64,000 bases of DNA from Shigella phage ESH35: the sequence record ON528745, one strand, 5' to 3'. Of the stretch, positions 1 through 64,000 are shown piece by piece. The translations under genes were made by a program, and so were the position numbers. Every line of letters starts with the position of its first letter. Positions within the stretch are counted from its first letter, which is position 1. The notes beneath the pieces are model-generated. The model worked only from the letters and a program-made list of their open reading frames with translations. It had not been told where the DNA came from and made no database searches.

Positions 1-29
1 GGATTTGACCAACTGCGAGAATATTTTAA

Positions 30-245
30 ATGATGCTCGAAGGAACTGACTATATTCATGATTACCGCGGAAGCGCGGTATATGTAGGTGATGAAGTTGC
101 AGTTTATTATGGGTATGGAACTTTGATGACAGCCAAGGTTATTCAAATTAAAAATAATCGTGCTAAACTTGAAGTTTATTATTCTAATGGTGAAAAGTCT
201 ATTTCTAAGTGGAAATACGGCGATTGTATGGTCAAACTGGGGTAA
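30..245 (+). CDS. hypothetical small protein (71 aa)
   Basis: ATG ORF; start overlaps stop of a partial upstream ORF (1..33) in ATGA arrangement. Confidence 0.45.
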   Translation: MMLEGTDYIHDYRGSAVYVGDEVAVYYGYGTLMTAKVIQIKNNRAKLEVYYSNGEKSISKWKYGDCMVKLG

Positions 246-247
246 AT

Positions 248-418
248 ATGATTTACGATATTAATGTAGCAAGAGCTCCGTCAATGGTTACTATTCCTGC
301 TGAAGAACTAGATCGTCTTCATAAAATTGAAGAACTTCTTTGGGAAATTGAATCTGATTTGCCATCAGGATTAGAATCCTGGATTGATTATGAAGAACTT
401 AATAAATTGCGAAATTAA
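248..418 (+). CDS. hypothetical small acidic protein (56 aa)
   Basis: first ATG after stop of previous ORF; same frame as track ORF 209..418. Confidence 0.4.
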   Translation: MIYDINVARAPSMVTIPAEELDRLHKIEELLWEIESDLPSGLESWIDYEELNKLRN

Positions 419-428
419 TTGGTGAAAA

Positions 429-749
429 ATGACTATTGAAAATAAATTAGATGTTGATGCAGTTCTGAGCGAAATCATTGAAGACCATGATGCATTTTCG
501 GAAAACTATGATTTCGATTTTTCCGATTATCTTAAACCTATCGAAATAGAAGACTGGGTGCAAGATGGTAAATGCCAATATCGTCAGTGTGTTTACTTTA
601 GTCCAAAACATAATGTACATGTAGCGGTAAATGAATCTCGGTCAGGTTCTTATCATTCTGACTGGTATTATGCAGTTCCGACTGTTGAACTAGTCGAGCC
701 CCGTGAACGTGTAGTAACTCAGATAGTACGAGAATGGATTACGATATAA
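429..749 (+). CDS. hypothetical protein (106 aa)
   Basis: ATG ORF, acidic, tightly packed with neighbours. Confidence 0.5.
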   Translation: MTIENKLDVDAVLSEIIEDHDAFSENYDFDFSDYLKPIEIEDWVQDGKCQYRQCVYFSPKHNVHVAVNESRSGSYHSDWYYAVPTVELVEPRERVVTQIVREWITI

Positions 750-872
750 AACCTTGGTGGGCGGCTAGATGGGAAACTGTAGAGCCAGAGCCGGAAGAAC
801 CGGTTTACACTGATGAAGAAACAGTATATAATGAACCAACGATAAATGACTTAATTGATATGGATATGGGAC

Positions 873-1358
873 ATGATTACAGTAGATAAGTGGTTTAGAA
901 TTAATCGTGCTGATACAGGGCTGTGTAATTACTGGCCGGAACTTAGTGCAGGTACTGTCTTTAAAGTTCGTGAACTTGCAAAAGAATGTGAAGATGATAT
1001 AGAGCCTGATACTGGAATTATTGAAATTGAACTTTCCGACGGAAAGATTATTAATATCTATGATAAGCCAATTACGTATTGGTGCTTATGGAATACTGAA
1101 TCCATTGAAAATGGCGAAATTGAAGAAGTTGTAGAGCGAACTAATCAAGTTGTTCAGAAGCCTAAAGCCGATTTTCAAGGTGAACGTATTTCATACGCAT
1201 TAGCTAAATTAGCTGCACAAGAAAATAACGATGGCTATGAAGGAAATTTGATGCAAACTGCGGCAGAATATATTGAATGGCTTGAAACCCAAATTTCTTT
1301 TTCTGACCAAAAGATTCGGCAATATAAGCGATTGAATCAAATGTTTTACAATACTTGA
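873..1358 (+). CDS. 161-aa acidic protein; position and size match T4 Pin (Lon protease inhibitor), inferred only
   Basis: internal ATG of track ORF 855..1358; lies immediately upstream of gene 49 as pin does in T4. Confidence 0.4.
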   Translation: MITVDKWFRINRADTGLCNYWPELSAGTVFKVRELAKECEDDIEPDTGIIEIELSDGKIINIYDKPITYWCLWNTESIENGEIEEVVERTNQVVQKPKADFQGERISYALAKLAAQENNDGYEGNLMQTAAEYIEWLETQISFSDQKIRQYKRLNQMFYNT

Positions 1359-1400
1359 AAATAATAAATACCCTTATCTATTTAAGGTAAGGGTTTTATT

Positions 1401-1874
1401 ATGTTATTGACTGGCAAATTATACAAAGAAGAAAAACAGAAATTTTATGATGCACAAAATGGTAAATGCTTAATTTGCCAACGAGAACTAAATCCTGACG
1501 TTCAAGCTAATCACCTCGACCATGACCATGAATTAAATGGACCAAAAGCAGGAAAGGTACGTGGATTGCTTTGTAATCTCTGCAATGCCGCAGAAGGTCA
1601 AATGAAGCATAAATTTAATCGTTCTGGCTTAAAGGGACAAGGTGTTGATTATCTTGAATGGTTAGAAAATTTACTTACTTATTTAAAATCCGATTACACC
1701 CAAAATAATATTCACCCTAACTTCGTTGGAGATAAATCAAAGGAATTTTCTCGTTTAGGAAAAGAGGAAATGATGGCCGAGATGCTTCAAAGAGGATTTG
1801 AATATAATGAATCTGACACCAAAACACAATTAATAGCTTCATTCAAGAAGCAGCTTAGAAAGAGTTTAAAATGA
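1401..1874 (+). CDS. 49: endonuclease VII (Holliday junction resolvase)
   Basis: 157 aa as in T4 gp49; Cys-rich N-terminus CLICQ...HLDHDH...CNLCN; directly upstream of nrdD. Confidence 0.85.
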   Translation: MLLTGKLYKEEKQKFYDAQNGKCLICQRELNPDVQANHLDHDHELNGPKAGKVRGLLCNLCNAAEGQMKHKFNRSGLKGQGVDYLEWLENLLTYLKSDYTQNNIHPNFVGDKSKEFSRLGKEEMMAEMLQRGFEYNESDTKTQLIASFKKQLRKSLK

Positions 1875-3688
1875 CAATTGAAAAAGAAATTGAAGGATTG
1901 ATTCATAAAACTAATAAAGACCTTTTGAACGAGAATGCTAATAAAGATTCTCGTGTTTTTCCAACTCAACGGGACCTTATGGCTGGTATTGTGTCTAAAC
2001 ACATTGCCAAAAATATGGTCCCGTCTTTTATTATGAAAGCGCATGAAAGCGGAATTATTCATTTCCATGATATTGATTATTCCCCTGCTCTTCCATTTAC
2101 TAATTGTTGTTTAGTAGATTTAAAAGGAATGCTTGAAAACGGATTTAAGCTAGGTAATGCACAGATTGAAACTCCTAAATCAATTGGAGTTGCTACTGCA
2201 ATTATGGCACAAATTACTGCGCAAGTTGCTTCTCACCAATACGGCGGAACGACTTTTGCGAATGTAGATAAAGTACTTTCTCCTTATGTTAAACGCACCT
2301 ATGCAAAACATATTGAGGATGCAGAAAAATGGCAAATCGCTGATGCGTTAAATTATGCTCAATCTAAAACAGAAAAAGATGTATACGATGCATTCCAAGC
2401 TTATGAATATGAAGTAAATACTCTCTTTAGTTCAAACGGACAGACTCCTTTTGTAACAATTACATTTGGTACGGGAACTGACTGGACTGAACGAATGATT
2501 CAGAAAGCAATTCTGAAAAATCGTATTAAAGGTCTCGGTCGTGATGGGATAACTCCTATTTTCCCTAAGCTTGTTATGTTCGTTGAAGAAGGTGTTAATC
2601 TTTATAAAGACGATCCGAACTATGATATTAAGCAGCTTGCTCTAGAGTGTGCAAGCAAAAGGATGTATCCTGATATTATTTCAGCTAAGAACAATAAAGC
2701 TATCACCGGCTCATCTATTCCTGTTTCTCCAATGGGTTGCCGCAGTTTCTTGAGTGCGTGGAAAGATTCAACCGGTAATGAAATTCTTGATGGACGTAAT
2801 AATCTTGGTGTTGTAACACTGAATCTTCCTCGTATTGCGTTGGATTCTTATATTGGAACACAGTTCAATGAACAGAAATTTACTGAATTGTTCAATGAGC
2901 GAATGGATTTATGTTTTGAAGCTTTGATGTGTAGAATTAGTTCCTTAAAAGGAGTTAAAGCGACTGTTGCTCCTATTCTTTATCAAGAAGGTGCATTCGG
3001 GGTTCGTCTTAAACCTGATGACGACATAATTGAGTTATTTAAAAACGGTAGAAGTTCAGTGTCTTTAGGATACATTGGTATTCATGAATTGAATATTCTT
3101 GTCGGTCGTGATATTGGACAAGAAATTTTAACTAAAATGAATGCTCGTCTTAAACAGTGGGCTGAAAGAACTGGGTTTGCTTTTAGTTTGTATTCGACTC
3201 CTGCTGAAAACCTTTGTTATCGCTTCTGTAAACTTGATACAGAAAAATATGGAAGTGTAAAAGATGTTACCGATAAAGGATGGTACACTAACAGTTTCCA
3301 TGTTTCAGTAGAAGAAAATATTACTCCGTTTGAAAAGATTTCTCGCGAAGCCCCATATCATTTCATTGCGACAGGTGGTCACATTTCTTATGTTGAACTT
3401 CCTGATATGAAAAATAACCTAAAAGGTCTTGAGGCTGTCTGGGATTATGCTGCACAACATTTAGATTATTTTGGTGTTAATATGCCAGTAGATAAATGTT
3501 TTACATGTGGAAGTACCCATGAAATGACTCCTACTGAAAACGGATTTGTTTGTTCTATTTGTGGAGAAACTGATCCTAAAAAGATGAACACAATAAGAAG
3601 AACATGTGGTTATTTGGGAAATCCGAACGAACGCGGATTTAATCTCGGCAAAAATAAAGAAATCATGCATAGGGTTAAGCACCAATGA
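1871..3688 (+). CDS. nrdD: anaerobic ribonucleoside-triphosphate reductase, uninterrupted
   Basis: 605 aa; C-terminal CxxC...CxxC zinc site and glycyl-radical region; ATGA overlap with gene 49. Confidence 0.95.
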   Translation: MTIEKEIEGLIHKTNKDLLNENANKDSRVFPTQRDLMAGIVSKHIAKNMVPSFIMKAHESGIIHFHDIDYSPALPFTNCCLVDLKGMLENGFKLGNAQIETPKSIGVATAIMAQITAQVASHQYGGTTFANVDKVLSPYVKRTYAKHIEDAEKWQIADALNYAQSKTEKDVYDAFQAYEYEVNTLFSSNGQTPFVTITFGTGTDWTERMIQKAILKNRIKGLGRDGITPIFPKLVMFVEEGVNLYKDDPNYDIKQLALECASKRMYPDIISAKNNKAITGSSIPVSPMGCRSFLSAWKDSTGNEILDGRNNLGVVTLNLPRIALDSYIGTQFNEQKFTELFNERMDLCFEALMCRISSLKGVKATVAPILYQEGAFGVRLKPDDDIIELFKNGRSSVSLGYIGIHELNILVGRDIGQEILTKMNARLKQWAERTGFAFSLYSTPAENLCYRFCKLDTEKYGSVKDVTDKGWYTNSFHVSVEENITPFEKISREAPYHFIATGGHISYVELPDMKNNLKGLEAVWDYAAQHLDYFGVNMPVDKCFTCGSTHEMTPTENGFVCSICGETDPKKMNTIRRTCGYLGNPNERGFNLGKNKEIMHRVKHQ

Positions 3689-4155
3689 ATTATGATAGAT
3701 TTTATCCTTGCGATTTTGTTAATGGTCCTGGCTGTAGGACCGTTCTTTTCGTTACAGGTTGTTTGCATAAATGTGAAGGGTGTTATAATAAATCAACATG
3801 GAATGCTAGAAATGGTGTTCCATTCACTGGTGAAACACTAGAACAATTAATTGAATGTTTGAATAATGATTATATAGAAGGATTGACTATAACCGGAGGT
3901 GACCCTCTCTATCCTGATAACCGAGATGTTGTTCATTGCATTGTTCAAACAGTAAAAAATTTTTATCCCAATAAAAGCATTTGGTTGTGGACAGGATATA
4001 AATTTGAAGATATTAAACAACTAGAAATGCTTAAATATGTTGATGTTATTATTGATGGGAAGTATGAGAAAAATCTTCCGACCAAAAAGCTGTGGCGAGG
4101 ATCAGATAATCAGCGACTTTGGTCAAATACCGATGGGGTGTGGAAACATGATTAA
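3685..4155 (+). CDS. nrdG: anaerobic RNR activating enzyme (radical SAM)
   Basis: 156 aa; CxxxCxxC motif (CLHKCEGC); ATGA overlap with nrdD stop. Confidence 0.9.
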   Translation: MNYDRFYPCDFVNGPGCRTVLFVTGCLHKCEGCYNKSTWNARNGVPFTGETLEQLIECLNNDYIEGLTITGGDPLYPDNRDVVHCIVQTVKNFYPNKSIWLWTGYKFEDIKQLEMLKYVDVIIDGKYEKNLPTKKLWRGSDNQRLWSNTDGVWKHD

Positions 4156-4269
4156 ATTGAATTATATTATGGACACTATAAATGATATGATTTTTCATTT
4201 TGGTCCAGAATTTTATTCGCAATATAGTTTAGTGCTTATCAATGCTTGGTTAATCAATTAAGGGTAAAT

Positions 4270-4482
4270 ATGTATAAATTTCGTAAAGGTTTAGCTGATT
4301 TTCTTACAACCGTAACATTCTTTTTGTTTATGGCAGTTGGAGCTATTTTCCTTATTCCTTTTATTGCTATATTTTTCGTGATTAGTTTGATTTCTCCAGA
4401 AAAAGGACTATCTTCTAGTGAGTTCAATGAGCGTCTGGATAAAATTACTAATAAGCTGAATGCTGCTCTTAGTAAGGAATAG
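4270..4482 (+). CDS. small membrane protein (70 aa)
   Basis: internal ATG of track ORF with SD-like AGGG upstream; one long hydrophobic segment. Confidence 0.45.
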   Translation: MYKFRKGLADFLTTVTFFLFMAVGAIFLIPFIAIFFVISLISPEKGLSSSEFNERLDKITNKLNAALSKE

Positions 4483-4484
4483 TT

Positions 4485-4793
4485 GTGAAACAAAACAAGA
4501 TTGAAGTCTATGGAATTCCAGATGAAGTAGGTCGTTGTCCTGGATGTCAATCAGTTACAAAACTTCTAAAGGAGCTCAATGCTCCTTTTACTTTCTATAA
4601 AGTTCTTACAAATAATGGTAAGATTGAGTATGATCGTCCACTGATTGTATCTCTTGCTAAACGCGCTGGATTCACATCTCTTAACATTCGTTATCCAGTC
4701 ATTTTCATCAATGATTCTAGACAAAAGAACATTAAACACTTCAAAGAAACTCTCATTTCACTTGGATATGATAGAGATATCATAGAAGACTAA
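4485..4793 (+). CDS. nrdH: glutaredoxin-like protein (NrdH-type)
   Basis: 102 aa, CPGC redox motif near N-terminus, GTG start, next to nrdG. Confidence 0.65.
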   Translation: MKQNKIEVYGIPDEVGRCPGCQSVTKLLKELNAPFTFYKVLTNNGKIEYDRPLIVSLAKRAGFTSLNIRYPVIFINDSRQKNIKHFKETLISLGYDRDIIED

Positions 4794-4796
4794 GAC

Positions 4797-4820
4797 GGGC
4801 CCTCTGGGCCTTTCTTTCTC
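4797..4820 (+). terminator. GC hairpin plus U-rich tract after nrdH
   Basis: GGCCC-tct-GGGCC followed by TTTCTTTCTC. Confidence 0.5.
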
Positions 4821-4891
4821 GCATTCTGTATATTACCATTCTAAGCTATCGTTCCCTTCTTATCGTTCCCTAAAATAATTTCACAAAGTTG

Positions 4892-4920
4892 TTTACAAGA
4901 AGTTCAAACTGTGGTATTAT
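4892..4920 (+). promoter_or_regulatory. T4-type early promoter
   Basis: TTTACA, 17 bp spacer, TGgTATTAT extended -10. Confidence 0.6.
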
Positions 4921-4950
4921 TAACATATGAATTGCCTTTGAGGATTTGAT

Positions 4951-5127
4951 ATGGTTGATAAAGAGATTAAAAAGGATCAGTATTATCGTGTTAACGGACA
5001 TATTGTTATTGTTACAGCAGTAGATGATCTAGATGTTCATTATACTGTACTTAAATGGAATAAACAGATGATTTGCGATCGTGCTGTATTTAGTTCAGTT
5101 GCTAAGGAAATTAAACTCCATGGGTAA
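4951..5127 (+). CDS. hypothetical small protein (58 aa)
   Basis: ATG preceded by GAGGA; just below the ORF-track length cutoff. Confidence 0.35.
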   Translation: MVDKEIKKDQYYRVNGHIVIVTAVDDLDVHYTVLKWNKQMICDRAVFSSVAKEIKLHG

Positions 5128-5413
5128 AACGTATCGTCGTAAAGATTTAAAAGTACGTGATTATGACTATTTCGGAAAGCGTAAAGCTCCTGATGGTGTA
5201 AGTCATAAAGATATGGTTGAAAACATTTTTCGCTCAGATAAATGGCGTAGAATGAAAGGCATTGATTCAGAAGTTAAAGATGAGTTAAATCGTCAATTAC
5301 GTGGTGAAGTAAGAAAGTTGAAAAAATCAGTTTACATTGACGATGATTTTGATTACAATACTTCTCAACGAGTTGCTAAGCGTAAATCAAACGAGTGCTA
5401 TCGTTACAGCTGA
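5120..5413 (+). CDS. hypothetical basic protein (97 aa)
   Basis: internal ATG of track ORF 5081..5413; start overlaps stop of preceding ORF. Confidence 0.4.
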   Translation: MGKTYRRKDLKVRDYDYFGKRKAPDGVSHKDMVENIFRSDKWRRMKGIDSEVKDELNRQLRGEVRKLKKSVYIDDDFDYNTSQRVAKRKSNECYRYS

Positions 5414-5420
5414 GGAAAAT

Positions 5421-5552
5421 ATGAATATCAAACGCATGCTTTTTAAACAGGGATTATATACTTTAAATGTTGCTCCAAAAGGCGATACGACCAAGTGGTC
5501 AGTAAATGACTGGATTAAATTTATTGATGAAAATGGTAATTGGAAAATTTAA
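5421..5552 (+). CDS. hypothetical small protein (43 aa)
   Basis: ATG with GAGGA upstream; followed immediately by next start. Confidence 0.25.
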   Translation: MNIKRMLFKQGLYTLNVAPKGDTTKWSVNDWIKFIDENGNWKI

Positions 5553-5753
5553 ATGAATCCTGAATCTAAATTATCGCAACGAATTGCTGAAGCTCGTCGC
5601 CAGTTCTTTGAAAATATGATAGCCCAGGGTATTGATGACGAAGTTTTTCTGAACTGGTTTTGGAATCACAAATATTCAAAATGCGCAGGAGCAATATTAA
5701 TATCAGCCGCAATGATGTACGAAGGCTGGAAGGGTGCCAAACAGTTTAGCTAA
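5553..5753 (+). CDS. hypothetical small protein (66 aa)
   Basis: ATG directly after previous stop. Confidence 0.4.
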   Translation: MNPESKLSQRIAEARRQFFENMIAQGIDDEVFLNWFWNHKYSKCAGAILISAAMMYEGWKGAKQFS

Positions 5754-5771
5754 GGGCTTCGGCCCTTTTTG
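5753..5771 (+). terminator. rho-independent terminator, UUCG tetraloop hairpin
   Basis: AGGGC-ttcg-GCCCT followed by TTTTT. Confidence 0.65.
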
Positions 5772-5805
5772 GATAATAAAATTTTAACGCAATTGAGGAT
5801 AATGT

Positions 5806-6132
5806 ATGACTATTCAAATTAAAAACGCCATCAATTCTTATGCATATGATAAAGTAGTTTCTCTGCTAGAAAAAGGCGATATTGTAACTCCTCAAATTTT
5901 GGATAAATGGGAAAAAGAGCTTCATCAGACGATGAAACAGAATGATCAGAAGATTGGACGAAATACTGTCCGTGAATTGTTGGTTCAATATATCTTGTCA
6001 GAATTTGATGTTAAAGCTTTTGGTGTAGAATCTAAAGCTTATCAAAAACATGAAATTTCCGATAAAACTATTCGTCGTATGAAAAATCAACGCAAGAAAA
6101 AATTTGCTGACCTGAAAATTGCTAAGGTATGA
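5806..6132 (+). CDS. hypothetical protein (108 aa)
   Basis: ATG with GAGGA 8 nt upstream. Confidence 0.5.
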   Translation: MTIQIKNAINSYAYDKVVSLLEKGDIVTPQILDKWEKELHQTMKQNDQKIGRNTVRELLVQYILSEFDVKAFGVESKAYQKHEISDKTIRRMKNQRKKKFADLKIAKV

Positions 6133-6350
6133 ATATGAACGAAGCTCTTATTAACGATTTACGTCTTGCCGGATATGAAGTAAATACAAATGGCATTGGT
6201 TTAACTCAAATTGAAGGAAATGGATTCATCCTTGAGTATGAATTTAGCCAATGGTGGTTATACGCTAATTATGGCGAATTGATTGAATACGTTGACCAGT
6301 TTGATTCACTAGATGCAGCTCTCGAAGCGGCTAAGTTGATGAATGTATGA
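6129..6350 (+). CDS. hypothetical small acidic protein (73 aa)
   Basis: ATGA overlap with previous ORF. Confidence 0.45.
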   Translation: MNMNEALINDLRLAGYEVNTNGIGLTQIEGNGFILEYEFSQWWLYANYGELIEYVDQFDSLDAALEAAKLMNV

Positions 6351-6616
6351 AATTTATTAATATTTCTATTACTATTGAAAATTATGGCATTTTCTATGTT
6401 GACCAATACATGAAAATTTCATTTTTCCCAAATAAGACTGGTATTGGATATTGGGAAAGCCATGTTTCTGAATTAAATGAAAGTGAATATGTTAGTACAC
6501 ATGAAAAGTTTTTAGACTTTTTATATCATGCTGATCTAACTAGTCATTATATAGATATTCATGAATTTAAAAAGATGATGGAAAAAGTATTCCAAGCATA
6601 CTGTTTACTTAGATAA
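6347..6616 (+). CDS. hypothetical protein (89 aa)
   Basis: ATGA overlap with previous ORF. Confidence 0.45.
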   Translation: MKFINISITIENYGIFYVDQYMKISFFPNKTGIGYWESHVSELNESEYVSTHEKFLDFLYHADLTSHYIDIHEFKKMMEKVFQAYCLLR

Positions 6617-6638
6617 CTGATATCCTCTATGCTTTAAG

Positions 6639-6673
6639 ATAGATCTTCAAATATTATGATATAATAGATCTAT
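6639..6673. repeat. 8-bp inverted repeat (ATAGATCT / AGATCTAT) bracketing a TATAAT hexamer upstream of gene 55
   Basis: read directly; perfect MotA-box-like TATGCTTTA at 6628..6636 lies just upstream. Confidence 0.5.
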
Positions 6674-6694
6674 GAATTGAGCTAAGAGGTGAAA

Positions 6695-7252
6695 ATGACA
6701 GAAACTAAGCCTAAATATAATTACGTAAACAATAAAGAGCTTTTACAAGCTATTATTGATTGGAAAACAGAATTAGCAAATAATAAAGACCCAAATAAAG
6801 TAGTTCGTCAGAATGATACTATCGGATTAGCCATTATGCTTATTGCAGAAGGCTTATCTAAGCGTTTCAACTTTTCAGGATACACCCAGTCCTGGAAACA
6901 AGAAATGATTGCAGATGGTATAGAAGCTTCTATTAAGGGGCTTCATAATTTTGATGAAACGAAATATAAAAACCCACATGCATATATAACTCAAGCTTGT
7001 TTTAATGCATTCGTCCAACGTATTAAAAAAGAACGTAAGGAAGTTGCAAAGAAATATAGTTACTTCGTTCACAATGTCTATGACAGCCGTGACGACGATA
7101 TGGTTGCGTTAGTAGATGAAACTTTTATTCAAGACATCTATGATAAAATGACGCATTACGAAGAATCAACCTATAGAACACCGGGGGCTGAAAAGAAAAG
7201 TGTTGTAGACGATTCTCCTAGTTTGGATTTTTTATATGAGGCTAACGATTAA
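6695..7252 (+). CDS. 55: sigma factor for late transcription
   Basis: 185 aa from ATG 6695 (track ORF starts at GTG 6689); near-identical to recalled T4 gp55. Confidence 0.9.
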
Positions 7253-7454
7253 CCTCTCCGGATTCTTGGAAGAAATACCTGAAGTTGAAGCTATTCCCTA
7301 TTTACTTAAAATGTATCTCAGGGAAGTTTTAGCTCTTGACATTGATATTGATCCAGAAAATCCGTATGATACCGCTTTTAAATCTAATGGTGTAGAATTA
7401 AACTATCGGTATCATTTAACAGATGATGATTTTTATTTTATATTAGAGAAATAA
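7236..7454 (+). CDS. hypothetical small acidic protein (72 aa)
   Basis: ORF overlapping end of gene 55. Confidence 0.4.
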
Positions 7455-7455
7455 T

Positions 7456-7773
7456 ATGACTGATAAACCCGAAATTAATGATGAAGTGGAAAAGCTTATT
7501 TCTTCTATTGAAGAAAAGAACCGTCTTGAAGCAGAAAGAAAAGCAAATAAGTTATTGTCTAAAAACAAACGCGAACTGAACCGTCTTTATAAGCACGCTC
7601 AGATTGCAGCTGAAAACAATAATTTCGCTCAATACGAATATGCTATCAAGAAAAGTCGGGATATTCTAAAACAGCCATATAACGATGAACTCATTAGTAT
7701 TCTTTGGAAGACTACTAGATCGCAGATTGAGGATATGATTGATGCTTACACACGTAAAATTCAAGCGTCTTAA
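7456..7773 (+). CDS. hypothetical protein (105 aa)
   Basis: ATG ORF, charged, helical-looking. Confidence 0.5.
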   Translation: MTDKPEINDEVEKLISSIEEKNRLEAERKANKLLSKNKRELNRLYKHAQIAAENNNFAQYEYAIKKSRDILKQPYNDELISILWKTTRSQIEDMIDAYTRKIQAS

Positions 7774-7945
7774 AATTAATGCAGGATTTACTGAATCTTT
7801 GAATGGTCATCTTTGCGTGAAAATTTCTGAAAAAGAATACCATGATAGTTCAATTAAAGAAGTTAATCCTCCTATTGTAAGAGCAGACCCTAATATGAAA
7901 GTGTGGGTTGATTCCTATCAAGTCAAAAAATGGTGGCAACTGTGA
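7742..7945 (+). CDS. hypothetical small protein (67 aa)
   Basis: second ATG of track ORF 7739..7945. Confidence 0.35.
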   Translation: MLTHVKFKRLKINAGFTESLNGHLCVKISEKEYHDSSIKEVNPPIVRADPNMKVWVDSYQVKKWWQL

Positions 7946-7948
7946 AAG

Positions 7949-8122
7949 ATGAACACCCAGACTTCTGAAATAGATTATAATAAAATTCGTTCCTCTAAAG
8001 AGGAAATGATGAGACGCTTTAAAGAGTCTCATGATAAAGCTAAAGCAGAAGGAACTATAAAATATAAGCGCATAAAATTTAAAAGTTCTAACGAGCCTCT
8101 GTATGGCGTATTATGTGGATAG
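7949..8122 (+). CDS. hypothetical basic protein (57 aa)
   Basis: ATG ORF ending at the hairpin at 8121. Confidence 0.35.
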   Translation: MNTQTSEIDYNKIRSSKEEMMRRFKESHDKAKAEGTIKYKRIKFKSSNEPLYGVLCG

Positions 8123-8136
8123 GAGCTTCGGCTCCT
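8121..8136 (+). terminator. UUCG-tetraloop hairpin (terminator-like)
   Basis: AGGAGC-ttcg-GCTCCT; weak U tract. Confidence 0.4.
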
Positions 8137-8138
8137 AT

Positions 8139-8164
8139 ATTGCTTTATAAATTTTTGGTAAAAT
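8139..8164 (+). promoter_or_regulatory. MotA-dependent middle promoter for alpha-gt
   Basis: MotA box ATTGCTTTA, 11 bp, then TAAAAT. Confidence 0.55.
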
Positions 8165-8188
8165 AAACCAAAACAAAGAGGATATTAA

Positions 8189-9391
8189 ATGAAAGTATGT
8201 ATTTTTATGGTTCGAGGTCTTGAAGGTTGTGGTGTAACTAAATTTTCTCTTGAGCAACGTGATTGGTTTATTAAGAATGGTCATGAAGTAACTTTGGTTT
8301 ATGCTAAAGATAAATCATTTACTCGTAATTGCGCGCATGATTATAAATCATTTTCAATTCCGGTTTTATTGGCAAAAGAATATGATAAAACACTTAAGCT
8401 GGTAAATGATTGTGATATTCTAATTATCAATTCAGTTCCTGCTACTTCGGTTGAAGAAGACACTATTAATAACTATAAAAAAATTATTGATAACATTAAA
8501 CCTTCTGTTCGTGTTGTAGTTTATCAACATGACCATTCTTCTCTTTCTTTGCGCCGAAATTTGGGATTAGAAGAAACTGTTCGTCGAGCTGATGTTATTT
8601 TTAGCCATTCTGATAATGGTGATTTTAATAAAGTTCTGATGAAAGAATGGTATCCTGAAACAGTTTCTCTGTTTGATGATATTGAAGAAGCACCGACAGT
8701 ATATAACTTTCAGCCTCCTATGGATATTGCGAAGGTTCGGTCAACCTACTGGAAAGATGTTTCTGAAATTAACATGAATATCAACCGTTGGATTGGTCGT
8801 ACGACCACATGGAAAGGTTTTTATCAGATGTTTGATTTTCATGAAAAACATCTTAAACCTGCAGGACTAAGTACTATTATGGAAGGTCTGGAACGTTCTC
8901 CAGCGTTCATTCCTATTAAAGAAAAAGGAATTCCATACGAGTATTATCGTCTTCATCAAGTAGACCAAATTAAAATTGCTCCTAATTTGCCAACGCAAAT
9001 TCTTGACCGTTATGTAAATAGCGAAATGCTTGAACGTATGAGTAAATCCGGATTTGGTTATCAGTTGAGTAAGTTGGATAAAAAATATCTACAGCGTTCT
9101 TTAGAATATACTCATCTCGAGCTTGGTGCATGTGGAACAATTCCGGTATTTTGGAAATCTACTGGCGAAAATTTAAAATTCCGTGTTGATAATACTCCTT
9201 TGACCTCGCATGATAGCGGTATCATTTGGTTTGATGAAAATGATATGGAATCAACATTTGAACGTATTAAAGAACTGTCATCTGACCGAGCTCTTTATGA
9301 CCGTGAGCGAGAAAAAGCATATGAATTTTTGTATCAGCATCAAGATTCAAGCTTCTGCTTTAAAGAACAGTTTGACATTATTACAAAATAA
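8189..9391 (+). CDS. agt: DNA alpha-glucosyltransferase
   Basis: 400 aa; near-identical to recalled T4 alpha-gt. Confidence 0.92.
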   Translation: MKVCIFMVRGLEGCGVTKFSLEQRDWFIKNGHEVTLVYAKDKSFTRNCAHDYKSFSIPVLLAKEYDKTLKLVNDCDILIINSVPATSVEEDTINNYKKIIDNIKPSVRVVVYQHDHSSLSLRRNLGLEETVRRADVIFSHSDNGDFNKVLMKEWYPETVSLFDDIEEAPTVYNFQPPMDIAKVRSTYWKDVSEINMNINRWIGRTTTWKGFYQMFDFHEKHLKPAGLSTIMEGLERSPAFIPIKEKGIPYEYYRLHQVDQIKIAPNLPTQILDRYVNSEMLERMSKSGFGYQLSKLDKKYLQRSLEYTHLELGACGTIPVFWKSTGENLKFRVDNTPLTSHDSGIIWFDENDMESTFERIKELSSDRALYDREREKAYEFLYQHQDSSFCFKEQFDIITK

Positions 9392-9405
9392 AGGGCTTCG
9401 GCCCT
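9392..9405 (+). terminator. UUCG-tetraloop hairpin after alpha-gt
   Basis: AGGGC-ttcg-GCCCT then TTT. Confidence 0.5.
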
Positions 9406-9432
9406 TTAGCTTTATACGGAGTTTGATATAAT
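9406..9432 (+). promoter_or_regulatory. middle-promoter-like element for gene 47
   Basis: TTAGCTTTA (one mismatch to MotA box), 12 bp, then TATAAT. Confidence 0.45.
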
Positions 9433-9571
9433 GATATTTCTTGGATATGTGATACTTTTTCTTGCATTTTATCTATTCACTAGAGCATGCTGGATTGGGT
9501 TCTTTAGCACTCCAGATGGATTTATTTCAATAATTTTATTTTGCATTTCAATGACGGTTCTTGATATATGA
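9431..9571 (+). CDS. small membrane protein (46 aa), doubtful
   Basis: ATG ORF, two hydrophobic segments; start sits inside the putative -10. Confidence 0.25.
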   Translation: MIFLGYVILFLAFYLFTRACWIGFFSTPDGFISIILFCISMTVLDI

Positions 9572-10587
9572 AAATTTTAAATTTAGGTGATTGGCATTTA
9601 GGCGTTAAAGCCGATGATGAGTGGGTTCAATCCATTCAGTTAGATGGAATTAAACAAGCAATAGAATATTCTAAGAAAAATGGAATTACTACCTGGATTC
9701 AATATGGTGATATTTTTGATGTGCGAAAAGCAATCACACATAAAACTATGGAGTTCGCTCGTGAAATAGTTCAAATGCTTGATGATGCTGGTATTACCCT
9801 GCATACTGTTGTAGGAAACCATGATATGCACTTTAAAAATACTTTAACTCCAAATGCCTCTACTGAGCTTTTGGCTAAATATCCTAATGTTAAAGTATAT
9901 GATAAGCCTACTACAGTAGATTTTGACGGATGTTTAATTGATTTAATTCCTTGGATGTGTGAAGAAAATACTGGTGAAATTCTCGAGCACATAAAAACTT
10001 CTTCTGCTTCTTTTTGTGTTGGTCACTGGGAACTGAATGGATTTTATTTTTATAAAGGAATGAAATCTCACGGTCTTGAACCTGATTTCCTTAAGACTTA
10101 TAAAGAGGTGTGGTCTGGTCACTTCCATACTATTTCTGAGGCTGCAAACGTCAGATATATTGGGACACCATGGACACTAACTGCAGGTGACGAGAATGAC
10201 CCTCGTGGGTTCTGGATGTTTGATACAGAAACAGAACGAATGGAATTTATTCCAAACAACACTACCTGGCATCGTAGAATTCATTATCCATTTAAAGGAA
10301 AAATTGACTATAAAGATTTTACAAATCTATCAGTACGTGTTATAGTAACTGAAGTAGACAAAAATCTAACGAAGTTCGAATCTGAACTAGAAAAAGTTGT
10401 GCATTCGTTACGAGTTGTGTCAAAGATTGATAACTCTGTCGAGTCAGATGACAGTGAAGAAGTTGAAGTTCAATCTCTTCAGACGTTGATGGAAGAATAC
10501 ATTAATGCAATTCCAGACATCACTGATTCTGACCGCGAAGCACTTATTCAATATGCAAATCAGTTATATGTAGAGGCAACGCAATGA
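9568..10587 (+). CDS. 47: recombination endonuclease subunit (Mre11/SbcD-like)
   Basis: 339 aa; phosphoesterase motifs (GDWH, GNHD, GHFH). Confidence 0.92.
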   Translation: MKILNLGDWHLGVKADDEWVQSIQLDGIKQAIEYSKKNGITTWIQYGDIFDVRKAITHKTMEFAREIVQMLDDAGITLHTVVGNHDMHFKNTLTPNASTELLAKYPNVKVYDKPTTVDFDGCLIDLIPWMCEENTGEILEHIKTSSASFCVGHWELNGFYFYKGMKSHGLEPDFLKTYKEVWSGHFHTISEAANVRYIGTPWTLTAGDENDPRGFWMFDTETERMEFIPNNTTWHRRIHYPFKGKIDYKDFTNLSVRVIVTEVDKNLTKFESELEKVVHSLRVVSKIDNSVESDDSEEVEVQSLQTLMEEYINAIPDITDSDREALIQYANQLYVEATQ

Positions 10588-10847
10588 CTTTTGATGAATT
10601 TAAAAATGTTATGATGAGTCAGCATTTTGAATGCGAAGTAAAAGATGATATTGGTCATAAAGAAATTATTGAATATTGGTTTGAACCGTTAGAGGTTGAA
10701 GATAATTGTATTAAAAAGGTTACAGTCTGCACTGACTGGGCTGTATCTTTTAACTTCAACATTTTAGATAATGACACACCTAAATCATTACAAGATATGG
10801 CTGTATCTTGTATTAAGGATGCATACTGTGAAGTTTTCGACATTTGA
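10584..10847 (+). CDS. hypothetical acidic protein (87 aa)
   Basis: ATGA overlap with gene 47 stop. Confidence 0.45.
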   Translation: MTFDEFKNVMMSQHFECEVKDDIGHKEIIEYWFEPLEVEDNCIKKVTVCTDWAVSFNFNILDNDTPKSLQDMAVSCIKDAYCEVFDI

Positions 10848-11034
10848 CATTAATGATGAATTCATAGCAAACATTGATTATACCGAAGAAGATTCTAGAT
10901 ATGTTGGAATAATTTATATCACATCAAAAACAGCACAAGGCGTTGTTTGCATGGCTGAATTTGATGAATACTTTTTAGATTATGATGATATGATAGAATG
11001 GTCTAAAAGATACATTAAAAGGAATCTTTTGTGA
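10819..11034 (+). CDS. hypothetical acidic protein (about 71 aa)
   Basis: internal ATG of track ORF 10771..11034; overlaps gene 46 start. Confidence 0.4.
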   Translation: MHTVKFSTFDINDEFIANIDYTEEDSRYVGIIYITSKTAQGVVCMAEFDEYFLDYDDMIEWSKRYIKRNLL

Positions 11035-12719
11035 AGAATTTTAAACTAAACCGAGTTAGGTATCAAAATATAATGTCAGTAGGTGGAAATCCTATTGACA
11101 TTCAATTAGATAAGGTTCAAAAAACTCTTATTACTGGACGAAATGGCGGTGGTAAGTCTACTATGTTAGAAGCCATCACATTTGGGCTTTTTGGCAAGCC
11201 ATTTCGTGATGTAAAGAAAGGTCAATTAATAAACAGCACAAATAAGAAAGAACTTTTAGTTGAACTGTGGATGGAATATGATGAGAAAAAGTACTATATC
11301 AAAAGAGGACAAAAACCAAACGTTTTCGAAATCACCGTTAACGGTACACGTCTTAATGAATCTGCCAGCAGTAAAGATTTCCAAGCAGAATTTGAACAGC
11401 TTATCGGAATGTCATATGCCAGTTTCAAGCAGATTGTTGTCCTTGGTACAGCAGGGTATACCCCTTTCATGGGTTTGTCGACCCCTGCACGAAGAAAGCT
11501 TGTGGAAGACCTGCTTGAGGTAGGAACATTAGCTGAAATGGATAAGCTTAATAAAGCACTAATACGTGAATTAAATTCACAAAACCAAGTGCTTGATGTT
11601 AAAAAAGATAGTATTATCCAACAAATTAAAATATATAATGATAACGTTGAACGCCAGAAAAAATTAACTGGTGACAACCTTACTCGTCTTCAAAATATGT
11701 ATGATGATTTGGCAAAAGAAGCTAGAACGCTAAAATCAGAAATAGAAGAAGCTAATGAAAGATTAGTTAATATTGTTTTAGACGAAGACCCGACTGATGC
11801 ATTTAATAAAATCGGTCAAGAAGCAGTTTTAATTAAATCAAAAATTGACTCGTATAATAAAGTCATTAATATGTATCATGAAGGTGGATTATGTCCAACC
11901 TGCTTGTCACAATTAAGTTCCGGTGATAAAGTTGTTTCTAAAATTAAAGATAAAGTTTCTGAATGTACGCATTCGTTTGAACAGCTTTCAACACATCGTG
12001 ATAATTTAAAAGTTCTTGTTGATGAATACCGAGATAATATTAAAACCCAGCAGTCGTTGGCAAATGATATTCGCAATAAAAAGCAATCTCTAATCACGAC
12101 GGTAGATAAAGCTAAAAAAGTTAAAGCAGCTATAGAAAAAGCATCTTCTGAGTTTATTGACCATGCTGATGAAATAGCATTGCTTCAAGAAGAACTTGAT
12201 AAAATTGTTAAGACAAAAACTAATTTAGTAATGGAAAAATACCACCGAGGAATTTTGACTGATATGCTCAAAGATTCTGGTATTAAAGGTGCTATTATTA
12301 AAAAGTACATTCCATTATTTAATAAGCAGATTAACCATTATCTTAAAATAATGGAAGCGGATTATGTGTTTACATTAGATGAAGAATTTAATGAGACAAT
12401 TAAATCCCGTGGTCGTGAAGATTTTAGTTATGCTTCATTCAGTCAAGGTGAAAAAGCGCGAATTGATATTGCTCTTTTATTTACTTGGCGTGATATTGCT
12501 GAAAAAGTTTCAGGTGTTAAAATAAGTTGTTTATTTCTTGATGAAGTGTATGACGGTGCATTTGATGCTGAAGGCATTAAAAATGTAGCTAAAATTTTAG
12601 ATGGTTTGAAGGATACCAACTTCTTCATAATTTCGCATAAAGACCATGATCCGCAGGATTATGGACAGCATATTAAAATGGAAAAAGTTGGTAGATTTAG
12701 TGTTGCCACTATTAATTAA
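11031..12719 (+). CDS. 46: recombination endonuclease subunit (Rad50/SbcC-like ATPase)
   Basis: 562 aa, GTG start; Walker A GRNGGGKST, CPTC zinc hook, long coiled coil, C-terminal Walker B. Confidence 0.92.
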   Translation: MKNFKLNRVRYQNIMSVGGNPIDIQLDKVQKTLITGRNGGGKSTMLEAITFGLFGKPFRDVKKGQLINSTNKKELLVELWMEYDEKKYYIKRGQKPNVFEITVNGTRLNESASSKDFQAEFEQLIGMSYASFKQIVVLGTAGYTPFMGLSTPARRKLVEDLLEVGTLAEMDKLNKALIRELNSQNQVLDVKKDSIIQQIKIYNDNVERQKKLTGDNLTRLQNMYDDLAKEARTLKSEIEEANERLVNIVLDEDPTDAFNKIGQEAVLIKSKIDSYNKVINMYHEGGLCPTCLSQLSSGDKVVSKIKDKVSECTHSFEQLSTHRDNLKVLVDEYRDNIKTQQSLANDIRNKKQSLITTVDKAKKVKAAIEKASSEFIDHADEIALLQEELDKIVKTKTNLVMEKYHRGILTDMLKDSGIKGAIIKKYIPLFNKQINHYLKIMEADYVFTLDEEFNETIKSRGREDFSYASFSQGEKARIDIALLFTWRDIAEKVSGVKISCLFLDEVYDGAFDAEGIKNVAKILDGLKDTNFFIISHKDHDPQDYGQHIKMEKVGRFSVATIN

Positions 12720-13429
12720 TGTTTGTGCTTACAGTTATCATTATGCCACCTTGATAAATTTCCGAAAGTGGTAACTTTACCACAATGGACGCAAGTACCA
12801 GTCTTTTCAGTTTTCTTGCGTCCATTTGGATTTTTCTTGCAGAAATTTCTATGCGCTGCGATAACGCATTTCTTGCCTATCATTCCGCAGAATTCGCAGG
12901 ATGTTTCTTCAAGAATGATTGCTTTAAGCCCGTTTGAGATATTATTTCTGTGTTCTTTAGACATCGGTGGTCTAACTTTAGGATTAGGGTGATTCGGGCA
13001 GTTATCAAAATGCCATCGATTCATATTCCCGCTTAATCCGGACTTACCGCAATGTGGACAAGTTAGTCTTGCTTTATTAGCTACTGCATCAGACATTTTC
13101 TTTCGTGTCTCCTGGGAGAATTCTTTATTCTTTTCTATTTCCCAGAGTTTACGACGAATCCAACCGAAAGTTTTATTGTTACGTTTAGCGTATTTCGTGG
13201 AAACTGTCATCATGTTAGCAGCATAGACTAATTTTGGTTCAGAAGGATAAATTTTTACTAAAAGTTGATGAGCTACATAGTGCTCTTCCGGTGTTAAATC
13301 TACTAAGTTTGAAGCATCATCGCTGCCATTTAAACAGCGTGGTATAATGTGATGAGATTCAGTATAGCAATCAAGTTTTCGAGATTTAGCATTAGAGATT
13401 AACTTTTCATAAATTAGTTTATAATTCAT
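12716..13429 (-). mobile_element. free-standing HNH homing endonuclease with three C-x2-C...H...C zinc-knuckle repeats
   Basis: N-terminal HNH motif (SHHIIPR...NLVDLTPEEH); antisense to neighbours; 4-bp tail-to-tail overlap with gene 46. Confidence 0.75.
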
Positions 13430-13462
13430 AACATATCCTTTTGATACAGCGAGTGATAAACA

Positions 13463-13470
13463 TATTTATA
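13463..13470 (-). promoter_or_regulatory. late promoter TATAAATA for the HNH gene
   Basis: exact TATAAATA on - strand about 35 nt upstream of start; AAGGA SD at 6 nt spacing. Confidence 0.55.
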
Positions 13471-13480
13471 CGGAGGAACT

Positions 13481-13672
13481 GTGGCAGAATATTCAACTGG
13501 ACAGCATCTATTAACTTTTCCTGAAATAAAACGATATATTCTGAGAAATAATTTTTCTAATGAAGAGCATATAGTTACTGAATCTATGCTTAGGAATGCA
13601 TTTAAAGCAGAATATACAAAAATAATGTCCAATAGAAATGAAGCTTGGACTGTTACTGATTATTATGACTAA
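13481..13672 (+). CDS. hypothetical protein (63 aa)
   Basis: GTG start with GGAGG upstream. Confidence 0.4.
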   Translation: MAEYSTGQHLLTFPEIKRYILRNNFSNEEHIVTESMLRNAFKAEYTKIMSNRNEAWTVTDYYD

Positions 13673-13681
13673 AGGTGTATT

Positions 13682-14071
13682 ATGACTAAAATTACTGTGA
13701 ATTATACTGTTGATGTAAAAGATATTCAGCCAAAACACGTGCGTTCTGAATCAAATCCACAAAACCAAAATAAAATTCGTCGAGCATGGGTTTTGTCTCT
13801 TTCTGATAACGCAATGGAAGTTATTCAGAACAAAATTAAATCTGCACCTGCTCGTCATGCGTATTATGAAGCTATCGATCGTGAAGTAAGTAATAAATGG
13901 ATTGAACTAATGCGCAAACATACTACAGAATCCCTAAACGCCGGTGCTAAATTTATTATGACTTCATGCGGTGAACGTCTTGAAGATGAATATTGCGGCA
14001 ATGCAGATGAACGTCTGATTGTTGCTGCTCAAATTGTTGCCGAAACAATCGCAGCTGATTTTAATCGTTAA
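13682..14071 (+). CDS. rpbA: RNA-polymerase-binding protein RpbA-like (by size and position)
   Basis: 129 aa, between genes 46 and 45 as in T4. Confidence 0.5.
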
Positions 14072-14126
14072 TTGCTTTATTAAATTAGTTATAAAATTAA
14101 ATCTCATTTGAATTGAAGGAAATTAC

Positions 14127-14813
14127 ATGAAACTGTCTAAAGATACTACTGCTCTGCTTAAAAATTTCGCTACTATTAACTCTGGTATTATGCTTAAATC
14201 AGGTCAATTTATTATGACTCGTGCGGTTAATGGTACAACTTATGCGGAAGCAAATATTTCTGACGTTATTGATTTTGATGTAGCAATTTACGATTTGAAC
14301 GGTTTTCTCGGTATTCTGTCTCTAGTTAATGATGATGCAGAAATTTCCCAGTCAGAAGATGGAAATATTAAAATTGCTGATGCCCGCTCAACAATTTTTT
14401 GGCCAGCAGCCGATCCGAGTACAGTAGTTGCTCCTAATAAACCAATTCCATTCCCGGTAGCATCTGTTGTTACTGAAATTAAAGCTGAAGACCTTCAACA
14501 GCTGTTGCGTGTATCTCGTGGTCTGCAGATTGATACAATTGCTATCACGGTAAAAGAAGGTAAAATCGTAATTAACGGTTTTAATAAAGTAGAAGATTCT
14601 GCTCTTACCCGTGTTAAATATTCTTTGACTCTTGGTGATTATGATGGTGAAAATACATTTAATTTCATTATCAATATGGCAAATATGAAAATGCAACCAG
14701 GAAATTATAAACTTCTGCTCTGGGCAAAAGGTAAACAAGGCGCTGCTAAATTTGAAGGTGAACACGCGAATTATGTAGTAGCTCTTGAAGCTGATTCTAC
14801 CCACGATTTTTAA
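14127..14813 (+). CDS. 45: sliding clamp
   Basis: 228 aa; position in the 45-44-62 operon. Confidence 0.92.
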   Translation: MKLSKDTTALLKNFATINSGIMLKSGQFIMTRAVNGTTYAEANISDVIDFDVAIYDLNGFLGILSLVNDDAEISQSEDGNIKIADARSTIFWPAADPSTVVAPNKPIPFPVASVVTEIKAEDLQQLLRVSRGLQIDTIAITVKEGKIVINGFNKVEDSALTRVKYSLTLGDYDGENTFNFIINMANMKMQPGNYKLLLWAKGKQGAAKFEGEHANYVVALEADSTHDF

Positions 14814-14816
14814 TAG

Positions 14817-14832
14817 AGGGCTTCGGCCCTTT
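14817..14832 (+). terminator. UUCG-tetraloop hairpin after gene 45
   Basis: AGGGC-ttcg-GCCCT then TTT. Confidence 0.5.
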
Positions 14833-14864
14833 ATAATTTACACTAAAACTTGAATGAGGAAATT

Positions 14865-15824
14865 ATGATTACCGTAAATGAAAAAGAACACATTCTTGAA
14901 CAGAAATATCGTCCATCTACTATCGATGAATGTATTCTTCCCGCCTTTGATAAAGAAACCTTTAAATCTATTACAAGTAAAGGTAAGATTCCACATATTA
15001 TTCTTCATTCTCCTTCTCCAGGAACAGGTAAAACAACTGTAGCAAAAGCATTGTGTCATGATGTAAATGCTGATATGATGTTTGTGAATGGGTCAGATTG
15101 TAAAATTGATTTCGTTCGTGGTCCTTTGACTAATTTTGCCAGCGCCGCTTCATTTGATGGTCGTCAAAAAGTAATCGTTATTGATGAATTTGACCGTTCA
15201 GGGTTAGCAGAGTCTCAGCGACATCTTCGTTCCTTTATGGAAGCTTATAGTTCAAACTGCAGTATTATTATTACTGCTAACAATATTGATGGTATTATTA
15301 AACCGCTTCAGTCACGCTGTCGAGTTATTACATTCGGTCAACCAACTGATGAAGATAAAATTGAAATGATGAAGCAGATGATTCGTCGATTAACTGAAAT
15401 CTGCAAGCATGAAGGAATTGCTATAGCTGATATGAAAGTTGTAGCAGCTTTGGTTAAAAAGAATTTTCCTGATTTTCGTAAAACTATTGGTGAGCTCGAT
15501 AGTTATTCATCTAAAGGTGTTTTGGATGCTGGTATTTTATCACTGGTTACTAACGATCGTGGTGCTATTGATGATGTTCTTGAATCTCTCAAAAATAAAG
15601 ATGTTAAACAGCTCAGAGCTTTAGCGCCAAAATATGCAGCTGATTATTCGTGGTTCGTAGGTAAACTTGCCGAAGAAATCTATACACGCGTAACTCCACA
15701 AAGTATTATTCGTATGTATGAAATTGTTGGTGAAAATAACCAGTATCACGGAATTGCGGCTAATACTGAATTACATTTAGCATATCTTTTCATTCAATTA
15801 GCATGCGAAATGCAGTGGAAGTGA
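14865..15824 (+). CDS. 44: clamp loader large subunit (AAA+)
   Basis: 319 aa from internal ATG; Walker A GTGKTT; matches recalled T4 gp44. Confidence 0.92.
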
Positions 15825-15825
15825 T

Positions 15826-16389
15826 ATGAGCTTATTTGAAGATGATATTCAATTAAACGAGCATCAAGTTGCTTGGTATTCAAAAGATTGGACAGCTGTC
15901 CAATCTGCTGCTGATTCTTTTAAGGAAAAAGCTGAAAATGAATTTTTTGAAATAATTGGAGCTATTAATAATAAAACTAAATGCTCTATTGCTCAAAAAG
16001 ATTATTCAAAATACATGGTTGAGAATGCATTATCACAATTTCCTGAATGCATGCCAGCTGTATATGCTATGAATTTAATTGGATCAGGTTTAAGCGATGA
16101 AGCCCATTTTAATTATCTGATGGCTGCTGTTCCTCGTGGTAAAAGATATGGTAAATGGGCAAAACTGGTCGAAGATTCTACTGAAGTATTGATTATTAAG
16201 TTGCTTGCTAAGCGATATCAAGTTAATACAAATGATGCAATTAACTATAAATCAATTCTTACTAAAAATGGAAAACTTCCTTTAGTATTAAAAGAACTAA
16301 AAGGTTTAGTCACGGATGATTTTTTAAAAGAAGTGACTAAGAATGTAAAAGAACAGAAACAACTCAAAAAACTAGCATTGGAATGGTAA
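15826..16389 (+). CDS. 62: clamp loader small subunit
   Basis: 187 aa, immediately after gene 44. Confidence 0.85.
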
Positions 16390-16390
16390 A

Positions 16391-16759
16391 ATGATTGAAA
16401 TTACTCTTAAAAAACCTGAAGATTTTCTGAAAGTAAAAGAAACTTTGACTCGTATGGGAATTGCTAATAATAAAGATAAAGTTCTGTATCAGTCCTGCCA
16501 CATTCTTCAGAAAAAAGGACTATACTATATCGTCCATTTTAAAGAAATGCTTCGTATGGATGGTCGTCAGGTTGAAATGACAGAAGAAGATGAAGTTCGT
16601 CGTGATTCGATTGCGTGGCTGTTAGAAGATTGGGGATTGATTGAAATCGTTCCTGGTCAAAGAACTTTTATGAAAGATTTAACCAATAACTTCCGAGTTA
16701 TTTCTTTTAAACAAAAACATGAATGGAAACTTGTTCCTAAATATACGATTGGTAATTAA
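16391..16759 (+). CDS. regA: translational repressor RegA
   Basis: 122 aa, position between 62 and 43. Confidence 0.85.
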   Translation: MIEITLKKPEDFLKVKETLTRMGIANNKDKVLYQSCHILQKKGLYYIVHFKEMLRMDGRQVEMTEEDEVRRDSIAWLLEDWGLIEIVPGQRTFMKDLTNNFRVISFKQKHEWKLVPKYTIGN

Positions 16760-16760
16760 T

Positions 16761-16982
16761 ATGACTGCTATAATTCCGCAAGAATACATGGCGTCTCTTA
16801 AAGAAAAATATAATCTTTCTGCAACAGAAACACTTTTTGATTTACCAGAAAACCTCCAACTAAAATTTCAGGTAGAATTTCAAAAATTAGTTCACCCAGA
16901 ACAAAAACACTTTACCGCAGTGGTTAAGTCAATTAATGCAGATGGATTAACAATTTTTCACCGACAACTGGTATTAATTTAA
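16761..16982 (+). CDS. hypothetical protein (73 aa)
   Basis: internal ATG of track ORF 16719..16982. Confidence 0.4.
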   Translation: MTAIIPQEYMASLKEKYNLSATETLFDLPENLQLKFQVEFQKLVHPEQKHFTAVVKSINADGLTIFHRQLVLI

Positions 16983-16986
16983 GCAA

Positions 16987-17006
16987 GGGGCTTCGGCCCC
17001 TTATTT
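16987..17006 (+). terminator. UUCG-tetraloop terminator
   Basis: GGGGC-ttcg-GCCCC then TTATTT. Confidence 0.6.
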
Positions 17007-17023
17007 GGAGTATAATATATCAA

Positions 17024-17060
17024 GAGCCTAATAACTCGGGCTATAAACTAAGGAATATCT
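17024..17060 (+). promoter_or_regulatory. gene 43 translational operator hairpin plus RBS
   Basis: AGCC-loop-GGCT hairpin then AAGGAA and ATG, matching the recalled T4 gp43 autoregulatory site. Confidence 0.55.
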
Positions 17061-19757
17061 ATGAAAGAATTTTATATCTCTATCGAAACAGTCGGAAATA
17101 ATATTGTTGAACGTTATATTGATGAAAATGGAAAGGAACGTACCCGTGAAGTAGAATATCTTCCGACTATGTTTAGGCATTGTAAGGAAGAGTCAAAATA
17201 CAAAGACATTTATGGTAAAAATTGTGCTCCTCAAAAATTTCCATCAATGAAAGATGCACGAGACTGGATGAAACGAATGGAAGACATTGGTCTCGAAGCT
17301 CTCGGTATGAACGATTTTAAACTCGCTTATATCAGTGATACATATGGTTCAGAAATTGTTTATGACCGAAAATTTGTTCGTGTAGCTAACTGTGACATTG
17401 AGGTTACTGGTGATAAATTTCCTGACCCAATGAAAGCAGAATATGAAATTGATGCTATCACTCATTATGATTCAATTGACGATCGTTTTTACGTCTTTGA
17501 TTTGTTGAATTCAATGTACGGTTCAGTATCAAAATGGGATGCAAAGTTAGCTGCTAAGCTTGACTGTGAAGGTGGTGATGAAGTTCCTCAAGAAATTCTT
17601 GACCGAGTAATTTATATGCCATTTGATAATGAGCGTGATATGCTCATGGAATATATTAATCTCTGGGAACAGAAACGACCTGCTATTTTTACCGGTTGGA
17701 ATATTGAGGGATTTGACGTTCCGTATATCATGAATCGTGTTAAAATGGTTCTCGGTGAACGTAGTATGAAACGCTTCTCTCCAATCGGTCGAGTAAAATC
17801 TAAACTAATTCAAAATATGTACGGTAGCAAAGAAATTTATTCTATTGATGGCGTATCTATTCTTGATTATTTAGATTTATACAAGAAGTTCGCATTTACT
17901 AATTTGCCATCGTTCTCTTTGGAATCAGTTGCTCAACATGAAACCAAAAAAGGTAAATTGCCGTACGATGGTCCTATTAATAAACTTCGTGAGACTAATC
18001 ATCAACGATACATTAGTTATAACATCATTGACGTAGAATCAGTTCAAGCAATTGATAAAATTCGTGGGTTTATCGATCTAGTTTTAAGTATGTCTTATTA
18101 CGCTAAAATGCCTTTTTCTGGTGTAATGAGTCCTATTAAAACTTGGGATGCTATTATTTTTAACTCACTGAAAGGTGAACATAAGGTTATTCCTCAACAA
18201 GGTTCGCACGTTAAACAGAGTTTTCCAGGTGCATTTGTGTTTGAACCTAAACCGATTGCTCGTCGATACATTATGAGTTTTGACTTGACGTCTCTGTATC
18301 CTAGCATTATTCGTCAGGTTAACATTAGTCCTGAGACTATTCGTGGGCAGTTTAAAGTTCATCCAATTCATGAATATATCGCAGGAACAGCTCCTAAGCC
18401 AAGTGATGAATATTCTTGCTCTCCGAATGGATGGATGTATGATAAGCACCAAGAAGGTATCATTCCAAAGGAAATCGCTAAAGTATTTTTCCAGCGTAAA
18501 GATTGGAAAAAGAAAATGTTCGCGGAAGAAATGAATGCCGAAGCTATTAAAAAGATTATTATGAAAGGTGCAGGGTCTTGCTCAACTAAACCAGAAGTTG
18601 AACGATATGTTAAGTTCAATGATGATTTCTTAAACGAATTATCGAATTACACTGAATCTGTTCTTAATAGTCTGATTGAAGAATGTGAAAAAGCTGCTAC
18701 ACTCGCTAACACAAATCAGCTGAACCGTAAAATTCTTATTAACAGTCTTTATGGTGCTCTTGGTAATATTCATTTCCGCTACTATGATTTGCGAAATGCT
18801 ACTGCTATCACAATTTTCGGTCAAGTCGGTATTCAGTGGATTGCTCGTAAAATTAATGAGTATCTAAATAAAGTATGTGGAACTAATGGTGAAGATTTCA
18901 TCGCAGCAGGTGATACTGATTCGGTATATGTTTGTGTAGATAAAGTTATTGAAAAAGTAGGTCTTGACCGCTTTAAAGAACAAAATGATTTAGTTGAATT
19001 CATGAATCAGTTCGGTAAGAAAAAGATGGAACCTATGATTGATGTTGCATATCGTGAGTTATGTGATTATATGAATAATCGCGAGCATCTGATGCATATG
19101 GACCGTGAAGCTATTTCTTGTCCTCCGCTTGGTTCAAAGGGTGTTGGTGGATTTTGGAAAGCGAAAAAACGTTATGCTCTGAACGTTTATGATATGGAAG
19201 ATAAGCGATTTGCTGAACCACATCTAAAAATCATGGGTATGGAAACTCAGCAGAGTTCAACACCAAAAGCAGTACAAGAAGCTCTCGAAGAAAGTATTCG
19301 TCGTATTCTTCAAGAAGGTGAAGAGTCTGTCCAAGAATATTACAAGAACTTCGAGAAAGAATATCGTCAACTTGACTATAAAGTTATTGCTGAAGTAAAA
19401 ACTGCGAACGATATAGCGAAATATGATGATAAAGGTTGGCCAGGATTTAAATGCCCGTTCCATATTCGTGGTGTGCTAACTTATCGTCGAGCTGTTAGCG
19501 GTTTAGGTGTAGCTCCAATTTTGGATGGAAATAAAGTAATGGTTCTTCCATTGCGTGAAGGAAATCCATTTGGTGACAAATGCATTGCTTGGCCGTCGGG
19601 TACAGAACTTCCAAAAGAAATTCGTTCTGACGTACTGTCTTGGATTGACTACTCAACTTTGTTCCAAAAATCGTTTGTTAAACCGCTTGCGGGCATGTGT
19701 GAATCGGCTGGTATGGACTATGAAGAAAAAGCTTCGTTAGACTTCCTGTTTGGCTGA
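17061..19757 (+). CDS. 43: DNA polymerase (family B)
   Basis: 898 aa; exonuclease and polymerase motifs (DIE, SLYPSII, DTDS). Confidence 0.97.
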   Translation: MKEFYISIETVGNNIVERYIDENGKERTREVEYLPTMFRHCKEESKYKDIYGKNCAPQKFPSMKDARDWMKRMEDIGLEALGMNDFKLAYISDTYGSEIVYDRKFVRVANCDIEVTGDKFPDPMKAEYEIDAITHYDSIDDRFYVFDLLNSMYGSVSKWDAKLAAKLDCEGGDEVPQEILDRVIYMPFDNERDMLMEYINLWEQKRPAIFTGWNIEGFDVPYIMNRVKMVLGERSMKRFSPIGRVKSKLIQNMYGSKEIYSIDGVSILDYLDLYKKFAFTNLPSFSLESVAQHETKKGKLPYDGPINKLRETNHQRYISYNIIDVESVQAIDKIRGFIDLVLSMSYYAKMPFSGVMSPIKTWDAIIFNSLKGEHKVIPQQGSHVKQSFPGAFVFEPKPIARRYIMSFDLTSLYPSIIRQVNISPETIRGQFKVHPIHEYIAGTAPKPSDEYSCSPNGWMYDKHQEGIIPKEIAKVFFQRKDWKKKMFAEEMNAEAIKKIIMKGAGSCSTKPEVERYVKFNDDFLNELSNYTESVLNSLIEECEKAATLANTNQLNRKILINSLYGALGNIHFRYYDLRNATAITIFGQVGIQWIARKINEYLNKVCGTNGEDFIAAGDTDSVYVCVDKVIEKVGLDRFKEQNDLVEFMNQFGKKKMEPMIDVAYRELCDYMNNREHLMHMDREAISCPPLGSKGVGGFWKAKKRYALNVYDMEDKRFAEPHLKIMGMETQQSSTPKAVQEALEESIRRILQEGEESVQEYYKNFEKEYRQLDYKVIAEVKTANDIAKYDDKGWPGFKCPFHIRGVLTYRRAVSGLGVAPILDGNKVMVLPLREGNPFGDKCIAWPSGTELPKEIRSDVLSWIDYSTLFQKSFVKPLAGMCESAGMDYEEKASLDFLFG

Positions 19758-19770
19758 TAGAATAAATCTA

Positions 19771-19791
19771 GGGACCTCCGGGTCCCTTTTT
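19771..19791 (+). terminator. rho-independent terminator after gene 43
   Basis: GGGACC-tccg-GGTCCC then TTTTT. Confidence 0.7.
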
Positions 19792-19874
19792 CATACAAGT
19801 AATATAAATCTATACTTATGAAAAACAGATGATTCTGGACCTTTAGAATTCCCTAAAAAATTTTCACAAAACTG

Positions 19875-19903
19875 TTTACAAGACTGTTCTTCTGTGGTAC
19901 TAT
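19875..19903 (+). promoter_or_regulatory. T4-type early promoter with conserved leader
   Basis: TTTACA, 17 bp, TGgTACTAT; leader shared with copies at 38436 and 48910. Confidence 0.6.
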
Positions 19904-19940
19904 ACAACTATCAACTACTGATACAGATTTGGAGAATAAA

Positions 19941-20177
19941 ATGAAAATTGTTATGGGATGCTTAGCAGTTTGTTTAGTTGCATTAGTAGCAGTTCCATTT
20001 GTTAGTGTTGAAAATGATACTCAACCTGTGATTAAATCTAGCACCGTTATTCACACTAATGGTAAAATATCAGTTAAAATTGATGATAATCTTCATATGA
20101 ATACTAATGGAACGTTGGGTGTTCAATTAGGTAATACCTGTGTAAGCACTACTGGAGTAATTACTACTTGTATTTGA
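19941..20177 (+). CDS. small secreted protein with signal peptide (78 aa)
   Basis: GGAGA SD; hydrophobic N-terminus. Confidence 0.45.
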   Translation: MKIVMGCLAVCLVALVAVPFVSVENDTQPVIKSSTVIHTNGKISVKIDDNLHMNTNGTLGVQLGNTCVSTTGVITTCI

Positions 20178-20187
20178 GGAAATTATT

Positions 20188-20568
20188 ATGAAAATCGCTA
20201 TTTTGGTTATTGCATTAGGTCTTACTGGCTGTGTAGCTCAAGGACCGGTAGTAAATCAATCTGATGTAGGAAAAATTGTAAACTGTTCAAGCAAATTTTA
20301 TAATCCTAATGTTAAGTGTTATAAAGAAGCTCCAAAACAGACAGTAGAACAGATGCAGGCGAATTTTGACGAAGCTATTCGCCCAGATGAATCTGCTCAA
20401 GCATATCGTAATTCAGATGTAATTACACGCGAAGAAAAAATTGAAAACTACTGCGCCGAAATTTGGGCTAATTGGGCTAATAATTACCAATGGCGTACTG
20501 GTAAAAATGCTCCGATGGAGTATGTAGTGAATTCTTATAATTCATGTGTAAAAAATTTGACTAAGTGA
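20188..20568 (+). CDS. putative lipoprotein (126 aa)
   Basis: signal peptide ending in lipobox LTGC. Confidence 0.5.
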   Translation: MKIAILVIALGLTGCVAQGPVVNQSDVGKIVNCSSKFYNPNVKCYKEAPKQTVEQMQANFDEAIRPDESAQAYRNSDVITREEKIENYCAEIWANWANNYQWRTGKNAPMEYVVNSYNSCVKNLTK

Positions 20569-20575
20569 GGAAAAC

Positions 20576-20827
20576 ATGGAAACTTTAGTAGCAGGTTCAA
20601 TTTTTATGGTTTTAGTTTCAGGTGTGTTGGCTATTATTATATACATGCTTCCATGGTTCATCGCCTTGATGCGTGGGTCAAAATCAACAGTAGGAATCTT
20701 TTTCACGTCTTTACTGTTTAACTGGTCAATTATTGGTTGGTTTATTACATTTATTTGGTCAATTGCGGGTGAAACTAAAAAGTCTGCACAACCAAATCAG
20801 GTAATTATCATCAGAGAGAAGGAATGA
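20576..20827 (+). CDS. imm: immunity (superinfection exclusion) membrane protein
   Basis: 83 aa, two transmembrane segments, between 43 and 42. Confidence 0.65.
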   Translation: METLVAGSIFMVLVSGVLAIIIYMLPWFIALMRGSKSTVGIFFTSLLFNWSIIGWFITFIWSIAGETKKSAQPNQVIIIREKE

Positions 20828-20973
20828 AAAGCAAAATTATAGCAGTGTTGCTTTTAATCTTGATGATTATAATAAGTATATACTATAGTGTAACGGTTCC
20901 TCTTATGATTCCAACTATTATTTTAGGTTGGGGTTTATTACTGTTACAAGTTAAATATGAATGTATCAATTGA
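20824..20973 (+). CDS. small membrane protein (49 aa)
   Basis: ATGA overlap with imm; entirely hydrophobic. Confidence 0.3.
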   Translation: MKSKIIAVLLLILMIIISIYYSVTVPLMIPTIILGWGLLLLQVKYECIN

Positions 20974-20980
20974 GGTTTAA

Positions 20981-21721
20981 ATGATTAGTGACTCTATGAC
21001 AGTTGAAGAAATCCGTCTTCATTTGGGGCTTGCATTAAAAGAAAAAGATTTCGTAGTTGATAAAACTGGTGTTAAAACTATTGAAATTATTGGCGCATCA
21101 TTTGTAGCAGATGAACCGTTTATTTTTGGCGCTCTTAATGATGAATACATTCAGCGTGAACTTGAATGGTATAAATCTAAGAGCTTGTTTGTTAAAGATA
21201 TTCCAGGTGAAACACCAAAGATTTGGCAGCAGGTAGCATCTTCTAAAGGCGAAATTAACTCGAATTATGGTTGGGCTATCTGGTCAGAAGATAACTATGC
21301 CCAGTATGATATGTGTTTAGCTGAACTTGGTCAAAATCCTGATTCTCGACGTGGTATCATGATTTATACTCGTCCATCCATGCAATTTGACTACAATAAA
21401 GATGGTATGTCAGATTTCATGTGTACGAATACAGTACAGTACCTGATTCGTGATAAGAAAGTCAATGCAGTAGTAAGCATGCGTTCAAATGACGTGGTCT
21501 TCGGATTCCGTAATGATTATGCATGGCAAAAATACGTATTAGATAAATTAGTATCTGATTTGAATGCAGGTGATTCAACTCGTCAGTATAAAGCAGGTTC
21601 CATTATATGGAATGTCGGGAGCCTTCATGTGTATTCCCGTCATTTTTATTTGGTTGACCATTGGTGGAAAACTGGTGAAACACATATTGCGAAAAAAGAT
21701 TATAACGGTGAGTGGAAATGA
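20981..21721 (+). CDS. 42: dCMP hydroxymethylase
   Basis: 246 aa, thymidylate-synthase-like fold motifs. Confidence 0.93.
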   Translation: MISDSMTVEEIRLHLGLALKEKDFVVDKTGVKTIEIIGASFVADEPFIFGALNDEYIQRELEWYKSKSLFVKDIPGETPKIWQQVASSKGEINSNYGWAIWSEDNYAQYDMCLAELGQNPDSRRGIMIYTRPSMQFDYNKDGMSDFMCTNTVQYLIRDKKVNAVVSMRSNDVVFGFRNDYAWQKYVLDKLVSDLNAGDSTRQYKAGSIIWNVGSLHVYSRHFYLVDHWWKTGETHIAKKDYNGEWK

Positions 21722-22560
21722 TTCAATTCGTAATTCCAAGCTATCAACGCGTAGGGGCAGTTTCTGCCCTTGATATGTTTCCATCTGATTATGAACCGCA
21801 TATTGTAGTACGTGAACACGAAGAAAAAGCTTATTATGACGCTTACGGGTCTAGAGCTAAAATTATAACTATTCCTGATGATGTTAACGGAATTGCTGGT
21901 ACTCGTAAAGCAATTACTGATATGTATGCAGGTCAACGAATTTGGATGATTGATGATGATACTACTATTTGTATGAGTTCAATGCGAAAGAAAGATGATC
22001 GTCGCTGTGTAGATAAAATTAATCAATTAACTCGTGAACAGTTCTATGAATTGATTCAATACGTTAAAGATGCCATGGATTGCGGTTATTATCATGGCCA
22101 TGCTCGTCTACCTATTTTTAAAATTACTTCATCTTGGGGTAATTATCGTGAAAATTCATATGGATTCACGAATACTTGGTATGACCTTGGAAAACTTACA
22201 ACAGAACAAATTGGGTATGGAAAAATTGATTTATGCGAAGATATGTATGCATTTCTCAATTTAATTAATCAAGGTTATCCGCATTTGGCCTTGTTCAAAT
22301 ATCTGGTTGTATCTGGAAAAGCACAGGCTCCGGGCGGGTGCAGTTCAATTCGTAGTAATTCAAAACATAATAGAGCTCTTGAGCAAATCAATAGAGAGTT
22401 TCCAGAGCAAGCTCGTTGGAAAACTTCTAATATTGAAAAACGAAAATCGTTGGGTGAAGAAGACGAGCCATTAAAGGTTCTTCGCATGTGTGTTTCGCGC
22501 AAAGAAAAATCAGAAGCATTTCATAAGTTTAATGCTATTCATCCAATAGCAGTTGATTAA
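21718..22560 (+). CDS. GT-A fold glycosyltransferase at the beta-gt locus (T2/T6 beta-alpha-gt type, inferred)
   Basis: 280 aa; DxD motif (IDDD); unlike recalled T4 beta-gt; ATGA overlap with gene 42. Confidence 0.6.
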   Translation: MIQFVIPSYQRVGAVSALDMFPSDYEPHIVVREHEEKAYYDAYGSRAKIITIPDDVNGIAGTRKAITDMYAGQRIWMIDDDTTICMSSMRKKDDRRCVDKINQLTREQFYELIQYVKDAMDCGYYHGHARLPIFKITSSWGNYRENSYGFTNTWYDLGKLTTEQIGYGKIDLCEDMYAFLNLINQGYPHLALFKYLVVSGKAQAPGGCSSIRSNSKHNRALEQINREFPEQARWKTSNIEKRKSLGEEDEPLKVLRMCVSRKEKSEAFHKFNAIHPIAVD

Positions 22561-22637
22561 TGCCTAAATTTATTGTGTTATAATTACTCTATCTTTAACC
22601 AGTGAGGAAAATATAATGATGCCTATGGAAAAAATGA

Positions 22638-23819
22638 ATGTCTATTGCAGATTTAAAATCCCGTTTGATTAAAGCTTCCACTTCTAAAATGACTGCTGAA
22701 CTGACTACATCTAAATTCTTTAATGAAAAGGATGTAATCCGTACAAAAATCCCAATGCTTAATATTGCTATTTCTGGTGCGATTGATGGCGGCATGCAGT
22801 CTGGTTTAACTATTTTCGCAGGGCCTTCTAAACACTTTAAATCAAATATGTCTTTGACTATGGTTGCGGCATATTTGAACAAATATCCTGACGCGGTTTG
22901 TCTATTCTATGATAGTGAATTTGGTATTACTCCAGCTTATTTGCGATCTATGGGAGTTGACCCGGAACGAGTAATTCATACGCCGATTCAGTCAGTTGAA
23001 CAGCTGAAAATTGATATGGTGAACCAGCTTGAAGCTATTGAGCGTGGTGAAAAGGTTATTGTATTCATCGACTCAATTGGTAATATGGCTTCTAAGAAAG
23101 AAACGGAAGATGCCTTGAATGAAAAATCTGTGGCAGATATGACTCGTGCTAAATCACTGAAGTCATTATTCCGTATTGTTACTCCTTATTTTAGTATTAA
23201 AAATATTCCATGTGTTGCAGTTAACCATACAATTGAAACAATTGAAATGTTTAGTAAAACCGTGATGACAGGTGGTACAGGCGTAATGTATTCGGCTGAT
23301 ACTGTATTCATTATCGGTAAGCGTCAGATTAAAGATGGTTCTGATCTTCAGGGGTATCAATTTGTTCTAAATGTAGAAAAATCTCGTACCGTTAAAGAAA
23401 AAAGTAAATTCTTTATTGATGTTAAATTTGACGGTGGTATCGATCCTTATTCTGGATTGTTAGATATGGCTCTAGAATTAGGATTTGTAGTAAAACCTAA
23501 AAATGGCTGGTATGCTCGTGAATTTCTTGACGAAGAAACCGGCGAGATGATTCGCGAAGAAAAATCTTGGCGTGCAAAAGATACTAACTGCACTACATTC
23601 TGGGGTCCTTTATTTAAGCATCAACCATTCCGAGATGCTATTAAACGTGCTTATCAGTTAGGTGCTATTGATAGTAATGAAATTGTTGAAGCTGAAGTTG
23701 ATGAATTGATTAACTCAAAGGTTGAAAAATTTAAATCTCCAGAAAGTAAAAGTAAATCAGCTGCTGATTTAGAAACTGACCTCGAGCAGTTAAGTGATAT
23801 GGAAGAATTTAATGAATAA
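22638..23819 (+). CDS. uvsX: RecA-like recombinase
   Basis: 393 aa; Walker A GPSKHFKS; matches recalled T4 UvsX. Confidence 0.95.
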   Translation: MSIADLKSRLIKASTSKMTAELTTSKFFNEKDVIRTKIPMLNIAISGAIDGGMQSGLTIFAGPSKHFKSNMSLTMVAAYLNKYPDAVCLFYDSEFGITPAYLRSMGVDPERVIHTPIQSVEQLKIDMVNQLEAIERGEKVIVFIDSIGNMASKKETEDALNEKSVADMTRAKSLKSLFRIVTPYFSIKNIPCVAVNHTIETIEMFSKTVMTGGTGVMYSADTVFIIGKRQIKDGSDLQGYQFVLNVEKSRTVKEKSKFFIDVKFDGGIDPYSGLLDMALELGFVVKPKNGWYAREFLDEETGEMIREEKSWRAKDTNCTTFWGPLFKHQPFRDAIKRAYQLGAIDSNEIVEAEVDELINSKVEKFKSPESKSKSAADLETDLEQLSDMEEFNE

Positions 23820-24156
23820 AGATGATTTAGATTTAGATCTAGAAATTATCGATGAATCCCCCTCTTCGGAGGGGGAAGAAGAAAGAAAAGAACGTCTTTT
23901 TAATGAATCTCTTAAGATAATTAAATCCGCTATGGAAAATGTTATCCAGGAGATTGTCATTAAACTAGAAGATGGTTCTACACATATAGTGTATGTAACT
24001 AAACTGGATTGGGTTGATGGAAAGGTTGTAATGGACTTTGCTGTTCTTGACCAAGAAAGAAAAGCTGAGTTAGCTCCTCATGTAGAAAAATGTATTACAA
24101 TGCAACTACAAGATGCATTTAATAAAAGGTCAAAGAAAAAGTTTAAATTCTTTTAA
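23812..24156 (+). CDS. 40: head vertex assembly chaperone gp40
   Basis: 114 aa from internal ATG overlapping uvsX stop. Confidence 0.7.
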   Translation: MNKDDLDLDLEIIDESPSSEGEEERKERLFNESLKIIKSAMENVIQEIVIKLEDGSTHIVYVTKLDWVDGKVVMDFAVLDQERKAELAPHVEKCITMQLQDAFNKRSKKKFKFF

Positions 24157-24165
24157 GGAGTAAGT

Positions 24166-25593
24166 GTGGTAGAAATTATTCTTTCTCATCTTATATTTGA
24201 TCAAGCTTATTTTTCAAAAGTTTGGCCATATATGGATTCAGAATATTTTGAAAGTGGTCCAGCTAAAAATACATTCAAATTAATTAAATCTCATGTTAAT
24301 GAGTACCATAGCGTTCCATCTATTAATGCGTTAAATGTTGCATTAGAAAATAGTTCATTTACTGAAACAGAATATTCTGGTGTAAAAACACTTATTTCAA
24401 AACTGGCTGATTCTCCGGAAGACCACAGCTGGTTAGTAAAAGAAACAGAAAAATATGTTCAGCAAAGGGCGATGTTTAACGCCACATCTAAAATAATTGA
24501 AATTCAAACTAATGCTGAGCTTCCTCCGGAAAAACGAAATAAGAAAATGCCGGATGTTGGTGCTATTCCTGACATCATGCGCCAAGCATTATCAATTTCA
24601 TTTGATAGTTACGTTGGTCATGATTGGATGGATGACTACGAAGCACGTTGGCTATCTTATATGAATAAAGCTCGTAAGGTTCCATTTAAACTCAGAATTC
24701 TAAACAAAATTACGAAAGGCGGAGCTGAAACTGGAACGCTGAACGTTTTAATGGCTGGCGTTAACGTTGGTAAGTCATTAGGATTGTGTTCATTGGCAGC
24801 AGATTATTTACAGCTCGGACATAATGTTCTTTACATTTCCATGGAAATGGCAGAAGAAGTCTGCGCTAAACGTATTGATGCTAATATGCTTGATGTTTCT
24901 CTTGATGACATTGATGATGGGCATATTTCTTACGCTGAGTATAAAGGAAAAATGGAAAAATGGCGTGAGAAATCTACTCTCGGTCGTTTAATCGTTAAAC
25001 AGTATCCTACTGGTGGAGCAGATGCTAATACATTTCGATCGCTTTTAAACGAATTAAAGCTCAAGAAGAATTTTGTTCCAACAATCATTATTGTCGACTA
25101 TCTGGGTATTTGTAAATCTTGCCGCATTAGAGTTTACTCAGAAAATAGTTACACAACTGTTAAAGCCATTGCAGAGGAATTACGTGCTCTTGCTGTTGAA
25201 ACCGAAACTGTTCTTTGGACTGCAGCACAGGTTGGTAAACAAGCTTGGGATTCTTCTGATGTTAACATGAGCGATATTGCAGAATCTGCCGGTCTTCCAG
25301 CAACAGCTGATTTTATGCTTGCGGTCATTGAAACCGAGGAGTTAGCAGCTGCTGAACAACAACTTATTAAGCAAATCAAATCACGATATGGTGATAAGAA
25401 TAAATGGAATAAGTTTTTGATGGGTGTTCAAAAAGGAAATCAGAAATGGGTAGAAATTGAACAAGATTCTACTCCAACCGAAGTGAGTGAAGTAGCAGGT
25501 TCACAACAGATTCAGGCTGAACAGAATCGCTATCAAAGAAACGAATCAGCTCGAGCTCAGTTAGATGCTTTGGCAAATGAATTAAAATTTTAG
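24166..25593 (+). CDS. 41: replicative DNA helicase (DnaB-like)
   Basis: 475 aa, GTG start after AAGGAG; Walker A GVNVGKS. Confidence 0.97.
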   Translation: MVEIILSHLIFDQAYFSKVWPYMDSEYFESGPAKNTFKLIKSHVNEYHSVPSINALNVALENSSFTETEYSGVKTLISKLADSPEDHSWLVKETEKYVQQRAMFNATSKIIEIQTNAELPPEKRNKKMPDVGAIPDIMRQALSISFDSYVGHDWMDDYEARWLSYMNKARKVPFKLRILNKITKGGAETGTLNVLMAGVNVGKSLGLCSLAADYLQLGHNVLYISMEMAEEVCAKRIDANMLDVSLDDIDDGHISYAEYKGKMEKWREKSTLGRLIVKQYPTGGADANTFRSLLNELKLKKNFVPTIIIVDYLGICKSCRIRVYSENSYTTVKAIAEELRALAVETETVLWTAAQVGKQAWDSSDVNMSDIAESAGLPATADFMLAVIETEELAAAEQQLIKQIKSRYGDKNKWNKFLMGVQKGNQKWVEIEQDSTPTEVSEVAGSQQIQAEQNRYQRNESARAQLDALANELKF

Positions 25594-25594
25594 T

Positions 25595-25622
25595 TTACAA
25601 GCTGACAAGACTATGGTATAGT
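25595..25622 (+). promoter_or_regulatory. early-promoter-like element
   Basis: TTTACA, 16 bp, TATAGT. Confidence 0.45.
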
Positions 25623-25651
25623 AGTCTTGTTGGTTAAATGAGGAGATTGTT

Positions 25652-25828
25652 ATGGAATTGGTAAAGGTAGTTTTTATGGGGTGGTTTAAGAATGAAAGCA
25701 TGTTTACTAAAGAAATCACAATGATGAAAGATGACGTTCAATGGGCTACTACTCAATATGCTGAAGTTAATAAAGCATTAGTTGAAGCTTTCATTGATGA
25801 CAAGAAAGTATGTGAAGTGGATTGCTGA
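25652..25828 (+). CDS. dmd: Dmd-like small protein (antitoxin against RnlA/LsoA in T4)
   Basis: 58 aa, strong GAGGAG SD; size and position between 41 and 61. Confidence 0.6.
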   Translation: MELVKVVFMGWFKNESMFTKEITMMKDDVQWATTQYAEVNKALVEAFIDDKKVCEVDC

Positions 25829-25835
25829 GGATAAT

Positions 25836-26093
25836 ATGCATATTGTTTTATTTAAACCTACTCCGTATAACGTCAGGAAAAATACTCAATTCAAAGCACT
25901 TATTGCAGATACATGGGAATTGGTGTTAGATATTCCAGCAGAAGAAAGTCCTCCATTTGGTCGAGTGGAATTTATTAAGTTTGCTGTACGTCCTACGAAG
26001 AGGCAGATTCGTCAGTATAAAAGGTATTTTCGTAAAATCGTTAAGCTAGAGAAACAGTTTGTAACATGTGATTACGCAGAAGTTTTAAAATAG
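25836..26093 (+). CDS. hypothetical basic protein (85 aa)
   Basis: internal ATG of track ORF 25782..26093; Arg/Lys-rich. Confidence 0.45.
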   Translation: MHIVLFKPTPYNVRKNTQFKALIADTWELVLDIPAEESPPFGRVEFIKFAVRPTKRQIRQYKRYFRKIVKLEKQFVTCDYAEVLK

Positions 26094-26153
26094 CTGTTTA
26101 CTTTTGTTGGAAATTGAGATACTATATAAACATAAACTACTGAGGAGATTATC

Positions 26154-26447
26154 ATGAAAAAATTTATTTTTGCTACAATTTTTACTTTGGCTTCTTGTGC
26201 TGCTCAGCCTGCTATGGCAGGTTATGATAAAGATTTGTGCGAATGGTCTATGACTGCTGATCAGACTGAGGTTGAAACTCAAATTGAAGCAGATATTATG
26301 AATATCGTTGAGCGCGATCGCCCTGAAATGAAAGCTGAAGTGCAAAAACAGCTTAAGTCTGGTGGTGTAATGCAGTATAATTATGTTCTATATTGCGATA
26401 AAAACTTTAATAATAAAAATATCATCGCTGAAGTGGTAGGTGAATAA
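26154..26447 (+). CDS. sp: spackle-like periplasmic protein
   Basis: 97 aa with cleavable signal peptide; GAGGAG SD. Confidence 0.65.
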   Translation: MKKFIFATIFTLASCAAQPAMAGYDKDLCEWSMTADQTEVETQIEADIMNIVERDRPEMKAEVQKQLKSGGVMQYNYVLYCDKNFNNKNIIAEVVGE

Positions 26448-27073
26448 TGCTCTATCAAATGCACAAGTGCAAAGATACATACAAATATAAAGGTGCCCAG
26501 TGTTATATCATTAATCGTGAAAACGCGGGTCCAGGTCATTCGCATCAATCACGGTTTGTATTCGTTAAAAACAATGAAATTATAGCAGTTGCTAATTATA
26601 TGCTTGTGACTAATGATGTTAATCCGGTGCCTTTTACATATTATAATCTAATGGACTTGGCGTACGATTATAATTGGTTTAATCATGACACTTTGGCTCA
26701 TATCGAAGGCGTAGGATTTGACATCTCTTATTCTAGTTACTCGTTGTGTCCTATGAGCAGAGCTCATAAAGAGCCTGAATATTTTTCATTTCGTCGGCGT
26801 GTAGACTCTAAACGCAGTACAGAGTATGTCGGTGGAATCTTTGTTAAAGATAATCGAATTACTCGCATTATTTATCCTTTGGGCTGTGGTCAAAAAGATA
26901 TTGATGTTGATTTAGACTTTACTGAAAACATCATTAATCATATTGCTTCTGTGTATTTTGATATTGATCACAAAATTGTAATATGTGGATATGAATTACC
27001 ATCAGAAAAACAGTCTAAAGTAGATGTTTCTATTGATGACCAAATTTTTAATGCTTTTATGAATAGAGGTTAA
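26447..27073 (+). CDS. hypothetical protein (208 aa) at the T4 61.2 position
   Basis: ATGA overlap with sp; synteny only. Confidence 0.5.
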   Translation: MLYQMHKCKDTYKYKGAQCYIINRENAGPGHSHQSRFVFVKNNEIIAVANYMLVTNDVNPVPFTYYNLMDLAYDYNWFNHDTLAHIEGVGFDISYSSYSLCPMSRAHKEPEYFSFRRRVDSKRSTEYVGGIFVKDNRITRIIYPLGCGQKDIDVDLDFTENIINHIASVYFDIDHKIVICGYELPSEKQSKVDVSIDDQIFNAFMNRG

Positions 27074-27074
27074 T

Positions 27075-27239
27075 ATGAAAACATATAAAGAATTTATTAA
27101 AGAAGATATGGTAGCTGGAGATTCAGGTGGTAATCCTGAAAATATCTCTACTGGAACAACGTCAGGTGCTGTAGTAAATAAAGGTCCTGAACAGATTCCT
27201 AAAAAGAAAAAAGAGGAATCTAAAGAAAAAGAAGAGTAA
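27075..27239 (+). CDS. hypothetical small protein (54 aa), Lys/Glu-rich tail
   Basis: ATG ORF filling the gap before gene 61. Confidence 0.35.
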   Translation: MKTYKEFIKEDMVAGDSGGNPENISTGTTSGAVVNKGPEQIPKKKKEESKEKEE

Positions 27240-27241
27240 AA

Positions 27242-28270
27242 ATGTCATTAATACCTTGGATTGATAATGAGTTTGCATACCGTGCATTGGCTCATTTACC
27301 TAAATTCGCACAAGTAAATAATAGTTCAACTTTTAAATTACGGTTTAGATGTCCCGTTTGTGGAGATTCAAAAACCGATCAAAATAAAGCCCGTGGATGG
27401 TATTATGGCGATAATAATGAAGGAAATATTCATTGTTATAACTGTAACTATCATGCACCAATTGGAATATATTTAAAGGAGTTTGAACCTGATTTATATC
27501 GTGAGTATATCTTTGAAATAAGAAAAGAAAAAGGTAAAAGTCGTCCAGTAGAAAAACCTAAAGAACTTCCTAAACAACCTGAGAAAAAAATAATTAAATC
27601 TCTTCCGTCATGTATTAGATTAGATAAACTGGCGGAAGACCATCCAATTATAAAATATGTAAAAGCTCGTTGTATTCCAAAGGATAAATGGAAATATCTT
27701 TGGTTTACAACCGAATGGCCTAAATTAGTTAATAGTATAGCGCCAGGAACATATAAAAAGGAAATACCTGAGCCTCGTCTTGTTATTCCAATTTATAATG
27801 CTAACGGAAAAGCCGAGTCTTTTCAAGGCCGTGCATTAAAGAAAGATGCTCCTCAAAAATATATCACCATAAAAGCTTATCCTGAAGCAACAAAAATCTA
27901 TGGCGTTGAACGAGTTAAAGATGGTGATGTATATGTTCTAGAAGGACCTATAGATTCACTTTTTATTGAAAATGGTATAGCTATTACGGGTGGTCAATTA
28001 GACCTAGAAGTTGTTCCATTTAAAGATAGACGTGTGTGGGTTTTAGATAATGAACCTCGTCATCCTGACACTATTAAACGAATGACTAAATTAGTTGATG
28101 CAGGAGAAAGGGTTATGTTTTGGGACAAATCTCCCTGGAAATCAAAAGATGTTAATGATATGATTAGAAAGGAAGGTGCAACCCCTGAACAAATTATGGA
28201 ATATATGAAAAATAATATTGCTCAGGGGTTGATGGCTAAAATGCGGTTATCTAAATATGCTAAGATTTAA
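27242..28270 (+). CDS. 61: DNA primase
   Basis: 342 aa; N-terminal zinc-binding CPVCGDS...CYNCN; TOPRIM-like region. Confidence 0.92.
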   Translation: MSLIPWIDNEFAYRALAHLPKFAQVNNSSTFKLRFRCPVCGDSKTDQNKARGWYYGDNNEGNIHCYNCNYHAPIGIYLKEFEPDLYREYIFEIRKEKGKSRPVEKPKELPKQPEKKIIKSLPSCIRLDKLAEDHPIIKYVKARCIPKDKWKYLWFTTEWPKLVNSIAPGTYKKEIPEPRLVIPIYNANGKAESFQGRALKKDAPQKYITIKAYPEATKIYGVERVKDGDVYVLEGPIDSLFIENGIAITGGQLDLEVVPFKDRRVWVLDNEPRHPDTIKRMTKLVDAGERVMFWDKSPWKSKDVNDMIRKEGATPEQIMEYMKNNIAQGLMAKMRLSKYAKI

Positions 28271-28467
28271 ATTAACCCAACTAAAGCGAATGCTAAATCT
28301 ACAAATGTATCAAGAGTAACTACTGGAATATTAATACCATGTGCAATTGCAACAGGTGATAGAATAAAGTTCCAGAGTAAAATTCCTACCATAGCAGAAA
28401 TAGTAAAAGCTATACGTTTTTTATTACCTTTTATGGCATTAACAAGTGCCATTAATTTTTGTACCAT
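28267..28467 (-). CDS. antisense small hydrophobic protein (66 aa)
   Basis: strong AAGGAGG SD 4 nt upstream; tail-to-tail 4-bp overlap with gene 61; two hydrophobic segments. Confidence 0.35.
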   Translation of the reverse strand: MVQKLMALVNAIKGNKKRIAFTISAMVGILLWNFILSPVAIAHGINIPVVTLDTFVDLAFALVGLI

Positions 28468-28478
28468 ATGTCCTCCTT

Positions 28479-28504
28479 ATTGCTTTATATATTTATTGTA
28501 TAAT
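28479..28504 (+). promoter_or_regulatory. MotA-dependent middle promoter for gene 56
   Basis: perfect MotA box ATTGCTTTA, 11 bp, then TATAAT. Confidence 0.55.
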
Positions 28505-28540
28505 TAATCTACTAACCCATGAATTGAAAGGAAAAATAAC

Positions 28541-29059
28541 ATGCCACATTTCAACGAATGTAGTCAACTGATCGAAGGCGCTGATAAAGCTCAAAATGAA
28601 TATTGGGATATTCTCGGTGATGAAAAAGACCCGCTGCAGGTAATGCTTGACATGCAGAAATCTCTGCAGATTCGTTTAGCTAAAGATAAACCTGAATATA
28701 ATCGTCATCCTGATGATTTGGCTACTGCCGGTGAAGTTGTTGATTGGCTACGTAATCAGAAAGATTATATTGACGATGAATTCCGTGAACTTCTGACATC
28801 TCTTGGCGGTATGAGCAATGGCGAAAAAGATGCATCTGCTGTATGGAAGCCTTGGAAAGCTCAACATGGTGAACGCCGTGAAACTCTGATTACTGATTTG
28901 TCTCCACAAGACCAATTGGAAATTAAATTTGAAATGATTGATATTCTCCATTTCGTTCTGAACATGTTCCAAGGTCTTGGTCTTACAGCTGAAGAAATCT
29001 TTAAACTTTATTACCTGAAAAATGCTGAAAATTTCGCACGTCAAGACCGAGGTTATTAA
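28541..29059 (+). CDS. 56: dCTPase/dUTPase (MazG-like NTP pyrophosphohydrolase)
   Basis: 172 aa, acidic EExxE-type motifs. Confidence 0.7.
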   Translation: MPHFNECSQLIEGADKAQNEYWDILGDEKDPLQVMLDMQKSLQIRLAKDKPEYNRHPDDLATAGEVVDWLRNQKDYIDDEFRELLTSLGGMSNGEKDASAVWKPWKAQHGERRETLITDLSPQDQLEIKFEMIDILHFVLNMFQGLGLTAEEIFKLYYLKNAENFARQDRGY

Positions 29060-29089
29060 CAGCTCGTCTTAAAAGCCGCGAGAATTTAT

Positions 29090-29097
29090 TATAAATA
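29090..29097 (+). promoter_or_regulatory. late promoter TATAAATA upstream of soc
   Basis: exact TATAAATA about 30 nt upstream of soc start. Confidence 0.55.
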
Positions 29098-29127
29098 ATC
29101 ATGTAATTTAAATAAAAGGAGAATTAC

Positions 29128-29385
29128 ATGGCTAGTACTCGCGGTTATGTTAATATCAAAACATTTGACCAAGCAGTTGATGGTGGTACAATTCAGGGTA
29201 AAGAAATTTCTGTAGCTTTCCCTCTTTATTCTGATGTTCACAAAATTTCTGGTGCTCATTATCAGACATTCCCTTCTGAAAAAGCAGCATATTCTACAGT
29301 ATATGAAGAAAATCAGCGTACTAAATGGATCACTGCTAATGAAGGTCTTTGGACTGTTACACCGACACCAGGTGTCGGTGGTTAA
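29128..29385 (+). CDS. soc: small outer capsid protein
   Basis: 85 aa; closely matches recalled T4 Soc. Confidence 0.8.
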   Translation: MASTRGYVNIKTFDQAVDGGTIQGKEISVAFPLYSDVHKISGAHYQTFPSEKAAYSTVYEENQRTKWITANEGLWTVTPTPGVGG

Positions 29386-29394
29386 ATAATTTAA

Positions 29395-29418
29395 GGAATC
29401 CTCCGGGATTCCTTTTTT
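29395..29418 (+). terminator. rho-independent terminator after soc
   Basis: GGAATCC-tccg-GGATTCC then TTTTTT. Confidence 0.7.
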
Positions 29419-29428
29419 CATTTTATGG

Positions 29429-29457
29429 TTTACATGTCAAAATGAGTGTGGTATAAT
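29429..29457 (+). promoter_or_regulatory. T4-type early promoter
   Basis: TTTACA, 17 bp, TGgTATAAT. Confidence 0.6.
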
Positions 29458-29483
29458 AAAAATATCTTATAGAGGAGAACACT

Positions 29484-29696
29484 ATGTTAAATCGTTGGAT
29501 TAAACCAAATGAAGACCTCCAGAAGGTTCTTGATAAAGCTATCGCTGATAAATGGGGTATGAAAAGCTGGGATTGTGATGTCGTCACGCATTCATTCATG
29601 ATGCACGCAGATGGTTCAGTCGAGTTCAATGCTGAAATGCGATATACTGACTGGGGTGGATTTCAAAGAGTCGAATTTCAAAGAGGATTTTTGTGA
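29484..29696 (+). CDS. hypothetical protein (70 aa)
   Basis: ATG with AGAGGAG SD. Confidence 0.45.
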   Translation: MLNRWIKPNEDLQKVLDKAIADKWGMKSWDCDVVTHSFMMHADGSVEFNAEMRYTDWGGFQRVEFQRGFL

Positions 29697-30037
29697 TGTT
29701 TATCTTTAATTGGTTTAAAAGTTTCTTTACGGATTTTTTCTCTACGACTCCTGGGGAAGGTGTAGTTCCTATTTCAAATGACTACCTCCCTTTAACTGTA
29801 GTTGAATATGTTTATATGGGAGATGGAACAGTAGAAGCAGTTACTATGACTTATGAAGAAGCCCAAGAATATTATAAAAATCCTTGGCGCTGGTCAACAC
29901 CTACTACATCATCTAATACGCAGAATACACAGTCTAGTTCTGATTCATATGACACTAATGTTCCTGTTCATGTATGGACGGGCGATTCGTGTGGAAGTTC
30001 TTGCGATTCTAGTTGTTCATCTACATCATGCGATTGA
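29696..30037 (+). CDS. hypothetical protein with Ser/Cys-rich C-terminal tail
   Basis: hydrophobic N-terminus; C-terminus [18 protein letters not shown]. Confidence 0.45.
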
Positions 30038-30045
30038 GGAAAAAT

Positions 30046-30531
30046 ATGGAAGCGATTTTGTTTGAAATGTATATTAGCAGTAATAGCATGTCGTTTGCTA
30101 AAGACGTTCCAATTACCGTAGCAGTAATGATTGATAAGGGTTATTGTGACCCAATGTATCTCGTAGAAAATTTTGTTTCAATGCCAGTTCCAGAAGATGC
30201 TGAAATAAAACTTAAAAAGATTGGTATTATTGAAACTGTACCAAATATTCCGTTTAGAGCAATTGAAGCATTTACTAAATCTGAATACATTAATGTTAGC
30301 ACAGAACATTATAATGATAAACCTTTATCTTTCTATTCGTATGATTCAGTATATAGTTGGAAAATAGATAAAGGAAATAAATTTATAATTGTGAGTGAAG
30401 ATGCTTTATCATACTTTATTTCTTCTGTATGGAATAGTTTACATCCAAATTTGCTAAAAATTCATGAATTTGATGATGCTCCTACTGTTGTTTTAGGTAA
30501 AACAAATGAAAGTTCTGAAGAAAATGTTTGA
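30046..30531 (+). CDS. hypothetical protein (161 aa)
   Basis: internal ATG of track ORF with GAGGA SD. Confidence 0.45.
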
Positions 30532-30709
30532 ATGGTTCAATAGACCAAACTCAATGTACATTGATGATGGTTGGGTTGAACAAGCAAATAAAGAAATGCA
30601 GAACGAGTCAGAAGAATGGATGAAATCAATGATTAGTGCTGAGAAAGAAAAGAAATTAGAACGCTCAGCGCTTAAATTGATGAGAGACATCTATGGTGAT
30701 AAATCATGA
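30524..30709 (+). CDS. hypothetical small protein (61 aa)
   Basis: internal ATG overlapping previous stop. Confidence 0.35.
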
Positions 30710-30870
30710 CCAAAGATATGACGTTAGAAGAGGCTAAAGCTAAAGCAAATGAAGCCTTGGATTTGCTTCTTAAAATTGGCAGTAAAATGATGGAAGAAAA
30801 TGAGAAGTATATCCAGGAAAATAAAATTCCTGACGGTCCATTAGTAGGCAAAAGGAAATCACATGATTGA
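30706..30870 (+). CDS. hypothetical small protein (54 aa)
   Basis: ATGA overlaps at both ends. Confidence 0.3.
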
Positions 30871-31333
30871 AGTAGCAAAATTATATTCAATAGAATTTAT
30901 GTCCAAAGAAGGTAAATCAGTAAATACACTTGATAAAAAATGCTCATTGATTATTCCTTTAGCAGAAAATCCGGATTTTTTAATTAAAGATATAAAAGAA
31001 AGAAAATATCCAGAAAATGTTATTCTAATTATAAAGCATACTGAAGATATTTTGCAGAATACTGATTCACCGTTTTCTTCTTCTGAAGCTTTAACTATTA
31101 AAGGCTATAAAAGAGCTCATGAATATGGTCTTTTTGACCTGTTTGAAGATGATAAAGTTAAATTAGCGAGTCAGCCTTTTAAAAGTAAAACATTCATTAT
31201 TGAAGATATTAAAGATATAAATGCATTTGTTAAGATGGTCTGGGCTCATTTTGATGTTGGACTACGCTGGAGAATGTCCGAAGAAGAAAGAAAGATTATT
31301 GAAGCTAATCGTCAATTTGGTTTTTATCGCTAG
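30863..31333 (+). CDS. hypothetical protein (156 aa)
   Basis: ATG ORF; sits where T4 mrh lies relative to modB, identity not established. Confidence 0.45.
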
Positions 31334-31341
31334 GAATTAAT

Positions 31342-31524
31342 ATGGATTTATTTGAGATGTTAGAAGATAATCATTCTACGAATATCCAGAATGATTCTAG
31401 TGATTATAAGAAAGAGTACCGTATAGTATTACAGAATTATGGAATTGAAGCCCCAGATGCTCTTCTAGAAGAACTAGCTTCATACCATCTTGACCCTCCG
31501 CCTTGGGCTCCCTGGGCAAAATAA
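31342..31524 (+). CDS. hypothetical small acidic protein (60 aa)
   Basis: ATG ORF. Confidence 0.35.
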   Translation: MDLFEMLEDNHSTNIQNDSSDYKKEYRIVLQNYGIEAPDALLEELASYHLDPPPWAPWAK

Positions 31525-31536
31525 TTCAAAAAGTTG

Positions 31537-31565
31537 TTTACTTTCCTTTCTAACGATGATATGAT
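31537..31565 (+). promoter_or_regulatory. early-promoter-like element upstream of modB
   Basis: TTTACT, 17 bp, TATGAT. Confidence 0.4.
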
Positions 31566-31591
31566 AGCTTCTGAAGTATACGGAGGCTATC

Positions 31592-32215
31592 ATGATTATT
31601 AATCTTGCAGATGTTGAACAGTTATCTATAAAAGCTGAAAGCGTTGATTTTCAATATGATATGTATAAAAAGGTCTGTGAAAAATTTACTGACTTTGAAC
31701 AGTCAATTCTTTGGCAATGTATGGAAGCCAAAAAGAATGAAGCTCTTCATAGGCAGTTGAATAAAATCATTAAAAAGCATTTAACTAAATCACCTTATCA
31801 GTTATATCGTGGTATATCAAAATCGACAAAAGAACTCATTAAAGATTTACAAGTTGGAGAAGTGTTTTCAACGAACAGGGTAGATTCATTTACTACTAGT
31901 TTGCACACAGCATGTGGTTTTTCTTATGTTGAGTATTTCACTGAAATAATATTTCGCTTAAAAACTGATAAAGCTTTTAATTATTCTGACCATATCAGCG
32001 ATATTATACTTTCTTCTCCTAATACTGAGTTTAAGTACACGTATGAAGATACTGGTGGGCTAGATTCAGAGCGTACTGATAACTTAATGATGATTGTGCG
32101 TGAACAAGAATGGATGATTCCAATTGGAAAGTATAGAATAACTTCTATTTCAAAAGAAAAATTACACGATTCATTTGGAACATTTAAAGTGTATGATATT
32201 GAGGTAGTTGAATGA
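31592..32215 (+). CDS. modB: ADP-ribosyltransferase (ModB-like)
   Basis: 207 aa; R...S-T...E catalytic triad pattern; paralogue of next gene. Confidence 0.65.
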   Translation: MIINLADVEQLSIKAESVDFQYDMYKKVCEKFTDFEQSILWQCMEAKKNEALHRQLNKIIKKHLTKSPYQLYRGISKSTKELIKDLQVGEVFSTNRVDSFTTSLHTACGFSYVEYFTEIIFRLKTDKAFNYSDHISDIILSSPNTEFKYTYEDTGGLDSERTDNLMMIVREQEWMIPIGKYRITSISKEKLHDSFGTFKVYDIEVVE

Positions 32216-32814
32216 AATATTCAGCAATGCAATTAAAAGATTTTAAAATCAAATCAATGGATGCATCTGTGCGTGCTTCTATTCGTGAAGAATTACTTTC
32301 CGAAGGATTTAATTTATCTGAAATTGAACTTTTAATTCATTGTATTACTAATAAACCAGACGATCATTCTTGGTTAAATGAAATAGTCAAATCTCGTTTG
32401 GTTCCAAACGATAAACCTCTTTGGAGAGGTGTTCCAGTTGAGACTAAACAGGTGTTAAATCAAGGAATTGATATTATTACATTTGATAAAGTAGTATCAG
32501 CTTCATATGATAAAAATATAGCTCTACATTTTGCTTCTGGATTAGAATACAACACACAAGTTATTTTTGAATTCAAAGCTCCTATGGTGTTTAATTTCCA
32601 GGAGTATGCTATAAAAGCTTTACGTTGTAAAGAATATAGTCCGAGTTTTAAGTTTCCGGATAGCCATCGCTATCGTAATATGGAATTAGTTTCAGATGAA
32701 CAAGAAGTAATGATACCAGCTGGAAGTGTATTTAGAATTGCGGATAGATACGAGTATAAAAAGTATTCAACATACACTATCTATACTCTTGATTTTGAAG
32801 GATTTAATCTATAA
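32212..32814 (+). CDS. modA: ADP-ribosyltransferase (ModA-like)
   Basis: 200 aa; same triad pattern; ATGA overlap with modB. Confidence 0.65.
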   Translation: MKYSAMQLKDFKIKSMDASVRASIREELLSEGFNLSEIELLIHCITNKPDDHSWLNEIVKSRLVPNDKPLWRGVPVETKQVLNQGIDIITFDKVVSASYDKNIALHFASGLEYNTQVIFEFKAPMVFNFQEYAIKALRCKEYSPSFKFPDSHRYRNMELVSDEQEVMIPAGSVFRIADRYEYKKYSTYTIYTLDFEGFNL

Positions 32815-32871
32815 TGGAAGGACTTAGATTCATTATACCATGAAAGTTTTAAAGCATTTTTCATAAAGTTG

Positions 32872-32900
32872 TTTACAAGCCAAGGTAAAAATGTTATAGT
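32872..32900 (+). promoter_or_regulatory. T4-type early promoter
   Basis: TTTACA, 17 bp, TATAGT. Confidence 0.5.
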
Positions 32901-32930
32901 ATAAGTAGTTAACCCGTCCGTGAGAAAAAT

Positions 32931-33677
32931 ATGAAACTGTCTAAAAATCAAATTCGTAAAATTACACGTCGTCTAGAGCACACTCAGGCATCTGCTAAAA
33001 GACGTTCTAAAGATTTTAACTTAGACTTCAATTACATTAAGAACATTTTAGATCAGAAAGTTTGCGCTTACTCAGGAGAACCTTTTGATAATCGTATTGA
33101 AGGAGAGAAATTATCATTAGAACGTTTTGATAATAACGTTGGATACATTAAAGGGAATGTTATTGCAGTAAAGAAAAAGTACAATACATTTCGTTCTGAT
33201 TATACTTTAGAAGAGTTGATTGAAAAACGGGATTTATTTGCTTTGCGAATTGGTCGTTCATCTGCGAAAAAAGTTCATAAACTAAATTTAGATGAAAAGA
33301 AATGGGCTAAAATCAAAAAGACTTATAATCAAATTAAAGCTATACAGAAAAAACGTGAAAATCGAATTGAACACATTTCTCAGCTTTCTAAATCAAAACA
33401 GACCTCTGACATTAAGCTAAGGATTATAGCACTTAAAGCTCGTATTGATGGTTCTCGCATAGCAGAAGGCGCTGAAGTTGTTAAACTGAACGTTCTTCTT
33501 AAAGGCTCGGATTGGAAAATTGTGAAAAAGTTGTCAGAAGCAGAAATGCAATATGATATGTGTGATAAAATTATTCAAGGTGTAGAGCGGTATCAAAACT
33601 TGTCTTTTATTGATAAACTTAAACTGAAAAGAGGATACCCGCTAAATTGTTCAATTTTTAAACTTATCCGAGGATAA
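32931..33677 (+). CDS. basic protein (248 aa) at the T4 srd position
   Basis: size and synteny only. Confidence 0.45.
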   Translation: MKLSKNQIRKITRRLEHTQASAKRRSKDFNLDFNYIKNILDQKVCAYSGEPFDNRIEGEKLSLERFDNNVGYIKGNVIAVKKKYNTFRSDYTLEELIEKRDLFALRIGRSSAKKVHKLNLDEKKWAKIKKTYNQIKAIQKKRENRIEHISQLSKSKQTSDIKLRIIALKARIDGSRIAEGAEVVKLNVLLKGSDWKIVKKLSEAEMQYDMCDKIIQGVERYQNLSFIDKLKLKRGYPLNCSIFKLIRG

Positions 33678-33678
33678 T

Positions 33679-33990
33679 ATGGTTTATGTATATGCGATAG
33701 TTTACCGAGACAAAGACGGATTTACGGCGCCAGTTCCACTTGATGAACATCGTCCTGCTGTGTTTTTTGAAAGAGAGATTGCTGATAGAGTTTTTACTAC
33801 TCTCAAAGACCAATATAAACTAGCTTTAGGTATGGGAATTCCAAGACTAGTTGAGACTCCACGCAAGTTTTGGTTTAATAAAATAGAAGTTAAACATGTT
33901 AAGCCTGATGTAGATACACAAAGATTATATCAACGAATTCTAGATACTGGGCGTATTGTTAGTATTCCAATTGCAGGGACTTTCCGATGA
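33679..33990 (+). CDS. hypothetical protein (103 aa)
   Basis: ATG ORF overlapping dda start. Confidence 0.45.
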   Translation: MVYVYAIVYRDKDGFTAPVPLDEHRPAVFFEREIADRVFTTLKDQYKLALGMGIPRLVETPRKFWFNKIEVKHVKPDVDTQRLYQRILDTGRIVSIPIAGTFR

Positions 33991-35306
33991 CATTTGATGA
34001 TTTGACAGAAGGCCAGAAAAACGCCTTTAACATCGTTATGAGGGCTATTAAAGAAAAGAAACATCATGTAACTATTAATGGACCTGCTGGTACTGGTAAG
34101 ACTACTCTTACTAAGTTCATCATTGAAGCTTTAATATCAACAGGCGAAACTGGTATCATTTTGGCAGCTCCTACACATGCAGCTAAAAAGATTCTTTCAA
34201 AACTGTCGGGGAAAGAAGCGAGTACTATTCACAGCATTCTTAAAATTAACCCGGTAACATATGAAGAAAATGTTCTTTTTGAACAGAAGGAAGTACCAGA
34301 TTTAGCTAAATGCAGGGTATTAATCTGCGATGAAGTGTCAATGTATGATAGAAAGCTATTTAAAATTCTGCTTTCAACTATTCCACCTTGGTGTACTATA
34401 ATTGGAATAGGGGATAATAAGCAAATTAGACCTGTTGATCCAGGAGAAAATACTGCTTATATCAGTCCATTCTTTACACACAAAGATTTTTATCAGTGTG
34501 AACTTACTGAAGTTAAACGCAGTAATGCTCCTATTATTGATGTAGCTACTGATGTTCGTAACGGTAAGTGGATTTATGATAAAGTTGTTGACGGGCATGG
34601 AGTACGTGGATTTACTGGTGATACCGCTTTACGCGATTTTATGGTAAATTATTTTTCAATCGTCAAATCGCTAGATGATTTGTTTGAAAATCGCGTAATG
34701 GCATTTACGAATAAATCTGTTGACAAGTTAAACAATATTATTCGCAAAAAGATTTTTGAAACTGATAAAGATTTTATTGTCGGTGAAATTATTGTAATGC
34801 AAGAACCGTTAATTAAAACATATAAAATTGATGGAAAGCCTGTATCAGAAATTATTTTTAATAACGGACAATTAGTTCGTATTATAGAAGCAGAGTATAC
34901 ATCGACGTTTGTTAAAGCTCGTGGTGTTCCTGGAGAATATCTAATTCGTCATTGGGATTTAACAGTAGAAACTTACGGTGATGATGAATATTATCGTGAA
35001 AAGATTAAAATAATTTCATCTGATGAAGAGTTATATAAGTTTAACCTATTTTTAGGTAAAACGGCAGAAACTTATAAAAATTGGAACAAAGGCGGAAAAG
35101 CTCCGTGGAGTGATTTTTGGGATGCTAAATCACAGTTCAGTAAAGTGAAAGCACTTCCTGCATCAACATTCCATAAAGCTCAGGGTATGTCTGTAGACCG
35201 TGCTTTCATTTATACGCCTTGTATTCATTATGCAGATGCTGAATTAGCTCAACAACTTCTTTATGTTGGTGTTACCCGTGGTCGTTATGACGTATTTTAT
35301 GTGTGA
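33987..35306 (+). CDS. dda: SF1 DNA helicase Dda
   Basis: 439 aa; Walker A GPAGTGKTT; matches recalled T4 Dda. Confidence 0.92.
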   Translation: MTFDDLTEGQKNAFNIVMRAIKEKKHHVTINGPAGTGKTTLTKFIIEALISTGETGIILAAPTHAAKKILSKLSGKEASTIHSILKINPVTYEENVLFEQKEVPDLAKCRVLICDEVSMYDRKLFKILLSTIPPWCTIIGIGDNKQIRPVDPGENTAYISPFFTHKDFYQCELTEVKRSNAPIIDVATDVRNGKWIYDKVVDGHGVRGFTGDTALRDFMVNYFSIVKSLDDLFENRVMAFTNKSVDKLNNIIRKKIFETDKDFIVGEIIVMQEPLIKTYKIDGKPVSEIIFNNGQLVRIIEAEYTSTFVKARGVPGEYLIRHWDLTVETYGDDEYYREKIKIISSDEELYKFNLFLGKTAETYKNWNKGGKAPWSDFWDAKSQFSKVKALPASTFHKAQGMSVDRAFIYTPCIHYADAELAQQLLYVGVTRGRYDVFYV

Positions 35307-35312
35307 GGATAT

Positions 35313-35573
35313 ATGATTAACATCAATTCAAAATATTTAAATCGTCTAATAGATGGTATAAGGAAGCATACTAATAAGCAAGATAATCTCGATGTTATGG
35401 TAACAGGAGCTGAGCTCCTTCATAAGCTTTATCTTATAAGTGATACTATATTAGCAATTAAACGAATTGAAAAACAATCATATCACAGTAATACAGATAC
35501 GGTAATTACACTAGATGAAAGTGTCTGTAAATTACTAATTAAATTTGAGGAAGCTATTCGTGGAAATAACTAA
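35313..35573 (+). CDS. hypothetical protein (86 aa)
   Basis: ATG ORF. Confidence 0.45.
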   Translation: MININSKYLNRLIDGIRKHTNKQDNLDVMVTGAELLHKLYLISDTILAIKRIEKQSYHSNTDTVITLDESVCKLLIKFEEAIRGNN

Positions 35574-35805
35574 AGACCAGTTTTATCTGCTTCAAGATAA
35601 AGTGAGCGAAATTTATGAAATAGCTTATAGTAAAAATCGTAGAAATGTAAAAATTGAATCTGGCAAGTTAATGCTTCAATTAGAAGAAATTGAACGAGAT
35701 TTAATTGCGTTAGAATTCTTTTGTGGTGAAGTGAAAACTGTTACAATCAGTGATTATGTTTTAGGCGAAATTAGCCATCTTTATAAGGCGATTATTAATG
35801 ATTGA
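35545..35805 (+). CDS. hypothetical protein (86 aa), paralogue of 35798..36040
   Basis: shared C-terminal motif (TISDYVLGEISHLYKAI vs YIQDYTVGQIRDLARKV); start uncertain. Confidence 0.4.
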   Translation: MRKLFVEITKDQFYLLQDKVSEIYEIAYSKNRRNVKIESGKLMLQLEEIERDLIALEFFCGEVKTVTISDYVLGEISHLYKAIIND

Positions 35806-36040
35806 ATTAAGTTGGTATCAGTTTAAATCTCTTATGGCAAATGTTAAAGCTGTCATTGAAGAAAATCCAGGACCTGAAAATGTAACTATTCGTGAAAAAG
35901 CTTCAAAGATAGTATACAGTCTTGAAGAGATGCAAAAAGATATTGAATCTATGGCAAAATTTATTGATGAGCCCATTAATAAAGTTTATATCCAAGATTA
36001 TACTGTAGGTCAAATTCGCGATTTAGCGAGGAAAGTTTAA
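35798..36040 (+). CDS. hypothetical protein (80 aa), paralogue of previous ORF
   Basis: ATG ORF; ATGA overlap with dexA. Confidence 0.45.
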   Translation: MIELSWYQFKSLMANVKAVIEENPGPENVTIREKASKIVYSLEEMQKDIESMAKFIDEPINKVYIQDYTVGQIRDLARKV

Positions 36041-36723
36041 TGTTTGATTTTATTATAGATTTTGAAACGATGGGAAGCGGTGAAAAAGCAGCTGTTATTG
36101 ATTTGGCTGTAATTGCTTTTGACCCTAACCCGGAAGTTGTTGAAACATTCGATGAACTAGTTTCACGTGGCATTAAAATTAAATTTGACTTAAAAAGTCA
36201 AAAAGGACATCGTCTTTTTACTAAAAGCACTATCGAATGGTGGAAGAATCAATCTCCTGAAGCTAGAAAAAATATTGCACCATCAGATGAAGATGTAAGC
36301 ACTATCGATGGTATTGCAAAATTCAATGATTACATCAATGCACATAACATCGATCCTTGGAAATCTCAAGGTTGGTGCCGTGGAATGTCGTTTGATTTTC
36401 CAATTTTAGTCGATCTCATTCGCGATATTCAACGTCTTAACGGCGTTTCCGAGAATGAGCTTGATACATTTAAGTTAGAACCGTGTAAATTCTGGAATCA
36501 ACGCGACATTCGTACTAGAATTGAAGCACTTCTCCTTGTTCGTGATATGACCACTTGTCCTCTTCCAAAGGGAACTTTAGATGGATTCGTTGCACATGAT
36601 TCTATTCATGACTGTGCGAAAGACATCCTGATGATGAAGTATGCTTTGCGATACGCTATGGGTCTTGAAGATGCTCCGTCAGAGGAAGAGTGCGATCCTC
36701 TGTCTCTTCCAACAAAACGATAA
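36040..36723 (+). CDS. dexA: exonuclease A
   Basis: 227 aa; DEDD-type motif FETMG near N-terminus. Confidence 0.85.
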   Translation: MFDFIIDFETMGSGEKAAVIDLAVIAFDPNPEVVETFDELVSRGIKIKFDLKSQKGHRLFTKSTIEWWKNQSPEARKNIAPSDEDVSTIDGIAKFNDYINAHNIDPWKSQGWCRGMSFDFPILVDLIRDIQRLNGVSENELDTFKLEPCKFWNQRDIRTRIEALLLVRDMTTCPLPKGTLDGFVAHDSIHDCAKDILMMKYALRYAMGLEDAPSEEECDPLSLPTKR

Positions 36724-36730
36724 AAAGTTG

Positions 36731-36759
36731 TTTACTTCCTCGGTTAGTTGTGGTATTAT
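36731..36759 (+). promoter_or_regulatory. T4-type early promoter
   Basis: TTTACT, 17 bp, TGgTATTAT. Confidence 0.55.
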
Positions 36760-36786
36760 AACACCATAGCTACTGAGGATAATAAA

Positions 36787-37299
36787 ATGAAAATTTATCG
36801 TGTTGAATCATCGTTTAGCGCATTAAATGATGATAGTGGTATAATGAAAATTAGGCAAGAGTTATGTGTTCAATCAACTCCTTATCGTGGATTTGATTCT
36901 ATGAAAACTCGAACTTGGCTAAAATTTTGCGGTATTAATTCATCGTCATTTCATCATCATAGCGATAATTATGAAAGCCATGAAAGTATTCCTATTCCAC
37001 ACGATGATAAGTTATTAGTTGAAAATGCTAATGATGCTATTAAAACTAAATGGAATAAAGATTATTCACGAATTGAAAATTATATTCCATTGTGGTTTAT
37101 TGCATTATATCATTTTGCTTTCGCTAGTGAATATGATATAATGAGATGGTTTACTCGAGAAGAGCGTGAAGACTTAAAAGATCGTGGAATGTACATTGCG
37201 ATTTATGAAGTGCCAGATGATCAAGTTATCATTGGTGGGCATCAAGTAATGTTTCGCAAATCGCATGCCGAATTAAAAGGCTTTATTACCTTAGATTAA
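36787..37299 (+). CDS. hypothetical protein (170 aa) with His-rich segment
   Basis: internal ATG downstream of promoter; HHHSDNYESHESIPIPH. Confidence 0.45.
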   Translation: MKIYRVESSFSALNDDSGIMKIRQELCVQSTPYRGFDSMKTRTWLKFCGINSSSFHHHSDNYESHESIPIPHDDKLLVENANDAIKTKWNKDYSRIENYIPLWFIALYHFAFASEYDIMRWFTREEREDLKDRGMYIAIYEVPDDQVIIGGHQVMFRKSHAELKGFITLD

Positions 37300-37308
37300 A
37301 GGAAAATT

Positions 37309-37809
37309 ATGATTAAAATTAATACTACGTATCAAATGAAAAAACCATCTGAAATTGATTTCCAGACAATGTCGAATACGACTGATAGCAAGTTTTGGGA
37401 ACTTCTTGGTACAACTGGCGGATATCCTTTTACTGTTATTAGTGTTAATAGCGGAATTCTCATTGGTACAGTGTACATGGAAATTAGAAACTATTATGGA
37501 AGGGTATCATCATTCATCATCTATGAAGAAGATTTCAATTTATTGACAGAAATTGAAAAAGAAGAACAAGAAAAATCCCATATTGATATGGATTTAGTTT
37601 CTATGTATGTAACACCAGTTGAAAAAATTGAAGACCCGACTGATTTGTTGTGTAAGGCAGTTTATATTCGTCGTCCATTCGCGAATCCGATTGGCGGTTG
37701 GGTAACTGATCAGTGGATTGAAGATGGTGTTGAACTTCTGAACGTAGTTCATGCTGGAGAGTACTCTGTAGTTCCTCGCAGCGCAGTGATTAATGTTCGT
37801 GTAAGCTAG
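37309..37809 (+). CDS. hypothetical protein (166 aa), paralogue of 37883..38374
   Basis: shared C-terminal region (TDQWIEDGVELLNVVHAGEYSVVP vs TDQWVEDGVKLYNAVFLGTYKVIP). Confidence 0.5.
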   Translation: MIKINTTYQMKKPSEIDFQTMSNTTDSKFWELLGTTGGYPFTVISVNSGILIGTVYMEIRNYYGRVSSFIIYEEDFNLLTEIEKEEQEKSHIDMDLVSMYVTPVEKIEDPTDLLCKAVYIRRPFANPIGGWVTDQWIEDGVELLNVVHAGEYSVVPRSAVINVRVS

Positions 37810-37838
37810 TTTACAAACTCTTGGGATCAGAGTATAAT
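37810..37838 (+). promoter_or_regulatory. T4-type early promoter
   Basis: TTTACA, 17 bp, TATAAT. Confidence 0.6.
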
Positions 37839-37882
37839 GGTCCTGCGGAGTATAAAATCTTTTTAACAAGTGAGAGATAATT

Positions 37883-38374
37883 ATGAATATTAATATCGGT
37901 GAAATTGCTCGTGTATCTGATAAATCCCGTTCTAAAGCAGCAGGAAAATTGGTTGAAGTCGTAAGCATTCAGCTTAAACATGGTGTTAAAGATGAAGATT
38001 CTGAAGTAAAAGTGCGTATCATTCCTAAAGATGGAATGTCTAAACCTCAGTTTGGTTATGTTCGATGGAAATTTCTTGAGCCTGCGTTTTTGAAAGCTGT
38101 TCCCGCTAAAGGAATTGAAACGATTGATACTTCGCATGTAGGTGTAGACTTTAAGTGGAAACTTGGTCAAGCTATCAAGTTCGTTGCTCCTTATGAGTTT
38201 GAATTTACTGAAGGTGAGGAAGGTGTTGTTAACCGTACTCGCGCTATGTGTGCATACATTACTGATCAATGGGTAGAAGATGGCGTTAAGTTATACAACG
38301 CGGTATTTTTAGGAACATACAAAGTCATTCCTGAAAGTTGGATTAAACACTACAGCAAAGCTCGCTATGCATAA
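37883..38374 (+). CDS. hypothetical protein (163 aa), paralogue of 37309..37809
   Basis: see previous ORF. Confidence 0.5.
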   Translation: MNINIGEIARVSDKSRSKAAGKLVEVVSIQLKHGVKDEDSEVKVRIIPKDGMSKPQFGYVRWKFLEPAFLKAVPAKGIETIDTSHVGVDFKWKLGQAIKFVAPYEFEFTEGEEGVVNRTRAMCAYITDQWVEDGVKLYNAVFLGTYKVIPESWIKHYSKARYA

Positions 38375-38405
38375 AGTTTAATTTTTTTTTCATAAAACTA
38401 TATAC

Positions 38406-38448
38406 ATCAGTAGTTGATTATGGTACTATATCAATATCAACTACTGAT
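38406..38448. repeat. 13-bp perfect inverted repeat (ATCAGTAGTTGAT / ATCAACTACTGAT) flanking a -10-like TGGTACTAT
   Basis: read directly; right arm equals the leader of the early-promoter cassettes. Confidence 0.7.
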
Positions 38449-38472
38449 ACAGAAAACAACTTGGAGAATAAA

Positions 38473-38742
38473 ATGGAAAACTTAATTATCATCGAGCAAT
38501 CTTTCAACGATTATGGTATGGCTTACGGTTATCGTGCGATAATGGAAGATTCTCGTGGATGTGTTATCGATATTGCTGAATGTAAAGATTTACTGCAGCT
38601 TTTGAAGATTGTTCGCAAAAATTGGGATTGTGAAAACATTAAAGCTCGTGTTGTTACAGAAGAAGAAACTGTTTTTCATGATGTAAAATTCGCTAAAGGT
38701 GCTGCTACTCTTCTGAAACGTATCGCTCCACTGTTCAATTAA
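38473..38742 (+). CDS. hypothetical protein (89 aa)
   Basis: GGAGA SD and leader identical to that of ORF 19941. Confidence 0.45.
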   Translation: MENLIIIEQSFNDYGMAYGYRAIMEDSRGCVIDIAECKDLLQLLKIVRKNWDCENIKARVVTEEETVFHDVKFAKGAATLLKRIAPLFN

Positions 38743-38755
38743 TGAGGAAATTGTA

Positions 38756-38971
38756 ATGAAACGTAAAATTGTTCAGAATTGCACTAATGACGAATTTGAA
38801 GATGTATTATTTGATCCAGATTTGGTAGTGGTTCAAAAGGAACATACCGTTAAGTTTACTCACTTGACTTCGGTTTATGTGTATGAAAAGGTTGGTGATA
38901 AACAACCAATTTACGGTGTATTTCGTGAAATTACTGAAGATGGCACAACTTACTGGAAGGAAATTTATTAA
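38756..38971 (+). CDS. hypothetical protein (71 aa)
   Basis: ATG with GAGGA SD. Confidence 0.45.
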
Positions 38972-39396
38972 TGGCTATTAAATTTGAAGTTAATAAATGG
39001 TATCAATTTAAAAATAAACAAGCTCAAGAAGATTTTATCAAGGACCATACTGAAAACGGAATTTATGCACGACGTCTTGGTATGGAACCTTTTAGAGTTA
39101 CAGATATTGACTATCTTGGTCGTCCTACTAAAATTATGTCATTTACTGGCACAATTGGATATGCAACACATGGTGATATCCTTGACGAAAACTTTATCTG
39201 GCTCTCTACTAACGAAGCCGAGTTCTTTGATGAAGTGGAAAATCCATATCAGGCAGCTGAAGAGCAAGAGCAGGAAGAGAAAGAGCAAGAACAAATAGAA
39301 GATTTCACAGAATTTCCTGTCATGAAAGTTACTATTGAAAATAATGAACAGGCATGGTCCTTGTATCAAATGCTGAAAGCACACTTTAAGGAATAA
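38971..39396 (+). CDS. acidic protein (141 aa) at the T4 goF position
   Basis: size and synteny; [12 protein letters not shown] tract. Confidence 0.4.
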
Positions 39397-39398
39397 TT

Positions 39399-39575
39399 AT
39401 GCCAACGTATGATTATAAATGCCAATCCGAAGATTGCGGGCATGAATATGAAAAAATTAAAAAGATTTCTGAACGAGAAAATGATGTTTGCCCTAAATGT
39501 CATCGTTTGTCTACTCGTCGGCCTTCTGCTCCTAAGCATGTGAATGGCGGTTTTTACGATTTACTTAAAGGGTGA
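39399..39575 (+). CDS. zinc-ribbon protein (FmdB-like, 58 aa)
   Basis: CQSEDCGH...CPKCH double CxxC pattern. Confidence 0.5.
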   Translation: MPTYDYKCQSEDCGHEYEKIKKISERENDVCPKCHRLSTRRPSAPKHVNGGFYDLLKG

Positions 39576-39577
39576 TT

Positions 39578-39952
39578 ATGTTTAAAATCGGTAAGAAATA
39601 TCGTGTTCGCGAAGGTGAAGAAAAGAAATATCTACTTTCTGCTAGTAATAGGAATGGTTCTATTAATGCCGTAATATCTACAAGCGAATTTATCGTTGAA
39701 GATATGAAAGGTCATAATGTTACAATGATTAGTACAGCAACTAGCAGAAATGCTGGAAAAATTCTTCACAGTCTGCGGAGTGAAGTTCTAATTTATGATG
39801 AAGAATTTGACTTCTTCGAAGAAGTTCCTGAAGATTTTGATTTTGAATGCACTATCACTATGAAATCTGGTGACCCTCTTTCTTTTACAGTTAAAGATGA
39901 AAGAAGCCGTTTGAGAATTATTAGTCTCCTTCAAGCCATTAAATTTAAGTGA
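39578..39952 (+). CDS. hypothetical protein (124 aa)
   Basis: internal ATG of track ORF 39572..39952. Confidence 0.45.
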   Translation: MFKIGKKYRVREGEEKKYLLSASNRNGSINAVISTSEFIVEDMKGHNVTMISTATSRNAGKILHSLRSEVLIYDEEFDFFEEVPEDFDFECTITMKSGDPLSFTVKDERSRLRIISLLQAIKFK

Positions 39953-40218
39953 AAATTATGAAATATATTAATCGTTCTATCGCGGCATTAGTATTAGCAG
40001 TGTCTTTAGCAGGATGTACTGATGCTGATAATGCAACCAAAGTTTTATCTTCAAGTGGTTTTACTAATATTGAAATCACTGGATATAATTGGTTTGGTTG
40101 TTCTGAAAATGATTTCCAACATACTGGATTTCGTGCTATTGGACCTACTGGGCAGAAAGTAGAAGGAACAGTATGTTCTGGGCTGTTCTTTAAGGATTCA
40201 ACTATTCGTTTTAAATAA
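39949..40218 (+). CDS. putative lipoprotein (89 aa)
   Basis: signal peptide with lipobox LAGC. Confidence 0.5.
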   Translation: MKIMKYINRSIAALVLAVSLAGCTDADNATKVLSSSGFTNIEITGYNWFGCSENDFQHTGFRAIGPTGQKVEGTVCSGLFFKDSTIRFK

Positions 40219-40219
40219 A

Positions 40220-40233
40220 AGGCCTTCGGGCCT
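40220..40233 (+). terminator. UUCG-tetraloop hairpin
   Basis: AGGCC-ttcg-GGCCT then TTT. Confidence 0.5.
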
Positions 40234-40260
40234 TTAGCTTTATGATTGCCGGAGTATAAT
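40234..40260 (+). promoter_or_regulatory. middle-promoter-like element for gene 39
   Basis: TTAGCTTTA, 12 bp, TATAAT; same module as upstream of gene 47. Confidence 0.45.
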
Positions 40261-40284
40261 ATTCCCGAAACCAAACGAGGATAA

Positions 40285-42105
40285 GTGATGATTAAGAATG
40301 AAATTAAAATTCTGAGCGATATTGAACATATCAAAAAGCGTAGCGGCATGTATATTGGCTCTTCTGCTAATGAAATGCATGAGCGCTTTCTGTTTGGTAA
40401 ATGGGAAAGTGTTCAGTATGTACCTGGTCTTGTTAAGCTTATTGATGAAATTATCGATAACTCAGTAGATGAAGGTATTCGTACTAAGTTTAAATTCGCG
40501 AATAAAATTAATGTTACCATTAAAGATAATCAGGTAACAGTTGAAGATAACGGTCGCGGTATTCCACAAGCGATGGTTAAAACACCTACTGGTGAAGAAA
40601 TTCCTGGTCCTGTTGCTGCCTGGACTATTCCAAAAGCAGGTGGTAACTTCGGTGATGATAAAGAACGCGTCACCGGTGGTATGAATGGTGTTGGTTCTAG
40701 TTTGACAAACATTTTTTCTGTGATGTTTGTCGGTGAAACTGGCGATGGTCAAAATAATATTGTAGTTCGTTGTTCAAATGGTATGGAAAATAAATCCTGG
40801 GAAACTATTCCTGGAAAATGGAAAGGAACTCGTGTTACTTTCATTCCTGATTTTATGTCATTTGAAACTAATGAGCTGTCTCAGGTTTATCTTGACATTA
40901 CACTGGACCGTCTCCAGACACTTGCTGTCGTTTATCCTGATATTCAATTTACTTTTAATGGTAAAAAGGTTCAGGGCAATTTTAAGAAATATGCACGACA
41001 GTATGATGAACATGCTATTGTTCAAGAACAAGAAAATTGTTCTATTGCGGTTGGTCGTTCACCGGATGGTTTTCGTCAATTAACTTACGTGAATAACATT
41101 CATACTAAGAATGGTGGCCATCACATTGACTGTGTTATGGATGATATTTGCGAAGACCTTATTCCACAAATCAAACGTAAATTCAAAATTGATGTAACTA
41201 AAGCACGCGTTAAAGAATGTTTGACTATCGTTATGTTTGTTCGTGATATGAAAAACATGCGATTTGATTCTCAAACTAAAGAGCGTTTGACTTCTCCATT
41301 TGGCGAAATTCGTAGTCATATTCAACTTGATGCTAAAAAGATTTCACGCGCTATTCTAAATAATGAAGCAATTCTGATGCCGATTATTGAAGCTGCGTTG
41401 GCTCGTAAATTGGCGGCAGAAAAAGCAGCAGAAACTAAAGCAGCTAAAAAGGCTTCTAAAGCTAAGGTTCATAAACATATCAAAGCGAATCTTTGTGGTA
41501 AAGATGCTGACACTACTCTTTTCTTGACTGAGGGTGATTCTGCTATCGGATATCTTATTGATGTTCGTGATAAAGAACTTCATGGTGGTTATCCATTGCG
41601 TGGTAAAGTTCTTAACAGCTGGGGTATGTCATATGCTGATATGCTTAAAAACAAAGAACTATTTGATATTTGCGCAATCACTGGATTAGTTCTTGGTGAA
41701 AAAGCTGAAAACTTGAATTATCATAATATTGCTATTATGACCGATGCTGACCATGATGGTCTAGGAAGCATTTATCCTTCTCTGCTCGGGTTTTTTAGTA
41801 ATTGGCCAGAATTGTTTGAGCAAGGACGAATTCGCTTTGTCAAAACTCCTGTAATCATCGCTCAGGTCGGTAAAAAACAAGAATGGTTTTATACAATCGC
41901 TGAATATGAGAGTGCCAAAGATGCTCTACCTAAACATAGCATCCGTTATATTAAAGGACTTGGCTCTTTGGAAAAATCTGAATATCGTGAGATGATTCAA
42001 AATCCAGCATATGATGTTGTTAAACTTCCTGAGAACTGGAAAGAGCTTTTTGAAATGCTCATGGGAGATAATGCTGACCTTCGCAAAGAATGGATGAGCC
42101 AGTAG
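40285..42105 (+). CDS. 39: DNA topoisomerase II large (ATPase) subunit, unsplit
   Basis: 606 aa from GTG (605 from ATG 40288); GHKL ATPase motifs. Confidence 0.93.
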   Translation: MMIKNEIKILSDIEHIKKRSGMYIGSSANEMHERFLFGKWESVQYVPGLVKLIDEIIDNSVDEGIRTKFKFANKINVTIKDNQVTVEDNGRGIPQAMVKTPTGEEIPGPVAAWTIPKAGGNFGDDKERVTGGMNGVGSSLTNIFSVMFVGETGDGQNNIVVRCSNGMENKSWETIPGKWKGTRVTFIPDFMSFETNELSQVYLDITLDRLQTLAVVYPDIQFTFNGKKVQGNFKKYARQYDEHAIVQEQENCSIAVGRSPDGFRQLTYVNNIHTKNGGHHIDCVMDDICEDLIPQIKRKFKIDVTKARVKECLTIVMFVRDMKNMRFDSQTKERLTSPFGEIRSHIQLDAKKISRAILNNEAILMPIIEAALARKLAAEKAAETKAAKKASKAKVHKHIKANLCGKDADTTLFLTEGDSAIGYLIDVRDKELHGGYPLRGKVLNSWGMSYADMLKNKELFDICAITGLVLGEKAENLNYHNIAIMTDADHDGLGSIYPSLLGFFSNWPELFEQGRIRFVKTPVIIAQVGKKQEWFYTIAEYESAKDALPKHSIRYIKGLGSLEKSEYREMIQNPAYDVVKLPENWKELFEMLMGDNADLRKEWMSQ

Positions 42106-42134
42106 TTTACTTTACCACAAGGATGTGGTATAAT
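42106..42134 (+). promoter_or_regulatory. T4-type early promoter
   Basis: TTTACT, 17 bp, TGgTATAAT. Confidence 0.6.
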
Positions 42135-42159
42135 TAATTGGGCAAATGAGGATATTGGA

Positions 42160-42363
42160 ATGAAATCATATAAAGTAAATTTAGAACTTTTTGATAAAGC
42201 AGTTCATCGAGAATATAGAATCATTCAACGCTTTTTCGATATGGGAGAAGCCGAAGAATTTAAAAACCGCTTTAAAGATATTAGAGATAAAATTCAATCC
42301 GACACTGCAACTAAAGATGAACTACTAGAAGTTGCTGAAGTTATTAAGCGTAATATGAATTAA
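42160..42363 (+). CDS. hypothetical protein (67 aa)
   Basis: ATG with GAGGA SD. Confidence 0.4.
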
Positions 42364-42373
42364 TGAGGAAATT

Positions 42374-44551
42374 ATGATTATCACCACTGAAAAAGAAACA
42401 ATTCTTGGTAATGGTTCTAAATCAAAAGCATTTAGCATCACAGCATCTCCTAAAGTATTTAAAATTCTGTCATCTGATTTGTATACAAACAAAATTCGCG
42501 CAGTTGTTCGTGAATTGATTACCAACATGATTGATGCCCATGCTCTCAATGGAAATCCTGAAAAATTTATCATTCAAGTTCCTGGACGTTTAGATCCACG
42601 ATTTGTTTGTCGAGATTTTGGTCCGGGTATGAGTGATTTTGATATTCAGGGTGATGATAATTCTCCTGGGTTATATAATTCATACTTCAGTTCATCTAAG
42701 GCTGAATCTAACGATTTCATTGGCGGATTTGGTTTAGGTTCTAAATCTCCGTTTAGTTATACTGATACGTTTAGTATTACTTCGTATCATAAAGGTGAAA
42801 TTCGTGGTTATGTAGCTTACATGGATGGTGATGGTCCACAAATTAAACCTACATTCGTGAAAGAAATGGGTCCAGATGATAAAACTGGTATTGAAATCGT
42901 AGTTCCAGTTGAAGAAAAAGACTTTAGAAACTTTGCTTATGAAGTTTCTTATATCATGCGACCGTTCAAAGATTTGGCTATTATTAATGGTCTTGACCGC
43001 GAAATTGATTATTTTCCGGATTTTGATGACTATTACGGTGTAAATCCAGAAAGATACTGGCCTGATCGTGGTGGATTATATGCTATCTATGGTGGTATTG
43101 TTTATCCTATCGATGGTGTTATTAGAGACCGTAACTGGCTAAGCATTCGCAATGAAGTGAATTACATTAAATTTCCAATGGGTTCACTTGATATTGCTCC
43201 ATCTCGCGAGGCTCTTTCACTGGATGATCGTACTCGTAAAAATATTATTGAACGAGTTAAAGAACTCAGTGAGAAAGCATTTAATGAAGATGTAAAACGA
43301 TTTAAAGAATCTACATCTCCCCGTCACACATATCGTGAATTGATGAAGATGGGGTATTCTGCTCGAGATTATATGATTAGTAATTCAGTCAAATTCACGA
43401 CTAAAAATCTGTCATATAAAAAGATGCAGAGCATGTTTGAACCTGACAGTAAGTTATGTAATGCAGGCGTGGTGTATGAAGTAAATCTTGACCCTCGACT
43501 GAAACGCATTAAGCAAAGTCATGAAACATCAGCCGTTGCGTCAAGTTATCGTCTGTTTGGTATTAATACAACAAAAATTAATATCGTTATTGATAATATT
43601 AAAAATCGTGTTAATATTGTCCGTGGATTAGCACATGCGCTAGATGATAGTGAATTTAATAACACTTTAAATATTCATCACAATGAGCGTCTTCTGTTTA
43701 TTAATCCGGAAGTAGAATCGCAGATTGATTTACTACCTGATATTATGGCAATGTTTGAAAGTGATGAAGTTAACATTCATTATTTGTCAGAAATTGAAGC
43801 TTTAGTTAAAAGCTATATTCCAAAGGTAGTTAAAAGTAAAGCTCCTCGTCCTAAAGCTGCTACAGCATTTAAGTTTGAAATTAAAGATGGGCGTTGGGAA
43901 AAAGAGGAATTATTTACACTTACGTCAGAAGCAGATGAAATTACTGGTTATGTAGCGTATATGCATCGTTCTGATATTTTCTCTATGGATGGTACTACAT
44001 CACTTTGTCATCCATCTATGAATATTTTGATTCGTATGGCTAATCTTATTGGCATTAATGAATTTTATGTTATTCGTCCGCTTTTACAGAAAAAGGTAAA
44101 AGAACTCGGTCAGTGCCAATGTATTTTTGAAGCTTTGCGTGATTTATATGTAGATGCTTTTGATGATGTAGATTATGATAAGTATGTAGGTTATTCAAGT
44201 TCAGCTCAACGATATATTGATAAAATTATCAAGTATCCTGAACTAGATTTTATGATGAAGTACTTCAGTACAGATGAAGTTTCTGAAGAATATACACGAC
44301 TTGGTAATATGGTTAGTTCATTACGCGGTGTGTATTTCAATGGTGGAAAAGATACCATCGGTCATGATATCTGGACAGTAACTAATCTCTTTGATGAATT
44401 ATCACGTAATGCTTCAAAAAATAGTGATAAAATGGTTGCTGAGTTTACCAAGAAATTCCGTATTGTTTCCGACTTCATCGGATATCGCAACTCTTTAAGT
44501 GATGATGAAGTTTCCCAAATCGCTAAAACTATGAAGGCCCTTGCGGCCTAA
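42374..44551 (+). CDS. rIIA: rIIA membrane-associated protein
   Basis: 725 aa as in T4; N-terminal GHKL-like ATPase motif. Confidence 0.92.
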
Positions 44552-44562
44552 TAAGGAAAATT

Positions 44563-45501
44563 ATGTACAATATTAAATGCCTGACCAAAAACGAACAAGC
44601 TGAAATTGTTAAGCTGTATTCAAGTGGTAATTACACCCAACAGGAATTGGCTGATTGGCAAGGTGTATCGGTTGACACAATTCGTCGTGTTTTGAAAAAT
44701 GCTGAAGAAGCTAAACGCTCTAAAGTTACTATTAGCGGTGATATTACAATTAAAGTTAATAGCGATGCAGTTATTGCTCCAGTTGCTAAATCTGACATTA
44801 TTTGGAATGCATCTAAAAAATTCATTTCAATTACTGTTGACGGTGTAACTTATAACGCAACTCCTAATACTCATTCAAACTTCCAGGAAATTCTTAATCT
44901 GCTTGTAGCAGATAAGTTGGAAGAAGCGGCACAAAAAATTAATGTTCGTCGCGCTGTTGAAAAATATATTTCCGGCGATGTTCGAATTGAAGGCGGAAGC
45001 TTGTTCTATCAAAATATCGAATTACGGTCTGGTTTAGTTGATCGTATTCTCGATTCGATGGAAAAAGGTGAAAACTTTGAATTTTATTTTCCGTTCTTGG
45101 AAAATCTGCTGGAAAACCCAAGCCAGAAAGCGGTATCTCGACTCTTTGATTTCTTGGTAGCAAACGATATTGAAATTACAGAAGATGGTTACTTCTATGC
45201 TTGGAAAGTAGTTCGTGACAACTACTTTGACTGTCACTCAAACACCTTTGATAACAGTCCTGGTAAAGTAGTTAAAATGCCGCGTACTCGTGTGAATGAC
45301 GATGATACACAAACTTGTTCTCGTGGTCTGCATGTGTGTTCTAAATCTTATATTCGTCACTTTGGCAGTTCAACCAGCCGAGTTGTAAAAGTTAAAGTAC
45401 ATCCACGTGATGTAGTATCAATTCCGATTGATTACAACGATGCTAAAATGCGTACCTGCCAATACGAAGTAGTTGAAGACGTTACTGAACAATTTAAATA
45501 A
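44563..45501 (+). CDS. rIIB: rIIB protein
   Basis: 312 aa as in T4, immediately after rIIA. Confidence 0.88.
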   Translation: MYNIKCLTKNEQAEIVKLYSSGNYTQQELADWQGVSVDTIRRVLKNAEEAKRSKVTISGDITIKVNSDAVIAPVAKSDIIWNASKKFISITVDGVTYNATPNTHSNFQEILNLLVADKLEEAAQKINVRRAVEKYISGDVRIEGGSLFYQNIELRSGLVDRILDSMEKGENFEFYFPFLENLLENPSQKAVSRLFDFLVANDIEITEDGYFYAWKVVRDNYFDCHSNTFDNSPGKVVKMPRTRVNDDDTQTCSRGLHVCSKSYIRHFGSSTSRVVKVKVHPRDVVSIPIDYNDAKMRTCQYEVVEDVTEQFK

Positions 45502-45514
45502 GGGCTTCGGCCCT
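45501..45514 (+). terminator. UUCG-tetraloop hairpin after rIIB
   Basis: AGGGC-ttcg-GCCCT; weak U tract. Confidence 0.4.
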
Positions 45515-45533
45515 TATCATATTAAGGAAAATT

Positions 45534-45728
45534 ATGTTAGGTTATCAAGCACGAGTAAAAGAAGAATACGATCAATTAATGCTCAAAATTAATGCACTGA
45601 GCAAATTTTTAGAAAGCGCAAAGTTTCTAACAGTTAACGCAGTTGAGCAAGAACTGCTACTTTCGCAGTTCATCTCAATGAAATCTTATGCTGAGTGTCT
45701 AGAGAAAAGAATCGCACAATTCAAATAA
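45534..45728 (+). CDS. hypothetical protein (64 aa)
   Basis: ATG with AAGGAAA upstream. Confidence 0.4.
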   Translation: MLGYQARVKEEYDQLMLKINALSKFLESAKFLTVNAVEQELLLSQFISMKSYAECLEKRIAQFK

Positions 45729-45731
45729 AAT

Positions 45732-45755
45732 AAGGGCTTCGGCCCTTTTGTTTTA
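45732..45755 (+). terminator. rho-independent terminator
   Basis: AAGGGC-ttcg-GCCCTT then TTTGTTTT. Confidence 0.7.
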
Positions 45756-45791
45756 AGAGAAATTATGATTCCGACATAAAGGAAAGTTTAA

Positions 45792-46349
45792 ATGCAGAAA
45801 ACGAATCCGGGTTTACAGAGACTATTTCAGATTCCGACATTTACCCTATCGAACAGTGACTTGACTAGTGAAATGAAGGTCAAAATTGCTGATACAGCAA
45901 GATACTCTTTAAAACAAAACCCGAACCAGGATAAAGCAGAAGTTATCGAAAGATGCCGTATCGCTGTGTACGCAGAGTTTTTTGTGGCAGATTGGCTAAG
46001 CGGATATGTCAATAAAGGCCAAGAAAATGTCGATGATCCGTACACGTATGCATGGGATGTTTTAGCGCATCCAAAATATTGCGGGCTTCGTGTAGAAGTC
46101 AAAACACATCAAACTGACTCGCGTTGGATTTCGGTAACAACGGGATGCAGCGGAGAGTATCCATATGGTTCTGGAATAAATTTAGGGCCCATTCTAAATC
46201 ATCAAGTCGCTGACTGTATAATTATATTCAACACTAAAGAAATTCATCCAGGTGTCATCCAGTACACTCCGAAGTTCATCGGTGACAGAGAAGACCTTCG
46301 TAAGGTTGTAAGAAAAAGCAACTACAACGGATGGTATCTTTCCATTTAA
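45792..46349 (+). CDS. denB: endonuclease IV-like (DenB position)
   Basis: 185 aa as in T4, after rIIB. Confidence 0.65.
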   Translation: MQKTNPGLQRLFQIPTFTLSNSDLTSEMKVKIADTARYSLKQNPNQDKAEVIERCRIAVYAEFFVADWLSGYVNKGQENVDDPYTYAWDVLAHPKYCGLRVEVKTHQTDSRWISVTTGCSGEYPYGSGINLGPILNHQVADCIIIFNTKEIHPGVIQYTPKFIGDREDLRKVVRKSNYNGWYLSI

Positions 46350-46368
46350 AAATTTTTTCACAAAACGG

Positions 46369-46397
46369 TTTACATACCACAAGGACCGTGGTACTAT
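46369..46397 (+). promoter_or_regulatory. T4-type early promoter cassette
   Basis: TTTACA, 17 bp, TGgTACTAT; modules shared with 46875 and 48881. Confidence 0.6.
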
Positions 46398-46425
46398 TAC
46401 CCTATCAACTACGGAGGAGCGGAAA

Positions 46426-46689
46426 ATGAAATTTAAATTTTATTACGCTAAACATAAAATAACTGATGAGTTTGTGTCAGTTGAATATTCTAGCGATGAT
46501 GAAGGCATGATTTATACTCGCTTAGGATTATCGCATTGGGAGTCTGATCAGCCTTATTTTTCAACTCCCGAAGAAATTACACGCTTAGTTAATGGTCATA
46601 TGAATGACCACTGGAATGTAATTCTTTCAGATAGTCTTAAAGCGGCTATTAATAGTAATGAAATGAAAATCGCTGAGATTGAGCTATGA
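46426..46689 (+). CDS. hypothetical acidic protein (87 aa)
   Basis: GGAGGAG SD. Confidence 0.45.
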   Translation: MKFKFYYAKHKITDEFVSVEYSSDDEGMIYTRLGLSHWESDQPYFSTPEEITRLVNGHMNDHWNVILSDSLKAAINSNEMKIAEIEL

Positions 46690-46867
46690 GTTCATTATGG
46701 TGGTGTTTCGTTTGGTTAATTAGTATTCCATTAATTTGTTTAACATTTACTTTTGTGATGAGGTTATTATGAAAATTTTGAATTCTGTACTTATTGCTTG
46801 TGCGTGGTGGGTTGCACAGGTTTCAGCAGTGGTGATTGGTATTCACATTTATTACGAATATTTTTAA
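46686..46867 (+). other. two overlapping micro-ORFs (28 aa and 32 aa) encoding hydrophobic peptides
   Basis: ATG ORFs 46686..46772 and 46769..46867; ATGA coupling. Confidence 0.2.
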
Positions 46868-46874
46868 AAAGTTG

Positions 46875-46903
46875 TTTACAAGACTGTTCTTCCGTGGTAC
46901 TAT
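46875..46903 (+). promoter_or_regulatory. T4-type early promoter cassette
   Basis: TTTACA, 17 bp, TGgTACTAT. Confidence 0.6.
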
Positions 46904-46931
46904 TACCCTATCAACTACGGAGGAACAGAAA

Positions 46932-47045
46932 ATGAAAAAGATTGTTAAAGCTATATGGAATGTAGTTATAATACTAATAGTTTTGAGTATATTCCCAATC
47001 GTTTTAATGATTGATGTATTAAACGTTTACTTTGGATTTATGTGA
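46932..47045 (+). CDS. small membrane peptide (37 aa)
   Basis: GGAGGA SD, single transmembrane segment. Confidence 0.3.
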   Translation: MKKIVKAIWNVVIILIVLSIFPIVLMIDVLNVYFGFM

Positions 47046-47052
47046 GGAAAAT

Positions 47053-47211
47053 ATGAATATTGCAAAATTATTAGGAGTTATTTCATTTATTTGTTGGATA
47101 GTAGCATGTGTTTTAACTATCTGTATTGATGCTAGCAGTGTGTTTTCACAAGCTTTAGCCCAGGGTATGTGTGCATATTTAACATTTGTGTTGTTATCTA
47201 CTAATGATTAA
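47053..47211 (+). CDS. small membrane protein (52 aa)
   Basis: GAGGA SD, two hydrophobic segments. Confidence 0.3.
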   Translation: MNIAKLLGVISFICWIVACVLTICIDASSVFSQALAQGMCAYLTFVLLSTND

Positions 47212-47344
47212 GAAAATCTTGGGCTATTCACTAGCCCTTGCTACTTTATTGGTAGCACTATATTATGGAGTAATGTTCGGATTAATTCAAGTCGTGCTTT
47301 TCATTTCTGATGTTATTATGGCACTACATTCACTAGTATGGTAA
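47204..47344 (+). CDS. small membrane protein (46 aa)
   Basis: overlapping start; hydrophobic. Confidence 0.25.
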   Translation: MIKKILGYSLALATLLVALYYGVMFGLIQVVLFISDVIMALHSLVW

Positions 47345-47348
47345 ATTT

Positions 47349-48677
47349 ATGCAACTGAATAATCGCGATTTAAAAAGTATCATTGATAATGAAGCACTGG
47401 CTTATGCTATGTACACGGTTGAAAATCGTGCTATCCCAAATATGATTGACGGATTTAAGCCAGTTCAACGATTTGTTATTGCTCGAGCTCTTGATTTGGC
47501 ACGAGGAAATAAAGATAAGTTTCACAAACTCGCTTCTATCGCAGGTGGTGTAGCGGACCTTGGATATCATCATGGCGAAAACTCTGCACAAGACGCAGGT
47601 GCTTTGATGGCTAACACTTGGAATAATAACTTTCCTCTGTTAGATGGTCAAGGAAACTTCGGTTCTCGTACCGTTCAAAAAGCAGCGGCAAGTCGTTATA
47701 TTTTTGCTCGTGTAAGTAAAAATTTCTATAACGTATATAAAGATACTGAGTATGCTCCGGTACATCAAGATAAAGAACACATTCCGCCTGCTTTCTATTT
47801 GCCTATTATTCCTACTGTTCTTCTTAATGGCGTTTCCGGTATTGCAACTGGTTATGCAACTTACATTCTTCCTCATAGTGTTTCTTCTGTCAAGAAAGCT
47901 GTACTGCAAGCTCTTCAAGGAAAGAAAGTAACTAAACCGAAGGTAGAATTCCCAGAATTTCGTGGTGAAGTTGTTGAAATTGATGGGCAGTATGAAATTC
48001 GTGGAACATATAAGTTTACTTCACGAACTCAAATGCATATCACTGAGATTCCATATAAGTATGATCGTGAAACTTATGTGAGTAAAATCTTAGACCCACT
48101 TGAAGATAAAGGCTTCATTACATGGGATGATGCTTGCGGTGAGCACGGTTTTGGATTCAAAGTTAAATTCCGCAAAGAATATTCTTTGAGCGATAATGAA
48201 GAAGAACGCCATGCAAAAATTATGAAAGACTTCGGGTTGATTGAGCGTCGTTCTCAGAATATTACGGTTATTAATGAGAAAGGAAAACTACAAGTTTACG
48301 ATAACGTAGTTGATTTAATTAAAGATTTCGTTGAAGTTCGTAAAACTTATGTCCAAAAACGAATTGATAACAAAATTAAAGAAACTGAGTCAGCTTTTCG
48401 TTTAGCCTTTGCCAAGGCACATTTCATTAAGAAAGTAATTTCAGGTGAAATTATTGTACAGGGTAAAACTCGTAAAGAACTGACCGAAGAACTTTCGAAA
48501 ATCGATATGTATTCTTCTTATGTTGATAAATTAGTTGGAATGAATATTTTTCATATGACTTCCGACGAAGCAAAGAAACTTGCTGAAGAAGCTAAAGCTA
48601 AAAAAGAAGAAAACGAATATTGGAAAACTACTGATGTAGTTACTGAATACACCAAAGATTTAGAGGAAATCAAATGA
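47349..48677 (+). CDS. 52: DNA topoisomerase II medium (GyrA-like) subunit
   Basis: 442 aa as in T4. Confidence 0.92.
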   Translation: MQLNNRDLKSIIDNEALAYAMYTVENRAIPNMIDGFKPVQRFVIARALDLARGNKDKFHKLASIAGGVADLGYHHGENSAQDAGALMANTWNNNFPLLDGQGNFGSRTVQKAAASRYIFARVSKNFYNVYKDTEYAPVHQDKEHIPPAFYLPIIPTVLLNGVSGIATGYATYILPHSVSSVKKAVLQALQGKKVTKPKVEFPEFRGEVVEIDGQYEIRGTYKFTSRTQMHITEIPYKYDRETYVSKILDPLEDKGFITWDDACGEHGFGFKVKFRKEYSLSDNEEERHAKIMKDFGLIERRSQNITVINEKGKLQVYDNVVDLIKDFVEVRKTYVQKRIDNKIKETESAFRLAFAKAHFIKKVISGEIIVQGKTRKELTEELSKIDMYSSYVDKLVGMNIFHMTSDEAKKLAEEAKAKKEENEYWKTTDVVTEYTKDLEEIK

Positions 48678-48823
48678 GTCCATTCATTGGTATTACAAGC
48701 GCTGCATTAGTATCTGGTAGCATTTTACTGGCGGGTTTAGGCGTTGTTCCAGCCGTAGCAGGAGGTCTTCTTGCGTTCGGAATTCAACGTGTTATCATGA
48801 CAGTTATCACAGTCATGCAGTAA
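48674..48823 (+). CDS. small membrane protein (49 aa)
   Basis: ATGA overlap with gene 52; Gly/Ala-rich hydrophobic. Confidence 0.35.
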   Translation: MSPFIGITSAALVSGSILLAGLGVVPAVAGGLLAFGIQRVIMTVITVMQ

Positions 48824-48827
48824 TTTT

Positions 48828-48860
48828 AGGGAGAGCCGAGGCTCTCCCTTTTTTATTTTA
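48828..48860 (+). terminator. rho-independent terminator
   Basis: 9-bp stem AGGGAGAGC-cgag-GCTCTCCCT then TTTTTTATTTT. Confidence 0.8.
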
Positions 48861-48880
48861 AAATTTTTTTCACAAAACGG

Positions 48881-48909
48881 TTTACAACCAAAGCATACTG
48901 TGGTACTAT
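48881..48909 (+). promoter_or_regulatory. T4-type early promoter cassette upstream of motA
   Basis: TTTACA, 17 bp, TGgTACTAT. Confidence 0.6.
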
Positions 48910-48950
48910 ACAACTATCAACTACTGATACAGAATTACGGAGATTAGAAA

Positions 48951-49586
48951 ATGTCTAAAGTAACTTACATCATCAAAGCTTCTAACGATGTTCTGAATGA
49001 AAAAACTGCTGCGATTTTAATTACTATTGCTAAGAAAGATTTCATTACAGCTGCAGAAGTTCGTGAGGTGCATCCAGATTTAGGTAACGCAGTAGTTAAT
49101 AGTAATATTGGGGTATTGATTAAAAAAGGCCTGGTGGAGAAATCTGGTGATGGATTAATCATTACAGGTGAAGCTCAGGATATTATTTCAAACGCAGCAA
49201 CTTTATACGCGCAGGAAAATGCTCCGGAACTGCTGAAAAAACGAGCAACTCGTAAAGCTCGTGAGATTACTTCTGATATGGAAGAAGATAAAGACCTCAT
49301 GTTAAAACTTTTAGATGAAAATGGATTTGTTCTTAAAAAGGTCGAAACTTATCGCAGTAACTATCTCGCTATTTTAGAAAAACGCACTCACGGAATTCGT
49401 AATTTTGAAATTAACAATAATGGAAATATGCGAATTTTTGGATACAAAATGATGGAACATCATATTCAGAAATTTACTGATATCGGAATGTCATGTAAAA
49501 TCGCTAAAAACGGTAATGTGTATCTTGACATTAAACGTTCAGCAGAAAACATTGAAGCTGTAATCACTGTAGCATCTGAACTGTGA
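48951..49586 (+). CDS. motA: middle-transcription activator MotA
   Basis: 211 aa as in T4, upstream of asiA. Confidence 0.8.
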   Translation: MSKVTYIIKASNDVLNEKTAAILITIAKKDFITAAEVREVHPDLGNAVVNSNIGVLIKKGLVEKSGDGLIITGEAQDIISNAATLYAQENAPELLKKRATRKAREITSDMEEDKDLMLKLLDENGFVLKKVETYRSNYLAILEKRTHGIRNFEINNNGNMRIFGYKMMEHHIQKFTDIGMSCKIAKNGNVYLDIKRSAENIEAVITVASEL

Positions 49587-49596
49587 GGAATAAATA

Positions 49597-49926
49597 ATGA
49601 ACAAGTTAGAAATTATCAATGAACTTCGTCGTTGTGCAGAACCTACTCAAGAGGGTTGGGATATCTGGTACCATGGAGCTTATCTTGGAAGTATCGTAAA
49701 GATTAAGACTGGTAAATATTTAATCATCCGTGGCGGTTCTGAAGCCTCTATGGGAATTCGCAAGAACTTTATGGCAGCGATCAGTACTTTTGTTCAAGCG
49801 GCTTATGAAATTTACCTTGCTGATTATAAAGAATTCCAGGAATCTCAACCAGTTATTCGCTCAATTGGTGTTAACAAAGCTCAACAGAAAACTTTGTGGC
49901 AGCGTATTAAAGGATGGTTTAAATGA
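49597..49926 (+). CDS. hypothetical protein (109 aa)
   Basis: ATG with GAGGA SD. Confidence 0.45.
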
Positions 49927-50384
49927 ACCCATTTATTAATCGTTTAAAAATGTTGAATGTTCCTTTATCTCGTGAGACTCCAGAAAGTCTTGTTGAAAAA
50001 TTTAAAGCGCATGGTTATAAATGCACAGAAGAAGATATTCTGAAAGAAGTTCCTGAAATCTGTTGGCAGTCTGCATATTGGGACGAAAATCAAAAATATC
50101 AACGACGAATTGTTTGCGCAGCCAACCGTTTTAAATTAAAAGATGGACGAACTCTTATTATTCCAGGTGCTCGTCATTATTCTAAAGATATGGCAGAAGT
50201 TTTAGATGTAGTTAAACCTCAATTAGTTACTCAGCAAGTTTGTGATGATGACCAAGGGTTTATTGACCAATATAGTAATTATTGGACACGTGAAGAAGCA
50301 ATGATTATTGCAACTTACGCCGGACAAGTACGTATTGAACGCGGTGGTAGTGAAAAAGAACTTTACTCTGAGGACCTTTACTAA
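49923..50384 (+). CDS. hypothetical protein (153 aa)
   Basis: ATGA overlap. Confidence 0.5.
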
Positions 50385-50680
50385 TGAATATTAAAAAGTT
50401 TCAAATTGATGGAATTATGAATCAAATCCAGGCATTGGAATATGCCAATAAAATGATGTCAACTAATTGGGGAATTTATGCCAATGAACCGGTATTTAAG
50501 TTCTGTAATATGGAATTCACCAAAAAGCTCGTAGGAAAAGATTATGTATGTCCATTTAGTTCTCCAATAAATGGAATGCTAAAACCTGCTTTACGCGATC
50601 TTTATATTGCGATGAACGAAGAAATGATAAAAGAATTAAAACGTCAACTGAAGGTGATTCAATTTGGCCAGGGAAATTAA
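50384..50680 (+). CDS. hypothetical protein (98 aa)
   Basis: start abuts previous stop. Confidence 0.45.
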   Translation: MNIKKFQIDGIMNQIQALEYANKMMSTNWGIYANEPVFKFCNMEFTKKLVGKDYVCPFSSPINGMLKPALRDLYIAMNEEMIKELKRQLKVIQFGQGN

Positions 50681-50882
50681 TTCAAAATCTGACTATTTTA
50701 ATTCTCTCAATGATAAAGATAAAAATCTAATACGGCATTTTATCGTTGAGATGGGATATACTGATACACGTGATTTAAGAGAACATATATTTGAATGTGG
50801 TGTAGCTAAAAAGTTTTCATTCACATGCAAATGTTTAAGAGAGGTAATTCAGCACTATGAACAATTTAGTCGCAAAACATAA
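50664..50882 (+). CDS. hypothetical protein (up to 72 aa; start uncertain)
   Basis: TTG-initiated track ORF; first in-frame ATG at 50751. Confidence 0.25.
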   Translation: MAREINSKSDYFNSLNDKDKNLIRHFIVEMGYTDTRDLREHIFECGVAKKFSFTCKCLREVIQHYEQFSRKT

Positions 50883-50965
50883 TTTTAATAAAGCTTCTGT
50901 TCATAAGGATAAGAAGAAAGCGTTTAAAGAATCTAATCGCAAACAGAAACATAAGGGGAAGGTCT

Positions 50966-51244
50966 ATGATTATTGATTCTCAATCCGTGGTTCAATACAC
51001 AATCAAAATTGATATTCTAGAAAAGCTATATAAGTTTCTACCAAATCTATACCATTCAATTGTCAATGAATTAGTTGAAGAACTACATCTTGAGAATAAC
51101 GATTTCTTAATTGGAACTTATAAAGACCTCTCAAAAGTAGGATATTTTTACGTAATTCCAGCTCCAGGAAAAAGTATTGATGATGTATTAAAAACTATAA
51201 TGATTTATGTCCATGATTACGAAATTGAAGATTATTTCGAATGA
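50966..51244 (+). CDS. hypothetical acidic protein (92 aa) at the T4 arn position
   Basis: size and synteny only. Confidence 0.4.
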   Translation: MIIDSQSVVQYTIKIDILEKLYKFLPNLYHSIVNELVEELHLENNDFLIGTYKDLSKVGYFYVIPAPGKSIDDVLKTIMIYVHDYEIEDYFE

Positions 51245-51393
51245 GTCATAATCTTGAAATGGTAATCGAGCATAATGCAGCTCAGGAACGCGAGTCGTTC
51301 AAGGAATTCGTAGAAAAAATTTTTGAAGAAAATAACACAGACCAGTTTACAAATCAAGCGTCTGATGATATTATAACAAAGTCAACTAATTGA
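51241..51393 (+). CDS. hypothetical small acidic protein (50 aa)
   Basis: ATGA overlap. Confidence 0.3.
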   Translation: MSHNLEMVIEHNAAQERESFKEFVEKIFEENNTDQFTNQASDDIITKSTN

Positions 51394-51405
51394 GTGGTAT
51401 AGTTA

Positions 51406-51678
51406 ATGAATAAAAATATTGATACAGTTCGTGAAATTATTACTGTTGCGTCTATTTTGATTAAATTTTCCAGAGAAGATATTGTTGAGAATCGTGCTAA
51501 TTTTATTGCATTTCTGAATGAGATTGGAGTAACGCATGAAGGTAGAAAATTAAATCAGAATTCATTCCGTAAAATTGTTTCTGAATTAACCCAAGAAGAT
51601 AAGAAAACCCTCATCGACGAATTCAACGAGGGTTTTGAGGGTGTATATCGATATCTAGAGATGTATACAAACAAATAA
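51406..51678 (+). CDS. asiA: anti-sigma-70 protein AsiA
   Basis: 90 aa; matches recalled T4 AsiA. Confidence 0.9.
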   Translation: MNKNIDTVREIITVASILIKFSREDIVENRANFIAFLNEIGVTHEGRKLNQNSFRKIVSELTQEDKKTLIDEFNEGFEGVYRYLEMYTNK

Positions 51679-52335
51679 TTATTTAGCCCTTCCTAATATT
51701 CTGGCCGCCTGAGAACATATTGATTCAAGGCGGTCATTACTTATATGATCATTTCTATACCAGTACATGGTTATTGTTCCAGCATAGATGTTATCCAAAT
51801 TAAAATATGGACAACTGTACATGTAGTTTATTTCGGGAGTAGGCTTTTTAGTTGGTAAAAAAGCAAATTTTGAGTTGGAATAATAATGACGTCCATTTAA
51901 ATGAACTGTATATTCATCCATAGTTTTATCAACAGGATATCCTCCAAGTGATTTTTCACTTATTGTTGAAGGTAATTTTCCTTCATATGCTATAACATCA
52001 ACAAAATAGTTTAAGTTTTTAGGGCGGAAAGAATACACCGCACTAAAGTCTGCCTCAGATGATATGTGAACTATCTGGAGTTGTTCCAGGGCGACAGATT
52101 CAAAGCGTGCATTTCTTTCCTTTTCAATAATTTCACTGTATGTTTCATACTTTGATTGCTTATAGTACTCAAAGAAACTATCTCCCCTATACCAAACAAT
52201 CGCCATCATAAATAAAAGAATTACGACAGCTACCCGGGAAGCAAGAACTTTCCCGGTAGCGTTATCTTTGAACAAGCGATCTAGAACACCAAATAGAATA
52301 TCAGAGGGCGAAAATGATATTCTAGGTGCTGCCAT
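51679..52335 (-). CDS. t: holin T
   Basis: 218 aa as in T4; one N-proximal transmembrane segment and large C-terminal domain; convergent with asiA. Confidence 0.9.
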   Translation of the reverse strand: MAAPRISFSPSDILFGVLDRLFKDNATGKVLASRVAVVILLFMMAIVWYRGDSFFEYYKQSKYETYSEIIEKERNARFESVALEQLQIVHISSEADFSAVYSFRPKNLNYFVDVIAYEGKLPSTISEKSLGGYPVDKTMDEYTVHLNGRHYYSNSKFAFLPTKKPTPEINYMYSCPYFNLDNIYAGTITMYWYRNDHISNDRLESICSQAARILGRAK

Positions 52336-52365
52336 AGACCCTCCTTTTAAGGATATTTATTCAAA

Positions 52366-53142
52366 TTATACTCTTGGACCATATATTGCTCCAACGTTTT
52401 GCCATGTCGGTGTAGACCCTATGACGGCATAACCAGCAGCTCCGCCATCGTATTCAGATCCTTGACCACGAATATTACATCTACCTCCTGCGGAGCCAAC
52501 TTCGCCACCGCCACCGCCGCTATAGATACCGTTCACAGACCCTGCGCCAGGCGCAGAAATAGTACCAGCAGTTGCTCCTGATTGCATATCAATAGATCCG
52601 CCCGGTGCGCCAAACGGACGCCCGCCGCCGCCGCCAAAAGTCAATCTCATTTGTGAAAAAGGAGAATAATATCCGCCGCCGCCACCGCCGCCACCTCCAG
52701 CAATAGCTCCGCCATTATTAATTCTTAGTCTCCCACCAATATCGTTTTGAATACAATGACCTCCAGCTGAGCCAGGACTATTGCTACCGCCATTACCGCC
52801 ACGTCCATACATCGTTACGCCGTGTATATTCAACTGAACATATTCATTCGGTGTATCTCCATACATGAAGAATAAAGGAACATCTTTAGAATATGATACT
52901 AAATCTCCAGTGATATTAAACACTATAGGTGCACTACCTGCCTCAAAACATCTATCTCGGAACCATTGACCATTGAAGTTATGGTCTGCTCCAAGTGTGT
53001 GAATTACTTCAACAGATCGACCTATCATATTACTCATCCAAAACGGAATTCCCATTCTCAATCTCTGTGCGGCACCACCCATCCAAGGATCTCCAGTCTG
53101 TACCCTTGCAGACCATCCTACCCACGGTCCTGTTACTGCCAT
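52366..53142 (-). CDS. 38: tail-fibre adhesin gp38, T2-type with glycine-rich motifs
   Basis: 258 aa from ATG after GGAGG SD; poly-Gly runs between variable segments. Confidence 0.85.
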
Positions 53143-53154
53143 ATAAACCTCCAA

Positions 53155-53168
53155 GGGGCCGAAGCCCC
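53155..53168. other. GC-rich hairpin between genes 37 and 38
   Basis: GGGGC-cgaa-GCCCC read on + strand. Confidence 0.4.
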
Positions 53169-53173
53169 TCTTA

Positions 53174-56100
53174 TTATTTTAACAATGATTTAACTAATGC
53201 TTTAAGTTCTTCAATTTCTGATTTAAGTTCCGCAATTTCTGCAGTATGCTCATTGATTGCAGCTGTATTTAAACCAATTACACCGTTATAGTTCAAACGA
53301 AGTAAAGCTTCGCCATCAGGGTCACCTTCAACTAATTCAGGCAAAATAGCTTGAACTTCTTGAGCTATCAAACCGGCGTTTGGTTCCCATTTCTGATTAC
53401 CTTCTTCATCTAGGCCTCGCTTCTGCATATAAGTGTAACCATTAATTTTTGAAAGCTTCTCAGAAGCATTTTCAAATTTAACGAGGTCTTTTTTAACACG
53501 AATATCAGAACGGACATAAACATCACGGACAAACGTTGAATAACTATCATTTGCCTGAACGAGATGCCCATGAGAAACGATAGCTCTTCCAACTTCTGTC
53601 CAAAAAGCACCGGTTGAATCCCAAAGCCCAGGATGAGATTGATAGCCTGCTCCCCAGTTTGCAATATGTATACCATTGGCAACCATATTGATTCGGCCGT
53701 CACCGCCATGAACTAACCCAGTGTCATTATCACCAATAACAACGCATGCGCCTGTCCATACAGGGTCACCTCCACCAGCTGATAATCTTACTCCAGCTTT
53801 AACCATGTCAGGAACGTACATGTTTCCATTATGGTGGAATTCGAAGATAGCTTGCGGATCGCTAGCATTTTCCTGATTACCTACACGGATAATACCTTGT
53901 GCCCAGTTATTAGTAATGCGTCGCATACCGAAATCAACACCAGATACGTACCCTTCATTAGTAATAACAGATTTTCCTTTAATAATAGGATAATAGCAGT
54001 CATTGCCGACACTACCAAAATCCACAAATATAGGAGCTTCTTGATGCCATTGGTTTCCCCAGTCACCAGCTTGATGCGCAGTCCATTGAGTCCCATTTAT
54101 ATGGAGACGATCGCAGTTAAAGTTAAATGTTGCAGCACCTTGTGGAATCAGCGCGATTTCACCAATAGAGTTAATTTGCACAGCCCCATTGGTTTTATAG
54201 TTGTAGAATGATACGGTATTATCAGCGCCGCCTTTACCAATATACCATTGATTTTCTCCACCGCCAGTAGAAAGAAGGTAGCTTGCATCAGTCGCTGAAG
54301 GCGCAGCTAAGTTAATAGCATCAGAATCTCTTCTAATAATCAACTTGCCGGTCATCGTGTCGCCTTCTTTCGAAACACGAGTCGCAATAGCATCGCGAAT
54401 ATTAGTTACGTCGCCAGCTGAAGTAAACGTTTTCCAGATATCAGACCAGATATTACCATTGCGAGCAATAGTAGCTTCACCGCCGCCAACAGAAACGTTA
54501 TCTGGGAAGTTAACAGTACCGTCTTGATTAAAACGAGACGTATGGCCTTGTGAACCATCTTCTTTCAGATGATGAATAACGAATGTACCCGAATTAATTT
54601 CAGTACCTAAAGACCAAACGGATTTACCGTTTAGAAACTTCTGTTTAACAATAGGATAATATTTGCTTACAGCATCGTCATCGATTTCCTGGAAAACAGG
54701 AGCTGCTTGAGCATATTGAATATCATAACCACCAGCGCCTGCACCATGGCCAACAAATTTAATATAGCCGTTCGCAGTGATCGTATTGTATTTTGATTGT
54801 AAATCTGGAATAGTAACTTTACCAGTATCTAAAGCCATACTAAACGGGCGAAGTGGACCGATATCGCCATCTTTGCCTTCGCCATAAGCAGTTGGAATAA
54901 TATGAAGACTTTCTTCTGAACGTCTAAAAATGGCTCCATAATCTGCGTTCCAAATACGAAGAGCATTCACTGCTCCAGATGAAATTTCACCTGTTGTGTG
55001 AACTCCTCTATCTCCAGCAGTAACACCAGATGATTCAAATGAACCATTAACGTTCATTTCTACTTCACCTGTTGTAAGTCTTTGAATATAGCTCATCCAA
55101 CTAGTTGCATCAGAAATTTCCATGACATTTTTACGATTACCTACGCTAGGATTAGTAAACGTGTTACCCCACACGGAAATTGTCATATTATCAACTGAAC
55201 TACTACCAGTTGTGTTACCTCTAAACAACAGAGTAGATGCATTGTTGCGGCCGTCAATATTAACCGAACCACCAATAACATTAATATCACCTGGAGTAAC
55301 TAACAAACCGCCTTGAGTATTAATGTTTGTAGTACCCTTACCGCGGAAATAATGATGATAGTTACCGCCTTGGTAATATCCTAAAAGAGTTTGACCGTCA
55401 CCATACGCGTTATTATCATGGTAAGTAACAACAGTGGCCAAAGCATAGTTTTCTGTCGGTGGCGTTGTCATAAGAAGCCCATCTGGAGAATAAGCCATAA
55501 CCATTTTTCTAAGGCTTTGCGTTTCTCCTGGGCCATAGATGAAAGTTTTTGTTCCGTTGTTTACTGTATAGAAATATCCATCTTGATGCCATTTTAACCC
55601 AGTGTCATTATCACCAAGAGCAATTGAGGCAGTCCCTAATTCAGAATATCCTTTTGGACCGCCTGGGGTACCTATAGAAATAGAATGACCCGCTTTCAAC
55701 CCACCGGACCACGTAAACGACCAAAGATAGGCATCTAACCCGTCACCGGCGTACCAGGTTATCCCGTCGTTATCTTTAACTTCATGGAATATACCAGATC
55801 CTACGGCATTTCGCATAACACGGAGGTGGTTAATAGCCGTTTCGCTTTCTGCCAATGGAGTGTTATTTGCTAATGAATAGATATCATAATCGCCTGTCTT
55901 CTTCCCATTTGTAATAACTTTATCGGTCAGAATTTGTGGAGACGAAATAGATTTCCATGCTGATACTTCAGGTGAAGTAAATAGGCCACTGCCTGAAAAT
56001 GCATAAGTGCTTTCGCTACCAGCGGCGTAGTCTTGAACCCTGATATTAAGTACTTGTGTAGTTAAACCATCATTAGCCGGGGCATAAATGATTCCACGTT

Positions 56101-56488
56101 CGCGACTATTGCCATCGAAAAAACGAACATGCGCTGTACCTGAACTTTTTGTAATAAGTTCTCCGCCTTCAGTCATAATCTGCCCGGCGGCAATAATATC
56201 ACGAGTTACTCGAGCAATACCAGTTAAATTAAAATTACCTGTCTGAGTGAATGTGCCATTTAAAGTATAATCGCCAGTTTGGTTATAATTGCCTGTATGA
56301 ATAACATTCCCGTCAATATTACCGCCTTTAGCAAAACCCAGATCAATAATATTTCCTTGGTCATCTTTAGTAAAAAGTACACGGTCTTTTAAGTTTATAG
56401 CCAATTCACCTTCGGCTAATACTGAAGCGGCAGGACGTGCTCCTGCAGTTTTGCTTCTTTTAAATTGTATTTGTTTTAAAGTAGCCAT
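53174..56488 (-). CDS. 37: long tail fibre distal subunit with C-terminal intramolecular-chaperone-like domain
   Basis: 1104 aa; C-terminal SDIRVKKDL...coiled-coil segment. Confidence 0.9.
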
Positions 56489-56496
56489 AAGTCCTC

Positions 56497-57153
56497 TTAA
56501 TAATAGCCGAAATCTTGAACAGAATCCTTAATAACAATTTGGTCAAATCGTGGAACATGTGAGGGTTGAGATGCAGGATTCTGTGAAAAAAGGTTTGGCG
56601 CAGTTAAATTTCCTGTCATAGTGTCTCCAGAGCGTAATACCCTAGAGTTTGCGTTTGCTGTAACAATATTTATTGCTCCATCAACATAATCTTTCCGCGT
56701 AAGGTCATAATTATTTACTGGTGATAACGAAGTTACACGGATTTGTGATGCTTCAATTACGCCCTTTGAGCTAATATCTCCATTTCGTGTGTTAATTACT
56801 ACAGTTCTACCTGCTGTTCCTTGTGATGATTTAAAACCAATACCATACCACGAAACAATATCCATATTTGTAGTATCATACGTGGCACTATCACCAGGAC
56901 CAGCAAAAATACCATTATCGCCTGACCCTGCGCCAGGAACAGTCATTCCTTTATTAAAAATTACTTTATTTAAATAAGTACCACCATTAGCTTTAGAAAC
57001 GAAATCGTTATCTGCAGCTTGTGGTTTATTATATTCTGAATATATTTTAAATGATTTATAGAGTACATCGTCACCGGCTGGATTCAATGGAAAATTTCCT
57101 TGATGCCAAATGACAGAGCCTCCGGTTGTTGAACCTACTTTTAAATCAGCCAT
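56497..57153 (-). CDS. 36: long tail fibre distal connector
   Basis: 218 aa, between 35 and 37. Confidence 0.85.
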   Translation of the reverse strand: MADLKVGSTTGGSVIWHQGNFPLNPAGDDVLYKSFKIYSEYNKPQAADNDFVSKANGGTYLNKVIFNKGMTVPGAGSGDNGIFAGPGDSATYDTTNMDIVSWYGIGFKSSQGTAGRTVVINTRNGDISSKGVIEASQIRVTSLSPVNNYDLTRKDYVDGAINIVTANANSRVLRSGDTMTGNLTAPNLFSQNPASQPSHVPRFDQIVIKDSVQDFGYY

Positions 57154-57176
57154 TGTATGCCCCTTTATTTTAATAG

Positions 57177-57184
57177 TATTTATA
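57177..57184 (-). promoter_or_regulatory. late promoter TATAAATA for gene 36
   Basis: exact TATAAATA on - strand about 23 nt upstream of gene 36 start. Confidence 0.55.
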
Positions 57185-57209
57185 AAGAAAAAGGGAACCC
57201 GAAGGCTCC
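57185..57209 (-). terminator. hairpin plus U tract after gene 35
   Basis: GGGAGCC-ttcg-GGTTCCC then TTTTTCTTT on - strand. Confidence 0.55.
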
Positions 57210-57215
57210 CTCAAT

Positions 57216-58331
57216 TTAAACTTCTCTAAATTCTTGTCCAAACACTTTACCAGTTTTAGACGATGCTTGTGTAGGAAGTACCATTATATCTGGAGGTGAA
57301 GCAGATTCACAGACATAATTAACTCGAATACCATTGACGCCAAATTCTGCAGGTTTTGAAATTCCGCCATTTCTTGATACTTCAGAAAAACTTAAATTCC
57401 TCATGCCACCTTGACCTGCTTGTGCAGTTCTTTGTGCATATATCGTAAATCCTACTGCATTTTCAGGAACAACTACATAGTCTTCCTTTAATTCCCATGA
57501 CTCAGCTTGTCCAGTAAACTCAGCATGTGTTGAAGAAATATATCCATCCGATTCATCATAAAAACGGATAGATATATTTGTAGTTCCAAGAGCAAGTAAA
57601 TCGGCATCAGCATATAGTTGTGCTTTAAGATAAAGAACATCGCCAGGAATTAAATTGTAGTCAGAAAGTTTACTTATCGCGGATGAAGTTGGTAGACGTG
57701 CAATTTCGTTATTAGTTCCACCAACCGCTGACATAAACTGCTCAACGCTTTCATATGTTCTTCTTGGAAACCCGGTAGCTCCAACGTCTTCTAAACTGTC
57801 AAATACAACATCTAAAATAGTTTGATAATCATCTGTGCTTTTTCTATTACTCAGTTTAACATGTTCTAATGCAATAGCTCTTTTAGAAGAAGTATAAAAG
57901 GCAGCATATGATACGTCAAATCTTGACAATATAGAATCAGATGGAAAAGCAGACGTTCCCGCAACTCTTAGCCAAGATACTACCTCAGGAGGAAAATTAA
58001 CCTTTCCGCTAGTTAATATAGCAACAAGTCTATTATTCGTCAAAGAGTTCATGAAACTAACAAAAGCAGCAGATGTTGTATCATTTGAAGTAGAAAAAAC
58101 ATATGACTTACTATCAACCAATGCTCCTGTAGAAGGGTCAAAAACTCTTAAATGAAGACCTGCGTTAAATGTTTGACTTCCGATAGGATTATCCTGAAAT
58201 TTGACATATGGTCCTGCTGTAGAAAGCGGGCAAGAACCCGCTATACTTATTTTATATCTTACTGAATTACTTTCCGATAAAAATGGCGTTTGGACATATC
58301 CTTGTCCAAACTTTGCCATAAATTTTTCCAT
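57216..58331 (-). CDS. 35: long tail fibre hinge protein
   Basis: 371 aa, between 34 and 36. Confidence 0.85.
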   Translation of the reverse strand: MEKFMAKFGQGYVQTPFLSESNSVRYKISIAGSCPLSTAGPYVKFQDNPIGSQTFNAGLHLRVFDPSTGALVDSKSYVFSTSNDTTSAAFVSFMNSLTNNRLVAILTSGKVNFPPEVVSWLRVAGTSAFPSDSILSRFDVSYAAFYTSSKRAIALEHVKLSNRKSTDDYQTILDVVFDSLEDVGATGFPRRTYESVEQFMSAVGGTNNEIARLPTSSAISKLSDYNLIPGDVLYLKAQLYADADLLALGTTNISIRFYDESDGYISSTHAEFTGQAESWELKEDYVVVPENAVGFTIYAQRTAQAGQGGMRNLSFSEVSRNGGISKPAEFGVNGIRVNYVCESASPPDIMVLPTQASSKTGKVFGQEFREV

Positions 58332-58339
58332 AATACCTC

Positions 58340-61300
58340 TTATTCAACCCATTCAAATTTAACAGTTTTATTCACTGGGTCAGGAATAATGCGAACATTA
58401 CCAATTCGTAAGAAATCACGAATAGTAAGATTCCCCATTATAGCATTATCAGATGGTAAAGCACCAATATCAGATGGCTGAGGAGGGTTACCTCCATCAA
58501 ATACCTGAACAAAACTTGACCAAGAGTTTTTGGTTTTCTGCCATGTACGTGTCCAGCGAGTGGTACGCGCTTCTGGTGTCGTTGGATAAGTAATCCAATC
58601 TTGGTAAAGCGAATCAAGTGTGTTACCAAACTGAGTCAGTGTACCAGGAGATTTAACTTCTTCGCCACGTTCTAAATATGGAAGACCAGTCACTTCATTA
58701 GTTTTTTCAACCATTTTAAAATAACCCGGGAACTGGTTATAAGTGGCTGAATCATTAATATCGATTGACCAGAATCCTACAGTATCAGATGTTGGAGCAC
58801 GGGTATATAAATCAGAGGTTTTAGTACCCTGAGAACGAATTCTCGAGTTAACAGTCAAACCACCTGAATTTATAGTAGCACCTTTGGCAATGATTAAGCT
58901 TTCACCAATCGTTACTTGGCCAGATGCATTATTAATAGCTAATGGGCGTAATCCATTAAATCCACCAGTCTGATCACCCGATGCAGTAAGCATAAAATTC
59001 GTTACTGATCCATCATTGCGAACAATAAAACCGTAATTTCCGTTAATAGCACGGAAAGCATTTGCGCTTCGAGAAATAATTTCACCAGTTGCAGTGACTG
59101 AATTACCAAATGTTGCTACGCCATTTGCATTCAATGTTCCTGAAGCATTAACATTTATCGGTGTTACTGTACCGTTGATATTAAATGTTATATTTCCGGC
59201 TTTATTGCGCTGAGAATAAAAATGACTAGATGTTTCATCACTAACTTCAAATACGGTAGAACGTGTTGTATCTAATTCCCCACTAAATTGATTTCCCCAC
59301 ACTCTAACCGTCATCGTTTGGGCTGGGTTTGTTCCAGTTTGAGGTCCTTTCTCAAAAATCAATCGAGTTGCTGTTCCAGTATTAGAAATAGTTAATGTAC
59401 TATTTGCTGAAACTGATCCACCGAACGTAGCAGTACTAGATGATACAAGAGGGGCACTCAGATTCGTTTGTTGAGTTAAGGTTAGTGAACCATTAACCGT
59501 CTGCGCAATATCCCTACGAATGAACTGAGATGAATCTAGACCATCCAATAAATTACTATCTGCAGCTTTTGCTTTTAATGGCAAATAATTTGCTAATACA
59601 CGGTTTAATTCGTATGGTGATACTGCATAGCTATTTTTCTCGTATAGCTCTAAGTCCTGAGTAGAACCGGCTGTATCATTACCAACGAATGTAATTGAAC
59701 CAGATGAAGTTTTAACAAAGCCTCTTACTAGGGTAGTAGCTGCCCAAGTAGGTTCACTCTGCACAATCCATTTTAAATTTTTTGGAGATACAGCAGTATT
59801 TGCCGATGTTCCAGCAACAGTTTCGGTTTGTGTTGCAACTTTAATAACACCTTCTTGTTCTTCAGTAGATTTAGTACCTAAAAGCTTTTTAGGAGTTATT
59901 AAAACATTATCTAATTTTCCAGCAGCAGCTTCAACTTGTGTAGCCACACGAAGTGTACCACGTTGTGTCTCATTTGCTTCAAGAATATTAAGGGTATAAT
60001 GGTCCCAGAGAGTTCCTGATTCAACTAATCCAGATAGAGCAACAACAGAAGTACGATCAGTACTATTAAATCTAGTTTTAATTTTTAATGGTGTAGAGAT
60101 ACGAGTATCGTCGACGCCTGCGTCGAATTCAACTTGTGTAGCAATTTCAGCTATACCACTTAAACTTTCAGTTGCTCTACGGTCATTTAAAGTTTTAGGA
60201 GTGACTGCACGAGTATAATCAGTTCCTGTATTAACTTCACTTTGCGTAGCAATTTCAATTAATCCAATTCTTCCATCAGTTGATGTCTTTTTGTGTAACG
60301 TTTCTGGCGTTACAACAGCATTTGCCCATCCTTCTTGACTTTGACCAGCAATTACTTCACTTTCAACTGCTAAAATTACTGCACCCTGTTGAGTAGGCGT
60401 AGCTTTATACTGGTCCAAAGCTTTTGGCGAAACAACTAAATTATTAGTGTTTTTATTATAAACATTCGTACCATTTAATTCACGGCTAGAAGCTGGAGTA
60501 GCACCTGCAGTAGATACAAAAGTTACAATACCAGATAATGACTCAGAACCCTGGCGGGCTTGAAGCTTTTTAGGAGTGATGATTGTAGTATCATCGGTTC
60601 CTGCATTAGTTTCTTGCTGCGTAGCAATTTCAGCAACACCTCTGCGAGTTTCAGTAGCTGTTCTTTCATTCAGCTTTTTAGGAGTGATGATAAGGTCATC
60701 TGCAAAAGAGAATGTGGTATCCTGATTTACTTGCGCAGTTGTTGCTATTCTTGCGATACCTCTACGAGTTTCTGTAGCAGTACGGTTAGCTAATGTTTCT
60801 GGAGTAATTGCTAATTCTTTTTGTGGAGAATTTTCTAAATCGGCATTAGCTTGAGCTTGTGTAGCTAAAGCAATTACGCCTAATCTTGCTCTAGTAGAAT
60901 CATTCAAAGAGTCTACTCTTTCTACGGTTGGAACGTTTTGTTGTACAACCCAGTATTTTCCGTCAGAATCTTCTATATAAGCAAGTTGTAAAACTGGAAC
61001 ATAATTAGTTTCACCGTTAAAAACTAATTCTTGAACAGTCACCCATTCAGCTTCAGGTGGATACTCTGAACGTTTTGGGAATTGCAGCAATTGAACTGAA
61101 GAAGCAATTTTATCTTCACCGGCAGCTTTGATTTTAACTGTTTGTCCTTTTCTCATGTAATTCATGGAAATTTTAACAGTATCACCAACAGAAATATTAG
61201 TTGGAAGCTGAAGCTCAATTGTTTGAGTTGTTCCATTATTCGCACCAAATACCATAACTTCTTCATTTGGACGAATGTTTGAATTAGTTGTTATGATACG

Positions 61301-62209
61301 TAAACGTGCTTTACTGTCCCCGTCAAATAATCTCCATAATTTCTCATTATCGTCATACATCAAGAAACCGTCAATAGATGTACGGCCTTCAATAGAATGA
61401 GTTCCAACTTCTTGTACTGAAGTGGTTTCATCATATGTTGTAACAATTGTATGATAAAGCGGATTTAGTTTATCTAAATCAACGAAATTAATAATATCGC
61501 CATGATTAGCAAATCTTGGAAGTTTAACATTAATTGGTGCAGCAGAAGTAAATCTACGTACGATAAAATCATTAGATTGCGCCTGATAGAGACTTGCTGG
61601 TGTTACAACGACAGCTTCTCTACTATAATCGGCAACATACATTTGCCACAGACGATTACTAAAAATTAAAACTATCTGCGATTTTGGATGAGTCATTAGT
61701 ACTGAACGTACTTGTTGACCTCTGAAGTTTACAATACTTTGCACTGGAGCTACAATTAAAACTTGGTTAACTCCAGGTTTTCCTCCAATATCTTGGAGAA
61801 CGATAGTATCACCATCAATTGGAGAAGATGGCAAAGTAAATGTAATGTCATTACCCGCTGCGGTGTTAACCGAAATAGCTTCACCAGATTTTAATTGATA
61901 TGAACCAGATGAAACCGTAATCCAGTTAGCATCGGTACGTAATGCTCTCCAGCGTCCGCTATTAAAAGCTCCTGCCGGTTTTGGAATATCATTTATAGCA
62001 GCCCAAAAGCTGTTATCATAAATGATTACAAAATCTTTTAAATATCCACGAGTTGGATCGTATTGTTGAACTGTGTTTTCTTGAATTAAGTAATCAACGT
62101 TAACACCGTCAGTTCCTACGGCACGATCAGCTAAAGCTACGTTGATTATTTTATCACCACCTGCGTCCAGACCGTCTTCTGCTCTGAACTTTCTTTTAAT
62201 CTCGGCCAT
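58340..62209 (-). CDS. 34: long tail fibre proximal subunit
   Basis: 1289 aa as in T4; internal repeat motifs. Confidence 0.93.
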   Translation of the reverse strand: MAEIKRKFRAEDGLDAGGDKIINVALADRAVGTDGVNVDYLIQENTVQQYDPTRGYLKDFVIIYDNSFWAAINDIPKPAGAFNSGRWRALRTDANWITVSSGSYQLKSGEAISVNTAAGNDITFTLPSSPIDGDTIVLQDIGGKPGVNQVLIVAPVQSIVNFRGQQVRSVLMTHPKSQIVLIFSNRLWQMYVADYSREAVVVTPASLYQAQSNDFIVRRFTSAAPINVKLPRFANHGDIINFVDLDKLNPLYHTIVTTYDETTSVQEVGTHSIEGRTSIDGFLMYDDNEKLWRLFDGDSKARLRIITTNSNIRPNEEVMVFGANNGTTQTIELQLPTNISVGDTVKISMNYMRKGQTVKIKAAGEDKIASSVQLLQFPKRSEYPPEAEWVTVQELVFNGETNYVPVLQLAYIEDSDGKYWVVQQNVPTVERVDSLNDSTRARLGVIALATQAQANADLENSPQKELAITPETLANRTATETRRGIARIATTAQVNQDTTFSFADDLIITPKKLNERTATETRRGVAEIATQQETNAGTDDTTIITPKKLQARQGSESLSGIVTFVSTAGATPASSRELNGTNVYNKNTNNLVVSPKALDQYKATPTQQGAVILAVESEVIAGQSQEGWANAVVTPETLHKKTSTDGRIGLIEIATQSEVNTGTDYTRAVTPKTLNDRRATESLSGIAEIATQVEFDAGVDDTRISTPLKIKTRFNSTDRTSVVALSGLVESGTLWDHYTLNILEANETQRGTLRVATQVEAAAGKLDNVLITPKKLLGTKSTEEQEGVIKVATQTETVAGTSANTAVSPKNLKWIVQSEPTWAATTLVRGFVKTSSGSITFVGNDTAGSTQDLELYEKNSYAVSPYELNRVLANYLPLKAKAADSNLLDGLDSSQFIRRDIAQTVNGSLTLTQQTNLSAPLVSSSTATFGGSVSANSTLTISNTGTATRLIFEKGPQTGTNPAQTMTVRVWGNQFSGELDTTRSTVFEVSDETSSHFYSQRNKAGNITFNINGTVTPINVNASGTLNANGVATFGNSVTATGEIISRSANAFRAINGNYGFIVRNDGSVTNFMLTASGDQTGGFNGLRPLAINNASGQVTIGESLIIAKGATINSGGLTVNSRIRSQGTKTSDLYTRAPTSDTVGFWSIDINDSATYNQFPGYFKMVEKTNEVTGLPYLERGEEVKSPGTLTQFGNTLDSLYQDWITYPTTPEARTTRWTRTWQKTKNSWSSFVQVFDGGNPPQPSDIGALPSDNAIMGNLTIRDFLRIGNVRIIPDPVNKTVKFEWVE

Positions 62210-62253
62210 TCTCCCGGGCTCCTATTGTGTTTTCAATAATAAGTATTTATACT

Positions 62254-62261
62254 TGTTTACT
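62254..62261 (-). promoter_or_regulatory. late promoter TATAAATA for gene 34
   Basis: exact TATAAATA on - strand about 45 nt upstream; AGGAG SD. Confidence 0.6.
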
Positions 62262-62313
62262 TTAAGATTTGGATGGTATATAATAGAAATCTCACTAATT
62301 GAACGAGGTTCAT

Positions 62314-63231
62314 ATGGATTTAGAAATGATGCTGGATGAAGATTACAAAGAAGGAATCTGCTTAATTGACTTTAGTCAAATTGCGCTTTCAACTGCTTTG
62401 GTAAACTTCCCAGATAAAGAAAAAATTAATTTATCAATGGTTCGTCATTTGATATTGAACTCAATTAAGTTTAATGTCAAAAAAGCAAAAACGCTCGGAT
62501 ACACTAAAATTGTACTGTGTATTGATAACGCGAAATCTGGATATTGGCGTCGTGATTTCGCGTATTATTACAAGAAAAACCGTGGAAAAGCACGAGAAGA
62601 ATCTACTTGGGACTGGGAAGGTTATTTTGAATCCAGTCATAAAGTTATAGATGAATTAAAAGCTTATATGCCATACATCGTTATGGATATTGATAAGTAT
62701 GAAGCAGATGACCATATTGCTGTTCTTGTTAAAAAGTTCTCTTTAGAAGGACACAAGATTTTAATCATTTCATCGGATGGTGACTTTACTCAACTTCACA
62801 AATATCCAAATGTTAAGCAATGGTCACCGATGCATAAGAAATGGGTTAAAATTAAAAGCGGTTCTGCTGAAATTGACTGTATGACTAAAATCCTTAAAGG
62901 CGACAAAAAGGATAACGTTGCTTCAGTTAAAGTACGATCTGACTTTTGGTTTACCAGAGTTGAAGGTGAACGAACTCCTTCAATGAAAACTTCAATCGTT
63001 GAAGCTATTGCTAATGACCGTGAGCAAGCTAAGGTGCTTCTCACAGAATCTGAATATAATCGTTATAAAGAAAATTTAGTTCTAATTGATTTTGATTATA
63101 TTCCTGATAATATTGCTTCAAACATTGTGAATTACTATAATTCATATAAATTACCACCGCGTGGCAAAATTTATTCATATTTTGTAAAAGCGGGTCTTTC
63201 TAAATTAACTAATAGCATTAATGAATTTTGA
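62314..63231 (+). CDS. rnh: RNase H (5-prime to 3-prime exonuclease, FEN family)
   Basis: 305 aa from internal ATG; matches recalled T4 RNase H N-terminus MDLEMMLDEDYKEG. Confidence 0.9.
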   Translation: MDLEMMLDEDYKEGICLIDFSQIALSTALVNFPDKEKINLSMVRHLILNSIKFNVKKAKTLGYTKIVLCIDNAKSGYWRRDFAYYYKKNRGKAREESTWDWEGYFESSHKVIDELKAYMPYIVMDIDKYEADDHIAVLVKKFSLEGHKILIISSDGDFTQLHKYPNVKQWSPMHKKWVKIKSGSAEIDCMTKILKGDKKDNVASVKVRSDFWFTRVEGERTPSMKTSIVEAIANDREQAKVLLTESEYNRYKENLVLIDFDYIPDNIASNIVNYYNSYKLPPRGKIYSYFVKAGLSKLTNSINEF

Positions 63232-63239
63232 GGTGAATA

Positions 63240-63509
63240 ATGGCTAAAAAAGAAATGGTTGAATTTGATGAAGCTATCCATGGCGAAGACTTGGCTAAAT
63301 TTATTAAAGAAGCATCTGATCATAAACTGAAAATTTCCGGTTATAATGAACTGATTAAAGATATTCGAATTCGTGCTAAAGATGAACTTGGCGTTGATGG
63401 TAAGATGTTTAATCGTCTATTAGCTTTGTATCATAAAGATAACCGTGATGTGTTTGAAGCTGAAACTGAAGAGGTAGTTGAACTTTATGACACAGTTTTC
63501 TCTAAATGA
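63240..63509 (+). CDS. dsbA: dsDNA-binding protein DsbA (late transcription enhancer)
   Basis: 89 aa, between rnh and 33. Confidence 0.75.
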   Translation: MAKKEMVEFDEAIHGEDLAKFIKEASDHKLKISGYNELIKDIRIRAKDELGVDGKMFNRLLALYHKDNRDVFEAETEEVVELYDTVFSK

Positions 63510-63825
63510 TATTCGTCCGGTCGATGAGACCGGTCTTTCAGAAAAAGAACTTTCAATTAAGAAAGAAAAGGATGAAATAGCAAAGCTTCTTGATCGTCAA
63601 GAAAATGGATTTATTATTGAAAAAATGGTAGAAGAGTTTGGAATGAGTTATCTTGAAGCTACAACAGCATTCTTAGAAGAAAATTCTATTCCTGAAACTC
63701 AATTTGCTAAATTTATTCCTTCGGGTATAATTGAAAAAATTCAGTCAGAAGCTATTGACGAAAATCTTTTACGTCCTTCTGTTGTTCGTTGTGAAAAAAC
63801 TAATACATTAGATTTTCTACTATGA
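63487..63825 (+). CDS. 33: late transcription co-activator gp33
   Basis: 112 aa from internal ATG. Confidence 0.8.
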   Translation: MTQFSLNDIRPVDETGLSEKELSIKKEKDEIAKLLDRQENGFIIEKMVEEFGMSYLEATTAFLEENSIPETQFAKFIPSGIIEKIQSEAIDENLLRPSVVRCEKTNTLDFLL

Positions 63826-64000
63826 TTAAACTCCGCATGCCTGCTGGTGGTGAAAGATATATTGATGGTAAATCAGTTTATAAATTATACTTAATGATAA
63901 AACAACATATGAATGGAAAGTATGATGTAATTAAGTATAATTGGTGCATGCGGGTGTCTGATGCCGCTTATCAAAAGCGAAGGGATAAGTATTTTTTCCA
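63822..64000 (+). CDS. 59: helicase loader gp59, 5-prime part (runs off window)
   Basis: ATGA overlap with gene 33; N-terminus MIKLRMPAGGERYIDG matches recalled T4 gp59. Confidence 0.8.
   Translation, partial: MIKLRMPAGGERYIDGKSVYKLYLMIKQHMNGKYDVIKYNWCMRVSDAAYQKRRDKYFF

Follow-up and report, generated by a model that had tools for sequence, protein, structure and literature searches.

The early promoters of bacteriophage T4 have reportedly been covered also by Liebig and Ruger in 1989, by Wilkens and Ruger in 1996 and by Miller et al. in 2003. They are built from an UP element, a -35 element, a TGn extension and a -10 element, and additional consensus regions accompany these elements (Hinton 2010, PMC2988021). 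Promoter-early stem-loop (PeSL) cassettes were defined in RB49 and phi1, and the model proposed for them expects chimeric cassettes after recombination (Arbiol 2010, PMC2839356). Crossing over of neighboring PeSLs is expected to produce mini-circles. PeSLs have also been described in the pairs T4/PST and nt-1/KVP40 (Comeau, Arbiol and Krisch 2014, PMC4122927). According to the latter study, the T4/PST promoter follows the consensus TTTACW-N17-TAYWAT and is accompanied by an upstream stem-loop of variable sequence. Fig. 6A of the same study sets ndd.4/.5 of T4 against ORF268/269 of PST, an example that appears to come from the denB-ndd region. Finally, the strong sites of the RegB endoribonuclease conform to the consensus GGAGRAYARAA (Uzan and Miller 2010, PMC3014915).

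We analyzed a stretch of 64,000 nucleotides from Shigella phage ESH35 (sequence record ON528745), which we refer to as the window. The window comes from a Tequatrovirus (T4-like coliphage) and shares about 96-98% identity with Kha5h, AR1 and T4. A search with the 5-kb stretch around 46350-46931 matched 946 phage records, the best of them belonging to Tequatrovirus; over this stretch Kha5h ranked highest (98.4% identity), followed by Sf22, AR1 and PYPS2T (about 97%). T4 is 96-97% identical over most of the window, or 88-99% when compared block by block, and the colinear blocks run along T4 in descending order, from 46.0 kb to 1 and onward from 168.9 to 161 kb. In the orientation of the window, early genes lie on the + strand, and the annotated order is rIIA-rIIB-denB.1-denB-ndd.x-ac-52-motA.1-motA-arn-asiA.

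A first-pass annotation of the window had proposed that at least five intergenic sites carry early promoters with conserved leaders, and had compared them to PeSLs. All five that it listed are present where it placed them, as intergenic units of about 90 bp that share the + strand. Together with the genes behind them, they are as follows:

19853..19943, + strand: cassette P19874, with an A/T-rich UP region, -35 TTTACA (19875-19880), TGn, -10 TACTAT (19898-19903), a predicted +1 at about 19910, a leader of type y (CTATCAACTACTGATACAG), GGAG at 19931 and ATG at 19941.
19941-20177: the 78-aa ORF behind P19874 (phrog_4189), upstream of imm.1.
38380..38475, + strand: cassette P38401, with a T-run UP region adjoining the motB stop codon, a degenerate -35 TATACA (38401-38406), TGn, -10 TACTAT (38424-38429), a predicted +1 at about 38436, a leader of type y, GGAG at 38463 and ATG at 38473.
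38473-38742: the 89-aa ORF behind P38401 (phrog_3720).
46350..46428, + strand: cassette P46368, with an UP region running from the denB stop codon, -35 TTTACA (46369-46374), a TACCAC..GTGGTA inverted repeat in the spacer, -10 TACTAT (46392-46397), a predicted +1 at about 46404, a leader of type x (CTATCAACTACGGAGGAG), GGAG at 46413 and ATG at 46426.
46426..46867, + strand: the genes between P46368 and P46874, namely an 87-aa ORF (46426-46689, phrog_2390), an ndd.6-like ORF (46686-46772) and an ndd.5-like ORF (46769-46867).
46861..46934, + strand: cassette P46874, adjoining the ndd.5 stop codon, with -35 TTTACA (46875-46880), -10 TACTAT (46898-46903), a predicted +1 at about 46910, a leader of type x, GGAG at 46919 and ATG at 46932.
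46932-47045: ndd.4 (37 aa), behind P46874.
48861..48953, + strand: cassette P48880, the motA promoter, with -35 TTTACA (48881-48886), -10 TACTAT (48904-48909), a predicted +1 at about 48916, a leader of type y, GGAG at 48939 and ATG at 48951.
48951-49586: motA, behind P48880.

A promoter scan found TTTACA-17-TACTAT with a TG-extended -10 in four of the five copies. This agrees with the PeSL consensus published for T4/PST and with the published architecture of T4 early promoters (PMC2988021), and supports the identity of the units as early promoter cassettes. The remaining copy, at 38401 (TATACA-17-TACTAT), fell below the threshold of the consensus promoter scan; the same sequence, including the degenerate -35, is kept in T4 at about 6.6 kb. 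TG precedes the -10 in all five copies, as either GTGGTACTAT or ATGGTACTAT. Directly upstream of each copy lies a block of A-runs and T-runs, which in three cases starts at the preceding gene's stop codon. Downstream, CTATCAAC is invariant, and its A, located 7 nt past the -10, is the predicted start site. The two leader types that had been claimed were both found: type y consists of CTACTGATACAG, 6-14 nt, GGAG, 6-8 nt and ATG (P19874, P38401, P48880), and type x of CTACGGAGGA, 6 nt and ATG (P46368, P46874). GGAG stands 6-9 nt ahead of the ATG in all five leaders.

With respect to T4, the copies occupy orthologous positions within the same genus (motA, ndd.4, imm.1, post-denB and post-motB) and share the same architecture. 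The T4 equivalents are located at about 163.7 kb (motA), 166.8 kb (ndd.4), 27.1 kb (imm.1 side), 167.0 kb (denB side) and 6.6 kb (motB side). The sequence features of T-even early promoters are present: -35 and -10 elements 17 bp apart, TGn and UP elements, and a position and orientation before early genes orthologous to those of T4. Nothing essential differs from the T4 promoters, although the window has another post-denB leader and, after three of its promoters, small ORFs that are intact. The comparison with PeSLs is similarly close. Both are repeats of about 100 bp that extend from an upstream stop codon to the Shine-Dalgarno sequence and ATG amid small non-essential early ORFs. As in a PeSL, a stop codon in A/T-rich DNA, a sigma-70-like promoter, a Shine-Dalgarno sequence and a start codon form a composite unit that is repeated. 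Moreover, the published Fig. 6A example (PMC4122927) appears to fall in the denB-ndd region that contains P46368 and P46874. Since both the PeSL consensus and the ndd.4/ndd.5 example have been published, the first-pass annotation correctly recognized a known element, here in one more isolate from an intensively studied genus, and the window adds no new kind of element.

The likeness to PeSLs is less complete with respect to the stem-loop. Two upstream hairpins are clear:

19770..19787, + strand: a hairpin resembling a terminator, AGGGACCTCCGGGTCCCT with a T-run behind it, about 85 nt ahead of the P19874 -35 (fold z = -2.28).
48828..48849, + strand: an intrinsic terminator, made up of the hairpin AGGGAGAGCCGAGGCTCTCCCT and a T6 tail, located behind motA.1 and immediately ahead of P48880 (z = -4.08).

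One further copy, P46368, has the 6-bp TACCAC/GTGGTA repeat in its spacer, with a fold that is not significant (z = -0.8), and a stem-loop scan at P46874 and P38401 found none. A stem-loop or terminator is thus clear in two of the five copies only, so that it was rejected as a constant part of the cassette, and in this respect the cassettes are incomplete as PeSLs. RNA structure in the leaders was considered separately. A hairpin of the form TATCA-ACTAC-TGATA was rejected as the cause of leader conservation (-1.8 to -3.8 kcal/mol, z from -0.07 to -0.49): the leaders are unstructured, and shuffled sequence folds as well as the small hairpin of the y leader. Membership in a known RNA family was likewise rejected, with zero Rfam matches in the whole window and leader folds that were not significant.

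How far does the similarity between the five copies extend? The pattern GGTACTATNNNNCTATCAACTAC, allowing up to three mismatches, matched the window only at 19896, 38422, 46390, 46896 and 48902, always on the + strand. In shuffled sequences 0.01 matches were expected, and five were reached in none of 100 shuffles. A loose scan put the number of early-type promoters on the + strand at about 13; their -35 to -10 register is the same throughout, and most of them share the UP region, GTTTAC, the GTGGTA flank and an A-rich stretch before the ATG. Over the 22 nt past the -10, however, the mean identity was 0.74 within the five; it was 0.34 for the eight remaining promoters and 0.43 across the two groups. 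The likeness of the five copies therefore exceeds the general T4 early-promoter consensus. Conservation past the -10 into the leader, as the first-pass annotation had described, is borne out by these values, and so is its view that flanking modules are shared, the likeness being by no means confined to the -35 and -10 hexamers.

The shared segments form a mosaic. Exact matches connect P19874 and P46874 (GTTTACAAGACTGTTCTTC at 19874 and 46874), P19874 and P48880 (the 34-mer GTGGTACTATACAACTATCAACTACTGATACAGA at 19894 and 48900), and P46368 and P46874 (the 31-mer GTGGTACTATTACCCTATCAACTACGGAGGA at 46388 and 46894); the last two matches are longer than had been listed. TATCAACTACTGATACAG recurs exactly at 19909, 38435 and 48915, and CTATCAACTACGGAGGA at 46402 and 46908. 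P46368 and P46874 together amount to a 46-nt direct repeat (46386-46431 and 46892-46937), 96% identical, with the copies 506 bp apart. When the copies are read block by block, P46368 and P48880 have the UP block in common, and P19874 nearly so. The spacer is identical in P19874 and P46874, whereas its sequence varies among the window's other early promoters. In the block from the -10 to the leader, P46368 goes with P46874, and P19874 with P48880 and P38401. A more distant relative shares part of the spacer with P46368:

42105..42135, + strand: the rIIA.1 promoter, related by spacer only (TACCACAAGGA, at 42113) and with a leader that is not of the family type.

The claim that two copies have an identical upstream stretch was correct in substance and inexact in detail: a 22-mer, TTTTTTCACAAAACGGTTTACA, is present at both 46353 and 48865, but 48861 is the sole position of the 26-mer that had been quoted, AAATTTTTTTCACAAAACGGTTTACA. 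The discrepancy amounts to one base in a T-run, and the other shared strings had been quoted correctly.

We also considered 2:2 sites in the four best copies. To the left of the -10, the pairing of 19874 with 46874 was favored 7:1, and to the right of it the pairing of 19874 with 48880 was favored 6:0; the third pairing received zero support. Since the pairings on the two sides of the -10 differ, no single tree fits, and exchange between copies is needed. Together with the exact pairwise matches of 19-34 nt, this switch at the -10 agrees with the proposal that the segments are combined differently among copies.

Related phages reveal the same kind of exchange at single loci. At the promoter downstream of denB, the upstream and spacer blocks are identical in all phages examined. 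The leader is of type x in the window, UKE3-1 and AR1, and of type y in Kha5h, T4, T2, RB14 and HP3. The same 87-aa ORF stands behind the x leader (window, UKE3-1, AR1) and behind the y leader (Kha5h, HP3), so that phages sharing 97-98% identity differ in the leader at one locus. Across the junction query for the denB leader, AR1 matches the window exactly. Both leader states are common: for each junction query, the best match reached 95% identity or more in about 190 records. We used an exact-pattern scan of IMG/VR for module variants; its 19 loci come from a few genomes and are too few for statistics. One IMG/VR phage (L019) has a third combination at ndd.4, an ACAA discriminator with the x Shine-Dalgarno sequence. 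Loci outside the window have still further combinations, among them the P19874 upstream block joined to the P38401 leader (L007, L010, L020). In about 26 cassette copies from eight genomes CTATCA is invariant, while the preceding 4 nt and the following leader each have 4-5 variants. Overall, 514 phage records contained the cassette, with 1264 occurrences between them, and every record belongs to T4-like coliphages and close kin. The window thus provides a clean in-silico case of chimeric cassettes, and of a post-denB leader dimorphism that is common across sequenced Tequatroviruses.

Taken together with the Tequatrovirus assignment, the T4 orthology and the module swaps and indels in relatives, which support the original reading of the sites as PeSL-like early promoters with conserved leaders, these observations suggest the following. 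The units are very probably T-even immediate-early promoters, each with a short leader and a ribosome-binding site, whose paralogous copies became mosaic through recombination. Judging from the sequence and the T4 literature, host sigma-70 RNA polymerase would contact the UP region, the GTTTACA -35, TGn and the TACTAT -10 at the fixed 17-bp spacing. As in other T-even early promoters, it would do so right after infection, before any phage protein is made. Transcription would start about 7 nt past the -10, at the A of CTATCAAC, and the resulting leader of about 22-38 nt would be unstructured and present its GGAG Shine-Dalgarno sequence for immediate translation. The cassettes would be paralogues, beyond being promoters under a common functional constraint. 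T4-type recombination acts on patches shorter than 50 bp, and the cassettes may therefore swap segments with each other and with the alleles of co-infecting relatives. The expected outcome would be chimeric cassettes that contain upstream, spacer and leader segments in different combinations. The mosaic is best explained by homologous recombination or gene conversion, acting both among cassettes and among the alleles present in mixed infections. As to the pathway, allelic exchange in co-infection and ectopic conversion within one genome fit the mosaic alike.

Could selection for promoter and translation strength at every position produce the same pattern without recombination or common descent? 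T4 early promoters do have a consensus beyond the hexamers (PMC2988021), and most of the 13 promoters of the window have in common the features named above, from the UP region to the A-rich stretch ahead of the ATG. However, eight equally canonical early promoters get by with unrelated spacers and leaders (the 0.34 against 0.74 above), and the exact identities include spacer positions. The sharp switch of the quartet pairing at the -10 and the different leaders at one locus in nearly identical phages also speak against pure convergence. So does the comparison of Kha5h, AR1 and the window, which suggests that module states are incongruent with the flanking phylogeny. We consider convergence very improbable as the whole explanation. 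A different proposal concerns the start-site/leader block itself (CTATCAACTAC...), which might be an operator or RNA element marking an immediate-early sub-regulon, perhaps alongside the promoter function. The invariance of CTATCA between varying neighbors fits such a role, and the mechanism that stops early promoters has been described as unknown (PMC2988021, PMC3014915). Yet only five of the window's early promoters, about 13 in number, carry the block, the leader RNA folds have z of -0.1 to -0.5, Rfam returned zero matches, and no candidate binding factor has been identified. Moreover, start-site preference (a pyrimidine at -1, an A at +1 and a distance of 7 nt to the -10) or recent common descent could equally well account for the invariance of CTATCA. 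None of our tests favored a regulatory role, and we regard such a signal as unlikely. The same low likelihood applies to its specific form, in which CTATCAAC and the two leaders would define a sub-regulon of motA, ndd.4 and small membrane or unknown ORFs recognized by a phage or host factor. If this were the case, the sub-regulon could serve rapid shut-off of early promoters or selective handling of their mRNAs, and the x/y leader dimorphism, widespread in the genus, would represent a switch of expression level or of RegB sensitivity.

The repeats might also be the ends of a mobile element or site-specific attachment sites, in place of substrates for general homologous recombination. Arbiol et al. 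(PMC2839356) considered that PeSLs might have a recombinase or helper protein of their own, and the insertion of a 75-aa ORF in HP3, described below, has flanking direct repeats. What would be expected of such elements was nonetheless not what we found: there are no terminal inverted repeats, only A/T-run pseudo-palindromes, and no target-site duplication beyond the cassette. All copies are co-oriented with the genes that they serve, the crossover points differ from case to case, and the retrieved annotations of the cassette region suggest no associated recombinase. This reading was rejected, and we consider it exceedingly improbable.

Under the preferred reading of mosaic early promoter cassettes, and in keeping with the published PeSL model of modular shuffling, the cassettes would act as portable homology at which small early ORFs are acquired, deleted or exchanged for others. 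Indels and replacements at or beside the cassettes do occur between close relatives, as they do for PeSLs. In HP3 and UKE3-1, an extra 75-aa ORF (phrog_10955) separates motA.1 from motA. A cassette stands on either side of this ORF, the two having CTATCAAATAAATGAACTGAAAC in common, and the alignment to the window breaks inside 48901-48923, the block of the -10 and start site. In bringing its own promoter, this ORF resembles the morons of lambdoid phages, genes that carry a promoter and a terminator of their own. In contrast to morons, the flanking regulatory repeats here supply the homology for insertion, and the orientation is that of the neighboring genes. Behind the denB cassette, four states are observed: an 8-codon remnant in T4, the 87-aa ORF (window, Kha5h, HP3 and PYPS2T), a 68-aa ORF in T2, and both ORFs in RB14. 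Accordingly, the content of the 46426..46867 segment differs between T4, T2, RB14 and the window. At the denB-ndd locus the Yersinia pseudotuberculosis phage PYPS2T, which we take to be PST-like, has the arrangement of the window. The points of crossover vary: depending on the case, they are located after the -35, at CTATCAA, at the Shine-Dalgarno sequence or at the ATG.

Other changes have a different signature. T4 is without the 78-aa ORF behind P19874, most of the 89-aa ORF behind P38401 and the full ORF behind P46368. These three deletions relative to the window end in 8-nt ATGAAAAT-type repeats at or near start codons, with no second cassette involved. Crossover from cassette to cassette is therefore not the sole route of gene loss, and perhaps not the main one. 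This sets the present case somewhat apart from PeSLs, as several adjacent deletions here used microhomology at start codons in place of a second cassette. In a search with the predicted junction, the deletion expected from a crossover between P46368 and P46874 did not occur as a single-piece match in the best 25 of 500 matching records, all of which retain the roughly 500 bp between the two cassettes. As for breakpoints, indels adjoin cassettes in relatives, but of the 16 rearrangement boundaries between the window and T4, three coincide with the five cassettes, against none for the eight remaining early promoters, an enrichment that is only borderline by our own estimate under a null in which boundaries favor gene junctions. 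The cassettes nevertheless offer one plausible route to the gain and loss of small accessory genes, in addition to serving the first gene expression of T4-like phages within seconds of infection. For annotation, they indicate promoters, the starts of small ORFs that often go unannotated, and likely RegB sites.

As for RegB, the leaders resemble its targets in T4 early mRNAs in having a GGAG Shine-Dalgarno sequence in an unstructured intergenic leader with A-rich 3' context. The match to the GGAGRAYARAA consensus is 11/11 at 19931 and 38463 and 10/11 at 48939 (motA), so messages from these three copies are probably inactivated by RegB within minutes: the endoribonuclease would recognize the GGAG motif after the early mRNAs have been translated for a short time. 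The x leaders at 46413 and 46919 (GGAGGAG/GGAGGAA) differ from such targets in reaching only 8/11, and GGAG is in any case a common Shine-Dalgarno sequence in T4.

Relative to the window and most of its relatives, the reference T4 genome carries three short-repeat deletions. Each lies behind a family cassette, that is, one of the five plus-strand early promoter-leader units, and starts no more than 8 nt from the start codon that follows it.

Deletions in T4, with T4 position, corresponding window stretch and consequence
T4 ~27.0 kb; window 19941-20177; a 78-aa ORF is removed
T4 ~6.55 kb; window 38473-38742; an in-frame remnant of ~20 codons is left of an 89-aa ORF
T4 ~167.03 kb; window 46426-46689; an in-frame remnant of 8 codons (MKIAEIEL) is left of an 87-aa ORF

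The T4 record examined has no annotated CDS at any of the three positions.

The window itself lacks DNA at 47042-47057, where ~1.1 kb present in every relative compared (T4 166624-165508) is missing. The missing genes are ndd.3, ndd.2a, ndd.2, ndd.1 and ndd, together with stp where the relative has it; the phage is therefore without the nucleoid-disruption gene and stp. The junction lies inside a 16-nt repeat, GTGAGGAAAATATGAA; in both ndd.3 and ac, this repeat is made up of the gene's ribosome-binding site and its start codon. As one piece, this junction was found in none of the 495 matching phage records.

A gain can be seen between motA.1 and motA in two relatives, where a 75-aa ORF (phrog_10955, function unknown) is inserted and brings its own second promoter.

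Stretches concerned
HP3 locus (L025), 8227-8640
UKE3-1 locus (L026), 8279-8690

The discriminator of this second promoter (the 4-nt block between the -10 element and the CTATCA start-site block) is AGAC, which is unlike that in the cassettes of the window's close relatives; it matches the one that three IMG/VR phage genomes of 170.5 kb (L002-L004) have in their cassettes. This match hints that the ORF was imported from a more distant lineage.

Further differences from T4 include the absence from the window of the nrdD intron with I-TevII, mobC, mobB and the mobA/60.1 segment, and ~950 bp of different DNA in place of the segA/beta-glucosyltransferase region. Conversely, five window stretches of 200-800 bp each have no T4 counterpart, and the gene junctions that hold them are without an early-promoter cassette.

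Window sites of the nrdD intron/I-TevII, mob and segA-region differences
2406; 3685-3699; 8173-8198; 41705-41770; 21703-22650

Window stretches absent from T4
6358-6622; 12703-13487; 16759-16975; 35306-35538; 39580-39956

Within the promoters themselves, a 6-bp inverted repeat, TACCAC...GTGGTA, is present in the spacers of the denB-downstream promoter (46375-46394) and the rIIA.1 promoter (42113-42132). One of its arms is the conserved TGn/-10 flank, and folding of the repeat was not significant.

Separately, a hairpin resembling a bidirectional terminator, AAGGGCTTCGGCCCTT, lies between denB.1 and denB (window 45732-45790). Alignments to several relatives break off at this point, where RB14 contains an additional 240 bp annotated as RB32ORF268c.

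Follow-up and report, generated by a model that had tools for sequence, protein, structure and literature searches.

Probable loss of ndd by deletion between 16-bp direct repeats in the D region of a Tequatrovirus, and the T4 small genes that flank the deletion

The nucleoid-disruption gene ndd is missing between denB and gene 52 in a 64,000-nucleotide stretch of Shigella phage ESH35 (sequence record ON528745), the whole of which is called the window here. From alignment with related loci, the gene was very probably lost through a deletion of about 1.1 kb (1,135 bp relative to the relative KMB39) between two 16-bp direct repeats. Five short hydrophobic open reading frames (ORFs) lie in the remaining segment. 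By their sequences, they are the catalogued T4 genes ndd.6, ndd.5, ndd.4, ac and 52.1. The main value of this analysis lies in a correction: the micro-proteins belong to known T4 genes, and a simple deletion would explain the missing ndd.

The window is a segment of a Tequatrovirus (T4-like) genome, with 95–99% identity to hundreds of Tequatrovirus genomes in the denB-52 region. Over the window's final 25 kb, the best identity to a single record is 96%, and the phage is therefore a distinct isolate, not T4 itself. The stretch from denB to gene 52 corresponds to the familiar, non-essential "D region", which belongs to the hyperplastic regions of T4-type phages. All features described below are on the plus strand. 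Upstream of the region lie rIIA (42374–44551, 725 aa), rIIB (44563–45501, 312 aa) and denB.1 (45534–45728, 64 aa). The left anchor is denB (45792–46349, 185 aa), the endonuclease IV gene, which matches phrog_1360 with an E value of 1e-97 and is 100% identical to denB of KMB39. The right anchor is gene 52 (47349–48677, 442 aa), annotated in relatives as the medium subunit of topoisomerase II. An earlier sequence-only reading of this DNA had placed an 87-aa acidic ORF and five hydrophobic ORFs of 28, 32, 37, 52 and 46 aa between the anchors, and had seen no ndd-sized gene after denB. All of these ORFs are indeed present. Ndd is a protein of about 150 aa (Pfam PF06591), and no homologue was found in the 64-kb window, where a tblastn search with KMB39 Ndd gave a best E value of 0.78.

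The denB-52 interval spans about 2.8 kb in close relatives versus 1.7 kb in the window. Alignment with KMB39 by BLAST yields two pieces. Window positions 45700–47057 correspond to positions 501–1856 of the KMB39 locus at 99.4% identity, and positions 47042–47400 correspond to 2976–3334 at 98.3% identity. The two pieces overlap on exactly 16 nt (47042–47057), and the sequence of this overlap is GTGAGGAAAATATGAA. KMB39 contains GTGAGGAAAATATGAA twice, 1,135 bp apart, at the stop of ndd.4 with the start of ndd.3 and at the stop of stp with the start of ac. Two copies of the exact 16-mer, 1118–1135 bp apart, occur in 13 of 15 relatives, and the other two have one copy. When seven relatives are aligned, the repeat is found at ndd.4/ndd.3 in all seven and exactly at stp/ac in six, with NiC89 being one base off. 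The window has GTGAGGAAAATATGAA only once, as is characteristic of a deletion between direct repeats, and the single copy comprises the stop codon of ndd.4, a Shine-Dalgarno motif and the start codon of ac. The genes gone in comparison with the relatives are ndd.3, ndd.2, ndd.1, ndd and stp. The sequence-only reading was thus right that ndd is missing after denB, but it overlooked the probable cause, a deletion at the 16-bp repeat, and the other genes lost along with ndd.

In the proposed mechanism, ndd is absent because one event of recombination or replication slippage between the 16-bp repeats excised about 1.1 kb. Unequal exchange or a replication slip would take place between the GTGAGGAAAATATGAA copies at the ndd.4|ndd.3 and stp|ac boundaries. 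The excision product would have the stop codon of ndd.4 joined to the ribosome-binding site and start of ac, with neither gene damaged. As for the direction of the change, 494 phage records contain the deleted block as one unbroken stretch. Ndd homologues were found at 1085 places in 1080 phage records, almost always once per record; besides Tequatrovirus, these include phages of Klebsiella, Acinetobacter and Erwinia. The 21 related loci examined all have ndd, always in one place, between ndd.1 and stp/ac. The wide occurrence of ndd, the contiguity of the block and the constancy of its position indicate that the deletion is derived and not ancestral.

The deletion junction was absent from 50,697 INPHARED phage records, IMG/VR, JGI metagenomes and GTDB genomes. 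In look-ups of exact proteins, gp37 gave no record. The junction was also absent from the contigs shown that encode an identical RIIA (6 places) or an identical 87-aa protein (8 places), all of which carry ndd. Such a singleton is what would be expected of an artefact or a passage-derived mutant. The deletion might then represent an assembly collapse, a minority variant turned consensus, or a mutation that arose during laboratory propagation. However, a 16-bp repeat is shorter than the usual assembly k-mers, which makes collapse during assembly unlikely. The flanks are moreover colinear and 98–99% identical to those of relatives, with all reading frames preserved. T4 itself is known to lose segments flanked by short direct repeats, as in the mapping of rII deletions. 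Overall, an artefactual or laboratory origin is judged to be unlikely.

Alternatively, ndd (and stp) may have moved out of the 64-kb window without being lost. About 100 kb of the roughly 167-kb genome lies outside the window, and shuffling of cassettes does occur in the hyperplastic regions of T4-type phages (PMC2839356, PMC4122927). Nevertheless, the junction is simply the scar of an excision from one repeat to the other, Ndd is essentially single-copy among phage records, and the position of ndd is fixed in the related loci. We consider relocation very improbable and favor the deletion. The private ndd.3-stp deletion is the only new element at the locus; it is a new natural allele produced by a known type of event, probably spontaneous.

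The small genes next to the deletion can be matched one by one with those of T4. The T4T record lists, in order, denB, ndd.6 (28 aa), ndd.5 (32), ndd.4 (37), ndd.3 (65), ndd.2 (36), ndd.1 (71), ndd, stp (26), ac (51), 52.1 (46) and 52, and the annotation of FelixPlatter contains the same set with the 87-aa ORF added. In the window, ndd.6 (46686–46772, 28 aa), ndd.5 (46769–46867, 32 aa), ndd.4 (46932–47045, 37 aa), ac (47053–47211, 52 aa) and 52.1 (47204–47344, 46 aa) keep this order and their place between the two anchors, denB and gene 52, all on the early strand, as seen in the alignment with seven relatives and in the T4T and FelixPlatter annotations. Each product gives a full-length match to a PHROG family of its own, with E values between 3e-17 and 4e-26: phrog_8851 for ndd.6 (3e-17), phrog_5011 for ndd.5 (4e-26), phrog_3098 for ndd.4 (3e-21), phrog_2501 for ac (4e-25) and phrog_3595 for 52.1. 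The 52.1 product also matches the Pfam family DUF7396 (E 3.5e-23). Precomputed Pfam labels on related contigs identify ndd.4 as PF26889 Phage_T4_Y16N and ac as Phage_T4_Ac. None of the five proteins differs from its T4T counterpart by more than one residue or one codon; for instance, Ac of the window is T4T Ac with one extra residue, and it is 100% identical to Ac of KMB39.

With these matches, the suggestion that the micro-ORFs had been overlooked or are novel does not stand, as they are named in T4T and FelixPlatter and have PHROG and Pfam families. The accompanying remark that they fall below normal annotation cutoffs is fair in practice: among 14 loci with gene calls, not one includes ndd.6, and the annotations of KMB39 and NiC89 lack several of these small genes.

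The sequences of these ORFs also behave as coding sequences. The conservation comparison included the window and 21 related loci (22 sequences). Four of the genes, ndd.6, ndd.5, ndd.4 and 52.1, are intact in all 22 and do not vary in length. An intact ac of unchanged length is found in 17 sequences; 2 sequences have an ac that lacks one codon, and 3 have another ac allele in its place. By minimal counts, 37 synonymous and 19 non-synonymous substitutions are observed, compared with about 21% synonymous expected from random change (binomial p ~7e-13). Pairwise pN/pS is 0–0.21 for ndd.6, ndd.5, ac and 52.1, and 0.07 for denB. The excess is evident in ndd.5 alone (12 synonymous, 4 non-synonymous) and is not seen in ndd.4 alone (5 synonymous, 6 non-synonymous), whose non-synonymous variants in an eight-sequence comparison are conservative I/V/A swaps. 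The 87-aa ORF overlaps ndd.6 by an ATGA start/stop at 46686, as does ndd.6 with ndd.5 at 46769; the end of ac and the start of 52.1 overlap by 8 nt. Shine-Dalgarno motifs are visible 5′ of the 87-aa ORF, ndd.4 and ac. Such tight packing is as expected if the ORFs are translationally coupled.

It may be argued that ORFs this short are spacer or leader DNA that stays open by chance, the more so as ndd.4 shows 5 synonymous to 6 non-synonymous changes. In the literature, no proteomic evidence was found for the ORFs, nor were ribosome profiling, translation or localisation data for T4 small proteins or micro-ORFs. Chance reading frames would hardly account, however, for four ORFs intact throughout and ac retained in 19 sequences, for the strong overall synonymous excess, for full-length family matches or for coupled starts and stops; in addition, the deletion of ac and its expression each give a published acriflavine phenotype. 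A non-coding origin is thus extremely unlikely, and the five short ORFs are, on the evidence of their sequences, genuine genes that were already known.

The 87-aa ORF (46426–46689) is of a different kind. As an accessory gene, it occupies a variable slot; it matches phrog_2390 (E 1e-46) and encodes an acidic, soluble product with 15 D/E and 8 K/R residues, a net charge of −7 and a GRAVY of −0.51. It is absent from T4T, and its homologues are confined to T4-like phages. Against Pfam, only a sub-threshold match to DUF1376 was obtained. AlphaFold2 predicts a small alpha/beta fold with a pLDDT of 86, with only two of the five models reaching a pLDDT of 70. The model gave no match in the PDB with an E value below 0.4, and in BFVD it matched only uncharacterised proteins of T4-like phages, e.g. 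PE37, IME537, Merlin and 44RR2.8t. We speculate that this early, acidic protein from a variable slot may be a host-interaction or anti-defence factor, for which such a profile is typical.

The two early-promoter cassettes of the sequence-only reading were recovered in the promoter scan as two strong early-type sites, at 46369–46397 (promoter 1) and 46875–46903 (promoter 2). Both read TTTACA-17-TACTAT with an upstream TG, and both fit TTTACW-N17-TAYWAT, the consensus of the PeSL early promoters of T4 and PST (PMC4122927). A 46-nt direct repeat (46386–46431 and 46892–46937) covers the −10 box, leader, Shine-Dalgarno and start codon. Its second copy is 96% identical to the first, and a 31-nt core is exact in both copies, where none is expected by chance. 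No terminator-like stem-loop was found adjoining promoter 1 or promoter 2. The nearest plus-strand hairpins flank denB.1, one at about 45500–45515, which was seen only as a repeat copy, and one at 45732–45747. Since the adjoining stem-loop that marks a PeSL is lacking, the sites are called PeSL-type promoters and not full PeSL members.

T4T has an empty slot 3′ of promoter 1; in most relatives the slot is occupied by the 87-aa ORF, and in ESh34 and L019 by unrelated sequence. The variation, as judged from the aligned loci, is in keeping with modular shuffling. An exchange of ndd.4/ndd.5 was given as an example in the PeSL study of 2014 (PMC4122927). Excision mediated by PeSL cassettes was also considered for the loss of ndd and was rejected, as the breakpoints lie in the 16-bp repeat at the ribosome-binding site and not in the promoter cassettes. 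An RNA element in the locus was likewise rejected: no Rfam match was found in 45400–47500, and the leaders and the deletion junction fold no better than shuffled sequence.

In the proposed expression scheme, host sigma-70 RNA polymerase would start at both PeSL-type promoters right after infection and produce polycistronic mRNAs. Promoter 1 would serve the 87-aa ORF, ndd.6 and ndd.5, and promoter 2 would serve ndd.4, ac, 52.1 and possibly gene 52. On the plus strand from promoter 2 to gene 52, there is no terminator-like hairpin except a weak one inside 52.1. A hairpin and a spacer upstream of ndd were lost with the deleted block. With these gone, more transcription may continue into ac, 52.1 and 52. 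The packed small ORFs would be read by translational coupling, and their short hydrophobic products would enter the inner membrane. The five products have GRAVY values of 1.26–1.87, and their best 19-residue hydropathy windows score 2.2–3.1. Each is predicted to contain at least one membrane-spanning helix, and insertion into the inner membrane is most likely.

Among these products, Ac is the one with a recorded phenotype. It is annotated in T4 as a predicted membrane protein, and ac is the acridine-sensitivity gene. Deletion of ac from T4 gives acriflavine resistance, expression of ac sensitises E. coli, and a block of AcrAB-TolC has been proposed (bioRxiv 10.1101/2025.06.30.662393), a proposal repeated in PMC13250531. 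In the window, Ac would similarly sensitise infected cells to acridines, probably by blocking efflux through AcrAB-TolC. A broader effect of the region is known from the T4 mutant saDelta9, in which 52.1, ac, stp, ndd, ndd.1-ndd.6 and denB are removed. The phage-induced stimulation of phospholipid synthesis is abolished in this mutant, and its yield is about 50% of wild type (PMC6071114). At least one D-region gene would accordingly be needed for the rise in phospholipid synthesis, which has been shown only for T4 deletion mutants. The idea that the micro-proteins may be membrane-acting host modulators agrees with the record of Ac and with the saDelta9 effect.

A further step would be to regard the micro-ORFs as unannotated and unrecognised host modulators that act at the membrane and are naturally used instead of Ndd. 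The short ORFs are hydrophobic and would be expressed early, and many annotation pipelines miss them, all of which would suit this proposal. It is opposed by the identity of all five as named T4 genes with database families. Each of the 21 related loci examined also contains them in addition to ndd, with ac represented by another allele in three, which argues that they do not substitute for ndd. We give such a replacement next to no credence.

The consequences of the deletion can be predicted from the functions of the lost genes. Stp reportedly activates the PrrC anticodon nuclease. The annotation notes of T4T and FelixPlatter also describe Stp as a PrrC activator. The phage is predicted to be viable, with the host nucleoid not moved to the membrane and, without Stp, with PrrC anticodon nuclease not activated. 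As ac is intact, sensitivity to acridines should remain. Cloned Ndd is toxic to E. coli (PMC6893735). The joint deletion of denB and ndd raises plasmid release, and T4GT7 transduces efficiently only with both deletions (PMC5241400). The loss of ndd bears on transduction and plasmid release, and hence on the safety of phage therapy, with the effect having been shown for the combined denB and ndd deletion.

Nearly every relative has the repeat pair, yet about 494 genomes keep the block between the copies. This suggests that selection in nature acts to retain ndd, stp and their neighbors, even though the phage can do without them in the laboratory. Whether the loss in this phage brought an advantage is a separate matter. 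It may be an adaptive natural variant that escapes a defence sensing Stp (PrrC-type) or one sensing Ndd or nucleoid disruption, or one in which the altered fate of host DNA favors transduction or plasmid release. Nothing relevant was found in the literature on Ndd as a defence trigger, and we regard an adaptive origin as rather unlikely. If it were true, this phage would be the first Tequatrovirus from the wild for which independence of nucleoid disruption had been shown. A phage that carries Delta(ndd.3-stp) naturally and retains denB, ac and 52.1 would be of use in separating the D-region genes behind nucleoid disruption, PrrC activation and the effect on phospholipid synthesis.

Compared with the T4 "D region", which extends from rIIB/denB to gene 52, the gene order, flanks and proteins of the window are the same. 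The window adds the 87-aa ORF that is absent from T4, and lacks ndd.3, ndd.2, ndd.1, ndd and stp. The event resembles the short-direct-repeat deletions reported in the rII genes of T4, in which one repeat is likewise kept at the junction, while the parental arrangement has two, one on each side of the lost segment. The difference is that the repeats here are functional translation-initiation regions, and the outcome would be a clean operon fusion. As in the promoter-early stem-loop (PeSL) cassettes (Arbiol 2010, PMC2839356; Comeau 2014, PMC4122927), the promoters of the window fit the consensus, are repeated and adjoin variable ORFs. Unlike those cassettes, they have no detected adjacent stem-loop. 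Finally, the laboratory T4 deletions saDelta9, rIIDeltaDD2 and NB5060 (the last in T4GT7, which is without denB and ndd; PMC5241400) are also viable losses of non-essential D-region genes including ndd. The laboratory deletions are larger (about 3.4 kb in saDelta9) and also remove denB, and some remove ac or rIIB. The deletion in the window, by comparison, is about 1.1 kb long, spares denB, ac and 52.1, and is found in a Tequatrovirus other than T4.

A repeat search of the window returned a 46-nt direct repeat whose two copies (46386–46431 and 46892–46937) are 96% identical. Each copy spans the −10 box, the leader, the ribosome-binding site and the start codon, and between them the copies bracket a module made of the 87-aa acidic ORF, ndd.6 and ndd.5. 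The repeat pair is well suited to another PeSL-style excision, which would remove the 87-aa ORF/ndd.6/ndd.5 module. In the locus alignment this variant of the repeat is common to the window and FelixPlatter, and the first copy is different in the remaining aligned relatives.

The slot immediately 3′ of early promoter 1 (46426–46689 in the window) is polymorphic among the relatives. Most of them carry the 87-aa acidic ORF there, the slot of T4T is without an ORF, and unrelated sequence, which gene calling in L019 reads as a 101-aa gene, occupies it in ESh34 and in contig L019. The related loci also vary at the ac position. In the locus alignment, a divergent Ac allele replaces the T4-type one in NiC89, and contigs L016 and L018 are likewise without the T4-type allele. 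Both alleles stand in tandem in Sf22, L011 and L019, each preceded by a similar ribosome-binding site.

Gene calling at the denB–52 locus is uneven across the 14 gene-called contigs (L008–L021). While ndd.6 is called in none of the 14, ndd.4, stp and 52.1 are called in some of them only. The local Pfam scan did not detect ndd.4 and Ac, yet the precomputed labels give PF26889 and PF26944 for these proteins.

Upstream of denB, two identical copies of a GC-rich hairpin, AAGGGCTTCGGCCCTT, lie on either side of denB.1 (45500–45515 and 45732–45747), and the copy at 45732–45747 was scored as terminator-like in the hairpin scan. The denB.1 product matches Pfam PF21825, a family labeled crAss001_48 in the local Pfam copy but "Sequestin" in the precomputed labels. 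denB.1 looks like another small cassette.

Elsewhere in the window, a 237-aa ORF (12716–13429) runs on the minus strand, opposite to the surrounding early genes, between neighbors tentatively identified as gene 46 and rpbA. Its family hit is phrog_655, a group of homing endonucleases (E = 2e-68), and the Pfam search gave no match for it. This ORF is probably a mobile endonuclease insertion.

In T4, one gene is divided into 39 and 60, and the form of gp38 is much shorter. Because a single 606-aa ORF (40285–42105) lies where gene 39 is presumably to be expected, gene 39 appears to be unsplit here, and gp38 (52366–53154), with Pfam GP38 and Gp38_N matches, is of the adhesin type and 262 aa long.

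Follow-up and report, generated by a model that had tools for sequence, protein, structure and literature searches.

Peptidase_S74 domains, as established by work on endosialidases, carry a serine at the domain start and a lysine five residues downstream that together form the catalytic dyad. A gp37 that ends in such a chaperone domain, paired with a gp38 adhesin, makes an ordinary T-even tail-fibre tip, which is already covered by Pfam models and by crystal structures (6F45, 9V85) and has been studied genetically for decades. In phage S16, gp37 sheds its last 113 residues by autocleavage, at a site reported as S^SD, and so exposes the docking surface for gp38 (PMC7917993), which inserts three conserved tryptophan "prongs" into gp37 (PMC6851490), and the gp37 proteins of T2 and T6 are proteolytically processed and then capped by gp38 (PMC3157838). 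With respect to host recognition, the adhesins of RB27 and other T6-like phages recognise Tsx, and PST, which differs from T6 at three residues, has gained recognition of OmpA (PMC3157838); deletion of tsx abolishes the infectivity of FL23 and FL44 (PMC12032242). For Shigella phage ESh35, both of whose proteins have been deposited, the published description gives the host range and reports no receptor (PMC9686686). We propose, with a probability of about 93%, that the ESh35 locus encodes a distal tail-fibre module composed of an S74-processed gp37 and a gp38 adhesin cap, the receptor of which is most likely Tsx.

Organization of the tail-fibre locus

In the window, by which we mean the entire 64,000-nucleotide stretch of ESh35 DNA that was analysed, gene 38 is positioned between gene 37 and the holin gene t, all three on the minus strand (Table 1), and the order g34-35-36-37-38-t is common to all the reference T-even phages compared (T2, T6, T4, S16, RB27 and FL23). 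The downstream neighbour of gene 38, gene t, closes the tail-fibre operon. The span flagged in the first-pass annotation, 52366-53700, comprises the whole of gp38 together with gp37 residues ~930-1104, and the sequences and coordinates given there proved correct when the ending of the 1104-residue gp37 and the 258 residues of gp38 were checked. The program-called open reading frame of gene 38 begins at a TTG (53154) four codons ahead of the ATG; we place the start at the ATG because a GGAGG Shine-Dalgarno sequence (53148-53152) lies 5 nt ahead of it, homologues begin with MAV and the Pfam Gp38_N profile aligns from residue 1. Between the gp37 stop codon and this Shine-Dalgarno sequence sits a stem-loop, and hairpins occur at the equivalent position in T2, T4, T6, S16 and RB5, with differing stem sequences. 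A search of the whole window for tRNAs and Rfam families found none.

Table 1. Features of the gene 37-38-t region, in positions of the window
Feature	Coordinates	Strand	Basis or remark
Gene t (holin)	51679-52335	-	PF11031 Phage_holin_T, E=5e-117
Gene 38, receptor-recognising adhesin, 258 aa	52366-53142	-	ATG at 53142, stop codon 52366-52368
gp38 aa 113-237, glycine-rich motifs and five variable segments, predicted receptor-specificity region	52432-52806	-	Conservation profile
gp38 aa 41-112, conserved linker and beta-helix scaffold	52807-53022	-	Homologue identity; 15-sequence alignment
gp38 aa 1-40, N-terminal attachment domain with W7, W20 and W35	53023-53142	-	Gp38_N
Intercistronic stem-loop, GAGGGGC(UUCG)GCCCCUU, 7-bp stem and UUCG loop	53153-53170	-	RNA folding
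Gene 37, long tail fibre distal subunit, 1104-aa precursor	53174-56488	-	Stop codon 53174-53176
gp37 aa 994-1104 (S994-K1104), Peptidase_S74 intramolecular chaperone domain	53177-53509	-	PF13884; predicted to be removed by autocleavage and missing from the virion
gp37 aa 994-1053, Pfam core of Peptidase_S74	53330-53509	-	PF13884
gp37 aa 913-993, distal beta-helical tip	53510-53752	-	Match to S16 gp37 in its crystal structure with gp38 (6F45_A)

The gp37 precursor and its chaperone domain

The gp37 protein belongs over its full length to phrog_1699 (E=0), and a protein cluster look-up found it to be 100% identical to URY15958.1 of ESh35. Pfam searches recovered a Gp34_trimer domain at residues 450-550 and, at the extreme C-terminus, after the beta-helical tip segment, a Peptidase_S74 domain that accounts for the last 111 of the 1104 residues and ends in a heptad-like helix. 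As the match to PF13884 (E=1e-12; model positions 1-57 of 58) scores 48.5 bits against a curated cut-off of 22, the profile search bears out the earlier suggestion that gp37 terminates in an intramolecular chaperone. The domain opens with the motif S994-D995-I-R-V-K999, a Ser-Asp pair with a lysine at +5, and an alignment of six gp37 proteins (from the window, T2, T6, S16, RB27 and FL23) shows S994, D995, R997 and K999 to be invariant; the Ser-Asp motif, the loss of which would have spoken against the first-pass annotation, is thus retained, and the remaining invariant S74 positions are likewise intact.

At the level of solved structures, the chaperone domain matches S16 gp37 (PDB 6F45_A) from end to end, with E=1.1e-34, and the match extends over residues 913-1104 with E=7e-44; taken alone, the domain also returns weak matches to the auto-processing domain of MYRF (7DC3, E~0.02) and to a phage fibre (8JOV). 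The endosialidase- and MYRF-type S74 proteins resemble gp37 in that the serine and the +5 lysine open a C-terminal domain situated behind a trimeric beta-helix, although the sequence similarity to them is only remote, and the predicted cleaved end of gp37 would serve to dock a second protein, the adhesin, and would not be the end of an enzyme.

By analogy with work on T2, S16, PP01, T6, RB27 and FL23, we infer that gp37 undergoes autocleavage. The tip ends in FVRDVYVR directly ahead of the Ser-Asp motif, and based on the alignment with the site reported for S16, the candidate scissile bond is R993^S994; cleavage may therefore fall one residue ahead of the Ser-Asp pair rather than at S994^D995. 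Residues 913-993 would then become the mature C-terminus of gp37 and the docking surface for gp38, as in the S16 complex.

Domain architecture of the gp38 adhesin

Two Pfam models cover nearly the whole of gp38, namely PF21721 (Gp38_N) on residues 1-40 (E=5e-20; 71.6 bits against a cut-off of 25; profile positions 1-40 of 40) and PF05268 (GP38) on residues 45-258 (E=1.5e-70; 237.9 bits against a cut-off of 25). The protein falls into phrog_2056, "host specificity" (E=1e-108), is 100% identical by protein cluster look-up to URY15957.1, the "receptor recognizing protein" of ESh35, and matches the receptor-binding domain of PP01 gp38 (PDB 9V85, E=1.2e-80) as well as, over its full length, S16 gp38 (PDB 6F45_D, E=1.6e-48). 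Homology to these two crystal structures settles the family of gp38, and the E-values of the Pfam and PDB matches (1e-12 to 1e-80) indicate that the family assignments of gp37 and gp38 are not due to chance.

The N-terminal domain of gp38 (residues 1-40) agrees with that of FL23 at 39 of 40 positions, with that of RB27 at 32 and with that of T6 at 20. When the same six phages are aligned, all of them have W7, W20 and W35, which probably correspond one-to-one to the tryptophans seen in the S16 structure. Residues 41-112, highly conserved in an alignment of 15 gp38 sequences, are identical to RB27 and FL23 at all 72 positions and to the crystallised PP01 receptor-binding domain at 71. The remainder of the protein is rich in glycine (34% of residues 113-258), with runs of nine (149-157), five (170-174) and five (209-213) glycines, and the glycine motifs are near-invariant among the 15 diverse sequences, whereas the segments at residues ~119-125, 158-169, 183-197, 202-209 and 218-232 are poorly conserved. 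This profile, together with the Pfam matches, agrees with the adhesin layout originally described, i.e. a conserved N-terminal part followed by glycine runs alternating with variable segments. By analogy with the solved homologues, gp38 is predicted to adopt a polyglycine-II sandwich fold, with one monomer bound per gp37 trimer (3:1).

Predicted receptor specificity

When the variable segments were aligned with those of other adhesins, the putative specificity region of gp38 (residues 113-237) was found to be identical to RB27 at 125 of 125 positions, to FL23 at 120 and to T6 at 117, as against 62 for T2, 60 for S16 and 66 for PP01; the identity to RB27 gp38 is 100% across residues 41-258. Given that RB27 has the identical specificity region, and FL23 and T6 nearly the same one, we propose as the most likely receptor of gp38 the nucleoside channel Tsx, and not the FadL/OmpF receptors of T2, whose gp38 is 48% identical to that of ESh35. 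The label of a T2-type receptor-binding module, given in the first-pass annotation, stands for the architecture and is refined for the specificity: as judged from the alignments, gp38 is T2-type in the former and T6/RB27-like in the latter. As the case of PST indicates that small changes in the variable segments can add receptors, secondary receptors on Shigella may also be used.

Alternative interpretations

The same considerations bear on an unlikely variant of our proposal, in which the architecture is as described and Shigella is productively recognised through OmpA, OmpC or an LPS component, either instead of Tsx or alongside it. Shigella was the host of isolation, and where the variable segments are T6-like, very few changes can be enough to extend recognition to OmpA or LPS, PST being an example (PMC3157838). 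Yet the identity of gp38 to RB27 across residues 41-258 means that its specificity domain has no substitution setting it apart from a phage whose assigned receptor is Tsx, FL23 and FL44 depend on Tsx despite five differences in the glycine-rich region, and the adhesins that bind FadL/OmpF (T2) and OmpC (S16, PP01) match gp38 in this region at only ~50% of positions. It is far less probable that the S74-like domain is kept uncleaved as a structural part of the mature fibre, with gp38 binding elsewhere or transiently. This idea draws on the fact that cleavage of the ESh35 protein is deduced from homology; the intact Ser/Lys motif and other invariant S74 positions, the documented cleavage of S16 and T2/T6 gp37 and the placement of gp38 in the 6F45 complex on the very end of gp37 that cleavage exposes all argue against it.

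Hardly credible, finally, is a reading in which gp38 is a non-structural assembly chaperone for gp37, as in T4, and gp37 itself binds the receptor, although gene 38 occupies the same position as T4 gene 38. The T4 protein belongs to phrog_105, "tail fiber assembly", which is absent from the matches of the ESh35 gp38, and a direct comparison of the two detected no similarity (BLASTP E=1.3), whereas the homology of gp38 to virion-borne adhesins of solved structure is full-length. A match to phrog_1121 (length 181) had raised the separate possibility that the N-terminal domain of gp38 is homologous to T4 gp38; this was rejected on the same phrog_105 assignment and lack of similarity. T4 gp37, for its part, has no S74 domain and carries Collar and His-x-His Phage_fiber repeats instead, while the Pfam profile of the ESh35 gp37 includes S74 and neither Collar nor Phage_fiber, so that the C-terminal receptor-binding domain of the T4 protein is missing. 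On this basis the arrangement is unlike that of T4, as had been claimed at the outset.

Relationship to other phages and variation at the gp37-gp38 interface

Among named relatives, RB27 (KM607000; gp38 AIT74612.1) has equal gene order and protein lengths (1104 and 258 residues) and a 100% identical chaperone domain; it differs at 8 positions in gp38 residues 1-32 and at 16 of the 62 positions that end the mature gp37 tip. Conversely, FL23/FL44 (PP400787) gp38, 96.9% identical to that of ESh35, shares its unusual N-domain variant, with 7 substitutions within residues 192-248 in FL23, and the FL23 gp37 differs at 1 of the 62 tip positions and by 4 substitutions in the chaperone domain. The RB27 and FL23 gp37 proteins are 92-97% identical to that of the window apart from mosaic patches, and the FL23 shaft is divergent, with 50% identity in residues 701-800. 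S16 (PDB 6F45), which binds Salmonella OmpC and has a shorter gp37 (749 aa), follows the same plan in both proteins: a beta-helical tip and an S74 domain with the motif SD-x-R-[IV]-K in gp37, and an N-terminal Trp domain, beta-helix and glycine-rich sandwich in gp38. Its chaperone domain (~56% identical) is closer to that of ESh35 than those of T2 or T6, and its gp38 is 49% identical overall. A terminal S74 domain bearing this motif is also found in the gp37 proteins of T2 (AP018813) and T6 (AP018814). The gp37 tip and chaperone domain of T6, the classical Tsx phage, represent another subtype (11-29% identity over the last 200 residues), as does its gp38 N-domain. In the close relative G28, the same two Pfam domains are already annotated.

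Compared with RB27, the DNA differences form exactly two clusters, one in the gp37 tip and the other in the gp38 N-domain, and the chaperone domain that separates them is identical. The N-variant concerned (W10, R13, Q15, D18, P19) is rare, FL23 being the phage in the sample that also carries it. One might posit that an FL23-like tip and this rare N-variant, set amid RB27-identical chaperone and specificity domains, form a co-adapted docking pair; if true, such a pair would reveal compatibility rules for adhesin swaps between fibres and aid host-range engineering. To examine this we extracted the tip, the chaperone domain, and the gp38 N- and C-domains of 22 phages from GenBank records, which were taken in place of a scan of viral contigs that had yielded only 13 loci, too small a number for statistics. 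In the RB27-type group one N-variant, SSAVVNTGQNWMGG, is paired with either version of the tip (in phiE142, 4E10, KMB40 and ESh32 versus GEP001), so that coupling between tip and N-domain is unsupported. The sole pattern is a coarse association of the VPGWIG N-type with YIR-SD tips (T2, T6, RB5), and we consider the docking-pair idea very doubtful.

Proposed maturation of the fibre tip

Returning to the module of a processed gp37 capped by gp38, we suggest that gp37 would be made as a 1104-residue precursor, the distal module of a Tequatrovirus long tail fibre of the T2/T6/S16 arrangement, in which the ~111-residue S74 domain would drive trimerisation and the folding of the beta-helical tip ahead of it. 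The domain would then cut itself at R-S994-D995-x-x-x-K999, with the serine as nucleophile and the lysine as base, leaving a hydrophobic gp37 tip exposed. On this tip a single gp38 is predicted to dock via its N-terminal helical domain, with W7, W20 and W35, while its C-terminal half would form the polyglycine-II sandwich whose variable loops may touch the outer-membrane receptor of the host, most likely Tsx.

Implications

As the system itself is well known, the practical value of these observations lies in annotation, the ESh35 gp37 being labelled "hypothetical protein" in GenBank. The refinement added is that a T2-type architecture appears here with a T6-type specificity, the receptor being predictable from sequence alone. 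ESh35 was a candidate in a therapeutic Shigella cocktail, and the predicted Tsx receptor matters when phages with different receptors are to be combined.

Organization of the tail-fiber operon

The minus strand of the window carries the terminal part of a T-even long-tail-fiber operon, g34-g35-g36-g37-g38-t, and the span singled out by the first-pass annotation (52366-53700), whose quoted peptide strings were found exactly in the window, comprises the entire gene 38 and the final ~175 codons of gene 37. The mechanical ORF of gene 38 begins at an in-frame TTG four codons 5' of the ATG, yielding 262 aa; based on the GGAGG 5 nt upstream, the alignment of Gp38_N from residue 1 and the MAV start of the homologs, the ATG at 53142 is most likely the true start. 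A similar upstream start of gp38 (MEKIMAV...) is annotated in the T6 record AP018814 (L002, 8711-8722). Immediately 5' of the gene 38 ribosome-binding site, between the Shine-Dalgarno sequence and the gp37 stop codon, we also observed a hairpin whose 7-bp stem is capped by a C(UUCG)G tetraloop. Hairpins are found at the equivalent position in T2, T4, T6, S16 and RB5 with differing stem sequences (AGAGCC-UACG-GGCUCU in S16; GGGGG-AAAU-GCCCCC in RB5), such that structure appears to be kept rather than sequence, irrespective of the type of gp38 downstream; the fold in its 50-nt context is only modestly better than that of shuffles (z=-1.9).

Features of the tail-fiber region of ESh35
Feature	Position	Strand	Remark
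g34	58340-62209	minus	
g35	57216-58331	minus	
g36	56497-57153	minus	
g37	53174-56488	minus	1104 aa; stop codon 53174-53176
Gp34_trimer domain	~54803-55237	minus	gp37 aa 418-562
gp37 tip patch	~53510-53700		last ~60 codons of the mature tip, differing from RB27
Hairpin	53153-53170	minus	
TTG extension of g38	53143-53154	minus	four codons
Shine-Dalgarno GGAGG	53148-53152	minus	precedes g38
g38	52366-53142	minus	258 aa counted from ATG
gp38 W10 codon	53113-53115		
gp38 N-domain patch	53023-53142		codons 1-32, differing from RB27
Holin gene t	51679-52335	minus	

The chaperone domain of gp37

The C-terminus of gp37, which had been likened to the auto-cleaving intramolecular chaperones of some phage fibers and endosialidases, indeed matches the Pfam Peptidase_S74 profile ("chaperone of endosialidase"; aa 994-1053, model positions 1-57 of 58) with 48.5 bits (E=1e-12) against a cut-off of 22 bits. 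The domain opens with S994-D995-I-R-V-K999, and in an alignment with RB27, FL23, S16, T2 and T6 the motif residues S, D, R and K, including the expected Ser-Asp pair, are invariant along with about 15 other positions. Matches to S74 were recovered at the equivalent site in gp37 of T2, T6 and S16, whereas the domain search of T4 gp37 yielded no S74 match but Collar and Phage_fiber repeats, in line with the proposed departure from the T4 arrangement. Residues 913-1104 align with the S16 gp37 fragment in the S16 gp37-gp38 complex (PDB 6F45; E=7e-44), and the last 120 residues alone recover the same chain (1e-34). Weaker matches of these residues were to a second phage fiber and to the auto-processing domain of MYRF, both of the S74 kind. 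In S16, autocleavage of the last 113 residues after trimerization, at DLNVS^SDRRIKK, reportedly exposes the gp38 docking surface (PMC7917993), and gp37 of T2 and T6 is described as being processed and then capped by gp38 (PMC3157838). By alignment with S16, the cut may fall in DVYVR^SDIRVKK, at R993^S994. Endosialidase precedent would place the cut after the serine.

In the shaft of gp37 we noted a Gp34_trimer domain (PF21446, E=2e-7), aligning with solved fragments of the proximal fiber protein gp34 (4UXE, 5NXF); this module is common to proximal and distal half-fibers and is also present in gp37 of T2, T6 and T4.

The gp38 adhesin and its predicted receptor

Profile searches with gp38 recovered Gp38_N (aa 1-40, E=5e-20) and GP38 (aa 45-258, E=1.5e-70), both far over their cut-offs, and phrog_2056 ("tail fiber protein; host specificity"). 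Its full length aligns with S16 gp38 (6F45_D, 1.6e-48), and from residue 37 on with the crystallized PP01 gp38 receptor-binding domain (9V85, 1.2e-80). It shows no similarity to T4 gp38 (E=1.3), whose family is the distinct phrog_105 ("tail fiber assembly"), arguing against a T4 chaperone-type protein. All six phages compared carry W7, W20 and W35, which by sequence correspond to the trio of tryptophan prongs reported in S16 (PMC6851490). The N-domain variant in the window has a fourth tryptophan, W10 ("PWVGWSA"), and also occurs in FL23 and, joined to different specificity domains, in three IMG/VR contigs (L010, L012, L014). The C-terminal part contains glycine runs of 9, 5 and 5 residues (34% glycine over aa 113-258); among 15 aligned diverse adhesins these motifs are near-invariant and part five poorly conserved segments (aa ~119-125, 158-169, 183-197, 202-209 and 218-232), bearing out the earlier description of poly-Gly runs between short variable segments. 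This is the GRM/HVS organization of Trojet et al. and Dunne et al. (PMC3157838, PMC12032242, PMC6851490).

The first-pass annotation had assigned a T2-type module setting host range; this stands for the architecture, an S74-bearing gp37 with an adhesin gp38, but not for the specificity, which is predicted to be T6-type. Residues 41-258 are 100% identical to RB27 gp38, and over the glycine-rich/variable region (aa 113-237) 120 of 125 positions are identical to FL23 and 117 to T6, as against 62 in T2, 60 in S16 and 66 in PP01. Since RB27 and the other phages with T6-like adhesins are stated to recognize Tsx (Trojet et al., PMC3157838), and FL23 and FL44 are tsx-dependent (Lutz et al., PMC12032242), we predict Tsx as the receptor. 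In phage PST very few substitutions suffice to add receptors (PMC3157838); the absence of any substitution relative to RB27 in the specificity region speaks against such a gain here.

Mosaic composition of the module

In the GenBank phage collection, identity over the 4.1-kb module is 95% with ESh32 and ESh34 and 92.5% with RB27, and the same arrangement recurs in hundreds of Tequatrovirus records. DNA differences from RB27 fall in two patches, in the gp37 tip and the gp38 N-domain, both FL23-like and flanking a chaperone domain identical to that of RB27; a comparison of 22 phages found no coupling between tip and N-domain variants inside the RB27-type group. In T6 the same Tsx-type specificity domain is found alongside a gp38 N-domain (20/40), a gp37 tip and an S74 subtype that are unrelated to those of the window (L002 5706-9508 versus 52366-53770), a combination that fits the known modular exchange at the tail-fiber locus; the boundary of the swap is located close to gp38 residue ~40-50. 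The window's chaperone domain is more similar to its counterpart in Salmonella phage S16 (~56%) than to the T2 and T6 domains (~25-30%).

Functional implications

Our analysis shows that both proteins belong to established families with conserved motifs, that they are homologous to proteins whose structures have been solved, and that the adhesin is identical in its specificity region to one with a known receptor. By analogy with the homologs, we propose that the chaperone domain would fold the trimeric gp37 tip and then excise itself, that one gp38 would dock via its tryptophan-bearing N-domain onto the exposed tip, and that its glycine-sandwich variable loops would bind Tsx, which would then set off the usual T-even baseplate cascade.

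The window's gp38 exactly matches ESh35 URY15957.1 ("receptor recognizing protein") and its gp37 URY15958.1 ("hypothetical protein"), entries located on a contig of 166,919 bp; the latter label is an annotation gap, not biology. Orthologs in NiC89, ESh32, T4_ev151 and G28 are also labeled "hypothetical protein" though clearly gp37. The gp37/gp38 module is already known, and the G28 record already annotates Peptidase_S74 and GP38 domains on the orthologs. For ESh35 (ON528745), a sewage Tequatrovirus, host range was reported but not the receptor (PMC9686686); the sole additions made here are the prediction of Tsx as this receptor and the annotation of the "hypothetical" gp37.
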